NCBI GenBank assembly: GCA_051362555.1 | Contig: CM120648.1 | Location: forward strand, 18,100,587-18,164,586 | From: Lingula anatina | Lineage: Eukaryota; Animalia; Brachiopoda | Length of the DNA stretch: 64,000 nt | Direction: 5' to 3' | In this document: positions 1 through 64,000 of the stretch, piece after piece | Numbering within the stretch: the first letter of the stretch is position 1 | How the letters are laid out: every line of letters starts with the position of its first letter | Made by a program: the position numbers and the translations under genes | The notes under the pieces: model-generated | The model's input: the letters and a program-made list of their open reading frames with translations, nothing else | Database searches by the model: none | What the model was told of the DNA's origin: nothing

Positions 1-3000
1 ATCATGTAATTAAGTTGAGAGAAAGCAGCTCGTTATCTATAAATGGGTCTGTGTTAATTTTTTTTTTTCAGGTCGATCCTTAGATTGTGTCTATTGGCTG
101 GTAATGTAGTTCTGTCTTTTAAATTGATCAACAACTAGTTTTTAAATTTTCTTTAATAAAATACAAATAACAAGTTTGAAATTGAAAATCTAACATGCAT
201 GAAAAGCCAATTATAGTTCAAGTGTTATACTATTAAAATCCTATTTCAGCATGCAAAATATAGGCCCTATATTTAAAAAAGTTTGCATCGATCATGTTTT
301 GTTTGCTTAACCTTTTTGTTTTAGACTTTGAACACATGAATGGAATTTGTAAATATTCTACACAATATAATTCACTTTCATTAGTTTTGAATTTAAATAT
401 ATGGACAGTATTAATTAGATAAAATGTTACTTATTAAGAAAACGTAAATTTATTGAGAATAAAAATGCCCTTCTGTAAGCGTATTTTTGAGAGATGATTC
501 TGTACAGTATTTACGAGTGTAAATAATATGCGTTTGACAGCATTTTCTTTCAAATGTGATTCTTTAGAAATGTGTGCATTAACTTTTTTTGTCTTACAGA
601 CAGACACAGAGAGGACTTAAGGTCCGAAATCAGAAAGCCACATGGAAAATACATCGAAGGTCTACAAAAGGCTGCCTCCTTTGTAGGGTCTTATCTAGCG
701 CACGAAAATCTTTATTAATAATGCGATTTGATAAATTATCACAGATGATGATTTAGTCTAATTGGTGTGCTACACGGATAAGAAGGGCGCGTAGAAAGTT
801 GCCTGGGTCTGTAAATATATGCATTTTGGTGTCGGGGGGGGGGGGGGGGGGGTGGGGGGGTGGGGTCTCCTTTACTTGCCACAGTATTTAAATATTTTAT
901 CTGGAAATTATTCGATCACCAATCGTCAAGCTGTCTATGCAGAAAGATATTTTTTAAACTAGCGGAGAGCACCTGCATTGGAGAAGACGACCTGACAGAG
1001 AAAGACGAAAGATAAAGATCACTCTCTCATACTTTTTTCCCGTAAATATTTTGATATTAAAGACTCCTGTCCCTCTTCTCTTGTTCGTGTCCTTCTTTTC
1101 TACATTTACTGCATTTTATCACTTGTTTTCCCCGAAGTAAGAATGAATCGTTTGAGCAAGCGGGCTTGGTAGAAAAAGAGGGGAGATATGGACATCAATC
1201 TTATTTCCCGTAAATGTTTTTAATATTAAGGATTCCCATCACTTTTTCTTGATAGTTTCCTCTTTCCTCTATTTCTTTTCGCTGCACTTTTATCTGTTGA
1301 CTTCTCTTAAATGAAATGAATCAAATCTAAATAAAACAAATAACGGAGAGCAGATTCTTTGGTGAAATTATTTATCTGTCAAAAACCTTATAAAACGTTA
1401 AAACATTCTTTATGAATAACGACCCATGCAGTAGTGTAAAATATCCATTTTGTAGAAGGTTGCACAGGATTAAATTCTCGATGCAATAAACGATTATTTC
1501 CTAGTCTTTCATTAGCCTACCAGCACCTAATTGAGAAAATTTTGATTCACCCCAAGAAGTTATAACTTCTTGTTCACCCTGACACTGCAAACGAAAAAGT
1601 TCTTTAGTTTACTGGTGTCTCTTGAATATTTAGGCACTGTTGATGGCCCCAAAGATTGAAATTTGCTGAAACCGATGCTTTATCGCTATTGTTTAATGAT
1701 TAACAATTGCTGCCTGAGAACGCTCTTGGGATGTATACTAGTAGACATAGACAAAGAATGGAATAGTTTTTAATATAAAGGTCACTTACAACCCAGTCAT
1801 TAGGTAACACTGGACAACGAAACAAAGGGGCGACTACCAGTTGTAACTGCCATTGAATGAAATGCAAAAGGTGCGAAATCGGCCACCCCTTAATGCGATC
1901 ATTAACCAGCAAACAAAGCGTTGTATTGTAATCTCCACCGCCGACAAGCGGGATATCAAAAAAGAATGACAGTCTTTTTACTTCCACCATCCATCCCTAG
2001 GACGTACATGTACACATGAAAACAACATTGATTATTATTCTTGTTATAATACATGAAGTAAATTGAAAAAATTAAAACTTTGTTAATTTGGACTTACTTC
2101 ATACATGATGTTATTGTGTTCACGACAAAGGCTAATCAAATGCCATTTACCCTTAATGATTTGTTTGGGCGAACTCTCCTCCACATCATTTGCACACGTA
2201 TCAGTTAAAGATCTTCTTTTAAATAATCTATTTCGTAGTTGCAGTAAGCGAATGCAGTTATGTGACCGATCTGCACAAACACTTAGGCCCTTGCCGTTAG
2301 GCAAATTGGCACACTCCTAAGTCATTTTTGATAATTTTTTCTAATGCCCAATAAGAATTTTTGCATGGAATTAATTTTCCACCGCTCAGCTGGCATTCAG
2401 TAATATATCGCGAGGACATTGCACTAACCGATGAGAGACTGTGGTTTAAGCTAGATACAACACTCCCACCGAGCTGTACCCGAAAATTACTCAACCTGTG
2501 GCTCGACAATACGCTCGTTATATTTCAAGTTCGGCTCTGCGACTTGTATCTATCACTTATTACAATGTCCAGGTAGCTTGCCCAGCTGTGGTTTTATATT
2601 ATCGCTATTTAGGTTCCTTTCGAAACCAGCTTCGTTTCCACGAAAACAACATACATGTACAGTGTTTTGGATGTTACTCACACGAAGACCTGGCACGGCT
2701 TTGTCGTTGGTAATTTCTTTTTATTGTTTAGTGCTATCTATACCCCTATCACTTAACCTGAGAAGTTTCCAAACGTAAGGACAAAGAGAAAAGTGTGATG
2801 TATCGAGACAAAAGGGAGATCGGTAGATACGTCCAAAATTAGGGAGACTTCTGCCAAGTTCGGAAGGGTTAATTGGTATGGGCCACAGACTGATCGCTCG
2901 AGAAATTCTCCAAAACTACAAAAAATCCTTCAAATGTATTAAATAGCAGAGGCCCATTCCCCCGATTGTAAGAAGCAAACAAAACAACGAGACGGCAGGT

Positions 3001-6000
3001 CGACATTCAGCCTAGAGCAAGGTGCAATACTGCCAAGTTGAAAGCTGTTAATTAAGTCGGATTATAGCGCGCATCAATTTACTTCCCGTCGCGCTTGGCG
3101 AGGACGAACTCCCGTCTCCAAGGGTCGCCCGTACAATAATTTACATATGCGCTCCTCCCCCTGTGCGCTTAGGCCCTGTATGAGTCCACGTCGCTATTGT
3201 TTGCTACCCGCACAGGCTTTTGTAGTTTATCAAAACAACCCATTGTCTCTCAGGGGGCGTGAGTACAGAGTTAATACGTACATGGAGTATACGCATACGG
3301 ATTGTCGCGCGAATTATGAGCACAACCAGTAGTGCTGTTTAAGATTGATTGTTACAGTTTACCTATTACAAAGATTGCAATAAATTATGATTAATTTCAG
3401 TGTGTATGTGTGTGAGTAATTGATAAATGTAGTTAGAATTTTTTTATGATATTCTTTTAAAAACTCTATTATTTATTCTAGGCTTGAATAGCATGAATAG
3501 GACCAGGATTATTCCTTTTGCCGTGCAAATATCATAACAAAAGCGCCCATCATTTCCAAATGCTGTGTGGCAATGAACACCACAACCTCTGGGATACTTC
3601 TAAGGGATGAAAAATATGTGCTCTTGCTAATATAAATAGTTGTTGGTTATCAGTACATAGAAATGCAGTTTGTGAAATCAATTTAGGTTTTAACCACATG
3701 AAGTTAGTTAAAAGTGTATGTGCAACTAAGTTAACAATACATTGTTTTATTTTTACTGTGCAGGTTTTTTTTATATATGTGTAGCTTATAGATAATATCT
3801 ACTTATCAGAATACAAGTAAAACAAGTTTATTCAAATGCAAATATGGATTGATACCTGGTATCACTGAAAGAAAATTAACATGACATCTTTGGGAAAATT
3901 TATGAGATTATATTATTTGTAAAAATTCTGGTCCACTGTGTAAAGGGAAATTGTGTGTTAGATGGTTAAATATATATAAATGTGTACCAATCAAGTAAAG
4001 TAGCATTGAATTATCACCTACTGGGTAATTAATGTACAATGTAATGTAAAATAACTATTTTGCAATGTACATGTCTCACTGGTAAAATATTTCAGGCTAG
4101 TTGAATTTTATGTAAAATTAAAATAAAATATATAGCAATGTGATTAAATGTAAATTGTCTTTCATTTGTTATTTTTCATATTTAGAAAGGAATACCCTCA
4201 TCAGTTGGCCTCATGTAATAAAAAGGTTTATCTACAATGAAAAAAAATGTTAAAGTTCATTTGTATTAGCACCGTGGTAAGTGCCAAGAAAAAAATTATT
4301 TCATTGTCCCCAATACCCAGTTGCTCTATATAAGTAATACTGTGTGAAGGAAAAACTAAAACGAGACTGAAGCTCGTGAGAAAGCACTAAGTCAAAGCGA
4401 GGCTTATATGCGGATATCGTAAGTGAGAGTTTTCAGGCTGACATGGCCGTGAATTGATTTGTGCCATTCACAGCTTAAGGCAAAGTTCTTTACATGCTTA
4501 CATTGACAGAAAGCTGAATAAATTTTCCACAACTTGTAGTAATTTCAAGTTGTGCGGAGGCCTCTATAGGTACAAAAATCAAAATCAAAAACGAACTTCC
4601 GTAATAGCTTTAATAAAATTTCGATTTCAAACTCATTTTTCAACATTAAATATGCTGTAGATCAACTTTTGGGTCATCTCACATTATTCGAAATTTAGGC
4701 TATTTCTCAATATGACAATGTACATATTGTAACCCCAAGTACGTTAATAGCCGAGATAATACACCGTTTATGACACCCTATAAATCTCAAAAGATATTGC
4801 CCAATTCAAATTCTCGAACTTCCGGTTTGTTTAATAGCCACCTAGCGGCAGACCAGTGGCTCCCGGGCTGCATGGGACGCCAGATGAACAAATGACCGGA
4901 AGTTAACGTCCATACTGGTGGTCAGTCTCGTGAAGTTATCCTCTGTCCCCAGCCACGGCTGGACGTTAGGCGATATAGCATGGTTCAAAATCAGTATGTC
5001 CAGCCCGCCGAGTTTGTTTTCCGTAAACTTGGTTTATGAAAAAAACAACAATGTTTTTATAATATTTAACCAATCGTTTGTTGCAATTCTAGAGACATTT
5101 CGCAGTTGTGCACACTTTAATTGCTGTACTGTTTTCACTTCGTTTAAAATTGCTTTCGTTTAGGTCACAAAAGTCGTCACGCTTGTTTCCATGAATATTA
5201 TATTAATGATAAAAAACTAAACTTGGCATCCAATTGCTCATTATTCAGACATCTTCTTGTATATTTGACAATACTGTCATTCACAACGTTCACATTGTTC
5301 AGGACCCATATACTGTAACCCCTCTACCCATGATGACTGCCGAAATTGATAATGCCAAAAGTTTAGCTGGGTCCCCGATCTTAATTGCCCTGAGTGCCAG
5401 AAACGTATCATTCTCATCTAAATCGTTAACTTTAGGCAACTAACCAGAAATATCCGAAAGGCTAACCTTTCTCGCTGATAACAATACATCCATGGTTTAA
5501 TAATTTTACTTGCTGTCAAAAATATCCAACAATAAACACGAGCATAAAAATCCCGCGCACTACACTCTCTCCCCGAATGCGCATGCGTACAACTTTTCGT
5601 AGCTACTTACAACAAAACGATCGGACTTACGTGAAAAGTTACAATAATTTGTAAGTTACAACCTTTCGAGAATACGGCCCCAGTTGTTAATAGATGGCGC
5701 AGCGAGTAGTTTTTAGAGGACATTGTGTTTTTGGTGCAAAGATGAAAAACCACCTTCGTCGGGGTTTACAATTGTATTTTTTATGGATTATGCGATATAG
5801 GCCTATTTCTATTATTTTCTTTTTACCTACACAGTTTGGTAAAATGCTTTTTCTCCTTGATTATATCGGCTTATAGAAATATAAATTTTAAAAAATTGTT
5901 TGAAAAAAATGAATGTAAATTTGAATTTTTACAAGTGTTAATTTCTATAAACATATACAATAGGTTCAAGCTCTATTTAAATAAAAGAGAAAAATAACAG

Positions 6001-6578
6001 GAATAAAAGTTTAAGCAGAGTTTCGAATTGTTGATATCGAATATAAAAAAATAATGGGGAATATTTACTGGTCGTTGATGCTGTTTCCCCTCTCAAGCTC
6101 TGACTTAGCGTAGTGGAAACCAGATTTGAAGAGTGACAAGCCCCCGAGTGTCCAGACCCCGAGGCCCACGCTAAGGAGGCGAGGGCCATTCCCTAAAAAC
6201 GCCCCCCCCCCCCGGCAAATAACCTGTATCGGTCCCTGCGTCCCCCCCCCCCCCCCCCCCCCTTCAATGAATCCTGGATCCGCGGGGAAGAGGGGCATGA
6301 ATCTCTGTCAACTCCTGCCTTCGCTTTCTATAATGATCTCTTCACACATCTGGAACCAGTTACATTTAGGTGAAAACGGCACAGCAGGCCAAGAAATCTT
6401 TTACGTTAATAATTTTTATATTGTCATTTTTTCATTCTTACAAAGATTTGTAAAAATACTGTCTCCTAGACCTATCTGTTAAATATATCCCGACTTTTCT
6501 TTTCTTTTTTAAATCATATAATCTCATATAGAAATGAAAAAATGAGTTAAGGAACTAAAGCCGAAAAGCTATTGAATG

Positions 6579-6582
<4 letters not shown>

Positions 6583-6622
<40 letters not shown>

Positions 6623-6628
6623 AAGAGA
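6583..6628. repeat. (GA)n microsatellite
   Basis: Seen directly; other simple repeats at 835-860 (poly G), 16731-16772 (TAT)n, 51293-51360 (CT)n plus poly C, 51960-52003 (TA)n. Confidence 0.95.
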
Positions 6629-7075
6629 AAACGTGTGTGTATTTTGCCTTATAACTCCTACCTCCGCTTTCAAAAATAAACTCTCCAGCCGTGTGGTATA
6701 CATTACATTTGGGAGAAAAGGACACTACAGGTCAGGACATCTGTCACATTGATATTTTTGATACTTTTCTTTTTTGCTTTTACAAAAATTTGTAAAAAGT
6801 GTGTCTCCTCGACGTACATGTATCTGTTAAATAGCCCACTACAATATCTCCATATTTCCACATATAAGATAAGAGAGAGAGAGGCGGGCCGAAATTTTGC
6901 TGGAATTTTCGGTGAACTTGACCTTGCTGTGGTGTAAAAAAATGGACATCGGACTCAGGTCGGACTTGAAGAACAAAACAAACAAGCACAAAACAAGCAC
7001 GAACGTAATCTCCTCTCAACTCATCTAACACCCTCACGTGGTCAAATGCACCCCAGGTCAGCCTCCAGCGGTCAT

Positions 7076-7274
7076 GTAGATACTCCCCCGCACCGATAAT
7101 CCCCCTTAGTAATTTTTTGTATAGGCCTAATGCGCATCGATGCGACCCCACACCGATAGATCCCCGCAACGGTACATCCCCGCACCGATACTTCCCCTCA
7201 GTAGGCCTATATCTGTAATTGTGGGGATATAGGCCTACCGGTGCGGGGGAGTATCGGTGCGGGGACGTATCGAC
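7076..7274. mobile_element. MITE-like element with reiterated CCCCGCACCGATA motifs
   Basis: TGTAGATACTCCCCCGCACCGATA at the left matches the reverse complement of TATCGGTGCGGGGACGTATCGACA at the right; internal direct and inverted copies of the motif. Confidence 0.55.
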
Positions 7275-8797
7275 AAGTAACCCGCCTGCCAGATAACATG
7301 CCACCAGTGGGTCACCTGCGGCTATAAACAGCAAACAGCCACTGGTGGACCACTGGTGTAGGATCTACTGCTCGTGGTTAGCTGGTGGCAGATTGCCGTT
7401 GGTAATGTAGCTGGTGACCGGTCCACCGGTGACCCATTCGCGATTTTCTCATCGTAATTGTAAAGTGTAGCTTTTTTTTTTTTTTTTCAAATACGCGTAT
7501 GCGTATTGTAATAACGTTACCTCATTTCGGCGGAAGTGTTTTTTACCTTTGTTCACTCATTTGGGAGTGCCCAATTTCCAAGCATTTCATTGGCCTATAA
7601 AATTTACGTGACGTAGACCTACTGCACGCGACGGCTGCACGTGACGTCTGCGTCGACCACTCTACTCCGCCTGACTGCTGCCACTGGGCTTCGATTTCAC
7701 TATATTTCATGTAAAATAGGCCTAGGTAAGCCTAATAATATTTAAATACACTGATTGCCGGATCTTTTCAATGTAGGCCTACATGTAGGAAAAATGTTGA
7801 TTTATAAAACAGCTTTTTAAAAAATAAATTCTGGAAATTAGTACATTGTTATTGAGTGGAAGAAACAAATCGCGAAAGCTCCACCTAGGCCTACTATAGC
7901 CCTATGAGATATAGGTATGAAAAAAATTGATTATAAGATTCGTCTTTTGTATTTGAAAGTTTGGTATTTTTGTCACTTGAAAAGATCGAGTCAATTAAAA
8001 GGTATACATTTTCAAAGTGTATATATTTTTAAAAAATAAAAATGTAGTTAATCAATGTGTTATGAAGGGTTTTCTGTGGCTTTTATTTACGTAAATTTCA
8101 TTTTGATAACAATTAAAATGGAAAAGACCCATAATAGATTTATGAATTATATTGATAACAATTGGAAAAAGTAAAGTTTGCATCTTAAAATAAACCTTGG
8201 AATATTACCAGTGAACATTGGCCCTTTTTCTTATGTGGTCTACCCTGAGTGTCAGAGCAACGTAAAAACTAGCTTGCTAAATATACCTTGTGGTGGAGTC
8301 GCTTTTACTAGTACAGTAGTAGGCCTACCTGGTATTGCTACTATGGGTTATATATGAAATCAAGATCGAGCTGGCAATACCGGTTTCAATTTATTAAACC
8401 CTTGACCCCAACGGCTCATCAGAATGGAATACAGTAACAATATAAAGTCATATCAATGAACTACCACTACAACAAAAACTACTACTGATACAAATAATAA
8501 TAATAATAATAACAATAATTCATTATAGGCCTACTGACGCTAATCTTAGCTCCGATGCACATTGTAATTATTTCCCGAAGTCGCTAAATTGTGAGACATT
8601 GTTAAGTGATAATAATTTATTTAGTTTGAAGACTGCGAGCTTTTTGACATTTTAACATATATATATATATGAAGCCAGGGATCTTCTCTTGAAATAGTAT
8701 TTATTTCAAAACATTTGCACATCACGGTCTCCTCTGTATTCACAGCAGCGAGGTGGCTCGTTTAAATTCTCAAGAGACTCGCTTAAATTTGTTAAAA

Positions 8798-8828
<31 letters not shown>

Positions 8829-9051
8829 AAATAAAACCCTCGCTGAGATAAACTACTACTAACAGTATTTTTTTTTATTCAGGTTAACTGAAAATTATAA
8901 AGATGGTGAAGTAACCATTAATTTCCTACGGATCATGTAGAAAGGTGATGAATAAGACAATATATGGAAAAATTGGTCGTTTATAACTGACCAAATATGT
9001 CTAGAGATAATACAGTTTACATTCAAGTTGACCACCAATATCTGGCATATA

Positions 9052-10954
9052 GGGGAGAGCGGGGTGGGTTGGAACGCGGGTAAGTTGGAACATTGGCTTT
9101 ATTTCTTAAATCACAAGACCGATCATGTGCTCCTTCAGCATAAAAATGTCACGTGGCATGGTCATTCATCCGGTAAACTTGTGGAAGTTTCGAAAATGCA
9201 GTAAAAGTTTTATGCGAAAAAAACTTATTTTCGCTACTCGAAGTAAGTTTTCATATTTTTGACATTCATCGTACTGTAAACTTAAGTATAAGGATTATAT
9301 CACTGAAATTGTGCATAGCGATTAGGACCACCTTGATGTTCAAAAGGCTGTTGTTTTTTTTAATCACTTCCCACGTGTTAAAGAAATACAGTGTCATAAG
9401 TAGGCCATGACGTCATGGGGGCTGGTCGGAACATTTGACATGGGGCCAGTTGGAACACTGTCAGGGGTGTTCCAACCCACCCCGCACGGTGTTTTTCATT
9501 TTTTAAACCTCTCTAAATGTTTTAATTTCAACTTTGAAGAGAGTAGTAACGTAGTAACCCAGTACAACTCCAACTGGAGACGGAATCTAGCTGATAGAAC
9601 ATCTCCAAGATGCCGGAATGTACATGCGTGTAGAAGATACAAGGGGGGGGGGGGTCATTGCTTGTTAAATGCAGTTCCTAGCTATTTGGTCTAAAGGGGT
9701 CTGCATGCCCACTGTTGCTTTTTGCGATAAATTGCTTTTAGATGTGGAAGGAAATGTTGATTATTACTCTGCTTTTCGCGGCAAAATGAAAATATTCTAG
9801 CTGAGAGCCTATGTTATGGATAAACTATACAACACCAATTCTGCCGATGTGGTTTTAAATGTTTTGTGTAATGGATTGGGGGTTGCTGTTAATGTTTAGT
9901 GAACGACGGTACAAAATCCGCCAGAAAAGACAAACATTCACCTGGTAACTTAGACAAAGATTCAGTTGAAATCTCAGTTGCCCTCACCGGAAGAGGTGCT
10001 ACAGCACACTAAAGCTCACTTAAGAAAAACCCCAAACAGCTCAAGTCCAGCAATAATTAGACCCAATAACTGACACACCTGAAAATGAGCTACTCGAAAA
10101 AGAAAAGGCCAAGCCCAACAAAATTAAAAAGGACAAGCGCAACAAAAATAAAAAACAGTTTAAGATTTCTAGTCGATAGAGAAAATCAAGAAAAGGGAAA
10201 TTAAAGATGACCAGCGATTCTGAGTCAGAAGAAGAGTGGCCATGTCTGGTTTGTGGGGAGCCGTTCATTAACAGCCGACCAAAAGAGCATTGGGTTAAAT
10301 GCATTGTTTGTCTAAAGTGGTCACATGAAGACTGTACAAAGGTTGACCAAGTGTAGGGCCTACATATGTCAGAACTGCAATTTTGATTCTGAGTTGTTGA
10401 GTTGAAAGAGATACAGTTTTCATTTGTAGGTCTAACATACTGTTGTTAATAGGTTGAGTTATAGGAGTTCAATTTCTTTTCTCTTAAACTACACCACTTT
10501 TGTTATCATTATGAAATGAAGTGTAACTGGATATGGTTTATACATCGAAAAGACTATTTGAAAGCAAATTGTAAAAGTAAAAAATGCTTACAAACTATGG
10601 AGATACGAATACAAAGTAACACGTACTTGTTGGGAAATTAATATAGATAAAACTACTCTTAAAATGAATTATACTTTGAATTTATATGCAAGCGTTCCAA
10701 CTCGCCCTCTTGTTCCAACTCACCCCACTGCCTGTTCCAACTGACCCCGCGGGTGGGGTGAGATGGAACGTTTTAGGAGCCAACTTTGAGCATTTATTAC
10801 TCTAAAATAAAAAGACCTACTTGATGTTTTATTTCATAGATAAGTGCGGCATATAATTTTCCCCTATCAGATTTTTTATTTTTGTCCCCAAAGCTTTGAC
10901 TGCTGAGATATCGCAAAAAAGGTGAAAACTGTTCCAACCAACCCCGCTCTCCCC
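9052..10954 (+). mobile_element. Tc1/mariner-pogo-like DNA transposon, internally deleted
   Basis: TIRs GGGGAGAGCGGGGT(G/T)GGTTGGAAC at both ends, TA on both flanks, internal TTGGAAC/GTTCCAA subterminal repeats. Confidence 0.8.
10040..10380 (+). pseudogene. C-terminal remnant of pogo-like transposase (basic tail plus PHD finger)
   Basis: Translates to TDTPENELLEKEK...EEEWPCLVCGEPFINSRPKEHWVKCIVCLKWSHEDCT...YICQNC (C4HC3 pattern) with stops and frameshifts. Confidence 0.7.
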
Positions 10955-11028
10955 TATATGCATATTTGTAATGTTAAGATTTTTCATGTTTTTAAAAAGA
11001 CAAATAATTAAATTAGGACTAGACATAA

Positions 11029-13098
11029 CAGGGGTCGAAATGTTGCTTTCCCGCTTTCCCGTGGGAAAGCTATTGTGAGCTCGGGAAATCTATGTCAAAT
11101 CTTACTTTCCCGTCCGGTAAATCATTGGAAATGCCCGGGAAATGCAAAAACCTCTCGGGAAACCGCGCTTAGAGGTCGCTTTCCCGAAGAACTGTTATTT
11201 TATTTCCTGGCACCAAGCCGTCAATTTAACCATTTTCTACAACGCAAGTAAGCTCGACGTAAGTACTTGCTCTGAAACTAAGGACGCACTCACGTGACTA
11301 GCTAGAATTTGTCACGGGGCCTCCTTTTGAATTTTAAGAGAGTTGTCAATCAAAATCTTCTCCAGGCATTTACAGTGGTATATCTGACTCGTTCCCTATC
11401 CCATTTACACAATGTTAAACATAGAAAGGAACAAGGCTGCGCAGCTAGCAGGTATAACATAGAGAAGTACAAACCTACGCAGCTCACGGAAACAAATAAA
11501 TGTGCGGGAACAAAGTTAACGCAGTGTCCAAGCCTACACAATCAATGGGCACCAGACAGCGTAGTACGGGGAACGAATATCGGTCAGCCATTTATGCACG
11601 ATCAGCTGATGCAAGATTCAGGTTGCGCGCATAAGTCGGGCTCAAGTCTAACAGAGGTTGATGGTCAGAAAATGAATCTCTTTAAGCATGAGTTCCTCAA
11701 GTGGAAAATCAAAGACGAAAGCAAGGGAAAACCAAGCAAACTTGCTAAACAAGACACATGTAAACTTCAAGACAGGATAAGAAATGAGGGTAAAGCAGGT
11801 GCACATGGCGACGATACAGGTACGTCGTAAATAATAATTAAAATGCCTAACAAGTTTCACCTCTAATGAACTGTAAATTTATTGATAAACAAGACGTTTT
11901 TACTTTTCTGTTACGTAGTAAACATAAAAATTGCCCTACCTCGTTCTCTTTGCTGATGACATGATGTATTGAAAACAAATGGGCCTTTTCACCGACTGAG
12001 TTTTTCTTACCCTCGATTTTTCGGCTCTTCTCAAGAGCTTCACCTGGACTTATTTAATTTATTTGAGAAGTGATTGATTTGTTTTTCATTGAACTCCTAC
12101 CAAACTGATGACCATTTTAAAGATGTCATAGGTTATTCTAGCCTTTATAATTAAGGACCTAATATCTTTATTCCCTTTACTTTTGAAAATGGAGTGTTTG
12201 TAACATCAAAATTTCACTGCGCTTCTTCAACTTACCCTTTTCTAATTGGTGTGAAATTGTCTACTATTAAGAAAATGCCCCAAGTTTCAAATGAAATTAA
12301 TCATTGTGCACACTGGGAACAAGTCCATTGTTTATTGGTTTGACCATGATTACATGATAATTGACATGTCCAGAGTCTTTCTTCAATTCATAGTAAAGTA
12401 TTCACATTACCATTCTAGTGTACAATGTCCAGTTATTTCTCTGTAACTGTATATAATTGCAATAAAATCTCAATCAATCAATTGCTATTAATACTTACTT
12501 TTTAGTTGCCAAAGATGGACCCATGGAGAATATAGACAGTGACGAGTATGGAGATGAGACAGTTGAAAGGCTTTTAGAACATTTTAGAAGGACACTGGAT
12601 AAAGCTGGCTTTAAAACAAACATGTGCCAGGCTGAATGGCCTCAGTTAAAAAAAATCCATGCTGGAACTTCATGAAAAGGGCCAGGACATAGTTGCCTTT
12701 TAAAGTAGAATGCTGACTGTACTTAAAGACATTTACCCTAATATTTGTGCTCTCTTGGCCATTGTGATGGTCCTTTCAGTCAGCAATACACATGCAGCAT
12801 ATGTATTTGGTACTAAGATTTCAGTCACATTTATTTTGACAAATATATCTAGTTGTTATAAAAAACACTATATATGGATGCCATGTTAGTTTATTTCATA
12901 TCAATAAACATTCATTTCTCAAAGATATGTTCTTACCTTTATAATTCATCATCATATTAAAATAATCTAATTTAATATCAGGGAAATCAGTTTTCATGAT
13001 TTTGTTGTCAGGGAAAGCTACTTTCTTGCAGGGAAAGTAATGTACAAAATCACTTTCCCGGCAGGGAAAGTATGATTTTCTGAACATTTCGACCCCTG
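11029..13098 (+). mobile_element. Non-autonomous internal-deletion derivative of the hAT element at 17346-22069
   Basis: TIRs CAGGGGTCGAAATGTT / AACATTTCGACCCCTG; flanked by ACATAA on both sides; colinear similarity to 17346-18860, 21127-21370 and 21765-22069. Confidence 0.9.
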
Positions 13099-13209
13099 AC
13101 ATAAGGAAGTGCACATGGTGCATTTTGGTAGTCATTTTAACGTATTTTCATTAATTCCAATCTGATTTCTTTACTGATGAATTATTCGTAGGCCTATTAT
13201 GGTTTTCAG

Positions 13210-14215
13210 AGATCTTTTCATCTTCACCACTCTCCTGCAGCTATGCTGAAGAATAACATTATTGTTCTTACAAGGTTAGAGCAAAAATTGAAACAGAACA
13301 GAAGTCCTGATGACAATATTGTCTTAATTGACGAGTTTGCATTTCCTATGGAGACTAGAGAAGATGTGGCAAGGGTTGAAAACATACTTAAAGATAAGCA
13401 TAATGAAATTACTGGTAAGTTAAAAAAATAGTATGATTAAAATTAATGTAGTGATTGTTGTGCTGAAGCTACATATGGAATCAATAATACGTTGATTTTT
13501 AAAATAGTGGTTATTTGATCAATGATTAATATAACACTTTAATCTGAACACTTATCATTTGTTGTATGTATATATATAAATGTGCTTTACTAATTAAGAA
13601 TAGGCTATTTTATATTTATTTCAAAGGTCAAACCACACTGGGAGGGTTTTCCTCCAAGGAAATGGTACAGTGTACATGTAGATAGGATCATGTCTACTAT
13701 TTTTAAAACTAACATATTGCATGCCAGTGTAACTGTATTGGGAAGGGCGGAAAGGTTGCACTAAAAAACTCGGCCCTTTAAAAGCAATGGAATGTTTGCA
13801 TTTCGTAATGATCAAATAATGTTTGCTCAGATATATTTTTACATATTAATTGTATTATCATGATCCTGAAGTAAAGTTACAGTTCAAAATATAAAGGTTG
13901 TTTCTTCTGAACAACTTTGTCTTTTTATGGTTTTTACATATATTCTCTTAAGGATAAACGCATATCAACCTATTTCTGTCCTTTGATGAGACCATTCCGT
14001 TTTGTAACTCCTGTTTGAACCATTTTTGTTTACTGTCCAATTTAGCACTGTTAAGATAGGAGGATTAAGTTAAGTTTTTTTATGTTTTCACAGATGCAGG
14101 TAGATCGAGAGCTACCGAGGCTGAATAAGACACATGCATCAAATTGTGGCTCAAAAATGCGCATGATAGGGATGGCGGCAGAAAATTGAGGGAAATAAAA
14201 ACAAGGAAAAAATGA
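13210..14215 (+). pseudogene. Degraded multi-exon DUF4806-like gene of the kind carried by DNA transposons
   Basis: Fragments FPMETREDVARVENIL, QCNCIGKGGKVAL and CIKLWLKNAHDRDGGRKLR resemble recalled DUF4806 motifs; in-frame stops present. Confidence 0.45.
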
Positions 14216-14330
14216 GGTAAATAAACACACTGGACAAAAGAAGTGTCACCCTCTGCAGAGTAATGAAAGTTATAAGGCCTGGGTCTACTCTTAATATGAC
14301 TATTGAGTATAAAACCGCTGTACTATGGAA

Positions 14331-14374
<44 letters not shown>

Positions 14375-14681
14375 TGAATTTTGATGTTTATAAAATGATA
14401 CCAGGAGCATATCATTCCAGAGTCATTTATCTCCCCCAAAGTATTGGTTCACTTCTATTGTCCAGTGTGTGTAGGCCTAACAAAAAAATAAAAAAATAAA
14501 ATAATAATAATAATAATAAAAATAAAATAAAATAAAATAAAAATCACTGTTTAAGGTGATAACTGTGAAGAGAAATATTAGTTTTACGTATATCTTTTTT
14601 ATCTGATATCAAATAATCATTTTCCAGTTACCTTTGTACGTTATTTCTTTTGCGCGTCTATAGTTTTGCTATGAAAAAAAT

Positions 14682-14754
14682 ACCGGAAGTCGTGTTGCGC
14701 AAAGGATTATGGTCTGTATGAATGAGGCGCCATTTTCTTCAACAACCAGGAAGT
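14682..14754 (+). promoter_or_regulatory. Putative promoter of the NHL-Roc-COR-HEPN gene
   Basis: ETS-type ACCGGAAGT (14682) and CCAGGAAGT (14746) and YY1-type GCGCCATTTT (14727), about 200 bp upstream of ATG 14936. Confidence 0.4.
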
Positions 14755-14935
14755 AACAGGACGGAGATTGTGGGATAATGTTGAACATATTTGACAAAGA
14801 AAGAGATATGATCTGACCGACTTGTAGGTATATGGAGCAAGTGTTTATGTTACTGTGATCTCCAAGCTGCAGCAACAGAAGTGAACATAAAGTTTAGCAA
14901 TCGCTGACAGAAATATTACAGGATCTACTGTCGGA

Positions 14936-26173: not shown

Positions 26174-29100
26174 GTAAATAGTGCACATGTAGTAAAACAA
26201 GATTCTCGTGTATTCTTAGCTTGCCGATTAGGTATGTGAGTGTCTACATTCTTATTTTCATCAAACTGGGACTTAGAACTCACACGGGCATGAAGCTCAG
26301 AGGTAATCAAATTTTCTTAAAGCAATAATAACTCTTCGTTTTGGCCAAAAAATGAATTTTCCTGGAGTCAACAACAATTTTCCCACACTTACCAATAGTT
26401 AATGAATCTATTTTTATATTCAAAGTTAGTCCCTGGTTTTTTTTCAAAAAGTTTGGTTTTTAGTTAAAATCTCTTAAGAGATTTTACCACAGTATAGCCA
26501 TCAATGGAGGTCACCTGATCTGAAGACAAGCTCAGATATCAGAATAATAGCTATAACGGCTGTTTTCGTCGTAAAACAGAATATATTATATTTCTATGAG
26601 TTATTCACAATGTTTTTATTGTGAAATATAGATTTCATACGAAGAGTTATTGTCCCTTTAATGTCCATGTTTTTAATAGAAGATAATTAAAATTTTGTGG
26701 TATTTATACAGTTGACCATTATGTTATATTGCATCAAAAACCTACTTTGTGCACTATCACCATAACGTTATAAAAAGAAAACTGTTACCTATTTTTTTAT
26801 TTACAAAAATGGTTCTTAGGATTGACAAACAGCTTAAATTAGAAAACCAGCTCTTTTGAATTATTGTTTTAATCGAATTATGCATTTTTTGTGAAATTTC
26901 TATTTATCTCATTCTGGTGTGAGCTTGAACTCTCATGGGCCTGAAGCCTTATGCTTTTACTTACATCGTTATATACTATTGTGCATAATTAAATTTTGAG
27001 GTTGACTGTGCAGTTAAGCATTGTATTACATTAGAACTGACAGCCTCCTATTTTGTGCATTATTATTTTCTGCTTTTTTAAAATTGTGACTTAGATATTT
27101 CATGGGCCTGAATACCTTTGCGAGTCACATTTGGGTGACAAGCCTCTAATCTTCCATTGGGTAACTACTAGCAAAATTCAGAACTATAAGGTCACTTGCC
27201 TAAATTAAGTTTCAAGTGGCAATAAAATTAGACATGTTGAGATTCCCTGTAAACTCCCATAGGTTAAGTTCTCTGCCAGATAACAGTGTCCATAATAGGG
27301 AAGCAGTGATAATTATGCAGATAAATGTTGTTTAATTTTGCAAATAAGTTTTCAAAAAATTATTTTGTATAATGCCAACATTAATGCTAGTTTGAAAAGC
27401 AGCTTTACTGGAATGTTTTGTTTTTAATTTTTTCAAACACTGAGGGTTTCAACTCAATTTTTAACTCCCCTCCACCTGAAGCTCTGCACATTTTCTGTTT
27501 TCCCACATAAGCAGTTGTATTGGTATTTATGTATTTCAACATTATGTAACATTATATTATTCTATGCACTGCTTTCATATGTCAAATATTGTGATTTCAT
27601 TATGTGAATTTGAACTCTCGTGGTCCTGAAACTGTAATCTTATCATAGGGGCAGATTGGGATCGTCCTCAAGGTTTTCAGGAAGACGGTCAGATTTTAAA
27701 GTTTACATTGACGGGTATCTATTTTTATGTACAGACACAGATGTGTCTGTACATATTGCCATCACCTGCGTCTGTCGTCGCCGTCGCCGGTGGCGATGGC
27801 GATGCCGATGGCGATGCCGGCGCCGTGCACTTTCCTTGTAAACACGATAAGTGGAGGGCAGTTTTACTTTTTGGCTTTATATTTACAGAGCTGATGAATA
27901 TTCATAAAATGCAGGTCAAGTTCGAAAATCAGCATGATCGGGCCATTATTGTAGAAGTTATGCTGTTTTTTCACTTTTCAGCATATTTTTCACATTTCCT
28001 CAGATTCAATTCTTAGGCATGTTAACAGTCTCATTATTAAACTAATAAGATACGTAAAAGTTTTTGTTTGACATTTCCTGCATCTTTACAACATTGTTAG
28101 TTGATTTTGTAAAAATGATGGTAAACTTGTTATCGTGTATTGTGTAATTAAGTGTCAAAAATGGAAATAAACACATATCATTGCAGTTTGTCAGATTTAA
28201 TCATCCACTATGTTCAGAATCTCATAATGGAAGAAATTGGACATTTAACACTGCTCTGTTGATATTTTTCCCATCTCATCAATTTTCTTAGTTGATCATA
28301 TAAAAATGGCAGTAAACTGTTAATTTTGTTATATGTTAAAAATTGTTAAAAACTGAAAAAAAAAAACATTTCAGAACAGTGCTGTCTTGTTTACATTTTG
28401 GCATTTCAAGTTGTGACTTTGAAATTCCATGGGCCTGAAGACCTTTGCTAGTCACATTTTCTGAATATCCATGATACTAATATTTTATTATTAAAAATTG
28501 ATGGTCATCATACTGTTAAACATTATGTAATATTGCATCAAAATTTGAAAAAACCTATTTTGGGCACTGCTCCCATGATGACCATTTAAGAAAAACCATG
28601 TCACTTACTGTTCTCAAACAGTACAGTAAATATATATAGATGTGTCTGTACATATTGCCATCACCTGCGTCTGTTGTCCCCGTCATCGCCGTCGCTGGCG
28701 CCGTGCACTTTCATTGTAAACACGATAAGTAGAAGGCAGTTTTACTTTTTATGTACAGACACAGATGTGTCTGTACATATTGCCATCACCTGCGTCTGTC
28801 GTCGCCGTCGCCGATGCTGATGCCGATGCCGATGCCGTCGCCGTGCACTTTCCTTGTAAACACGATAAGTGGAGGGCAGTTTTACTTTTTGGCTTTATAT
28901 TTACAGAGCTGATGAATATTCATAAAACGCAGGTCAAGTTCGAAAATCAGCATGATCGGGCCATTGTTGTAGAAGTTATGCTATTTTTTCACTTTTCAGC
29001 ATATATGCAACACTGTAAACACATTTTAAGGAAAACCGTTAGGCCTGTTGTCATGAAACTCACAGGAGTAATAAATCATACTAAAACAGGTCAAGTTCGA

Positions 29101-30462
29101 AAAATCAGCATGATCGGGCCATTTTTAGGGGAGTTATGCTTTTTATGTACAGACACAGATGTGTCTGTACATATTGCCATCACCTACGTCTGTCGTCGCC
29201 GATGCCGATGCCGATGCCGATGGCGATGCCGTGCACTTTCCTTGTAAACACGATAAGTGGAAGGCAGTTTTACTTTTTGGCTTTATATTTACAGAGCTGA
29301 TGAATATTCATAAAACGCAGGTCGAGTTCGAAAATCAGCATGATCGGGCCATTATTGTAGAAGTTATGCTGTTTTTTCACTTTTCAGCATATTTTTCACA
29401 TTTCCTCAGATTCAATTCTTAGGCATGTTAACAGTCTCATTATTAAACTAATAAGATACGTAAAAGTTTTTGTTTGACATTTCCTGCATCTTTACAACAT
29501 TGTTAGTTGATTTTGTAAAAATGATGGTAAACTTGTTATCGTGTATTGTGTAATAAAGTGTCAAAAATGGAAATAAACTCATATCATTGCAGTTTCTCAG
29601 ATTCAATCATTCACTATGTTCAGAATCTCAGAATGGAAGAAATTGGACATTTAACACTGCTTTATTGATATTTTTCCCATCTCATCAATTTTCTTAGTTG
29701 ATCATATAAAAATGGCAGTAAACTGTTAATTTTGTTTTATGTTAAAAATTGTTAAAAATGGAAAAAAAAAAATTTCAGAACAGTGCTGTCTTGTTTACAT
29801 TTTGGCATTTTCAAGTTGTGACTTAGAGGTTCCATGGGCCTGAAGACCTTTGCTAGTCACATTTTCTGAATATCCATGATACTAATATTTTATTATTAAA
29901 AATTGACGGTCATTATGCTGTTAAACATTATGTAATATTGCATCAAAATTTGAAAAAAACCTATTTTGGGCACTGCTCCCATGATGACCATTTAAGAAAA
30001 ACCATGTCACTTACTGTTCTCAAACAGTACAGTAAATATATATATAGATGTGTCTGTACATATTGCCATCACCTGCGTCTGTCGTCGCCGTCATCGCCAT
30101 CGCCGGTGCCGTGCACTTTCATTGTAAACACGATAAGTGGAAGGCAGTTTTACTTTTGGGCTTTATATTTACAGAGCTGATGAATATTCTTAAAACGCAG
30201 GTCAAGTTCGAAAATCAGCATGATCGGGCCATTATTGTAGAAGTTATGCTTTTTTTTCACTTTTCAGCATATATGCAACACTGTAAACACATTCCAAGGA
30301 AAACCGATAGGCCTGTTGTCATGAAACTCACAGGAGTAATCTATCTTACTAAAACGCAGGTCAAGTTCGAAAATCGGCATGATCGGGCCACTATTTTAGT
30401 AGTTATGCTGTTTTTATGTACAGACACAGATGTGTCTGTACATATAGCCATCATCTGCGTCT

Positions 30463-30493
<31 letters not shown>

Positions 30494-30504
30494 CCGTGCA
30501 CTTT

Positions 30505-31430
30505 TACCGATAACACGATAAGTGGAAAACCATTTTGCCTTTTGATTTGAAACTTGCAGAACTGATGAATATTCATAATACGCAGGTCAAGTTCGAAAAT
30601 CAGCATGATCGGGTCACTCTTAGGGAATTTATGCTGTTTTTTCACTTTTTTTAACATATATGCAGCACCGATAACACGATAAGTGGAAAACCATTGTACC
30701 TTTTGGCTTGAGACTTACAGTACTGATGAATATTCATAATATGCAGGTCAAGTTCGAAAATCAGCATGATCGGGTCACTTATAGGGAATTTATGCTGTTT
30801 TTTCACTTTTTTCAGCATATATACAGCACCGATAACACGATAAGTGGAAAACCATTTTACCTTTTGGCTTGAAACTTACAGAACTGATGAATATACATAA
30901 TACGCAGGTCAAGTTTGAAAATCAGCGTGATTGGGTCATTTTTAGTGAATTTAGGCTATTTTTTCTCTTTTTTCAGCATATATGCAGCACCGATAACACC
31001 ATAAATGGAAAACCATTTGACCTTTTGGCTTGAAACCTACAGAACTGATGAATATTCATAATACGCAGGTCAAGTTCGAAAATCAGCATGATTGGGTCAT
31101 TTTTAGTGAATTTAGGCTATTTTTCACTTTTTTTCAGCATTTTTGCAACACTGATAACACAATAAATGAAGAGCTGTTTTACCCTTTGGCTTGAAACTTA
31201 CAGAACTGATAAATATTCATAATACGCAGGTCAAGTTTGAAAATCAGCACGATCGGGTCACTTATAGGGAATTTATGCTGTTTTTTTTCACTTTTTTCAG
31301 TATATATGCAACACTGATAACACAATATAAGAAAAACAGATTGGCCAATTGTCATTATACTCACAGGAGGGGCCAATCTTACTAAAACGCAGGTTGAGTT
31401 TGAAAATCAGCATAATCAGTCCATTATTTT
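30505..31430 (+). repeat. Tandem array of about 161 bp, about 6 copies
   Basis: TAACAC(G/C/A)ATAA recurs at about 30511, 30673, 30833, 30995, 31154 and 31318. Confidence 0.85.
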
Positions 31431-33667
31431 AAAAGGTAATGCTGTTTTTTCACATTTCCTCACATTCAATTCTTAGGCATGTTAACAGTCTCATTATTGA
31501 ACTAATAAGATACATAAATGTGTTTGTTTGGCATTTCCTGCATCTTTACAACATTGTTAGTTGATTTTGTAAAAATGATGGTAAACTTGTTATCATGTAT
31601 TGTGTAATAAAGTGTCAAAAATGGAAATACACTCATATCATTGCAGTTTGTCAGATGCATTCATCCACTATGTTCAGAATCTCAGAATGGAGGAAGTTGG
31701 GCATTTAAAACTGTTCTATTGATACTTTTCCCATCTCATCAATTTTCTTCATTGGTCATATAAAAATGGCAGTAAACTGTTTATTTTGTTTTATGTTTAA
31801 AAAGTGTTAAAAATGGAAAAAAACCCATTTCAGAACAGTGCTGTATTGTTTACATTTTGGCATTTTCAATATGTGACTTTGAAGTTCCATGGGCCTGAAG
31901 GCTTTTGCTAGTCACATTTTCTGAATAACCATGATACTAATATTTTATAATTAAAAATTGATGGTCATTATGCTGTAAAACATTATGTAATATTGCATGA
32001 AAATTTGAAGAAACCCCTATTTTGGGCACTGCTCCCATGATGACCATTTAAGGAAAATCATGTCACTTACTGTTCTCAAACTTACAGGAAAGAAACATGG
32101 GACTAAAATACAGCTCCAGTAGGCAATGCAGTCTGTTTGGTAAATTTTTCTGGCAATTAAACAGTTTTTTGTGAAAATTTAATTTTTCACTTATTGGCAT
32201 TTTCAAGGTGTGACTTTGAAGTTCCATGATCCTGAAGACCTTTGCTTGTCACATTTCCTAAATATCCGTGATACTAATATTTTATAATTAAAAATTGATG
32301 GTCATTATGCTGTTAAACATTATGTAATGTTGCATCAAAATTTGAAGAAACCCCTATTTTGGGCACTGCTCCCATGATGACCATTTAAGGAAAATCATGT
32401 CAATTACTGTTCTCAAACTTACAGGAAAGAAACATGGGTCTAAAATACAGCTTCAGTAGGCAATGCAGTCTGTTTGGTAAATTTTTCTGGCAATTAAACA
32501 GTTTTTTGTGAAAATTTAATTTTTCACATATTGGCATTTCCAAGGTGCGACTTAGAACCTCCACGGGCTTGAAGACCCGTGCTAGTCACATTTTGTGAAA
32601 ATCCATGACACTTATATTTTATTATTAAAAATCGATGGTCATTATGCTGTTAAGCATTATGTAATGTTGCATCAAAATAGAAGAAAACACAATTTTTGGT
32701 GCTGCTGCCTTGATGACCATTATGGAAAAACCGTGTTACTTATGACTGTCAAACTTTCAAAAAAGAAACACAGGACTAAAATGCAGCCTGAGTTAGAAAA
32801 GCAGTCTAATTGGCTTCTTTTTCTGGAAGTTATACATTTTAGTGTTATATTCATTATCTTTTTTGGCATATTCATTGTGGGACTCGGAGCTCCCATGGAC
32901 ATGAAGCCAAATGGTAATCATATTTTCTACATGTCCATCCTATTTATAGTCAATAAACAAAAATTGGTGATAATTATTCTCTAATTTATTATGTAATGTT
33001 ACATCAAAATTGACAATCTTTTTGCACTGCTACTGCAAACATTATGAAAAGAAAACTGTGCTAGTTATTATAATTTTAAACTTACAAGTACGATTTTTAG
33101 GATTGGCCTTCAGCTCATGAGAAAACCAGCTCTATTGGATTATCATGTTTATTGTATTTATGCATTTTTTGTGAAATTTTCATTTTTCTCATTCTGGCAC
33201 TTTCTAAGTATAAACTTGAACTCTGATGGGCCTGTGTTACCTGTTGTGCATAAGTTGATGTTGACTGTGCAGTTAAACATAATGTATTAATTATTGCATC
33301 AGGATTGGTAGTCTCCTATTTTGGGCATTATGGTTTTGTGCTTTTCTTAAGGTGTGACTTATGGGCCTGAAGACCTTTGAGTGGGTCAGTCTATAAATTA
33401 CCCTTGGGTATCACTAGATTAATTTCAGAGTTATAAAGTCATTTGCTTTAATAGGCCATTAAATGAGATTACGTAAAGCACACTTGTTGATATTTCCCTG
33501 TAAACTCCCAAAGGTAAAGCTCTCTGCTAGATTAATAATAAGGAAGCAGTGATAATTATGCAGGTAAATTTTGTTTAATATTGCAAATAAGTTTTAAATA
33601 TATATATATATATATATATCAAACTGGAAGATTAAAAGTTTGAATAGCAGCTTCATTGGAATTATAT

Positions 33668-33901
33668 TTACCTCAAGCTCTGCCAAGGAGGTTATATTTT
33701 CACCCCTGCTTGTCTGTCATCCACATAACACAAAAGGTTATGGACTGATTTTGCAGAAATTTTCAGGAACTGTCGGAAGTGGGCCAAAGAGGACAATGAT
33801 TAATTTTTGGTGGTGGTCCGGATCAATAATCAATCAATTATCAATAATAATCAACAATTGCTGCCTTGGCAGAGGTCTGCACTCTCAAAGTGCTTTTCTA
33901 G
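33668..33901 (+). mobile_element. Short HINE-type element (family C)
   Basis: Subterminal IRs CTCTGCCAAGG / CCTTGGCAGAG, 3' hairpin GCACT-CTCAA-AGTGC, CTAG end in a T-rich site. Confidence 0.65.
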
Positions 33902-36100
33902 TTTTGTTGTTTTCCTTTATAATTTTTTCTCAAACACTTGCATTTGTGACTTTTAGCCCCAGGCAGGCTGTCATCTGCCTGGGGCTCTGCACATTTTCTG
34001 TATTTCTACATAAGCAGTTGTATTGTTTTTTATGTCTTTAAACATTATGTAATATTATTTTATGCACTGTCATCATTTTTCAAATATTGAGACTTTCATA
34101 ATGCGAATTTGAACTCTCATGGTCCTGAAACTGTAATCTTATTGAAGGGGTGGATTGAGACCATCTTCTGGGTCTTCCGGAAGACAGTCAGGTTATTAAG
34201 TTTATATTGACTGGTATCTATTTTTTTCTGTTGGAACACCATCAAAATGGAGGATGGATCAACATAGATACTTTGTAATACTGTCAGAAAATATCTCTGG
34301 GTCCGCTCCTGTTATTGACCATGTTACCTGTTGTGCAAGATTAAAATTCAGTGTTGACTGACAGTGCTATTATAAGCATTATTTATTATTGCATCAAAAT
34401 TGACAAAATGACCTTTTTTGCATCTTTATTTTCTGTTTTTTGTCTGTACATTTGACAGCTTTGCTGCCTTGTTTCATTTTTCAGCATATATGCAACACTG
34501 TAAACACAATATAAGAAAAACAGATAGGCCAATTGTCATTAAACTCACAGGAGTGGTCAATCTTACTAAAACGCAGGTTGAGTTCGAAAATCAGCATAAT
34601 CGGGCCATTATTTTAGAAGTTATGCTGTTTTTTCACATTTCCTCAGATTAAATTCTTAGGCATGTTAACAGTCTTATTGTTTTTCTAATAAGATACATAA
34701 AAGTGTTTGTTTGACATTTCCTGCAACTTTACAACATTGTAAGTTGATTATGTAAAAATGATGGTAAACTTGTTATCGTGTATTGTGTAATAAAGTGTCA
34801 AAAATGGAAATAAACTCATATCATTGCAGTTTGTCAGATTCAATCATTAACTATGTTCAGAATCTCAGAATGGAGGAAATTGGACATTTAACACTATTCT
34901 ATTGATATTTTTCCCATCTCATCAATTTTCTTAGTTGATCATATAAAAATTGCAGTAAACTGTTTATTTTGTTTTATGTTAAAAAAGTGTTAAAAATGGA
35001 AATAAACCCATGTCAGAACAGTGCTGTCTTGTTTCACATTTCCTCAGATTCAATTCTTAGGCATGTTAACAGTCTCATTATTTAACTAATAAGACATGTA
35101 AAAGTGTTTGGTTGACATTTCCTGCATCTTTACAACATTATTAGTTGATTATGTAAAAATGATGGTAAACTTGTTATCGTGTATTGTGTAATAAAGTGTC
35201 AAAAATGGAAATAAACTCATATCATTGCAGTTTGTGAGATTCAATCATTCACTATGTTCAGAATCTCAGAATGGAGGAAATTGGACATTTAACTCTATGC
35301 TATTGATATTTTTCCCATCTCATCAATTTTCTTAGTTGATCATATAAAAATTGCAGTAAACTGTTTATTTTGTTTTATGTTAAAAAATTGTTAAAAATGA
35401 AAAAAAAAAAAAAAAACATTTCAGAACAGTGCTGTCTTTGTTTACATTTTGGCATTTTCAAGTTGTGACTTTGAAGTTCCATGGGCCTGAAGACCTTTGC
35501 TAGTCACATTTTCTGAATATCCATGATGCTAATATTTTATTATTAAAATTGATGGTCATTATGCTGTTAAACATTATGTAATATTGCATCAAAATTAAAA
35601 AAAAAACTATTTTGGGCACTGCTCCCATGATGACCATTTAAGAAAAACCATGTCACTTACTGTTCTCAAACTTACAGGAAAGAAACATGGGACTAAAATA
35701 CAGCTTCAGTAGGCAATGCAGTCTGTTTGGTAATTCTTACTGCCAGTTAAACGGTTTCACATATTGGCATTTTCAAAGTGTGACTTTGAAGTTCCACGGG
35801 CTTGTTTATTATTGCATCAAAATTGGCAAAATAACCTCTTTTGCATCCTTTTTTCTGTTATTTTGTCTGTACATTTGACAGCTTTGCTGCCTTGTTTTTT
35901 TCATTTTTCAGCATATATGCAACACTGTAAACACAATATAAGAAAAACAGATAGGCCAATTGTCATTAAACTCACAGGAGTGGTCAATCTTACTAAAACG
36001 CAGGTTGAGTTCGAAAATCAGCATAATTGGGCCATTATTTTAGAAGCTGTTTTTTCATATTTCCTCAGATTCAATTCTTAGGCATGTTAACAGTCTTATT

Positions 36101-37979
36101 ATTAGTACCACCAGCGTGTACGCTGGCGGTACTCATGGTTTTAGTCCCGACCCGTCTCGTCCGGCTCCGCCGGCTCCGTTGGCTCCGCCGGCTCCGCGTA
36201 CTGGCGCCGGATACAAGTCACCGTTACCGCTTCTCCTCCTAGACCGCAAGGACCCCTGTCCCCATCTCTTGGATTTAGGTCACATATAACCTCAACTTGA
36301 ACCCCCAGGTTTTTTTGTCTCAGTCGCTGCATTGACCTGGGCGTGACGCTCCTTGAAATGCACCCTTGTCAAAATTTTTGAAAATTCAATGCCAATTATC
36401 TACCCTACGGAAGGAATTATGGGAAAATTTTCTACAGACAGCTTTCCAAAAGTCATATGTGTAGATTTCAAATATGCCCTTGGATTTGACCTTTGACCTT
36501 TATTTCAAGGTCAAACGGGCCAAAATTTAAAAAAAAATGAAATTTTTTAAGAAAAAAAATATTATTTGCCCTGTTATTCAGACACCACACAGACTTAACC
36601 AATAATATTATTGGAAAGTGTTACCCTTTTAGGTCATCTTTCATCTCCATGAATTTGGGGTCAATCGGTGCATTTTCTTGGGAGTAGCGGCCATAAGATG
36701 CCAAAACTGAAAACTGTCTCTAATTCGGGAACCGTTAATGCTAGAGACCCATTCTTTTTTGCATTTTGTAGAGCATGTAAAGCCCAACACTGGAAGTGGT
36801 CTCCGTTTTTTTGTATTCCAAACGGTTTTCATGTTATGCTGTATTAAAAAGTACTTTGTGGTGGCACATTATTGTAACTCAGAATTGTAACATTTAGTCC
36901 CTTATATCTCCAAAACTGGCCGAGATAGGTCAATAGTTATTATTTAAGTTGAATAGGAAGTCATTTACTTGCAATCTAGATGTGAGCTTGAAATTGACCT
37001 TTGACCTACTTTTCACCATGAACTGAACTTTGCAAATTATTGTTCCCTTTTATCTCCAAAACTGGCAGAGATAGGTCAATAGTTACTATTGAACTTGAAT
37101 AGGAAGTCACATACTGGCAATTTAACAGTGACCTTAAAATTGACCTTTGACCTACTTTTCACCATGAATTGAACTTTGCCAATTTTCGTTCCCTTTAATC
37201 CCCAAAACTGACAGAGATAGGTCCATAGTCACTATTGAACTTGAATAGGAAGTCATATACTGACAATTTACTATGACCTTAAATTTGACCTTTGACCGTC
37301 TTTTTACTATGAACTGAACTTAGCAAATTTTCGTTCACCTTTATCTTCAAAACTGACAGAGATAGGTCCATAGTTACTATTGAACTTGAATAGGAAGTAC
37401 ACTAGCAATCTGTGACCTTGAAATTGACCTTTGACCTACTTTTTATGATGAACTGCTTTTTGCATGTTTTCTGGCCTTTAAATCTGCAAAATTGGCAAAG
37501 AAATGCTCATGGTTGCTATTGAACTTGAATAGAAATTCATATACTATGATATTGAAATTGACCTTTGACCTACTTTTTCACCATGAACTGAGCTTTGCAT
37601 ATTTTCTTGCCTCTCATATCTTTAAATCTAGCAGAGATGTCCCCATTGTTTCCCCTAGGTTTTATCTTTTGTCAGCATATATGCACCATTGACAACGTAT
37701 TTCAAGGAAAACCAATAGGCCTTTTGTCTAGAGAATACAGGAGTGATCAAGGGTATGAAAATGCAAGTCAATTCAAAAATCTGCTTGATTGTATCATTTT
37801 TAGTCATATTTTTTTGCATATTTTGAGAACTCTTGTTGATTGCATCTTATAGAGCTTGTCAAACACCAGACTGGTGATGGTGTCCCTTTTAGGAGGGGGG
37901 CGGGGGGGTCCATACGAATGCGCTTACTCCAGCTGGTGGTACAATATCCGGAGGCGGTATCGCCTCTCTGATCCTCTAG
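36101..37979 (+). mobile_element. HINE family A, complete copy with about 5 units of a 146-bp repeat
   Basis: 5' GTACCACCAGC, GGCTCC(G) microsatellite, central repeats, 3' GCTGGTGGTAC, hairpin GAGGCG-GTAT-CGCCTC, CTAG end; it splits a family B unit (CAGTCTTATT|ACTAATAAGATACG). Confidence 0.75.
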
Positions 37980-39409
37980 TTTTACTAATAAGATACGTAA
38001 AAGTTTTTGTTTGACATTTCCTGCATCTTTACAACATTGTTAGTTGATTTTGTAAAAATGATGGTAAACTTGTTATCGTGTATTGTGTAATAAAGTGTCA
38101 AAAATGGAAATAAACACATATCATTGCAGTTTGTCAGATTCAATCATTCACTATGTACAGAATCTCAGAATGGAAGAAATTGGACATTTAACACTGCTCT
38201 ATTAATATTTTTCCCATCTCATCAATTTTCTCAGTTGATCATATAAAAACGGTAGTAAACTGTTAATTTTGTTTTATGTTAGAAATTGTTAAAACTGGGA
38301 AAAAAAAACATTTCAGAACATTGCTGTCTTGTATACATTTTGACATTTTCAAGTTGTGACTTTGAAGTTCCATGGGCCTGAAGACCTTTGCTAGTCTTAT
38401 TTTCTGAATATCCATAATACTAATATTTTATTATTAAAATTGATGGTCATTATGCTGTTAAACATTATGTAATATTGCATCAAAATTTGAAAAAAAAAAA
38501 CTATTTTGGGCATTGCTCCCATGATGACCATTTAAGAAAAACCATGTCACTTACTGTTCTCAAACTTACAGGCAAGAAACATTGGACTAAAATACAGCTT
38601 CAGTAGGCAATGCAGTCTGTTTGGTAATTCTTACTGCCAGTTAAACGTTTTTTTTTTTTTTTGTGAAAATTTAATTTTTCACATATTGGCATTTTCAAGG
38701 TGTGACTTTGAAGTTCCACGGGCTTGAAGACCCATGCTAGTCACATTTTCTGAAAATTCTTGATACGTATATTTTATTATTAAAAATTGACGGTCATTAT
38801 GCTGTTAACCATTATGTAATATGGCATCAGAATAGAAGAAAACACAATTTTGGGTGCTGCTGCCATGATGACCATTATGGGAAAACCATGTTACTTATGA
38901 TTGCCAAACTTTAAAAAAAGAAATACAGGACTAAAATGCAGCCTGAGTTGGAAAAGCAGTCTAATTGGCTTCTTTTTCTGGAAGTTATACATTTTCAAAG
39001 TGTGAACTTGTTACACATTTTACTTACATTGGTATTACCTGTTGAGCATAATTAAAATTTGATGTTGAATTTGCAGTTTAACATAATGTACTTTTGCATC
39101 AGAATTGACAGTAGCCTATTTTGTACATAGTTATTTCCTGTTTTTTGTCTGTACATTTGACAGCTTTGCTGCCTTGTTTTTGTTGGAAGACCATCTAAAA
39201 TGGAGGGTGGATTAACAAAGATATTTTAAAATACTCTCAGAAAATACATTTGGATCCGCTCCTGTTATTGACCATGTTACCTGTTGTGCATGACTTAAAT
39301 TCAGTGTCGATTGACCGTGCTATTACAAGTATTATTTATTTTTTTATCAAAATGAGAAATTAACCTATTTTTTGCATCTTTATTTATTTATTTATTTATT
39401 TTGTCTGTA

Positions 39410-40018
39410 GACTCGCCCTTCAAGAAATCCATGCCTTCAAGAAATCGACGAAAACTGGAAGTGCGTGTTTTTTGCACCGTTTTTCCTGTCATGCCCATCG
39501 TAAACACTGTGTTGTCAAGTAAAATGAAGTGTCTGATACAAAGTATCAAATGAGGCAATGACGTGCTTGCTTGCGATGCGTTCAGTACACTTTGTTTACA
39601 CTGAGAAGTCGAGGTCAGGAATGCATTATGTTTTTCTATGTAATTACGCAGTTTCAATTTTGATTAGTAAATTTTCTTTTATCTGCATGGTCATTTTCCG
39701 AACATTTGTATAAGCCACGAAATATTTCTCATCGGAAAATCACCCAGCAGCTTTCCAAGTACAAGCAAGTGACGTCATGACGCACTTCCGGTTTTCGTCA
39801 AGATCTTGAAGGGATTAGCTTTACGGTTTGCTGCACATTTAAAGCGTTCTGTCTCAAAATGTACTCGACTGCTTGGATTGAAATTTACAAAACTTATTCT
39901 TCACATGATATCACACATATGTGCTTAATTTGAGAGCTTTAGCTGTTATATATTTTCTACAGTGCCCATTCAAAATTGAAAAAGAGCTATTTTCTGTCGA
40001 TTTCTTGAAGGGCAAGTC
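39410..40018. mobile_element. Tc1/mariner-type MITE (609 bp)
   Basis: TIRs GACT(C/T)GCCCTTCAAGAAATC, TA TSD; removing it restores TGTCTGTACATTTGACAG. Confidence 0.85.
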
Positions 40019-40399
40019 TACATTTGACAGATTTGCTGTCTTGTTTTATCTGGGTACAAACACGACAATTTAATTTTCTGTAAAATAAGTCTTCTTTATA
40101 TGACTGAGGATTATTTTTCTTTTTGCCAAGGGATTCCACCTTCTATGTGTTTTTCGTTGGCCATTATACCTTATGTGCCTTGAAGACTGGGCACTTGATA
40201 CCAATTATACTTGATCTTATTAGACGCATTTTCGATGTAATTTATTTATTTTTATACAATATTTATACAATATCCCAAAGTTATATGTTAAAATTTTGTA
40301 AAGAAATTCCTTTATCTTAGCCACGTTTTTGTTTACGTTAAGATTGAGTCATTTTCTGCTGGAATGGGGTTTGATATTCTTCTTCTCTTTATTCTACAG

Positions 40400-40450
40400 C
40401 CGCTCCCCCTGGTGACAGGGAATCACCTGCCTCTCCTGACAGAGAAGCAG
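40400..40450 (+). CDS. Exon 5: duplicated 51-nt linker exon (AAPPGDRESPASPDREA)
   Basis: Paralog of 26123-26173 with conserved acceptor and GTAAGT donor; flanking introns also homologous. Confidence 0.65.
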
Positions 40451-40510
40451 GTAAGTAGTGCACATGTAGTAAAACAAGATTCCGTCTTTTGCTCAGAATC
40501 TGCGAGTGTT

Positions 40511-40552
<42 letters not shown>

Positions 40553-40700
40553 TGACATCACAAAACAAAACATACATTTTCACACTAAACACATATTACA
40601 ACATATATGCAACAGACACAAACTAACATACAGTAGTCTCATTGGACATTAACAGCACAAGGGAGTGACAGAATACGTTGCACAAAGTAACAGTACACAT

Positions 40701-41285
40701 AACACAAACTGATTAACATCGTTACAAATAAACAAACAAACAAACCAGCTTATTATCATATATGAGTCGCACCGGATTCTACATGTTACTACGTGCCATT
40801 TATACCACAGTCACAATATATGTTATTATGCCGATTTTCATAACAGAAAGCATCACTCACTTACATGATCATACAGAACAAATAAGCGTACAATAGTCTC
40901 CACTTAGCTGTGAACCCAAGTACACATAACAAGTTACTACACATGACACGATTAACATATAACGTAACATATAAACAAACAAACCAGCTTTTATCATATA
41001 CAAGTCACACCGGATTCTACATATTACTAGCGTAACACAAAACACAAACTGATTAACATCGTTACATATAAACAAACAAACCAGCTTATTATCATATATG
41101 AGTCGCACCGGATTCTACATATTACTACGTGCCATTTATACCACAGTCACAATATATGTTAATATGCCTATTGTCGGGAATAACAGAAAGCATTACTCAC
41201 TTACATGATCATACAGAACAAATAAGCGTACAGTAGTCTCCACTTAGCTGTGAACTCAGGTACACATAACAAGTTGCTACACATT
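40701..41285. repeat. Direct duplication (period about 340 bp) in the L1 3' UTR
   Basis: AACACAAACTGATTAACATCGTTAC...CACTTAGCTGTGAAC present at 40701 and 41041. Confidence 0.85.
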
Positions 41286-41455
41286 ACAAACTAACGTATA
41301 ACAAGTATCCATGAACAATCTGGTGCAACACAAAAGACTTACAGTACGGACTATCGAGATGTGAACTTAGGTACGCAAAGATATTAGACATGCACAATTA
41401 GCTATGACTCCAAACAGTAAGAGGTTGTCATACCCTCGACACGTATTGTATCATT

Positions 41456-44400
41456 CTATGTAAGTCTAAGTATTAAATTGTGCAAGCATACGTACATGGC
41501 CTTAAGGTGGCCCAAATTCTGTACTGAGTCCAGATATTTTTTAGCAAATTCGACGAAAGAAATAAGTAATAATTGTTTGTTTCTGCACCTAAAGCTGTAG
41601 ATATAGTATTTGATTAACATATTTAGGACATTATACGCATCTTTGTTATTTTCTTTTTTGTCAAGAATTCCAAATATAAATGTTGTTTTCTCTAAAGTCA
41701 TATTCAGCTTGTCTTTGATTACATTTAAAAAGGTTTCAGTTACAGAACAATCCCATAGTACATGAATAATTGTCTCCGTCTCTTTCTCGCACCTTTTGCA
41801 AAGGGGGGTGTTAACCAAACCAGTTTTTGCAAGATAACTATTTGTCGGTAATATATGTTGATTTATTTTATACTGGAACCATTTAAATTTAGGACTGATA
41901 GGAAGGTTGAAAGGCAGTTTATTTATTAGAGACCACTCTTTGTCATTAATATTAAACAATTTATTCCAATTAATTTTGCCCTTTGAAATAGAAGCATTCT
42001 TACTAAGTATTTTATAAAAATCTTGGCAGCCCTTCTTACTTTTAAAGAAGATACTTAAATATTCTGGGAGTTTAGGGAGCATTACTTCAGATTCGTTTAT
42101 ATCATGCAATTTCAAGTATCGCTTAATAATGCTTACCACCCCTTGATATTCTAGGAAGTTGGTCTGAATACCATATCGCTTATTTATTTCTTCTTGTGAG
42201 AAAAAGGTAATTGTTTTAGTGTCTTTTATAAAGTCCCTTATTGCAGATATACCTTTATTAAACCAGTGCTTATAGTATATTACCTTACTGTCTACTCTTA
42301 GGGCTTCATTATACCAGACAGGGGTGTCCAACACGGGCTTGTTTTTCCCCCTTAACTTGTCTTCCTTAACCCTGAGTTCTTTCCATGCAAGTAACACATC
42401 CCCCTAGAACCGGTTTTGGCAAACTTTTAGACATTTATTCAAATACTCATTACCACCCACTGACAAAAGTTCGAAATTTAGATATTTAGCTACGATAATT
42501 TGCCATTTTTTCCTTTTTGTATAAATACGTCTAATCCATGTTAATTTTAGTGATGATATCAGTGAAGGCAAGTGTATCATTTTGATACCACCTTCATCGT
42601 AATTTTTAATAATTATATCCCGCTTAACTTTATCGATCTTTGAGTTCCACAAAAAGTGGAAGAGGTCACTCTGAAGGTCATTGATAAACCTTTGACTAGG
42701 ATTCGGTAAGGATATAAACAAATGATTTAATTGGGAAATTATTAAGGATTTTATAATTATACACTTGCCGATGGGGGTGATCATTCTTCTGTTCCATCCA
42801 TTAAGAATAGACTTAATTTTTACTAATTTCTTATCAAAATTAAGTTTGGGGATTTGAAATAGATTAACATGAAATTCAATTCCTAAAAGATTAAACTGGT
42901 GCTTTCCCCAATCAAGATGCATATGTGGCAAAAATTTTAAATTACTGAACTTCATACGTCCTATCCATACTATTTTGGTTTTATCTTTGTTTATTTTCAA
43001 CCCTGATATTTTTGAAAATTTATCTAATTCAATCATAAGTTCGGATAAAGACTTTTCTGAGCCATCAAGCATCACTGTCGTATCGTCTGCGTATTGAGTT
43101 AATAAAATGGGGGCGTCATCAATAGTGATACTTTTTATATTATTGTTATTCTTGAGTATTATTGAGAGTATTTCCGCACATAAAATAAACAAATAGGGGG
43201 CTATTGGGTCTCCCTGCCTGCAGCCTCTTTTAATGTAAAAGGACTCTGAGAGATTGCCTCCTTGATTTATTGCTGCTTGTGCACCCTTATTAAAAGTATT
43301 TATCCATTTGATAATACTTTCACCAAAGTTAAAAAAAACTAGTACCCTGTCAATAAATTTCCACGACACAGCGTCAAAGGCCTTTTCGAAATCTAATAGC
43401 ACTAACATTCCAGGAATATCGTTATCTTCTGTGTATTGCATAATATCGTATACAGTACGGATACTTTCCCCAATGTATCTCCCGGATATAAAACCGCATT
43501 GATCGTCTGAAATAAGTTTGCCCAGGTATTTCTTGACTCTGGATGCTATGACTCCGGAGGCTATTTTATAGGTAACGTTTAACAAAGAGATCGGTCTCCA
43601 GTTTTTCAAGTATTGCTTGGGCTTTTCACCCTTAGGGAGACACGTAATTACACTTTGTCGCTGTGTAATTGAAAGTTGACCAGTCGAGTAACCCCAGTTT
43701 ATGGATCTAACAACAAAATTGCCGAGCTGTGACCAGAATACCTTAAAGAATTCGACAGTGAACCCATCCGAGCCTGGACTCTTATTACTTTTCATTTTTT
43801 TTCAGAATTTGGGAGGCTTCATTTAGACTAATTATACCCTCTAGTTCACTTGACTCAACATCTGTGAGCCTCAATGGATAATTGTGCGGTAAAATTGTGC
43901 TTAAGTCAACATCAATCACTTCATTAGACTCTGCAAATATCTGTTCGTAGTAGCATTTAATTTCTTTTAAAATTAATGTTTGGGTAGTAATTTCTTCTCC
44001 GTTATCTTTAACTATCTTAGGTATTATTTTTGAAGTGAAATTTCGGTTTTCTAGGTTTAAAAAATATTCAGTGGGTTTTTCACCCTCTTCCAGCCACTTT
44101 GTCCTGGATCTTATCATACTACCCCTTATTTTATTTTCCCTGATGTATTTTAGTTCCTCTTGTAATCTCTCTATATTATTTGCGTTTAGATTGTAATTTC
44201 TCTCCAAATTACTTATTTCTGTTATCAATTTTTTTTCTCTGTCGCCAACTAATTTTTTCTTATAAGATGAAACGGAAATGGATTTGCCCCTGATCTCCAT
44301 AAGTAGGGTCTCAAGAAAAAGTTGATCATTTACGGTAAACTGTATGTCAGAGTCCGGAATTGAGCAGATATTATTTAGGTTATAGACAGGAAGTGCATAC

Positions 44401-45227
44401 TGGATTTTTATATTATTAATAAGTTGTTTTATATTGTCTATATATTCTATATCATCAAGCAGAGAATTATTGAATTTCCATAACCCTTTACCTTTCCTAA
44501 ATGGGTTAAATTCAATATTAATCCCTACAATGGAGTGGTCGGATCTATAACTCGATTCGATAAATGAGTTTTTAATACTTCTTACAAGGTTTTCTGTCAC
44601 AAGGAAAAAATCTAGTCTCGCTTGTTTAATGGGATTTTTTCTCCTCCAAGTATATCTCTTATAACATTCATGTTGTTCTCTATACACATCAACTAAATCA
44701 TAAATTTCAATAAGTTCTAATACTTTTTTTCTTGCTTTTGGGTTGTTTATATGTCGATATGTCTGATCATAATCTATTTCTGGATTTAGAACCAAGTTGA
44801 AATCACCACAGATAATAGAGTACTCATTATCGGTATCCTGTAGCCCCAATTCTATCTGTTTATAGAAGTCGGGAGAATCAAGATTTGGACCATATATATT
44901 GATCAATGTCACTTTTCTATCTTCTAATAAACAATTTTGTAATAGAAAGTTACCAGCATCGTCTTTTTTTTCACTGATTACTTTAACATCGGCAGTGTTA
45001 TTTAAAAGTATAGCGACACCCCTCGAGTTCGACCTGTACGAGCTAAAATAGGCCTTATATCCCCACTCAGACCTAACCCTTGATTCTATTTCAGACGTAA
45101 AATGTGTGTCTTGTAGGCATAGGATATCATATTTCTGTTGCCTTAAATAAGAAAATATGTCTTTCCTTTTTTGTCTATCCCCAAGGCCCTGGCAGTTAAC
45201 GGAAACAATCTTAATACAACTTGTCAT
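41456..45227 (-). pseudogene. L1 ORF2: APE endonuclease, reverse transcriptase, C-terminal zinc finger; two lesions
   Basis: NCQGL, LQDTH, GDFN, RLDFF, SDH; KSPGSDG, WRPISLLN, LDFEKAFD, GCRQGDP, YADD; CKRC...HVLWDC; one extra A in an A8 run near 43795 and an in-frame TAG at 42404-42406. Confidence 0.9.
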
Positions 45228-45455
45228 TTGAATATACGGCTCTAATAAATGTCGAGGTTAGCTTTTTCCCTTATTTTGCTTTTCATCGCTCTCACCTCAA
45301 AACAACTTTTTACCACCACCAGATTGGCACCGTTCTTCCAAATAGCTCCACCTATCATCAACATAAAAATATAATGCAATAAGTACACATTAATTCTACT
45401 AGTGGACGAGTATAAGAAAAAAGGTAAAATTAACATAATTTGTCATTGTAGGCTA

Positions 45456-48449
45456 CCCAGACAGCCTCAATAATCTGGCCCACGTCTGGCCCAGATCTGG
45501 CAACGTCTGGCAATATCTGGGCCAGATTTTGCCAGACACTTGCCAGATCTGGGCCAAGTCTGGCAAAGTCTGGCATTTATGCCACATTTTGCCAGACACT
45601 TGCCAGATCTGGGCCAAGTCTGGCAAAGTCTGGCATTTACGCCACATTTTGCCAGATGCTGCCCAGACTTGGGCCAGATATAGTACTTTCATTTTCAATT
45701 TTTATTTTCTATTTATTTATTTTTTATTGACCAGTGAGCTGAATGCATTGAACTGACGTCATTTGATAAATTTTGATTTAATTTATCTCTCTCTTTTTTC
45801 TTCAAAGTCCCCTCCTAAGTGTGCTATTTGTTTAATTTGACTTGACATTTGAATGAATTCACTGATCTAAAACTTTTTTGGACTACTCGTTCCGCTGTTG
45901 TAAGATTCCGCTTTTTATGCTAAGCCGGTCAAGGACCCGGATGTAGCGTTTCTTAGAGTTATGGATATGAAAAAAGCACAAGCGTATCAAACTGATACAA
46001 TTTCGTTGAGTGATTTGATTCGTGGTGCGATTTATTTCGAAGGCATCAACACTGGCGACGAGGATAAACACTAGTGCAAAACTGATGAGTCAAGTTTCTT
46101 TGAAAAAAATGGAGAAAAAATGTGAAATTACGGAATTCGAACCGTACAGAAGTCCGGAGACATTGGGTCACGCTCGACGCGATGGCTAGACAGTTTAAAC
46201 TTTTCGCTGACGGAAAAAGATTGATCTTTTCAAAACCAACGAACGGCATGAATAATGAACAAAGATAGAAAATTAAAAATACATGACAAAGGAGACGCGC
46301 GCTTATGTTGTATTCAGCAGGGACAGGTGTACAACTTACAAGATATTTTCAGGACTCTCCCAAACACAGGTTAGAAACATGAATATACATAAGACAGTTA
46401 ACGCTTTGAATGAAATTGGAACACCAGAAACTGAGTATGATGAAACTGAAGTCATTTGACAAACCAAGCCAGTCTAAACATTACGAGTTTAGACATGAAA
46501 AACGAAGTAGAAACTCCCTGACTGAGAAAACATGGAACGTTGGATCACTTTGCAAAACTCTGCAAAACTGAAACTATTATTCATGTAAATGACAGCTTTG
46601 AACATGAAAATCCAGGAGTGCATATACATTTGGTGTGGGAACCAATGCACAGAAGACATGGAGGAAATAGAGGAGGTGTTAATCTCAGTGTATTACCAGA
46701 TTCAGGTGCATATTGTAATATCATTGATGAAAATACATGGAGAATGCTGAAATCCAAGAAAAATAAATGTGGCTCTTGTGGAGGACCAGAAAACAAACAG
46801 TATTATTCATGTACACGTCTGAGAAACCTTTAAAAGTGAAGGGAACATTTGAATATGACGTAAAGGCAAGCAAAGGAAGAGACCAGTAGTAGTGAAAGGA
46901 CATGGGATTTGATATGAGTTGATTAGTTTTGAGAATTTTCAGTGTGGTTTAAGGAATAAAAGTTGGAGTTCATATGCTATTCTGCAAATGTTTGAAAAGA
47001 CATTTTAAAGACTGAACTGTCAATTAACATGTTTTGAAAGGACCGTTTCTCTCCAAGAAAGGAAGGGATGTTGTGTTTGGACTTGACATTTGAATGAACT
47101 TTTGTTAACTTGGTAGAGTTACTTGTTCCATTGTTGATTCCTTTAATAATTATAAGCTTGTCAAGGAGGCGGGTGTATCATTTCTTAGTGTTATGGATTT
47201 GAAAAAAGCGCAAGCATTGCAAACTGGTTCAATTCATTGAGTGATTTGATTCGTGATGTGATTTAATTCAAAAGCATTGATACTGGGGTTTGTTTTTGTG
47301 CACATGTAATTCTCTTTTAATTGTACATCTATATCTGTGCTGGAGTATACATATTTTTTTTTCAGAATTTACATGTATGTACAGTACTGTAGCCAGCATG
47401 CAAGTTGAATTGAAACAGTTACTGCATGGTTATTTATAATTTTGTTATAACTCTCCATCATCTAAAAAAGAATGTTTTTTCATTCATTATTCAAGATTTA
47501 TTCATTACAAAACTATATTCATTAGTGATTATTATTATTAATGATATGTTTGAATTAGTTTAAAAATGACAATGTATAATATTATTTAGGTTGAGGTGTG
47601 CAAAAATATTTCCCCCTCAAATCCCCCCCCCCATGTACATGCATAATTAATTACAATTTTTGTAATTTGTGTTAATTCAGATTCGATGAGCAGCTTTGTG
47701 TTGAAAAAAAAATTGTTGTTATAACTGTTTTCTTTACATGTATGTAAGTGACATTTCCTCCTGTTAAGTGTCTGTATATTTGCCTTTTTGCAGTGTGTTT
47801 TTTTTTTTTTTTTTCAAACATACAAATTGTTTTGTACAAAAAGACAAGGAGTGGCCCTTAATTTGTTGCATGTTAGTTGCCAGCAAGGTTATATAATGTG
47901 TAATAATTTTGTTTAGGCTTTTAGCACAGAATAAATACTTGAATCTTGAATCTTGTATGTCTTTTTTTATAGTTATCTTATTGAATAATTAAAAATAATT
48001 AAAAAAAGAAAAAAAAAAACAATCTGGGCCATATGTGGTCCATGTCCGGCCCTAATCTGGCCCACATCCGGCATGCCATACCTTTGCCAGATATTGCCAG
48101 ATCTGGGCCAGATCTGGCCACATGAGCAAATGTGAAATAATAAAAAAAAAACAATCTGGGCCATATGTGGTCCATGTCTGGCCCTAATCTGGCCCATTTG
48201 AATATGATCTGGCCCATATCTGGCCCACATCTGGCATGCCATACATTTGCCAGATATTGCCAGATCTGGGCCGACATCTGGCCATATGAGCAAATGTGGA
48301 CTGGGCCAGATGTGGCAATGTCTGGGCCAGATCTGGCCCAGACATTGCCACATCTGGCCCACATGTGGCAAGCCATACCTTTTGCCAGACATTGCCAGAC
48401 GTTGCCAGATCTGGGCCAGACGTGGGCCAGATCACTGAGGCTGTCTGGG
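45456..48449. mobile_element. Non-autonomous DNA transposon (CMC/EnSpm-like ends) inserted in the L1 inter-ORF spacer
   Basis: TIR CCCAGACAGCCTCA / TGAGGCTGTCTGGG, TA on both flanks, long subterminal arrays of TCTGGC/GCCAGA repeats at 45456-45680 and 48020-48449. Confidence 0.8.
45829..47282 (+). mobile_element. Degenerate Gypsy-like LTR retrotransposon relic
   Basis: Diverged LTRs of about 220 bp (45829-46051 and 47069-47282), PBS-like TGGCGACGAGG at 46053, PPT AAGAAAGGAAGGGA before 47069, aspartic protease remnant LPDSGAYCNIIDENTW. Confidence 0.7.
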
Positions 48450-49318
48450 TATCTTATACCGTAGTGCAACAGCTTATCCGAGGTAAGGGCGTACGCCTTG
48501 AACCTCTCGCACTTACACTTGCTAGGTATTCCCTTTCACTTACACAGAATAACATGAGCTGTAAACTGTCCATTTTGACATACACACTTACACAAACGTT
48601 CACACACACACATATCCACAATACACGAGTCATCACTACAAAATACCTAGGACGTACTACGAGTCCTAGAAAAGACAAAGCAGCGGTAACACTCACGACG
48701 CTTGCATACATCAACTAGCCGTCGGTCACGTGCACAGACACGGTGATTGTATTGTTGTTACAAACTGTAAAATATCGGTATGTTCTATTTTACACATGTC
48801 GGCTGGGACGCCAAGGGGCCCTTTTTGCGTTTGTGACATGAGCGAATAATAATAGGAGTTTAGTTCCCCGTCATTGCCTATTAAGCAATATATATATTGA
48901 GCAATGTGCACATAATCGTAGCCAAATACTCCCAATAGGTACGATGTCCCCTTCTATTCGGAGCGTACGTATACCAACCGACAATGAAAATTGAGCATTG
49001 TTGAATACATCTTATATTTGCATGTATTGTCAATAGCTTAGCTAGTAGTACCACATGTATAACAGCATACCGTATCTCGAGAAACGAGAGTGTGTGGTCA
49101 TCCGGTGCCCACATCAGCAAGACGCCCCGTGAATACCTGTATTATAAAAATACATGATCAATAACTCAAAACTATATACAATTATTACTATCAAGTAAAC
49201 AACCGAGACACAGATAATCTGTACATATATTTACCATAGAAGCAGCTCACCCACACAGGCGTTTGACTATATATGTATATATACATCTTATCAAACAAAC
49301 TAACCTAGCCTACACGAT

Positions 49319-50551
49319 CTAATCTAATTGGAGAGCGTCAATTGCGGACTCTTGATAATAACTGAATCTCTCTGAATTTAAGTGCTGTCCAACCACCCTT
49401 GACACTACAATCAATCTATTTTCTACCCTCTTGGCTTCTAGGAGGTTGGCCAGTGTTTTGGCTACACTTACATCGTTATTGTCATTGTAATATACTGTCC
49501 AGGCACCGCCACTTTTTATTCTGTAGGCGTAAACAAGCGAGGCTCCGCTTACTTGGCCGCCTGCTATTATGGAGGCAAGCGCAGATTGTGCGTCTTCGAC
49601 TGAATTCACTCTTGTAGAGATTCCCATAAAGGAGTTACCCTTTGCTTTAGTTTTCTTTTCAGAGAACTTTATTTCATGTCGATGGTTTTTCCTATGTGTT
49701 GGTAGGTTTTTTAAACAGTTATCGGGCTTGCGATCATCTGGGGTATATAAGGAGTTATTTATATAGAGTTTTTCGCCCACTAACCTGTGTTTGATATTTT
49801 TTGCCCTTAATTCTTTCATGACGGGATAGAGCGTTCTTCTTCTTTCTTCCACCTCCTTGGGATACTGGTCAGTTATCCTTATGTAGGTGCCCTTCAGATT
49901 TTTGGTATATTTCATAACAGTTCTTTTGTCATGGAATGTCGTACATTTTGCTATTATTGCCCGCGGTTTGGGTCCGTTAGTTACCGATCCAATGCGATGA
50001 ACCCTATCAAAAGACACGGTTTCTTCCGCGGGGATCTTCATCTGTTGAATCAGCACCTGTCTCAGTGTATTCTCCACGTTTTCCTGCGGTCCAGTCTCGG
50101 GAATGTTATGAAATAGTAGGTTATCTCTCATGGATCTCGTTTGTAGATTTATCATTATCTGGTGATCCGTGTCGACTTGTCTTTGTAGGCTTTGTACTCT
50201 CTGCTCGCTAATATTGAGTTGTTCTCTTAGCACATTGTTCTCAGTTTCAAGAGCACTTACTTTCTCGTCCAGTTGGGTCATATTTTCATCGAGACTTTTA
50301 ACCGAAATCTCAACTTGTTTGAGAGAATCTTTGAAGGTTTTTGTAATGGCGTCCAGTTTATCTTCGAACTTTGCCAAACAATCACTGATAATGTCCCTGA
50401 TTTCGGTATTGTCTGTAATGAGATATTTGTCACCCTCTTTTTTTCTTGAGCTTTTATCCATATTGCTCTCTTTGATGTGGAGTTTGGCCAACGGTGTGTT
50501 TTCTGTACTGGATGATGAACTATGGGAAGTCCTTTGTCTTCCCCGTTTCAT
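49319..50551 (-). CDS. L1 ORF1 (coiled coil, RRM/CTD-like) with extra C-terminal IMPACT/UPF0029-like domain, 410 aa
   Basis: Heptad region, SMRDNLLFHNIPE, DRVHRIG...PRAIIAK, ITDQYPKEVEERRRTL; tail KGNSFMG...VYAYRI...ENRLIVVSR...HLNSERF. Confidence 0.85.
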   Translation of the reverse strand: MKRGRQRTSHSSSSSTENTPLAKLHIKESNMDKSSRKKEGDKYLITDNTEIRDIISDCLAKFEDKLDAITKTFKDSLKQVEISVKSLDENMTQLDEKVSALETENNVLREQLNISEQRVQSLQRQVDTDHQIMINLQTRSMRDNLLFHNIPETGPQENVENTLRQVLIQQMKIPAEETVSFDRVHRIGSVTNGPKPRAIIAKCTTFHDKRTVMKYTKNLKGTYIRITDQYPKEVEERRRTLYPVMKELRAKNIKHRLVGEKLYINNSLYTPDDRKPDNCLKNLPTHRKNHRHEIKFSEKKTKAKGNSFMGISTRVNSVEDAQSALASIIAGGQVSGASLVYAYRIKSGGAWTVYYNDNNDVSVAKTLANLLEAKRVENRLIVVSRVVGQHLNSERFSYYQESAIDALQLD

Positions 50552-51292
50552 TGTTTCATTGGCGCGATTTTTAAACGCACAAAAAATTCTCTTTTATCGT
50601 CACAGTACCGGGAACCCTGCCCCTTTCCGCTGTCATTTCACTTTATATTCATCCTCACACAGTCAGCCACAGTCCAACTACAACCGATCATATATAATTT
50701 AAGTATTTTATCACCGTGGCCCCAGCTTGAGTTCTACACCGCCGCCATCTTGTTCTCGTTCCGAGTGTTGTTCTTAGCTTGTCGATTAAGTATGTGAGTT
50801 CCTGCATTCTTATTTTCATCAAACTGTATTAATAATGTTACATTAAAATTGACTATACCTTACAATTTTAATTGATTTTAATTAATGTTAAAACATTCAG
50901 TGTTTATCACCCCGTTATGTTTTGAGCTTACCCACTTGTATTCATCAGAGAGGATACATTTTTAAGAAAAAAATTTTTTTTCGCAAATTGCCGTTAAACC
51001 TTCAGAAACAGACGAAAGCTTCTAATTTATTTGATAACTGTTTCACAAAGTTAATTGACACTAAACACATTCAAATTTTGTGAATAATTACGATACTTTT
51101 TTATGTTAAAAAGTTTTATTTTAACTGCACTGTTTATTGTACAGTCCTTTTCAAAGGTGAAAGTGGATCTCATACCTCTGGGGAAGAAAACATGAGAAGA
51201 ATAAGAATGTTGACGATATGTCGATGTATGAACAGTCCCTGACAAATGAAATAAATTAGATTGAAAGCAAGTCTATAAAGATTAAGGTCTAG

Positions 51293-51360
<68 letters not shown>

Positions 51361-51584
51361 TTTGAAGAAGGCACATCAGCTGAAAACTCAATCGGGCGCT
51401 TGATACCAATTATACTTATTACATGCATTTGCAATCTAATTTATTTATTTTTATACAATATTTATACAATATACTGCGGGATTAATACGATGATTTAGAT
51501 GAATATGCACGCATTGCAATACATAACAATATGCATTATGCTAAAATCAGTTAGTTCGGCCATAGCTTATTGTATTCTTCGCAG

Positions 51585-51830
51585 TGGCAGAAAGGGACCA
51601 TCTAGATGATATTGACAAGGAGCTATTGGAAAAAATTGAGAAAATTGCCCGAGGAGAAGATGTGGAGCCAGAGAAACAGGTCACAATTTGGGATTTTGCA
51701 GGACAGGATGTCTACTACACCACGCACCAAACATTCCTCTCAGAGCGGATCATCTACTTGTTGGTATTCCGACTTGACCAGGACCTCGATGATAAAATCC
51801 GTGTATACAGGGGAGAGAAGACACTGAAAG
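51585..51830 (+). CDS. Exon 6: Roc G3 region
   Basis: VTIWDFAGQDVYYTTHQTFLSERIIYLLVF is a canonical Roc motif; CAG acceptor, GTATTG donor; phase 1-1. Confidence 0.9.
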
Positions 51831-51957
51831 GTATTGTTGAGCTTTATGTATATATCTTTACATGTATAAGCTACTCAGGGCCCTCATGTAAATGGCCTGT
51901 CAGCTGTGTGTAATTTCTTTATTAAAAGACCCACATTTTTAAATCTCTCTATTGCTC

Positions 51958-52006
<49 letters not shown>

Positions 52007-52028
52007 CATTGAGTTTTTAGTAGTGTTA

Positions 52029-55000
52029 ATTGTACCACCAGCATTAGCGCTGGCGGTACACATGGTTTGTCCGGATCGTTCCACCGGCTCCGCCGGCTCC
52101 TGCGGCTCCGCCGGACGGCTACCGTTACCACTTCTCCTCCTAGACGGTAAGGACCCCGTACCCATCTCTTGGATTTAGGTCACCTATAATCTCAACTCGT
52201 TCCACGTAAAATTTGGGCTTTGTCCGTATTGGGGTCTAGGTGTGGCACTCATTGCAATGCACCCTTGTCTAAAAATGGCAAAATTAAATGCTAATTATCT
52301 ACCCTACGGATGGAATTATGGGAAAAATTTCTACAGACGGCTTTCCAAAAGTCATATGTGTAGATTTCAAATATGCCCTTGGATTTGACCTTTGACCTTT
52401 ATTTCAAGGTCAAATGGGCCAAAATTTTCAAAAAAATTAATTTTTTTACGAAAAAAAAATTATTTGCCCTGTTATTCAGACACCACACAGACTTAACCAA
52501 TAATATTATTGGAAGTTGTTACCCTTCAGGTCATCTTTCATCTCCGTGAATTTGGGGTCAATCGGTGCATTTTCACGGGTGTAGCGGCCATAAGATACCG
52601 AAACTGAAAACTGTCTCTAATTTGGGAACCGTTAACGCTAGAGACCCATTCTTTTTTGCATTTTGTAGAGCATGTAAAGCCCAACACTGAAGGTGGTCTC
52701 CGTTTTTTTGTATTCCATACGGTTTTCGAGTTACGCTGTATCAAAAAGTACATATTGGTGGTGAAAGCAAAACGTGCAGTACGGTTATGGATAATAAATT
52801 TTGAACTCCAAAAAAAAAAATATATATAAGGCTTGGCAAAGCAGACAACATGTGGTCAAAAATGACATTATTTCATCAAATTTGAACTTCTGGAACTTCA
52901 GAGCACCTCCCATTTCAAGAATTTTGACCAAAATGACCTTTTCTTTATTTTAATTAATTTTTTTCTGTAGGAAATTTATGGCACATTATGGTAACTCCAA
53001 AATTATAACATTTAGTCCCTTATATCTCCAAAACTGGCAGAGATAGGTCCAAAGTTACTATTGAAGTTGAATAGGAAGTCATATACTGGCAATCTTACTG
53101 TGACCTTGAAATTGACCTTTGACCTACTTTTCACCATGAATTGAACTTTGCAAATTTTGCTTCCCTTTTATCTCCAAAACTGGCAGAGATAGGTCCATAG
53201 TTACTATTGAAGTTGAATAGGAAGTCATATACTGGCAATCTAAATGTGACCTTAAAATTGACCTTTGGCCTACTTTTCACCATGAACTGAACTTTATGAA
53301 TTTTGCTTCCCTTTTATCTCCAAAACTGGCAGAGATAGGTCCATAGATACTATTGAACTTGAATAGGAAGTCATATACTGGCAATCTAAATGTGACCTTA
53401 AAATTGACCTTTGACCTACTTTTCACCATGAACTGAACTCTGCTAATTTCTTTCTCTTTTAACTCCAAACCTGGCAGAGATAGGTTCATAGTTACTATTG
53501 AAGTTGAATAGGAAGTCATATACTGGCAATCTATATGTGACCTTGAAATTGACCTTTGACCTACTTTTCACCATGAATTGAACTTTGCAAATTTTGCTTC
53601 CATTTTATCTCCAAAACTGGCACAGATAGGTCCATAGTTGCTCTTGAACTTGAATAGGAAGTCATCTCCTGGCAATCTAAGTGTGACCTTGAAATTGACC
53701 TTTGACCTACTTATTATCATGAACTGAACTCTGCTAATTTCTTTCTCTTTTAACTCCAAACCTGGCAGAGATAGGTCCATAGTTACTATTGAAGTTAAAT
53801 ATGAAGTCATATTCCGGCAATTTACTGTTACCTTGAAATTGACCTTTGACCTTCTTTTCACCATGAACTGAACTTTGCATATTTTGCTTCCCTTTTATCT
53901 TCAAAACTGGCAGAGATATGTCCATGGTTACTATTGAACTTGAATAGGAAGTCATATACTGGCAATCTTACTGTGACCTTGAAATTGACATTTGACCTAC
54001 TTTTCACCATGAACTGAACTTTGCAAATTTTGCTTCCATTTTATCTCCAAAGTTACGCTGTATCAAAAAGTACATTGGTGGTGAAAGCAAAATGTGCAGT
54101 ACGGTAATGGATAATAAATTTTGAACTCCAGAAAAATAAATCATAAGGCTTGGCAAAGCAGACAACTCATGGTCAAAAATGACATTATATCATCAAATTT
54201 GAACATCTCGAACTTCAGAACACCTCCTATTTCAAGAATTTTGACCAAAATGACCTTTTCTTTATTTTAATTAATTATTTCTGTAGGAAATTTATGGCAC
54301 ATTATGGTAACTCCAAAATTATAACATTTAGTCCCTTATATCTCCAAAACTGGCAGAGATAGGTCCATAGTTACTATTGAAGTTGAATAGGAAGTCATAT
54401 ACTGGCAATCTTACTGTGACCTTGAAATTGACCTTTGACCTACTTTTCACCATGAACTGAACTTTGCAAATTTTGCTTCCCTTTTATCTCCAAAACTGGC
54501 AGAAAGGTCCATAGTTACTATTGAAGTTGAATAGGAAGTCATATACTGGCAATCTTAATGTGACCTTAAAATTGACCTTTGGCCTACTTTTCACCATGAA
54601 CTGAACTTTACGAATTTTGCTTCCCTTTTATCTCCAAAACTGGCAGAGATAGGTACTATTAAACTTGAATAGAAGTCATATACTGGCAATTTACTGTGAC
54701 CTTGAAATTGACCTTTGACCTACTTTTCACCATGAACTGAACTTTGCAAATTTTGCTTCCCTTTTATCTCCAAAACTGGCAGAAAGGTCCATAGTTACTA
54801 TTGAAGTTGAATAGGAAGTCATATACTGGCAATCTTACTGTGACCTTGAAATTGACCTTTGACCTACTTTTCACCATGAACTGAACTTTGCAAATTTTGC
54901 TTCCCTTTTATCTCCAAAACTGGCAGAAAGGTCCATAGTTACTATTGAAGTTGAATAGGAAGTCATATACTGGCAATCTTACTGTGACCTTGAAATTGAC

Positions 55001-55503
55001 CTTTGACCTACTTTTCACCATGAACTGAACTTTGCAAATTTTGCTTCCCTTTTATCTCCAAAACTGGCAGAAAGGTCCATAGTTACTATTGAAGTTGAAT
55101 AGGAAGTCATATACTGGCAATCTTAATGTGACCTTAAAATTGACCTTTGGCCTACTTTTCACCATGAACTGAACTTTACGAATTTTGCTTCCCTTTTATC
55201 TCCAAAACTGGCAGAGATAGGTACTATTAAACTTGAATAGAAGTCATATACTGGCAATTTACTGTGACCTTGAAATTGACCTTTGACCTACCTTATGATG
55301 AATTCACTTTGATTGTACCATTTTAAGTTATGTATATTTTTTGCATATTCTGAAAATTCTTGTTGATTGCATTTTTACAGCTTGTCAAGCACAAAACTGG
55401 TGGCTGTGTCCCTTACTTTGTGTATGTGGGGGTCTATACGAATGCGCTTGCTCCAGCTGGTGGTACAATATTTGGAGGCGGTATCGCCTCTCTGATCCTC
55501 TAG
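52029..55503 (+). mobile_element. HINE family A, complete copy with two arrays of 146-bp repeats
   Basis: Same ends as 36101-37979; arrays at about 53020-54050 and 54335-55290; TATCTCC recurs at 53023, 53169 and 53315. Confidence 0.8.
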
Positions 55504-55713
55504 TTTTAAATGGTTCCGATGAGTGTTTTAGATTTTAATATTGTAGTAATTTTAAGGATTTTAGTTATATTATCCATTGTAAGCCGCCCAATAAGAAACA
55601 TTATTATTATTATTATTATATTAATTGGCGCTATTTTTTAGCAATGCTGAGGAGAAAACACTGATTAATATTCATCTTTGCAATTACCTCAAGGCTTTAT
55701 ATACATTTTTCAG

Positions 55714-55838
55714 AGTTTATTATGTTTTGGTTAAACTCAATCCATATGCACACTATTGGAAAATTGAGGGAAGAAGACAAAAATGCCATGCCATACGTCT
55801 TGATTATTGGAACTCATAAGGACATGTTATGCGCACAG
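55714..55838 (+). CDS. Exon 7: Roc G4 region
   Basis: EFIMFWLNSIHMHT...PYVLIIGTHKD; TTTTTCAG acceptor, CAG|GTGAAA donor; phase 1 to 0. Confidence 0.9.
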
Positions 55839-56216
55839 GTGAAAATGCTTTTCTTATCACAATTATTCAATTACTACCATACTTATTCTATGTATAATTT
55901 GTATCCCTTCAACCATATCACGATTCCTGACGAGTGACTTAATTATTTAGAAACTTTTCACTATGTGACTATTTGTGGATGGCATGATTTAATGTTGGGG
56001 GAAAAGGGTGTTCCTTGCCCCCTGTACTCCATCCTAATTTTATATGTTCATTGCAACATACCCCATTTCTCAACTTGAACAAAGTGGACTATATCATATA
56101 CACACATACACATACACACACCCCGGTAAATGTTTTCCTTTACACTGACAATTTAACATTATTATATGGTAATGAACAACAACTACAAAAATGTCTTATC
56201 TAGTTTTTATTCATAG

Positions 56217-57399
56217 GGCGACGTTGAAAAGATTTTTGATAAACTCAAGAAGTGTCTCGACGACAGGCAGGTACTCAAGGACCACGTCTACCGATATTTT
56301 GCCATAAGCAACTTGGCCGAAGATGATGGGGAGTTCGCTGAAATAAAAAAAGCGATCGAAGATTTGTGCGGTTATAGCAGCAACAGTATTGCTACCGTTC
56401 AACATCTTTCAGTGAATTGGATTAAATTGGAAATGAATTTGGCAGAGAAGAGTGAAGAAACCCCCATCATATCTATTGAAAAACTGAGGGAAATGGCAAA
56501 AAGGGTAGGACTCCCTGATGAAGAATTACAAGAAAAGTTCATTCCTTACCATCACCGTCAAGGCGACATCCTACACTTCAAAGTTGATGGACTGGAAAAT
56601 GTCGTCATAATAGATCCACTTTGGTTAGCAGATGTGTTTTCTGCCATCATGACCAATGCCAGCAGTCAACCTGGAGGCAGTCACTTTGATCTCCTGAAAG
56701 ACGATCTGAAAAGAGGAGTGCTCAATGAGGAGGTATTTGATGAATATCTAAAACAAATCAAAATGGCCGAAAAAAAGACTGAAATCATTCAACTTATGCT
56801 GCATTTCGACTTGATGTTAGAAATATCCCAATCAGTTGAAAACCCTCTGCCCGGGTCTGGAAAGAGAAGATTCGTCGTGCCCAGTATGCTGGTATCCAAT
56901 AACAGTGTAAATAACGCCTTGTCTGAGACGGATCCACAGAAATATTTGCTTATCGCATTCCCTCACATTCTGTTTCCTACCGGGTTGTTTCATCTTCTGA
57001 TCATCCGTCTTCTTAGGAAGTATAGAGCTCAGGAATATAAACATAACATTCCAGTTGTTGGGTTTGACCATGCCTCCTTCCGTTTGGGAGACGAACAGTC
57101 GGTGCTCCATCTCGCCATTGAAGAAAGGGCCATGAGAATGATGATAACAAATGCTACTGGAAACAAACCAAAACCTGACATATACTCCAATGCACGGGAA
57201 ACCGTTGAAAAAGAACTGTCAACTCTTCGGGACACGTACTGTCCCAGGATGCAGTTAGGCTTTTGCATTCGGTTAAAAGACAAAGGAAAAGATATTCCAA
57301 TAAAAGCAGAAGACGTCCAAGAAAACGATGAGATATGTAGATCTGTAGAGGGCACTGAAATGCCAATTGATGTGACACCGTATCGTGTTTGGTTTTCAG
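56217..57399 (+). CDS. Exon 8: Roc G5 plus COR domain
   Basis: FAISN, then NWIKLE, HHRQGDILHF...VVIIDPLWLADVFSAI, FVVPSML, FPTGLFHLLIIRLL; TAG acceptor, TCAG|GTAAGC donor. Confidence 0.9.
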
Positions 57400-58135
57400 G
57401 TAAGCATTAAAATTTTAGGTAGTTTTGCTGTGAACAGACATTGTTCCTGAATATAATTAGGGGTAATGTAGTCATTGAAATCGGTGTTAAACTGATGTAA
57501 ATGCAACTAATCATATTGGGTGATGTACTAAGATTTACATGAAGAGAATTAATATTTCAAATTGTTGCCAATAAACCAAACTTTATATATTTTAAAATAA
57601 TGTAACTTGATAAATACCCAAAGGTATTTTTTATAATCCCCGAAAATGATATATCAGCATTTTTCCCCTTGGCAAATTTTGCCCATCGCCTTTGTTAGAA
57701 CAATATAAATATCTCCCACAAAATCATGCAATTTATATTTTAATCATTCCAACAATATGAGTTTTACATGGGCATCAACGTCTGTGTGAGGGTAAGACTG
57801 TTGCAATTCTATGTGCCGAACATTTTTCATATAAACTGTCCCATATTAGATTTATTACCCAGCCATGCACGTGGCTAGAATTGTTTTAACTTCTAATTTA
57901 AAAACAAATGCCCAAGCATATTTGGAAAACATTTAATGACAAAAATAAATACTATGCCCTGGTCGTATTTTGAGAATTTACCTGCGGTGCAGAAGGTAAA
58001 TGTACAGCAGGTTACCTTTTGCTCACAACACATATCTATTAATAAGTTTCTTCATACTTAAATTACATGTATATTATTCATTGCTAATTATTGTTCATCA
58101 TGTGCATATTCTTGTAATCCTTCTTATTCTTACAG

Positions 58136-58168
58136 TGAGTGCACAGGCAGTACAAGCAAGTGATCCAG
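58136..58168 (+). CDS. Exon 9: 33-nt linker micro-exon (VSAQAVQASDP)
   Basis: Pyrimidine tract plus TTACAG, CAG|GTAATT donor, phase 1-1. Confidence 0.55.
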
Positions 58169-58474
58169 GTAATTTTGTATTTGGTAGTGCTTAGCTTAGG
58201 CTAAGAAGTACAAGCATTATTCTTATTTTTACTTCTATTTTTATCTTTTAACTTACAAATCTTCAATATAAAGAAATAGCGTATTGTTACTAGCATGTAC
58301 CCCCTGTTCATATGACAGTACATTTCACTGACTACATATTTCTCCCATAATGCAGTGGTGGTTGCCGCATATTTTACACAAACACACACACACTAGTATA
58401 CTACTCTATCTCTCTTTCCCTATAAAATTCTTGTACAAAAAGCATTGATCATTATCATATTTTTCTATTAGTAG

Positions 58475-59226
58475 GTGTGAATGCCCCAGATGTGTCATCT
58501 GTTTATACACAGAGGTTTGCAAGGCTGAGTTTTCTCGTTATTGAACTTGGAACGAAAGTCATTAGAACTTTCTTTCTCAAGGATGTTGTTAGGCCTGGCA
58601 TCACTAATGGTGAGCACATCAGTGATAAAGATGCAGTGCTTCAGTTTTTTGGTAAGCATGACGTGATAAGGGAACTTGAGAAACTCAAGAAAACAAAAGT
58701 CATATATGCTTCTCAGTGGAATCTTTTGTACCCTGCCTCTGGTCATACAGATGTGGAAACGTTTGACATTACATTGCTGGTGTTATTGATAAGAAATCTT
58801 CACCCAGACAAAGCCAACCTGAAATGGTCAGCGCTCAAAGAAAATGCCACTTTATCTTCCTCTCCACAAACAACACAAGGTTTCATTGACCACATCCAAC
58901 GGCTTAAGAATGTCAGGAACTATATACAGCATTCCGCCACATTTGGGATCCAAGACATGGAGAAATTCTGCACGAAATGGGAAATCGCCTGTGCTTCTGT
59001 TCTAGCACTTGGTGCAGATCCAAATGAAGTGGAAAAGGTACAGAAATCCATCTTTAGCATACAGGAGATAGATACAATAGTGTGTGAAATACGCAGCTCG
59101 GCCGAAGATAACAAACGGCATTTCGACAACAGATTTGACAGGCTTGAATTATTAATATTCTCTGCATGTGCCGTTCTCTTTGCCGTCCTCATTGCGTTAG
59201 CCATAAATTACCAGTGGTGGATTTAG
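58475..59226 (+). CDS. Exon 10: DZIP3/hRUL138-like HEPN domain plus C-terminal transmembrane helix
   Basis: RFARLSFLVIELGTKVIR, SQWNLLYP, FDITLLVLLIRNL, HIQRLKNVRNYIQH (RxxxxH), terminal LLIFSACAVLFAVLIALAINYQWWI then stop. Confidence 0.85.
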
Positions 59227-59988
59227 GTGGGGAGGGGGTCAGGGGGATCCTGATTTCTGAAAAAAAATCACACTAGTATTCCCCTCTTGAAATTAGAATT
59301 TTGACTAGCTAAATTATAGTTCTAAATAGAACTGAATGAAACTGTTCTCCCTATAAAGTATCAAATTTCTTCGGGGCCTTTTGTATCTCATGGAACTGAA
59401 TCAGTTGCCAGTTTTTCATGTTACCCGTAGTGCATTATACAAGAGGGTAAGAGTGATTATGCTTTTATGTAACAGTGCATCAAAATTGGCCAAAACATTA
59501 TTTTGTGCACTTTTTTTCTGTAGTCTGAATATTTCACAGTTTAACTTTTGCTGCCTTGTTTCTTGGTGTCTGTATATTTGCAAGCTTTGTATATTTTTTT
59601 AATTGAAATGTTGGAATATAAGTAAAAGTAAAATGTCTGGATATTAGGTAAGATTTTTTGAAAATATTTACCAGATTACACATAGACCTCGACCCCGGAT
59701 TATGGAACGATATTTGACGTTTTTCAGCTTTGCACAGTCTGCGTATAAAAATGAACGTAATCTAATCTCTAATACTTTGCATGTAGCTACGATAGAGCTT
59801 TATTTACTATCTTGTAAAGCTTAATCCATATGATTGGGGTTACTATTGGAGAAAAACGCTAAAATAATGGTTAACTTCTTGTTGTTCTCAAACCCCGGAT
59901 TATGGAACAAAACCGGAAGTGCGCAGATAACGTTGCGTCAGAGATTGTTAGATAAGATGCAAGGCAATATGTAGCGCAGGCGGTCTAT

Positions 59989-62549
59989 TAACCGATTACA
60001 GTGACGTCATATTTGCTCCGTAACACTAGTCCCGCGGCCATGCTGGAGGGAATGAACGACGGGGAATAGTAGCGTAAATATAGGTAAACCAAAGAAAATA
60101 AAGTACACTTCATATCACGATCAAGGACACCAAAGGGAAAAGGATATATACAAGCTGAGGCTTCAGCTGCTCAGCGGGATCGACCGATATGAACTCAAGA
60201 CAGTCTAAAAACGTGAAATCCTACTAAATGCTACTTACCCAACATCGTGTTGTCAGAAGATAGTTCAGTTATCTTGTACTTCATTTTTCTTGTTCATTGG
60301 GTAATAACAGTTATAGTTTGAGAGAGTTTAATGTGTAATCATAAGTTTAACCTTAAATAGAAGCAACTGTTTTCATAAAGGATAGATATAAGAAATTTAA
60401 GCTGATCATCAGGATAAACCCTTGTGGATTCAAGGAAGAATGTATGATTGTCTTATGACATGAAATATTGCTGTTAGTTATGACTTATCTTTACATCGTG
60501 AAGCTGTCAGAAATTATTTCAGCATTCTTGTACTTCATATTGGTTCATTAGAAAGTACATGTAACAAGACTGTTGTTAATTCATATAAGCAACATTGTTA
60601 GCATTTTATTATTAGTTCAGTCATTCACAGAAGCATTTGTTAGGCACTACAAATATCCTCAAACCTCAGTTTACGTGGGACTTAGAGAATGGGAATTTGC
60701 CATGGGACTATACACTTGATATCAATGGAGCAATAGAAACTATGTCAATGATGAAAAAGACATGTCCTTTGTATCAAAATAAAGGTGGTAAGTTGTGTTG
60801 TAAATAAGTTTTCAAAATACATCTACATGTACTGTCATAAAAAGTATTGTATCAAACTGATTTTATAAAATTTAATATACCATTTGCATTGAAAATATTT
60901 TGCTAGGTATTCAGTGAACAAAATTCATATATTTTAAATTTACTTTAAAACTGCAATATCAGGTATTTGTTGTTCTCTTTTTTTAATGTAAAGCCTAACT
61001 ATATTGGGGTTTTCAGATGCTATTGTTTATACAGAAGTAAAGTATGCAGAACATTTGCTCTATACCATCATCAACTTTTTAAATTATTTCAGCATTCTTG
61101 TACTTCATTTTGGTTCATTAGAAAGTACATGTAACGAGACTGTTGTTTGAGAGAGTTTAATATTCACCATGAATGCAACCATTCATATAAGCAACATTGT
61201 TAGGATTTTATTATTATTCAGTCATTCACAGAAGCAAGGCATTTTTCACACTTATGTATTTATGATTTCCAATGTAATATAACAATAATTCAGTTCATGA
61301 ATTGATTTCTACAACCATTTGCTTAAACATATAGGAAAAGTGCACATTTTGTATGAATAAAAGTGAACATGAAATGCTGAGTTCTGAGTGTCGCTTCAAT
61401 TAAATAACTCCTGTCATGCACTGGATTTCACTCTCCTGATGTTCAGATCCTGTCTCCTCAGCTGGTCACAAAGATCTAGGAATATTTTTTGCTGCTTCTA
61501 CCTTGTGTGTCATCTAGCTGCCTTTTGTACGTGTCATCAAAAGCTTCCGTTTTTTTTTTTTTTTTAATAATTTACTTGCACCCAATCAGTGTGGCTTGGT
61601 GGGAAATGCTTGATCAATTTCCTAAATGTAAATTAATATAAAGATAACAATAGTGATTTTTATTCATATTATAACTTACAACATTACAGTTGAAAGGAGC
61701 AGAATTTAACATTTTTACAGAGGAAAGTGCAAAATTATTTCATGAGCTAGGTTATTAAAGTTATATGTCAATTACACCTGAGGTAGAATTTACTTGCAAA
61801 ATAAAATTACTCTTATCACTACACCAAATCGAAAATTAAGTCACTAACTTCCAAATACATTTCATACAGGTAATTGATTTAATTGGCCAGCTCAGCTGCG
61901 TACATTACAAATATAGCCTTGACACTAATTGGGAATAATGCTAACCAGGTATAAAAGAGGTAGGTGACAGCCGATAAAATCTAGAGAGCACCGTAACTGA
62001 TAACAAATTACACCCAAGGCAATAGGTGAGTCTTCATTATAAAAGTCGAAACCCTGCCTGGGTATGTCAACACGTTTTAACAAATTAACACACTCTCCAC
62101 CCACACTTTTTGGGCACTACTTTAAATATATACGTTCGCTCCAAACGTACACACCTAGGTCTTTGGTGTTCTACTGTTTTTTCTTTTATGGTAAAATCTG
62201 CACAGTTGGCTCTTCATTCTTTGCTATAAAATAAATTAGTTTTATCCTTTACTTTTCTGAAGAGTCTTGATTCAAAGCCACCTCGCCGTGTCTCCTCCGT
62301 TTATGGTTTTAGTTCCTTCACCATGGATTTTTACCACTGCAGGCAGTCTGTGAACGCTTGTAAAGTTAGTTACCTTCTCTCGGCCAAATACCCTGCAGTA
62401 ATTCATCATTTTGCTCGGTTAAATATGAAAGAAAATACAGAAAACGAAAACTGAACTACAGACATGGCTTGTTCATGCGCAGCAGACGATTCCGGTCTCC
62501 CTCCAGTATGGCTGCCGTTTGTTTTGATGACGCAGGCTCTAATGGGTCA
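59989..62549. mobile_element. Degenerate ISL2EU/Harbinger-group DNA transposon
   Basis: Imperfect TIRs T(A/G)ACC(G/C)ATTA(C/G)AG with AT flanks, inverted GC(G/A)GCCAT(G/A)CTGGAGGGA motifs, minus-strand THAP-like remnant MNYCRVFG...HRLPAVVKIHGE, plus-strand YKLRLQLLSGIDRYEL. Confidence 0.5.
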
Positions 62550-63460
62550 ATAAAAGACAATAAAACGGCAAATGCGCATTATATTGCGAATATCAATGAA
62601 CATAACAGCAGTTGTTATTCATATTTAGTTGGTCTTCTACTTTTAAACACAAATAGGGGCCTATTGCTAAAAAATGGAATAGTCCACTCATTTACCACTG
62701 CCTTGATCGGATTATGGAACAAAACGAGAAGTTGCCGCTACGTCGGAGTATCGAAGCGATATTTAGTAGTCTGGTCATTTAAAATGCCAAATTGAAAATA
62801 CTGTATTCATTATTATGAAAGAATAATATTGATATTTCTCATTTTATTCTCATCGATCATTCATTTGGCCAGCCTTCAGGTAACAACACCAGTAATGATT
62901 CAAAATAAAATCTTTAATTCATGATAACAAAACTAGCAATTAACATTAACAGCTCACACACCACCAACAAAGAGTTTATCGAAAGTGTGACAAATACAAT
63001 AAAAATAAATAAATAAAAAAAGACCGAGAACTCATGTAACAGACTAGTGCTGTGACCTAACAAAGAGATGAATGTATTCAGTTTAACAGCGCTGACCTTT
63101 ATAAAATGCATTAAACCTTTAACTCCATAAAACGAAATCACTGCAATTTATTCTATTATTATACTGTCTCGCAACTCTGTTCACCATATGGAAAAATAAT
63201 GTGCGTTTGTGTTATGTACGTATGTATGTTTATTTTTACGTTGCGTTGTTTGTCACGCACAAGAACATATCACTTGTAGGCCCATGTACTTTTGCGGTAT
63301 AAGTAAGAAAAAAAAAACAATATAAATCTTTAAAAAATATATAAAACAAAAGAACTCAACCAATGTTTCTCCTTTACTGAGGTAAATTCCAGCAGATATA
63401 ACACAGGAAACGTCCAAAAATGTAGTGGTTTAAGCGCAAGTGAAATGTTCTTGCGCGTTA

Positions 63461-63700
63461 AGCCTAGGTCCCAAATACGTTTTGGACGCACGGTTTTTTA
63501 GTTCCTTGCGTCCGGCTAGGACGTAGCTAGATCGCACGTAGCGGCTGTTGATCATGTCGAAAAGTTACTACGTGCTGTTTGCGTCTTCCAAAAGTCGCAC
63601 GATGGATGTGCTCCTCACACACAAACTCCCAAGTTTTTCCCATTTTTTTTTGGCCGTAGACCACACGTAGCAGCCCGTACGTTCGGTTGGGACCTAGGCT
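63461..63700. mobile_element. PIF/Harbinger MITE (240 bp)
   Basis: TIR AGCCTAGGTCCCAA / TTGGGACCTAGGCT with TTA TSD. Confidence 0.85.
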
Positions 63701-64000
63701 TTACAAACAACGCAACGTAAATTTTTTTTCTCTCTCTTCTTCATTCTTATCTTTTCTACGTACGTTTCACCTCCAATGCCCTCTGTGCCTTTCGCTCTCG
63801 TACCTCAGCCTTCTTCCTCTCCCTCTCCACGCCCGCTCTTCTCTTCTCCTCTTTCTCCATTCTTCGCTTATTGCCATCTTCGGCTTATCTCAACCCCCAG
63901 TCACTCACTATAATAAGGCAGTAGTGGACTAGAGCTGCCTCATCAGAGTGACTGAGGGCCAACTTCCCATAACCACCTCCCTTGAGAGCACCTGTGGTAT

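What the first reader, a model, noticed from the sequence alone, without database searches (positions are those of the whole stretch)
49322..49672. L1 ORF1 has captured an IMPACT/Yih1/YigZ (UPF0029)-like domain
Seen: after the usual ORF1 core, residues about 294-410 read KGNSFMG...VYAYRI...YYNDNNDVSVAKTLANLL...ENRLIVVSRVVGQHLNSERF. From recall this parallels IMPACT (STFQAH...IYAYRI...DDGE..AG.RLL..L...NVMVVVSRWYGG..LGPDRF), with the DDGE motif degenerate. Established: IMPACT/Yih1 antagonises GCN1-GCN2 stress signalling, mainly through its RWD domain, which is absent here; known ORF1 add-ons are esterase, PHD and zinc knuckles. Inference: a retrotransposon-borne mimic of a translation-stress regulator or an extra nucleic-acid binding module.
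Basis: partly seen in the sequence, partly recalled or inferred. Interest (0 to 1): 0.75.

Follow-up and report, generated by a model that had tools for sequence, protein, structure and literature searches.

The report
LINE ORF1 protein with IMPACT domain
The first gene of a jumping element (an L1-type LINE) in what is most likely the brachiopod Lingula ends in a fold borrowed from the host stress regulator IMPACT. A large family of mollusc and brachiopod elements shares this fusion and I could not find it described; the added domain likely ties the element's RNA-packaging protein to the translation machinery, although this copy has lost most of the domain's conserved contact residues.

Summary
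Window 49322-49672 (minus strand) encodes residues 294-410 of an intact 410-aa ORF (49319-50551). It has an L1-type ORF1p core (coiled coil, RRM, CTD) followed by a UPF0029/IMPACT "ancient domain" (Pfam 33 bits against a cut-off of 27; VIA Z 15.6, 14.6 and 9.4 to the three solved family members).

The ORF belongs to a full-length LINE (40515-50761) with a 12-bp target-site duplication, a poly(A) tail, a broken L1-type ORF2 and a nested 3-kb TIR transposon.

The fusion is not private to this copy:
- 92 of 226 retrieved ORF1 relatives carry the domain.
- Five metagenome contigs show it upstream of an intact ORF2.
- Atlas clusters are mostly molluscan.
- Trees are compatible with one old capture from an animal IMPACT gene, without its RWD domain.

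The domain is under purifying selection in the family (pN 0.07-0.27 against saturated pS). The Lingula copy is the outlier. It keeps only 16 of 31 conserved domain columns, the lowest of 88, and sits on the longest branch. Even so, 9 of 12 listed variants in its domain are synonymous, and sense RNA covers it.

Function is untested. My best guess is a translation-machinery or RNA-linked accessory module. I found no paper on this fusion. The scan noted the same fusion earlier in another genome.

The parts
40515..50761 (-). Full-length L1-type LINE copy (10,247 nt including a nested 3,008-nt insertion; about 7.2 kb without it)
   Evidence: It is bounded by the 12-bp direct repeat GAACAACACTCG at 40503-40514 and 50762-50773. 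These are the only 2 matches in the window, against 0.03 expected. A poly(A) tail lies at its 3' end.
50762..50773 (-). 5' target-site duplication
40503..40514 (-). 3' target-site duplication, directly after the poly(A)
50552..50761 (-). 5' UTR (210 nt)
   Evidence: This is the span between the 5' TSD and the ORF1 ATG. Sense RNA reads cover bin 50426-50826 and none of that direction cover 50827-51227.
49319..50551 (-). ORF1, 410 aa plus stop, intact
   Evidence: 406 of 410 residues identical to database protein P0227
50132..50410 (-). ORF1p coiled coil, residues 48-140 (residues 1-46 upstream are predicted disordered)
   Evidence: The AlphaFold2 model has a single helix over 48-140 with pLDDT 87-98. 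Coiled-coil Pfam families give weak hits.
49736..50131 (-). ORF1p RRM plus CTD, residues 141-272
   Evidence: phmmer to human L1 ORF1p 2ykp gives E 1.1e-5. Foldseek to 2yko gives E 5.3e-9 over 187 columns, and to 2w7a (the ORF1p central, RRM domain) over 99 columns.
49655..49735 (-). Flexible linker, residues 273-299
   Evidence: Block pLDDT is 56-62 for residues 271-290.
49322..49654 (-). C-terminal UPF0029 / IMPACT ancient-domain fold, residues 300-410 (the finding)
   Evidence: Pfam PF01205 scores 33 bits against 27. The domain-only model has pLDDT 92.8. VIA Z is 15.6 (2cve), 14.6 (1vi7) and 9.4 (6bqi), with the next hit at 6.2. Foldseek TMq is 0.68-0.81.
48457..49318 (-). Inter-ORF spacer, ORF1-proximal part
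   Evidence: This is the span between the ORF1 stop and the TIR insertion. Nine indel rows among contigs lie at 49237-49311, against none inside the ORF.
45449..48456 (.). Nested DNA transposon-like insertion with 72-nt terminal inverted repeats (not part of the LINE itself)
   Evidence: The inverted repeat arms are 45449-45520 and 48385-48456, 93% complementary.
45228..45448 (-). Inter-ORF spacer, ORF2-proximal part
41456..45227 (-). ORF2 (APE-type endonuclease, reverse transcriptase, zf-RVT), broken by one frameshift near 43790-43800 and one in-frame stop at 42404-42406
   Evidence: Pfam finds Exo_endo_phos at 1.5e-12, RVT_1 at 1.9e-37 and zf-RVT at 1e-9 on three consecutive frames. It is 30-34% identical to the intact ORF2 of L005, L010, L018 and L020.
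40551..41455 (-). 3' UTR holding about 340-bp tandem repeats (40695-41288)
   Evidence: direct repeat families D5, D6, D7, D13
40515..40550 (-). Poly(A) tail (36 T on the + strand), preceded by AATAAA

Best explanation
The 410-residue open frame on the minus strand (49319-50551) is the ORF1 protein of a full-length, target-site-duplicated L1-type LINE; its coiled coil, RRM and CTD are followed by a C-terminal IMPACT-type 'ancient' (UPF0029) domain that was likely captured once from an animal IMPACT gene and is predicted to act as an accessory module linking the ORF1p-RNA particle to the translation machinery. SHOWN: the domain architecture; the element's anatomy (TSD, 5' UTR, ORF1, long spacer, ORF2, repeat-bearing 3' UTR, poly(A)); that the same fusion sits upstream of an intact L1-type ORF2 in five unrelated contigs and in 92 of 226 retrieved relatives; that the domain is closest to animal IMPACT and lacks the RWD half; that it is conserved under purifying selection in the family; and that sense RNA covers ORF1. 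Also shown: the window's copy is the extreme outlier of the family. Its ORF1 core is ordinary, but its domain has lost the family-invariant His, the second Asp and the Glu of DDGE, the Gly of G.AG, the Trp, and the Gly of LG, and it sits on the longest branch of the domain tree. INFERRED: one old capture, and everything about function. My odds on function in canonical family members are about 35% for a tether to ribosomes or polysomes that favours cis-packaging or translation of ORF2 across the unusually long spacer; about 25% for binding or turnover of the still unknown conserved ligand of UPF0029; about 15% for interference with the GCN1-GCN2-IMPACT axis, for instance through RWD domains; and about 15% for extra RNA binding. 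In Lingula the conserved site is gone, so the domain there most likely serves a derived or purely structural role. This copy itself can no longer transpose on its own, because ORF2 is broken. The confidence given (0.8) is for the identification and the family-level reading; the favoured mechanism on its own stands at about 0.35.
For: Architecture: Pfam UPF0029 scores 33.0 bits against a cut-off of 27. Human L1 ORF1p matches by sequence at E 1.1e-5 and by fold at E 5.3e-9. Yih1, TT1547 and YigZ are the only strong fold matches of the domain-only model: Z 9.4, 15.6 and 14.6 with the next hit at 6.2, and TMq 0.68-0.81.

Element: the 12-bp TSD is found exactly twice against 0.03 expected. There is a 36-nt poly(A). 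ORF2 domains are present. The ORF2 of relative L005 matches human L1 ORF2p at E 2.7e-122, against 1.3e-18 for R2.

Family: 23 of 85 word-index hits carry PF01205. 92 of 226 stored proteins have core plus domain, always in that order. All 88 aligned members hit PF01205. 17 of 80 metagenome loci have both parts in one frame, and 5 of these carry an intact ORF2 of 1111-1286 aa after a 331-944 nt spacer. Two Atlas clusters (242 and 57 members) are mostly molluscan.

Origin: the domain profile hits animal RWD+UPF0029 IMPACT proteins at about 1e-33 to 1e-30, Yih1 at 4.6e-27 and bacterial TTHA1053 at only 4.1e-6. On the domain tree, 31 LINE-borne domains, the window's included, are split from 20 IMPACT domains by one branch with SH-aLRT 98. 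On the core tree, all 29 fusion rows lie on one side against 19 rows with other tails, support 87.6.

Selection: in the 14 most similar locus pairs printed, domain pN is 0.07-0.31 while pS is 0.75-0.96. In Lingula, 23 of 33 listed ORF1 variants are synonymous against 21% expected at random. In the domain it is 9 of 12 against 23% expected, P 2e-4. There are no indel rows inside the ORF but 9 just 3' of the stop.

Expression: reads of one direction only, opposite to the host gene's, cover 48421-50826 at depth 1.6-8.5 in two poly(A) runs.

Outlier status: this copy keeps 27 of 34 conserved core columns (rank 31 of 88) but 16 of 31 conserved domain columns (rank 1 of 88). Its end branch is 2.48 against a median of 0.38 on the domain tree, and 0.59 against a median of 0.72 on the core tree.

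Background on the ancient domain: passages of PMC4503747 say the invariant motifs cluster on one face and the function is elusive. Passages of PMC13094546 say Yih1/IMPACT binds ribosomes and actin and the ancient domain contacts the RWD domain.
Against: No test of function was possible; all mechanism odds are inference. According to the papers read, ribosome and actin binding of Yih1 maps at least partly to the linker rather than to the ancient domain, which weakens the tether idea.

The AlphaFold models were built with alignments of family members, so the fold match is not independent of the sequence homology.

The Pfam L1 ORF1 models do not reach threshold (Tnp_22_trimer E 0.35), so 'L1-type' rests on PDB sequence and fold matches and on ORF2.

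The single-capture reading has only moderate support on the core tree (87.6, not starred). A FastTree of 216 rows put the window's core outside the fusion clade. No tree has an outgroup.

The Lingula variant list is truncated: 40 of 227 rows and 40 of 350 were shown. It mixes alleles and paralogues. Database protein P0227 differs from the window at 4 residues, 3 of them in the domain, and none of these are among the listed rows, so constraint on the domain may be weaker than 9 of 12 suggests.

RNA depth falls from 8.5 at the 5' part of ORF1 to 1.65 over the domain.
Confidence: 0.8

Rival explanations
1. In Lingula the domain is a functionless relic. The lineage no longer needs the IMPACT-derived module, which is decaying, and the frame is still open only because the copies are young.
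For: This copy has the lowest retention of conserved domain columns of 88 members (16 of 31) while its core is ordinary. It has the longest branch on the domain tree (2.48 against a median of 0.38). The His, Asp, Glu, Gly, Trp and Gly motif residues are lost. 3 of the 4 residue differences to P0227 lie in the domain. The perfect 12 of 12 TSD and the pure poly(A) suggest a young insertion.
Against: 9 of 12 listed variants in codons 300-410 are synonymous, P 2e-4 against random change. A 430-nt contig of run X10 differs at 23 places across the domain without a single gap. There are no indel rows in the ORF but 9 immediately downstream. Hydrophobic core positions and the YAYRI, R385 and RF motifs are kept. 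The fold is predicted with pLDDT 92.8.
Confidence: 0.2
2. The locus is a domesticated ORF1-derived host gene (annotated as LOC106163369). The host keeps the ORF1-IMPACT-domain protein for its own use while the rest of the element decays.
For: ORF1 is intact while ORF2 carries a frameshift and a stop, and the spacer is interrupted by a 3-kb transposon. Sense poly(A) RNA covers ORF1 and the proximal spacer, but depth over most of ORF2 (41604-44811) is at most 0.97 in the two poly(A) runs X12 and X13, rising to 1.2-3.9 only at its 5' end. Variants are mostly synonymous. NCBI gives it a gene name.
Against: The TSD is perfect and the poly(A) pure, so the insertion is young. Up to 6-7 distinct contigs cover single places in one run, which indicates several copies rather than one conserved locus. 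A synonymous excess is what paralogues descended from active master copies would show anyway. No orthologue in another species was found: the next relatives are 34% identical.
Confidence: 0.1
3. This is the first reader's functional reading: the LINE-borne domain mimics IMPACT and damps GCN1-GCN2 stress signalling that the element's own expression would trigger.
For: The domain is closest to animal IMPACT. In Yih1 the ancient domain contacts the RWD domain within the molecule (passages of PMC13094546), so an orphan ancient domain could in principle engage RWD domains in trans. One listed paper (PMC10289378; title and abstract seen in the listing) links L1 RNPs to the integrated stress response in mouse germ cells.
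Against: GCN1 binding and GCN2 inhibition by IMPACT/Yih1 go through the RWD domain, which the LINE proteins lack. The window's copy has lost the conserved surface residues. Nothing was tested.
Confidence: 0.1
4. The fusion is an artefact: a chimeric assembly or gene model, or a chance Pfam hit on low-complexity sequence.
For: The Pfam score of this copy is only 6 bits above the cut-off. NCBI's current model of the gene (P0002, 372 aa) drops the second half of the domain.
Against: It is one uninterrupted frame in the window. The same 410-aa frame is in a public protein record. Exact-match DNA contigs of an independent run cover 49282-49713 and 49731-50136. 88 of 88 relatives hit PF01205, with a best E of 2.2e-29. 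The fold matches reach Z 15.6.
Confidence: 0.01

Closest known systems
L1-type (coiled coil + RRM + CTD) ORF1p, e.g. human LINE-1 ORF1p (PDB 2ykp, 2yko, 2ldy, 2w7a)
   Same: Both have a long N-terminal helix followed by RRM and CTD. Both lie upstream of an APE-endonuclease/RT ORF2 that matches human L1 ORF2p. The element has a TSD and a poly(A).
   Different: This protein carries an extra 110-residue globular domain after the CTD. The ORF1 core is too diverged for Pfam's L1 ORF1 models. The inter-ORF spacer is long: 331-944 nt in relatives and about 1.08 kb here without the insertion. Trimerisation was not tested.
IMPACT / Yih1 (RWD + ancient domain), regulators of GCN2
   Same: The C-terminal domain is homologous to the ancient domain. 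The profile hits animal IMPACT at about 1e-31 and Yih1 residues 142-251 at 4.6e-27. The fold match is Z 9.4.
   Different: There is no RWD domain and no IMPACT linker. The domain is fused instead to an RNA-packaging protein of a mobile element. LINE-borne domains form their own side of the tree. In the window's copy most invariant motif residues are replaced.
Bacterial YigZ / TTHA1053 (UPF0029 + DUF1949)
   Same: The domain fold is the same, and these are the best structural matches (Z 14.6 and 15.6, rmsd 1.8 and 1.6 A).
   Different: Sequence similarity is much weaker: TTHA1053 scores 4.1e-6 and YigZ is not found by the profile. There is no DUF1949 domain, since the protein ends with the UPF0029 fold.
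Other accessory domains on LINE ORF1 proteins (SGNH esterase of CR1/L2-type ORF1p; CCHC knuckles of Jockey-type ORF1p)
   Same: The principle is the same: a host-derived globular module appended to the self-associating ORF1 protein. Passages of PMC3905857 describe L1-like, Jockey-like and esterase classes.
   Different: The module differs (S5-domain-2-like UPF0029 fold) and its biochemical function is unknown. Here it is added to a complete L1-type RNA-binding core rather than replacing it.

Membership tests
UPF0029 / IMPACT ancient domain (Pfam PF01205) | Profile score above Pfam's gathering cut-off | tested here: met
   33.0 bits against 27, E 6.2e-8, profile positions 3-107 of 107. All 88 aligned relatives also match.
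UPF0029 / IMPACT ancient domain (Pfam PF01205) | Fold of the solved members (YigZ 1vi7, TT1547 2cve, Yih1 6bqi) | tested here: met
   For the domain-only model (pLDDT 92.8), VIA Z is 15.6, 14.6 and 9.4 with the next hit at 6.2, and Foldseek TMq is 0.73, 0.81 and 0.68. Caveat: the model was built from an alignment of relatives.
UPF0029 / IMPACT ancient domain (Pfam PF01205) | Invariant loop motifs (His of A.HN, DDGE, G.AG, R-W-.-GG, LG..RF) | tested here: not met
   The window's copy has SL- for THN, DNND for DDGE, S.A for G.A., V for W and LN for LG, and keeps 16 of 31 conserved columns, the lowest of 88. Most relatives keep these motifs: median retention of conserved domain columns among the other 87 is 84%, and the single motif residues stand in 70-99% of them. 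The copy therefore has the fold and the ancestry but probably not the conserved site.
IMPACT / Yih1 proteins proper | N-terminal RWD domain that binds GCN1 | tested here: not met
   P0001's Pfam table has no RWD. RWD is not among the 25 most frequent families of the 88 members, so at most single members could carry it. Fused proteins list PF01205 alone, whereas cellular IMPACT lists PF05773 plus PF01205.
YigZ-type bacterial proteins | C-terminal DUF1949 domain after UPF0029 | tested here: not met
   The protein ends 3 residues after the Pfam match.
L1-type ORF1p | N-terminal coiled coil | tested here: met
   A single helix over residues 48-140 with pLDDT 87-98. The oligomeric state was not tested.
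L1-type ORF1p | RRM followed by CTD, homologous to human L1 ORF1p | tested here: met
   phmmer E 1.1e-5 over residues 86-257. Foldseek to 2yko gives E 5.3e-9 over 187 columns.
L1-type ORF1p | Pfam L1 ORF1 models (Transposase_22 family set) above cut-off | tested here: not met
   Only Tnp_22_trimer appears, at E 0.35 and 11.6 bits against 22.2. None is among the 25 most frequent families of the 88 members.
L1-clade LINE | ORF2 with APE-type endonuclease and reverse transcriptase closest to L1 ORF2p | tested here: met
   Exo_endo_phos, RVT_1 and zf-RVT are present. The ORF2 of relative L005 matches human L1 ORF2p at E 2.7e-122, against R2 at 1.3e-18. The window's ORF2 is 30-34% identical to four relatives. 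No clade-level RT phylogeny was made.
L1-clade LINE | Hallmarks of target-primed insertion: TSD and poly(A) | tested here: met
   The 12-bp TSD occurs twice against 0.03 expected. There is a 36-nt poly(A) after AATAAA.
L1-clade LINE | Autonomy: both ORFs intact | tested here: not met
   ORF2 has one frameshift near 43790-43800 and an in-frame stop at 42404-42406. The spacer carries a 3-kb insertion.

The most novel reading that the evidence does not exclude
A whole lineage of lophotrochozoan L1 elements has taken the conserved, still function-unknown half of the host translational regulator IMPACT and welded it to its RNA-packaging protein. It uses the domain to hold on to the translating ribosome, or to RWD-domain stress sensors such as GCN2, so that the element secures its own translation and cis-packaging while blunting the stress response it provokes. 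That would make these LINEs a natural experiment revealing what the universal UPF0029 domain binds.
Probability: 0.15. Interest if true: 0.85.

Novelty: new variant of a known kind. Interest (0 to 1): 0.64.

Why it matters
ORF1 proteins of LINEs are known in three architectures: L1-like, Jockey-like with zinc knuckles, and esterase-bearing (passages of PMC3905857). A fourth type is a complete L1-type core plus the ancient domain of IMPACT. It shows that LINEs can recruit parts of the host's translation-control apparatus.

The UPF0029 domain is conserved from bacteria to animals, yet its function is still called elusive (passages of PMC4503747 and PMC13094546). A large, fast-evolving family in which the domain works without its RWD partner offers a new way in. 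The family also contains a lineage, Lingula, that has kept the fold but dropped the invariant site. Together these allow comparison of constraints, mutation of the motifs in a retrotransposition assay, and a search for binding partners.

The practical point is smaller. These proteins are already being mislabelled in databases as IMPACT-family regulators or even as NifX.

Tried and rejected
- Whole-genome search of the window's own assembly: no genome is held. Copy number and a full dN/dS census in Lingula could therefore not be done.
- Earlier scan notes by sequence and by place returned nothing.
- The top phmmer hit of the C-terminal 123 residues was 6xi1, 'flagellin hook IN motif' (E 1.6e-6). 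I rejected it because it is the sum of four weak repeats, each with its own E of 21 or worse, over 45 residues.
- A FastTree of 216 ORF1 cores put the window outside the fusion clade. IQ-TREE with a mixture model did not uphold this, so I do not claim an independent capture or a recombinant.
- The 'shorter' protein search returned only fragments of the same fusion family and said nothing about origin.
- Nei-Gojobori dN/dS ratios could not be given because synonymous sites are saturated in nearly all pairs. I report pN and pS instead.
- No RNA holder was listed by the run index. Expression was judged from laid raw reads only.
- The alternative C-terminal tail of NCBI's 372-aa model is not encoded on the window's minus strand as one piece. 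No joint at the internal GTAAGT was listed among RNA reads.
- Pfam on five short ORFs inside the nested TIR element gave no hits.
- Literature searches: 'UPF0029' + 'retrotransposon' found 0 papers. 'UPF0029' alone found 5 papers, none on transposons. I also tried 'YigZ'+'IMPACT'+'ribosome'; six mixed terms; 'Impact_N' (all unrelated); 'ancient domain' + 'retrotranspos' (other meanings); and 'Yih1' + 'ancient domain'. None describes a LINE ORF1 with this domain. Subscription journals, Repbase reports and paper supplements were not searched.
- Complex prediction was not used. No Lingula RWD protein was in hand, and a stand-in from another host would not have changed my odds.
Full report
**1. 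What is at the coordinates.**
The window has one long open frame over the finding, on the minus strand at 49319-50551 (410 codons plus stop).

**2. The two halves of the protein.**
- Pfam gives one match above threshold. UPF0029 (PF01205, called Impact_N in newer releases) scores E 6.2e-8 and 33.0 bits against a cut-off of 27, over residues 306-407 and nearly the whole profile.
- Against solved structures by sequence, residues 86-257 match human LINE-1 ORF1p (2ykp, E 1.1e-5).
- The last 123 residues on their own match yeast Yih1 (6bqi, E 2.4e-5).
- An AlphaFold2 model built on 88 family members is confident (mean pLDDT 87.2). It shows a disordered N-terminus, one long helix (48-140), an alpha/beta region (141-272), a low-confidence linker, and a compact C-terminal alpha/beta domain.
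- Foldseek with the whole model finds the human L1 ORF1p trimer first (E 5.3e-9), then Yih1 (4.0e-6), TT1547 (1.1e-4) and YigZ (8.3e-4).
- The domain folded alone has pLDDT 92.8. It matches those same three entries and nothing else comparable. Foldseek TMq is 0.68, 0.73 and 0.81.
- VIA-align against 48,161 chains gives Z 15.6 (2cve, 1.6 A over 103 residues), 14.6 (1vi7) and 9.4 (6bqi), with the next hit at 6.2.
- The weaker tail of that list holds RNase PH/exosome subunits, EF-G domain IV, Lon and GHMP kinases. From my own knowledge this is the ribosomal-protein-S5-domain-2-like fold class.
- Caveat: the models lean on alignments of relatives, so fold and sequence evidence are not independent.

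**3. The element around it.**
- Downstream on the same strand lie three consecutive frames with an APE-type endonuclease (E 1.5e-12), a reverse transcriptase (1.9e-37) and a zf-RVT motif (1e-9). This is an ORF2 that starts at 45227. It is broken by one frameshift near 43790-43800 and one in-frame stop at 42404-42406.
- The 4-kb gap between ORF1 and ORF2 is explained by a nested insertion with 72-nt terminal inverted repeats (45449-45520 and 48385-48456, 93% complementary).
- A run of 36 T on the + strand (40515-40550) is the element's poly(A), preceded by AATAAA.
- The 12 bases after the poly(A), GAACAACACTCG, recur once at 50762-50773. There are 2 matches in the window against 0.03 expected by chance.
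- The copy is therefore a full-length LINE, 50761 down to 40515, with a 210-nt 5' UTR, ORF1, a spacer of about 1.08 kb (insertion excluded), ORF2, a 3' UTR with 340-bp tandem repeats, a poly(A) and a target-site duplication.
- It lies antisense inside an intron of a + strand host gene (joint 40446 to 51581, GT..AG, 17 reads).

**4. The fusion is a family trait.**
- The word-index search found 85 relatives, and 23 of them carry PF01205 in the collection's own annotation. The best is a Lingula anatina protein at 99% identity.
- The exhaustive search of 1.84 billion representatives found 6066 proteins at E up to 0.001 and 27 at 1e-30 or better.
- I built HMMs from the first alignment (A1) for the ORF1 core and for the C-terminal domain. 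All 226 stored proteins have the core, and 92 also have the domain, always C-terminal to it. All 88 full-length members of alignment A2 match PF01205, with a best E of 2.2e-29.
- In JGI and ENA metagenome contigs, 91 of 407 pattern matches encode a relative and 80 were kept. 17 of these have core and domain in one frame.
- Five loci (L004, L005, L010, L018, L020) continue, after 331-944 nt, into an intact ORF2 of 1111-1286 aa. Endonuclease and RT are found in 5 of 5 and zf-RVT in 3 of 5.
- The window's ORF2 is 30-34% identical to four of them (23% to part of L004), the same level as ORF1.
- L005's ORF2 matches human L1 ORF2p at E 2.7e-122, against 1.3e-18 for R2.
- The ESM Atlas gives two clusters at score 0.94. 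They have 242 and 57 members, PF01205 on 78% and 96% of them, all eukaryotic, with Mollusca the commonest phylum among the few members that have a record.
My results agree and extend it to a brachiopod and to complete elements.

**5. Where the domain came from.**
- A profile of 17 LINE-borne domains (A3) hits Yih1 residues 142-251 at 4.6e-27 and bacterial TTHA1053 at only 4.1e-6. YigZ is not reached by sequence.
- Against longer proteins of the big collection, the profile finds the fusion family first. It then finds animal IMPACT proteins carrying RWD plus UPF0029 at about 1e-33 to 1e-30. These include scorpions, a hemichordate, oysters, a scallop, amphibians, reptiles, birds and mammals.
- I made a tree of 51 domains: 31 LINE-borne including the window's, and 20 IMPACT. 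One branch separates the two sets with SH-aLRT 98. The IMPACT side holds arthropods, a hemichordate, molluscs and vertebrates together.
- On a tree of the ORF1 core (65 rows), all 29 fusion proteins, the window's included, lie on one side against 19 proteins with other tails of 60 residues or more. Support is 87.6, which is moderate.
- A quicker FastTree of 216 rows needed 2 label changes, against at least 32 in 200 shuffles. It put the window's core alone outside the fusion clade. The better model did not uphold this.
- I read this as one old capture of the ancient-domain half of an animal IMPACT gene. It is not a recent copy of a molluscan gene. This is an inference: no tree is rooted.

**6. 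Selection.**
- Family level: for the most similar pairs of metagenome loci, synonymous sites are saturated (pS 0.74-0.96) while non-synonymous differences in the domain are 0.07-0.31 per site. In several pairs the domain is better conserved than the core, for example L001/L011 at 72% against 59% identity.
- Lingula, DNA: contigs of four DNA runs from four studies were laid on 49150-50750, and 40 of 227 difference rows were shown.
- Lingula, RNA: reads gave 10 rows in ORF1.
- Of the 33 distinct sites in ORF1, 23 are synonymous against 21% expected for random single changes (P 3e-9). In codons 300-410 it is 9 of 12 against 23% (P 2e-4).
- A 430-nt contig of run X10 spans the whole domain with 23 differences and no gap. 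There are no indel rows inside the ORF, whereas nine lie at 49237-49311 just past the stop.
- Caveats: the lists are truncated, and a transition bias would raise the neutral expectation somewhat. Alleles and paralogues are mixed, since up to 6-7 distinct contigs cover single places in one run.
- A further caveat is that public protein P0227 (406 of 410 identical) differs at G193R, A350T, V387L and A406V. Three of those four lie in the domain and none is among the listed rows.

**7. The Lingula copy is the odd one out.**
- The family motif reads S.FQGH / A.HN.YAYRI / DDGE.GAG / V(T/S)RW.GG.HLG..RF.
- The window has SFMGI / ASL-VYAYRI / DNNDVSVAK / VSRVV-GQHLNSERF.
- It keeps 27 of 34 columns conserved at 70% or more in the core (rank 31 of 88, ordinary). 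It keeps only 16 of 31 in the domain, the lowest of all 88.
- Its end branch is 0.59 (median 0.72) on the core tree but 2.48 (median 0.38, the longest) on the domain tree. There it still sits inside a starred group of ten LINE-borne domains.
- The domain was therefore inherited with the element, not captured anew. It then changed fast at exactly the positions that cellular IMPACT, YigZ and the other LINEs hold fixed.
- According to PMC4503747 (passages read), those invariant residues lie in loops on one face of the domain and were proposed to bind a conserved, still unknown partner.

**8. Expression.**
- In two stranded poly(A) runs of the same species label, reads over 48421-50826 all have the first mate on the + strand, at depth 1.6-8.5 with about 6% of each run read. 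Reads of the host gene's exons have the opposite direction, so the RNA is sense to ORF1.
- No such reads lie in 50827-51227, which fits a start at the element's own 5' end.
- Depth over most of ORF2 (41604-44811) is at most 0.97 in the two poly(A) runs X12 and X13. It rises to 1.2-3.9 in the bins 44812-45613, which hold the ORF2 start.
- Five reads join 49069 to 45349 with GT..AG on the minus strand, removing the nested transposon and parts of the spacer.
- All reads carry letters that differ from the window at the ten listed ORF1 sites. They match the form seen in runs X3 and X8 at the six of those sites that one search also lists: 49811, 49829, 49889, 49895, 50060 and 50545.

**9. How it most likely works.**
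- Shown: a complete L1-type RNA-packaging protein with an added, selected, IMPACT-derived domain on a flexible linker.
- Established from papers (passages only): IMPACT/Yih1 inhibits GCN2 through its RWD domain, associates with ribosomes and actin at least partly through its linker, and its ancient domain folds back on the RWD domain. The ancient domain's own function is unknown.
- Inferred: because canonical LINE copies keep the invariant site without the RWD half, they probably use the domain's ancestral binding activity. I favour a link to the translating ribosome or its RNA. That would help a protein which must load onto its own mRNA as it is made. It might also help ORF2 translation across the long spacer.
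- The rival readings, with my odds for each, are given under Best explanation and Rival explanations above.
- For Lingula, the lost site together with continued constraint points to a derived or structural role. A decaying relic remains possible (about 20%).

**10. Comparison and novelty.**
The protein is a member of the L1-type ORF1p kind by fold, order of domains and partner ORF2, though not by Pfam's thresholds. Its tail is a member of UPF0029 by profile and fold, but in this copy not by the invariant motifs. It is neither an IMPACT protein (no RWD) nor a YigZ (no DUF1949). The ORF1p classes described in PMC3905857 (passages) are L1-like, Jockey-like and esterase-bearing; this is a further architecture. 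None of eight full-text searches found it described. Subscription journals, Repbase and supplements were not covered. The proteins do sit in public collections with an automatic PF01205 label, and the scan has seen the fusion once before. I therefore file it as a new variant of a known kind, of fair interest for the family as a whole. The window's copy is a complete but non-autonomous and atypical example.

Noticed in passing
window 45449-48456: A 3-kb insertion sits in the LINE's inter-ORF spacer. It has 72-nt terminal inverted repeats and subterminal GGCCAGATCTGG-like repeats. Its interior (46015-47618) is the most heavily RNA-covered part of the 12 kb laid, with depth up to 58, many variant letters, small indels and sharp loose ends that look like exon borders of a multi-copy transcript. 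Five short ORFs gave no Pfam hit.
   Followed up: partly
window 40446 / 51581: RNA joint skipping 11,134 nt with GT..AG on the + strand (17 reads in two runs). The whole LINE therefore lies antisense inside an intron of a + strand host gene, with exon sequence around 40398-40446 and 51581-51830.
   Followed up: no
window 49069 to 45349 (minus strand): Five RNA reads join these places with GT..AG on the minus strand, removing the nested transposon plus 613 nt and 99 nt of spacer on either side. This is either a new intron in the LINE transcript or a copy with a shorter spacer.
   Followed up: no
window 40397-40450: Reads that 'go back' 27-51 nt with a few extra letters between (up to 11 reads in run X15), next to the host exon's splice donor. 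This may be a tandem-duplication allele or back-splicing; it is unexplained.
   Followed up: no
window 40695-41288: The LINE's 3' UTR holds tandem repeats of about 340 bp, 94-96% alike (families D5, D6, D13).
   Followed up: no
window 51293-51360: (TC)14 followed by a run of 37 C, 520 nt upstream of the LINE's 5' end.
   Followed up: no
window 40189-40273 and 51394-51472: Direct repeat of about 85 nt (91-96%) on both sides of the LINE but not adjacent to it. It is not the TSD and is probably another dispersed repeat.
   Followed up: no
protein P0002 (NCBI model of this gene) versus window 49470-49480: The current 372-aa NCBI model leaves the frame at a GTAAGT inside the domain and ends in 12 other residues. 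An older public record (P0227) has the full 410 residues. The alternative tail is not encoded in one piece on the window's minus strand.
   Followed up: partly
proteins P0089, P0289, P0080: Sources label LINE ORF1 fusion proteins as 'Fe-Mo cluster-binding NifX family protein' and 'putative IMPACT family translation regulator'. One ORF1 relative sits in a record named as a Candidatus Thiodiazotropha MAG, probably host DNA in a symbiont bin.
   Followed up: no
loci L004, L005, L010, L018, L020: The family has unusually long ORF1-ORF2 spacers (331-944 nt between the ORF1 stop and the start of the open ORF2 frame) in five intact elements.
   Followed up: no

Follow-up and report, generated by a model that had tools for sequence, protein, structure and literature searches.

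Results

Gene Structure

The window, by which we mean the whole stretch of 64,000 nucleotides of Lingula anatina DNA that was analysed, holds on its forward strand a gene that we model in ten exons. The model encodes 1258 residues with no internal stop, GT and AG bound every intron, and the domains follow one another in the order NHL propeller, Roc with motifs G1 to G5, COR, DZIP3-type HEPN, a helix, and a hydrophobic tail. The G motifs read GPYGVGKT, TTG, WDFAG, THKD, and AISN, and Roc is directly followed by COR, the arrangement that defines ROCO proteins (Pfam Roc and COR-A matches, with RNA joining the exons of G3, G4, and COR). The upstream open frames with Pfam matches span 56217–57407 (COR-A), 51566–51910 and 24967–25242 (Roc), and 14891–15886 (NHL).

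The predicted first coding exon (14936–15881) encodes a short leader and an NHL beta-propeller, a candidate sensor (Pfam NHL, E 7e-19), and closes on a phase-1 GT donor. The P-loop (G1) and the G2 threonine lie in a Roc exon at 24989–25219 (Pfam Roc, E 4.2e-6; AG/GT, phase 1-1), followed by a Roc insert exon at 25669–25824, in frame and bounded by AG and GT. Two copies of a symmetric mini-exon of 51 nt would extend this insert with residues rich in Pro, Ser, and Asp, one at 26123–26173, recognised by its sequence pattern (two matches against 0.02 expected), and one at 40400–40450, within a duplicated block that is 87% identical over 214 nt. Paralogs carry one to three mini-exon-like units (P0001, P0002, and P0011, with one in P0001), which suggests that the length of the Roc insert varies by exon duplication or skipping. 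Downstream lie the Roc exon with G3 (51585–51830; Pfam Roc, E 3.6e-8; supported by loose read ends), the Roc exon with G4 (55714–55838; stranded reads and a joint to 56217), the exon of G5 and COR (56217–57399; Pfam COR-A, E 3.4e-22; depth 37–54 in run X15), a linker exon of 33 nt with RNA joints on both sides (58136–58168), and the last coding exon (58472–59226), which encodes the HEPN domain, a long helix, the hydrophobic tail, and the stop. The COR exon ends in VWFS, at the phase-1 joint where paralogs switch effector; a single-sequence structural model of this exon is too uncertain to be of use (pLDDT 33.6).

Four RNA runs bearing the same species label were mapped on 55400–63900 at 90% likeness. 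In two stranded runs from one study the exons are covered on the expected strand, with depths over 58524–59091 of 31–35 and 12–15; the other two runs give depths of 2–4 and 0 there, and expression of the locus differs more than tenfold between runs. The joint 55838 to 56217 is carried by 40+12 reads, 57399 to 58136 by 11 reads, with 7+7 further reads that differ at two letters as the paralogs do (paralog or allele type), and 58168 to 58472 by 6+3 reads, while loose read ends before 55712 match the 3′ end of exon 51585–51830 with one difference (45+24 reads). RNA joints of this kind link the last five exons. The mapped reads include some from paralogs or alleles (448 of 2160 in run X15 have at least 99% likeness), and the data show that the exons from G3 to the last are spliced together and that the gene, or close paralogs of it, are expressed. 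RNA support begins at exon 51585; the exons further 5′ rest on sequence, phase, and paralogs.

These joints, together with the continuous ten-exon frame, rule out a stand-alone HEPN gene. The initial annotation had presented 58475–59226 as a HEPN protein in its own right; the stretch is instead the C-terminal module of a Roc-COR GTPase, RNA-spliced to the COR and Roc exons, and the spliced exon begins at 58472. We have very little doubt that Roc, COR, HEPN, and tail belong to one protein. A tandem acceptor, TAGTAG, occupies 58469–58474, and the listed reads (6+3) use its first AG; the models P0008 and P0009 differ by one residue at this acceptor, suggesting alternative use.

The upstream part of the model draws on the Lingula ROCO protein P0015. 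The NHL exon and the first 311 aa of P0015 are 87% identical, and P0015 runs from NHL into Roc at the same residue as the window exon, which supports the join of NHL to Roc in the window. The Roc-COR of P0015 is only 26% identical, and a near-identical NHL on so distant a core suggests that the sensor exon moved between distant ROCO genes. From the sequence, we are fairly confident that NHL is joined to Roc-COR-HEPN. It is unlikely that the main product instead starts at the Met in exon 25669–25824 and lacks both NHL and P-loop. Such a protein would be an RNase that has lost GTPase activity, dimerises through COR, sits on the membrane, and is regulated through its expression or its partners; the NHL exon would then encode another protein, terminated by the stop that this exon itself supplies. 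All four long models of the subfamily (P0001, P0002, P0010, and P0011) begin after the P-loop exon and align from that Met, a late start that may mean either truncated models or a genuinely shorter form; just past the donor of the NHL exon come an in-frame stop and an AATAAA, and the more than tenfold range in expression would suit control at that level. The P-loop exon is nevertheless intact and in phase, 449 nt upstream of exon 25669–25824, in P0015 the same NHL exon runs on into Roc, and RefSeq models of this family are often fragments, P0007–P0009 being COR-HEPN pieces.

Other Features of the Window

The intron after the second mini-exon holds an apparently full-length LINE on the minus strand (40504–50774), flanked by copies of GAGTGTTGTTCT, a direct repeat of 12 bp, at 40504 and 50763. 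Its ORF1 (49322–50593) encodes a coiled coil and a C-terminal UPF0029/IMPACT-like match (E 6.4e-8); frames resembling endonuclease and reverse transcriptase lie in three pieces at 41459–45257 (domain names assigned by eye), and the element has a poly(A) tail. Two related hAT-type elements (17346–22069 and 11029–13098) share the same terminal inverted repeats, and the longer, with an open transposase frame of 752 aa (19411–21666), lies within the predicted first intron. The repeats flanking them look like 5–6 bp; those of hAT elements are 8 bp. Arrays of a 144–146 bp unit occur inside a dispersed repeat element in two introns (53016–55291 and 36898–37606). At 13277–14220, ahead of the NHL exon, exon-like stretches recognised by eye may be part of another gene or of one derived from a transposon. 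A spliced minus-strand transcript, 61364–62783 (joint 61620–62154, CT..AC, in three runs), runs towards the ROCO gene from beyond its 3′ end; we noticed no long ORF in it, and it is possibly a lncRNA or a short gene.

The HEPN Domain

The reading frame 58477–59223 of the last exon yields 249 residues, of which residues 57–190 (58645–59046) match Pfam HEPN_DZIP3 (PF18738) with E 2.5e-19 and 69.9 bits against a curated cut-off of 27, so that the proposed assignment to this family holds. Within the match, FDITLLVLLIRNL precedes RNYIQH (58915–58932), an R-N-x3-H motif. The initial annotation took RNYIQH for the catalytic RxxxxH, and the comparison bears out its placement: the motif sits at the family's conserved position, where the R, N, and H columns are invariant in nine of nine aligned sequences of 22–91% identity. 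It is this conserved position in the alignment that gives RNYIQH its weight, not the presence of a bare Rx4H, which arises in 1457 of 5000 shuffles of the last-exon protein (72 of 5000 for RNx3H). Among the matches listed, R-N..H is kept in 125 of 130 HEPN domains and in 99 of the 100 that follow COR, counts that are biased because sequences bearing the motif seeded the profile, and that are not independent, most coming from related Mytilus paralogs; they cover 120 listed proteins, five earlier proteins, and the window model. Conservation in relatives, on which the earlier reading depended, is thus what these domains display.

An AlphaFold2 model built on the HEPN alignment has a helical domain at residues 9–190 and one long helix entering the tail, with a mean pLDDT of 79. 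Its structural matches include Csm6 (Z 6.6, rmsd 3.3, 112 aligned) and AbiF (Z 6.2), and HEPN RNases make up four of the ten top rows of the fold search, all with Z below 8 and tied with unrelated helical bundles; a Foldseek search of the model against the PDB returned none at E ≤ 0.001. The fold search is consistent with a HEPN RNase fold. We consider the HEPN domain likely to be an active RNase. That it is non-catalytic, an RNA-binding or pairing module of a signalling scaffold, strikes us as rather unlikely: the structural match to active enzymes is weak and inactive HEPN families are listed in PMC3710099 (here and below, publications are cited for the portions of their text available to us), but R, N, and H are retained across brachiopod, bivalve, and coral sequences at about 22–30% identity, and Rx4-6H is present in 194 of 202 pearl-oyster proteins (PMC9646362).

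The Hydrophobic Tail

A predicted tail-anchor helix of 19 residues, LLIFSACAVLFAVLIALAI (59149–59205), is followed by NYQWWI, six residues with no K or R, and then by the stop. Its 19-residue Kyte-Doolittle mean, 3.01, is the top value of the whole model, the next being 1.92, within COR, and the hydrophobic helix reported near the stop is therefore confirmed. Only two of 5000 shuffles of the last-exon protein reach 3.0, which rules out chance as the source of this hydrophobicity. The initial annotation had also argued from an apparent lack of a signal peptide; the interval that it considered does not contain the N-terminus, but in the ten-exon model the first 315 residues have no 19-residue window above 0.95. 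By hydropathy, then, the protein shows what characterises tail anchors: one hydrophobic helix no more than about 30 residues from the C-terminus, and no signal peptide. Transcripts that splice out before the tail had been named as a possible objection; at a threshold of three reads, no listed joint departs from the last exon ahead of the tail, and a rarer isoform may still exist.

A tail-anchored topology is accordingly likely to be right, but the likeness to MAVS that came with it is weak, because the tail is strongly hydrophobic and no basic residue follows it. Mitochondrial tail anchors tend to be less hydrophobic and to have a positively charged end (PMC13261788). The Lingula tail has neither the moderate hydrophobicity nor the basic end of a MAVS-like tail, the charge rule being a tendency, and its uncharged end appears to fit the ER better than a MAVS-like mitochondrial site.

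Four of five Lingula paralog loci have a hydrophobic tail. In P0008 and P0009 it comprises 15–16 residues with a basic end, closing on DKKWI; in P0007 it is broken by charged residues, and P0002 has none. Among the matches listed, a hydrophobic C-terminal stretch after HEPN occurs in six of 126 proteins, namely the window model, four paralogs from Lingula, and a Mytilus model that we regard as doubtful (P0272), in which it stands behind a shortened HEPN. The absence of a tail from P0002 and from nearly all bivalve Roc-COR-HEPN proteins indicates that the architecture does not need it, and on these comparisons the predicted tail anchor is a local addition, nearly confined to Lingula. A Roc-COR protein of Antedon mediterranea (P0065) lacks HEPN and has a hydrophobic helix of its own at the C-terminus (KD19 3.13); it stands apart on the COR tree, which suggests that ROCO proteins may have gained tail anchors on more than one occasion.

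Paralogs and the Effector Position

Closest to the predicted protein are RefSeq models from Lingula anatina: P0001 is 85% identical over 821 aa, P0007–P0009 are 88–89% identical over the last exon, and P0002 is 60% identical over the exon. Three RefSeq paralog clusters (P0001, P0002, and P0009) show the order Roc-COR-HEPN or COR-HEPN. With the COR exon as query, 660 proteins were found at E 0.001, and 59 of the 150 listed were scanned with Pfam. One relative, P0010, which is 75% identical in COR, ends in a caspase, and P0011 ends in a short tail with a word that we take to be RHIM-like. The effector changes directly after WFS in seven of the seven subfamily proteins that reach that point, and the window has a phase-1 intron there. 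On a COR tree of 35 chosen rows, with long branches flagged, five Lingula subfamily proteins form one clade (SH-aLRT 100), separate from the HEPN-bearing CORs of bivalves; what follows VWFS within this clade is HEPN with a tail, HEPN alone, a caspase, or the short RHIM-like tail. The occurrence of HEPN, caspase, or short tail at one joint places HEPN in an effector slot. Among the matches listed, other COR relatives carry Death, TIR, DED, GT4, or OTU at that position.

Two further proteins were noted. P0005, a caspase-like fragment clustered with P0001 and encoded on the same Lingula contig under an adjacent accession, may represent an alternative set of effector exons of the P0001 locus or a neighbouring gene. 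P0016, from Owenia fusiformis, combines a Bcl-2 domain, Roc-COR, and a caspase in one predicted protein.

Distribution of the Architecture

A HEPN profile search returned 138 long proteins, and COR precedes HEPN in 92 of the 120 listed, mostly from Mytilus with some from oyster. Clusters with these domains in the ESM Atlas are mainly molluscan (103 members, COR-A in 96%, HEPN in 80%). Judged from such predicted proteins, mussels and oysters commonly carry Roc-COR-HEPN. On a HEPN tree of 42 rows chosen from 130 domains, which has long branches and, being unrooted, gives no order of events, the ROCO-borne HEPN domains of Lingula, Mytilus, and Saccostrea fall in separate places, those of Lingula among NACHT-linked HEPNs. 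With labels fixed before the tree was seen, a single origin of all HEPN domains in Roc-COR-HEPN proteins was rejected (p-AU 0.0003; 20 rows versus 22). We infer that the architecture arose by repeated fusion.

Discussion

The initial annotation emphasised a tail-anchored HEPN protein; the modular receptor in which Roc-COR is joined to a putative RNase is a stronger finding than the tail anchor. We lean towards the view that this Roc-COR GTPase with HEPN and membrane tail, likely led by NHL, is an immune effector combining sensor, switch, and RNase on the cytosolic face of the ER, and that the Roc-COR switch gates the RNase in defence is likewise somewhat favoured. A single C-terminal helix is inserted after translation (PMC13261788), and the tail would enter the membrane in this way, more likely that of the ER, and leave the remainder of the protein in the cytosol. 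A ligand on the NHL propeller would shift the monomer-dimer cycle of Roc-COR; in Roco proteins the C-terminal half of COR mediates dimerisation and the monomer-dimer state changes with the nucleotide, and LRRK2 is more active as a membrane-bound dimer (PMC6337361). COR dimerisation would then pair two HEPN domains into one composite active site, two juxtaposed motifs being what HEPN RNases require (bioRxiv 10.1101/760058), and the RNase would cut nearby RNA (host mRNA, rRNA, tRNA, or invader RNA), leading to a translation stop or cell death. If it follows the bacterial model, the protein would be active as a dimer that is either empty or bound to GDP. The initial annotation had suggested that crowding in two dimensions could aid dimerisation; crowding may contribute, but Roc-COR would offer more specific control than crowding alone.

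That a caspase stands in place of HEPN in the effector slot of a paralog suggests a role in defence or cell death, not in housekeeping. IRE1 is itself membrane-bound, at the ER. A homeostatic or stress RNase of the IRE1 kind, trimming ER-bound host mRNA with no role in sensing pathogens, is quite improbable, for although the tail features fit the ER and IRE1 is a HEPN RNase activated by homodimerisation (10.1101/760058), the recent paralog expansion, the caspase swap, and repeated independent fusion are typical of conflict genes, and the Lingula protein has no luminal sensor, only six residues following the tail.

The proposed immune effector can be set beside several known systems. Prokaryotic LRR-Roc-COR proteins carry at least 24 kinds of effector, and two Thioflexothrix proteins in the supplement of Kaur et al. 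(2021; PMC8195603) combine LRR, AP-GTPase, COR, and HEPN. The Lingula gene shares with prokaryotic AP-GTPase-COR systems (PMC8195603) a predicted repeat sensor, Roc-COR, and a C-terminal effector that varies on a constant core among paralogs, whereas those systems have an N-terminal LRR sensor and a prokaryotic host and this is a spliced animal gene with introns, NHL in place of LRR, a DZIP3-type HEPN, and a C-terminal membrane tail. By analogy, the Lingula gene would work like these conflict systems, but we do not class it among them. COR combined with HEPN had no match in the searched part of the metazoan supplement of Kaur et al. (2021), which does hold a coral protein with HEPN N-terminal to an LRRK-like Roc-COR (PMC8195603).

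DZIP3-type HEPN is regarded as a putative animal immune RNase, found mainly on NACHT proteins (PMC3710099, PMC9646362). The Lingula domain belongs to the same Pfam family as DZIP3/hRUL138-like HEPN proteins, including the HEPN-NACHT receptors of oyster and coral, with which it has in common Rx4H with N at position 2, lineage-specific expansion, and a proposed role as RNase effector; those domains, however, are mostly N-terminal to a NACHT ATPase, whereas the Lingula HEPN is C-terminal to a GTPase and predicted to be tethered. The fusion list in Table 1 of PMC3710099, as available, contains no Roc-COR and no TM, and its supplement text gave no match when searched.

With IRE1 and RNase L, of the KEN type, the Lingula protein would share a sensor, a nucleotide-binding switch, and a HEPN activated as a homodimer (10.1101/760058), but its switch is Roc-COR rather than a kinase or pseudokinase, its HEPN family differs, and it has a predicted tail anchor where IRE1 is a type I protein with a luminal sensor. 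The candidate immune receptors of the ROCO class in brown algae (PMC11378527) resemble it in gene expansion and exon shuffling; they shuffle single LRR exons, whereas Lingula changes whole sensor and effector exons, and "HEPN" has no occurrence in PMC11378527. The Roc-COR core with G1 to G5 is shared with LRRK2, DAPK1, and bacterial CtRoco, but the Lingula protein has no kinase, and its membrane attachment is predicted to be permanent rather than recruited (PMC6337361). ROCO-TIR proteins have been noted in Aplysia (PMC9334734). In the literature searched, mostly open papers with supplements in part, we found no account of an animal Roc-COR-HEPN family, no description of an NHL sensor on Roc-COR-HEPN or of a tail-anchored HEPN, and no biochemical test of any DZIP3-type HEPN. 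Bacterial LRR-Roc-COR-HEPN is already known, then, and the animal form appears undescribed.

We speculate, tentatively and with some doubt, that lophotrochozoans have several times built an analogue of RNase L and IRE1 on an LRRK2-type switch, that Lingula swaps sensor and effector exons as cassettes, and that the ER-tethered, GTP-gated RNase encoded by this copy destroys membrane-associated RNA on infection. If true, such an RNase would be a missing antiviral RNase arm of invertebrates. For LRRK2, the way in which Roc-COR governs an output domain is a matter of continuing debate (PMC6337361). Since HEPN works only as a dimer, a Roc-COR-HEPN fusion would report the state of its dimer as RNA cleavage, which would make a simple assay of that state, and Roc-COR biology would, if this is true, gain a direct enzymatic read-out of the monomer-dimer cycle. 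The Lingula paralogs, with or without a tail, with HEPN or caspase, and with a shared NHL on unrelated cores, form a natural series that serves tests of how modular immune receptors evolve in animals.
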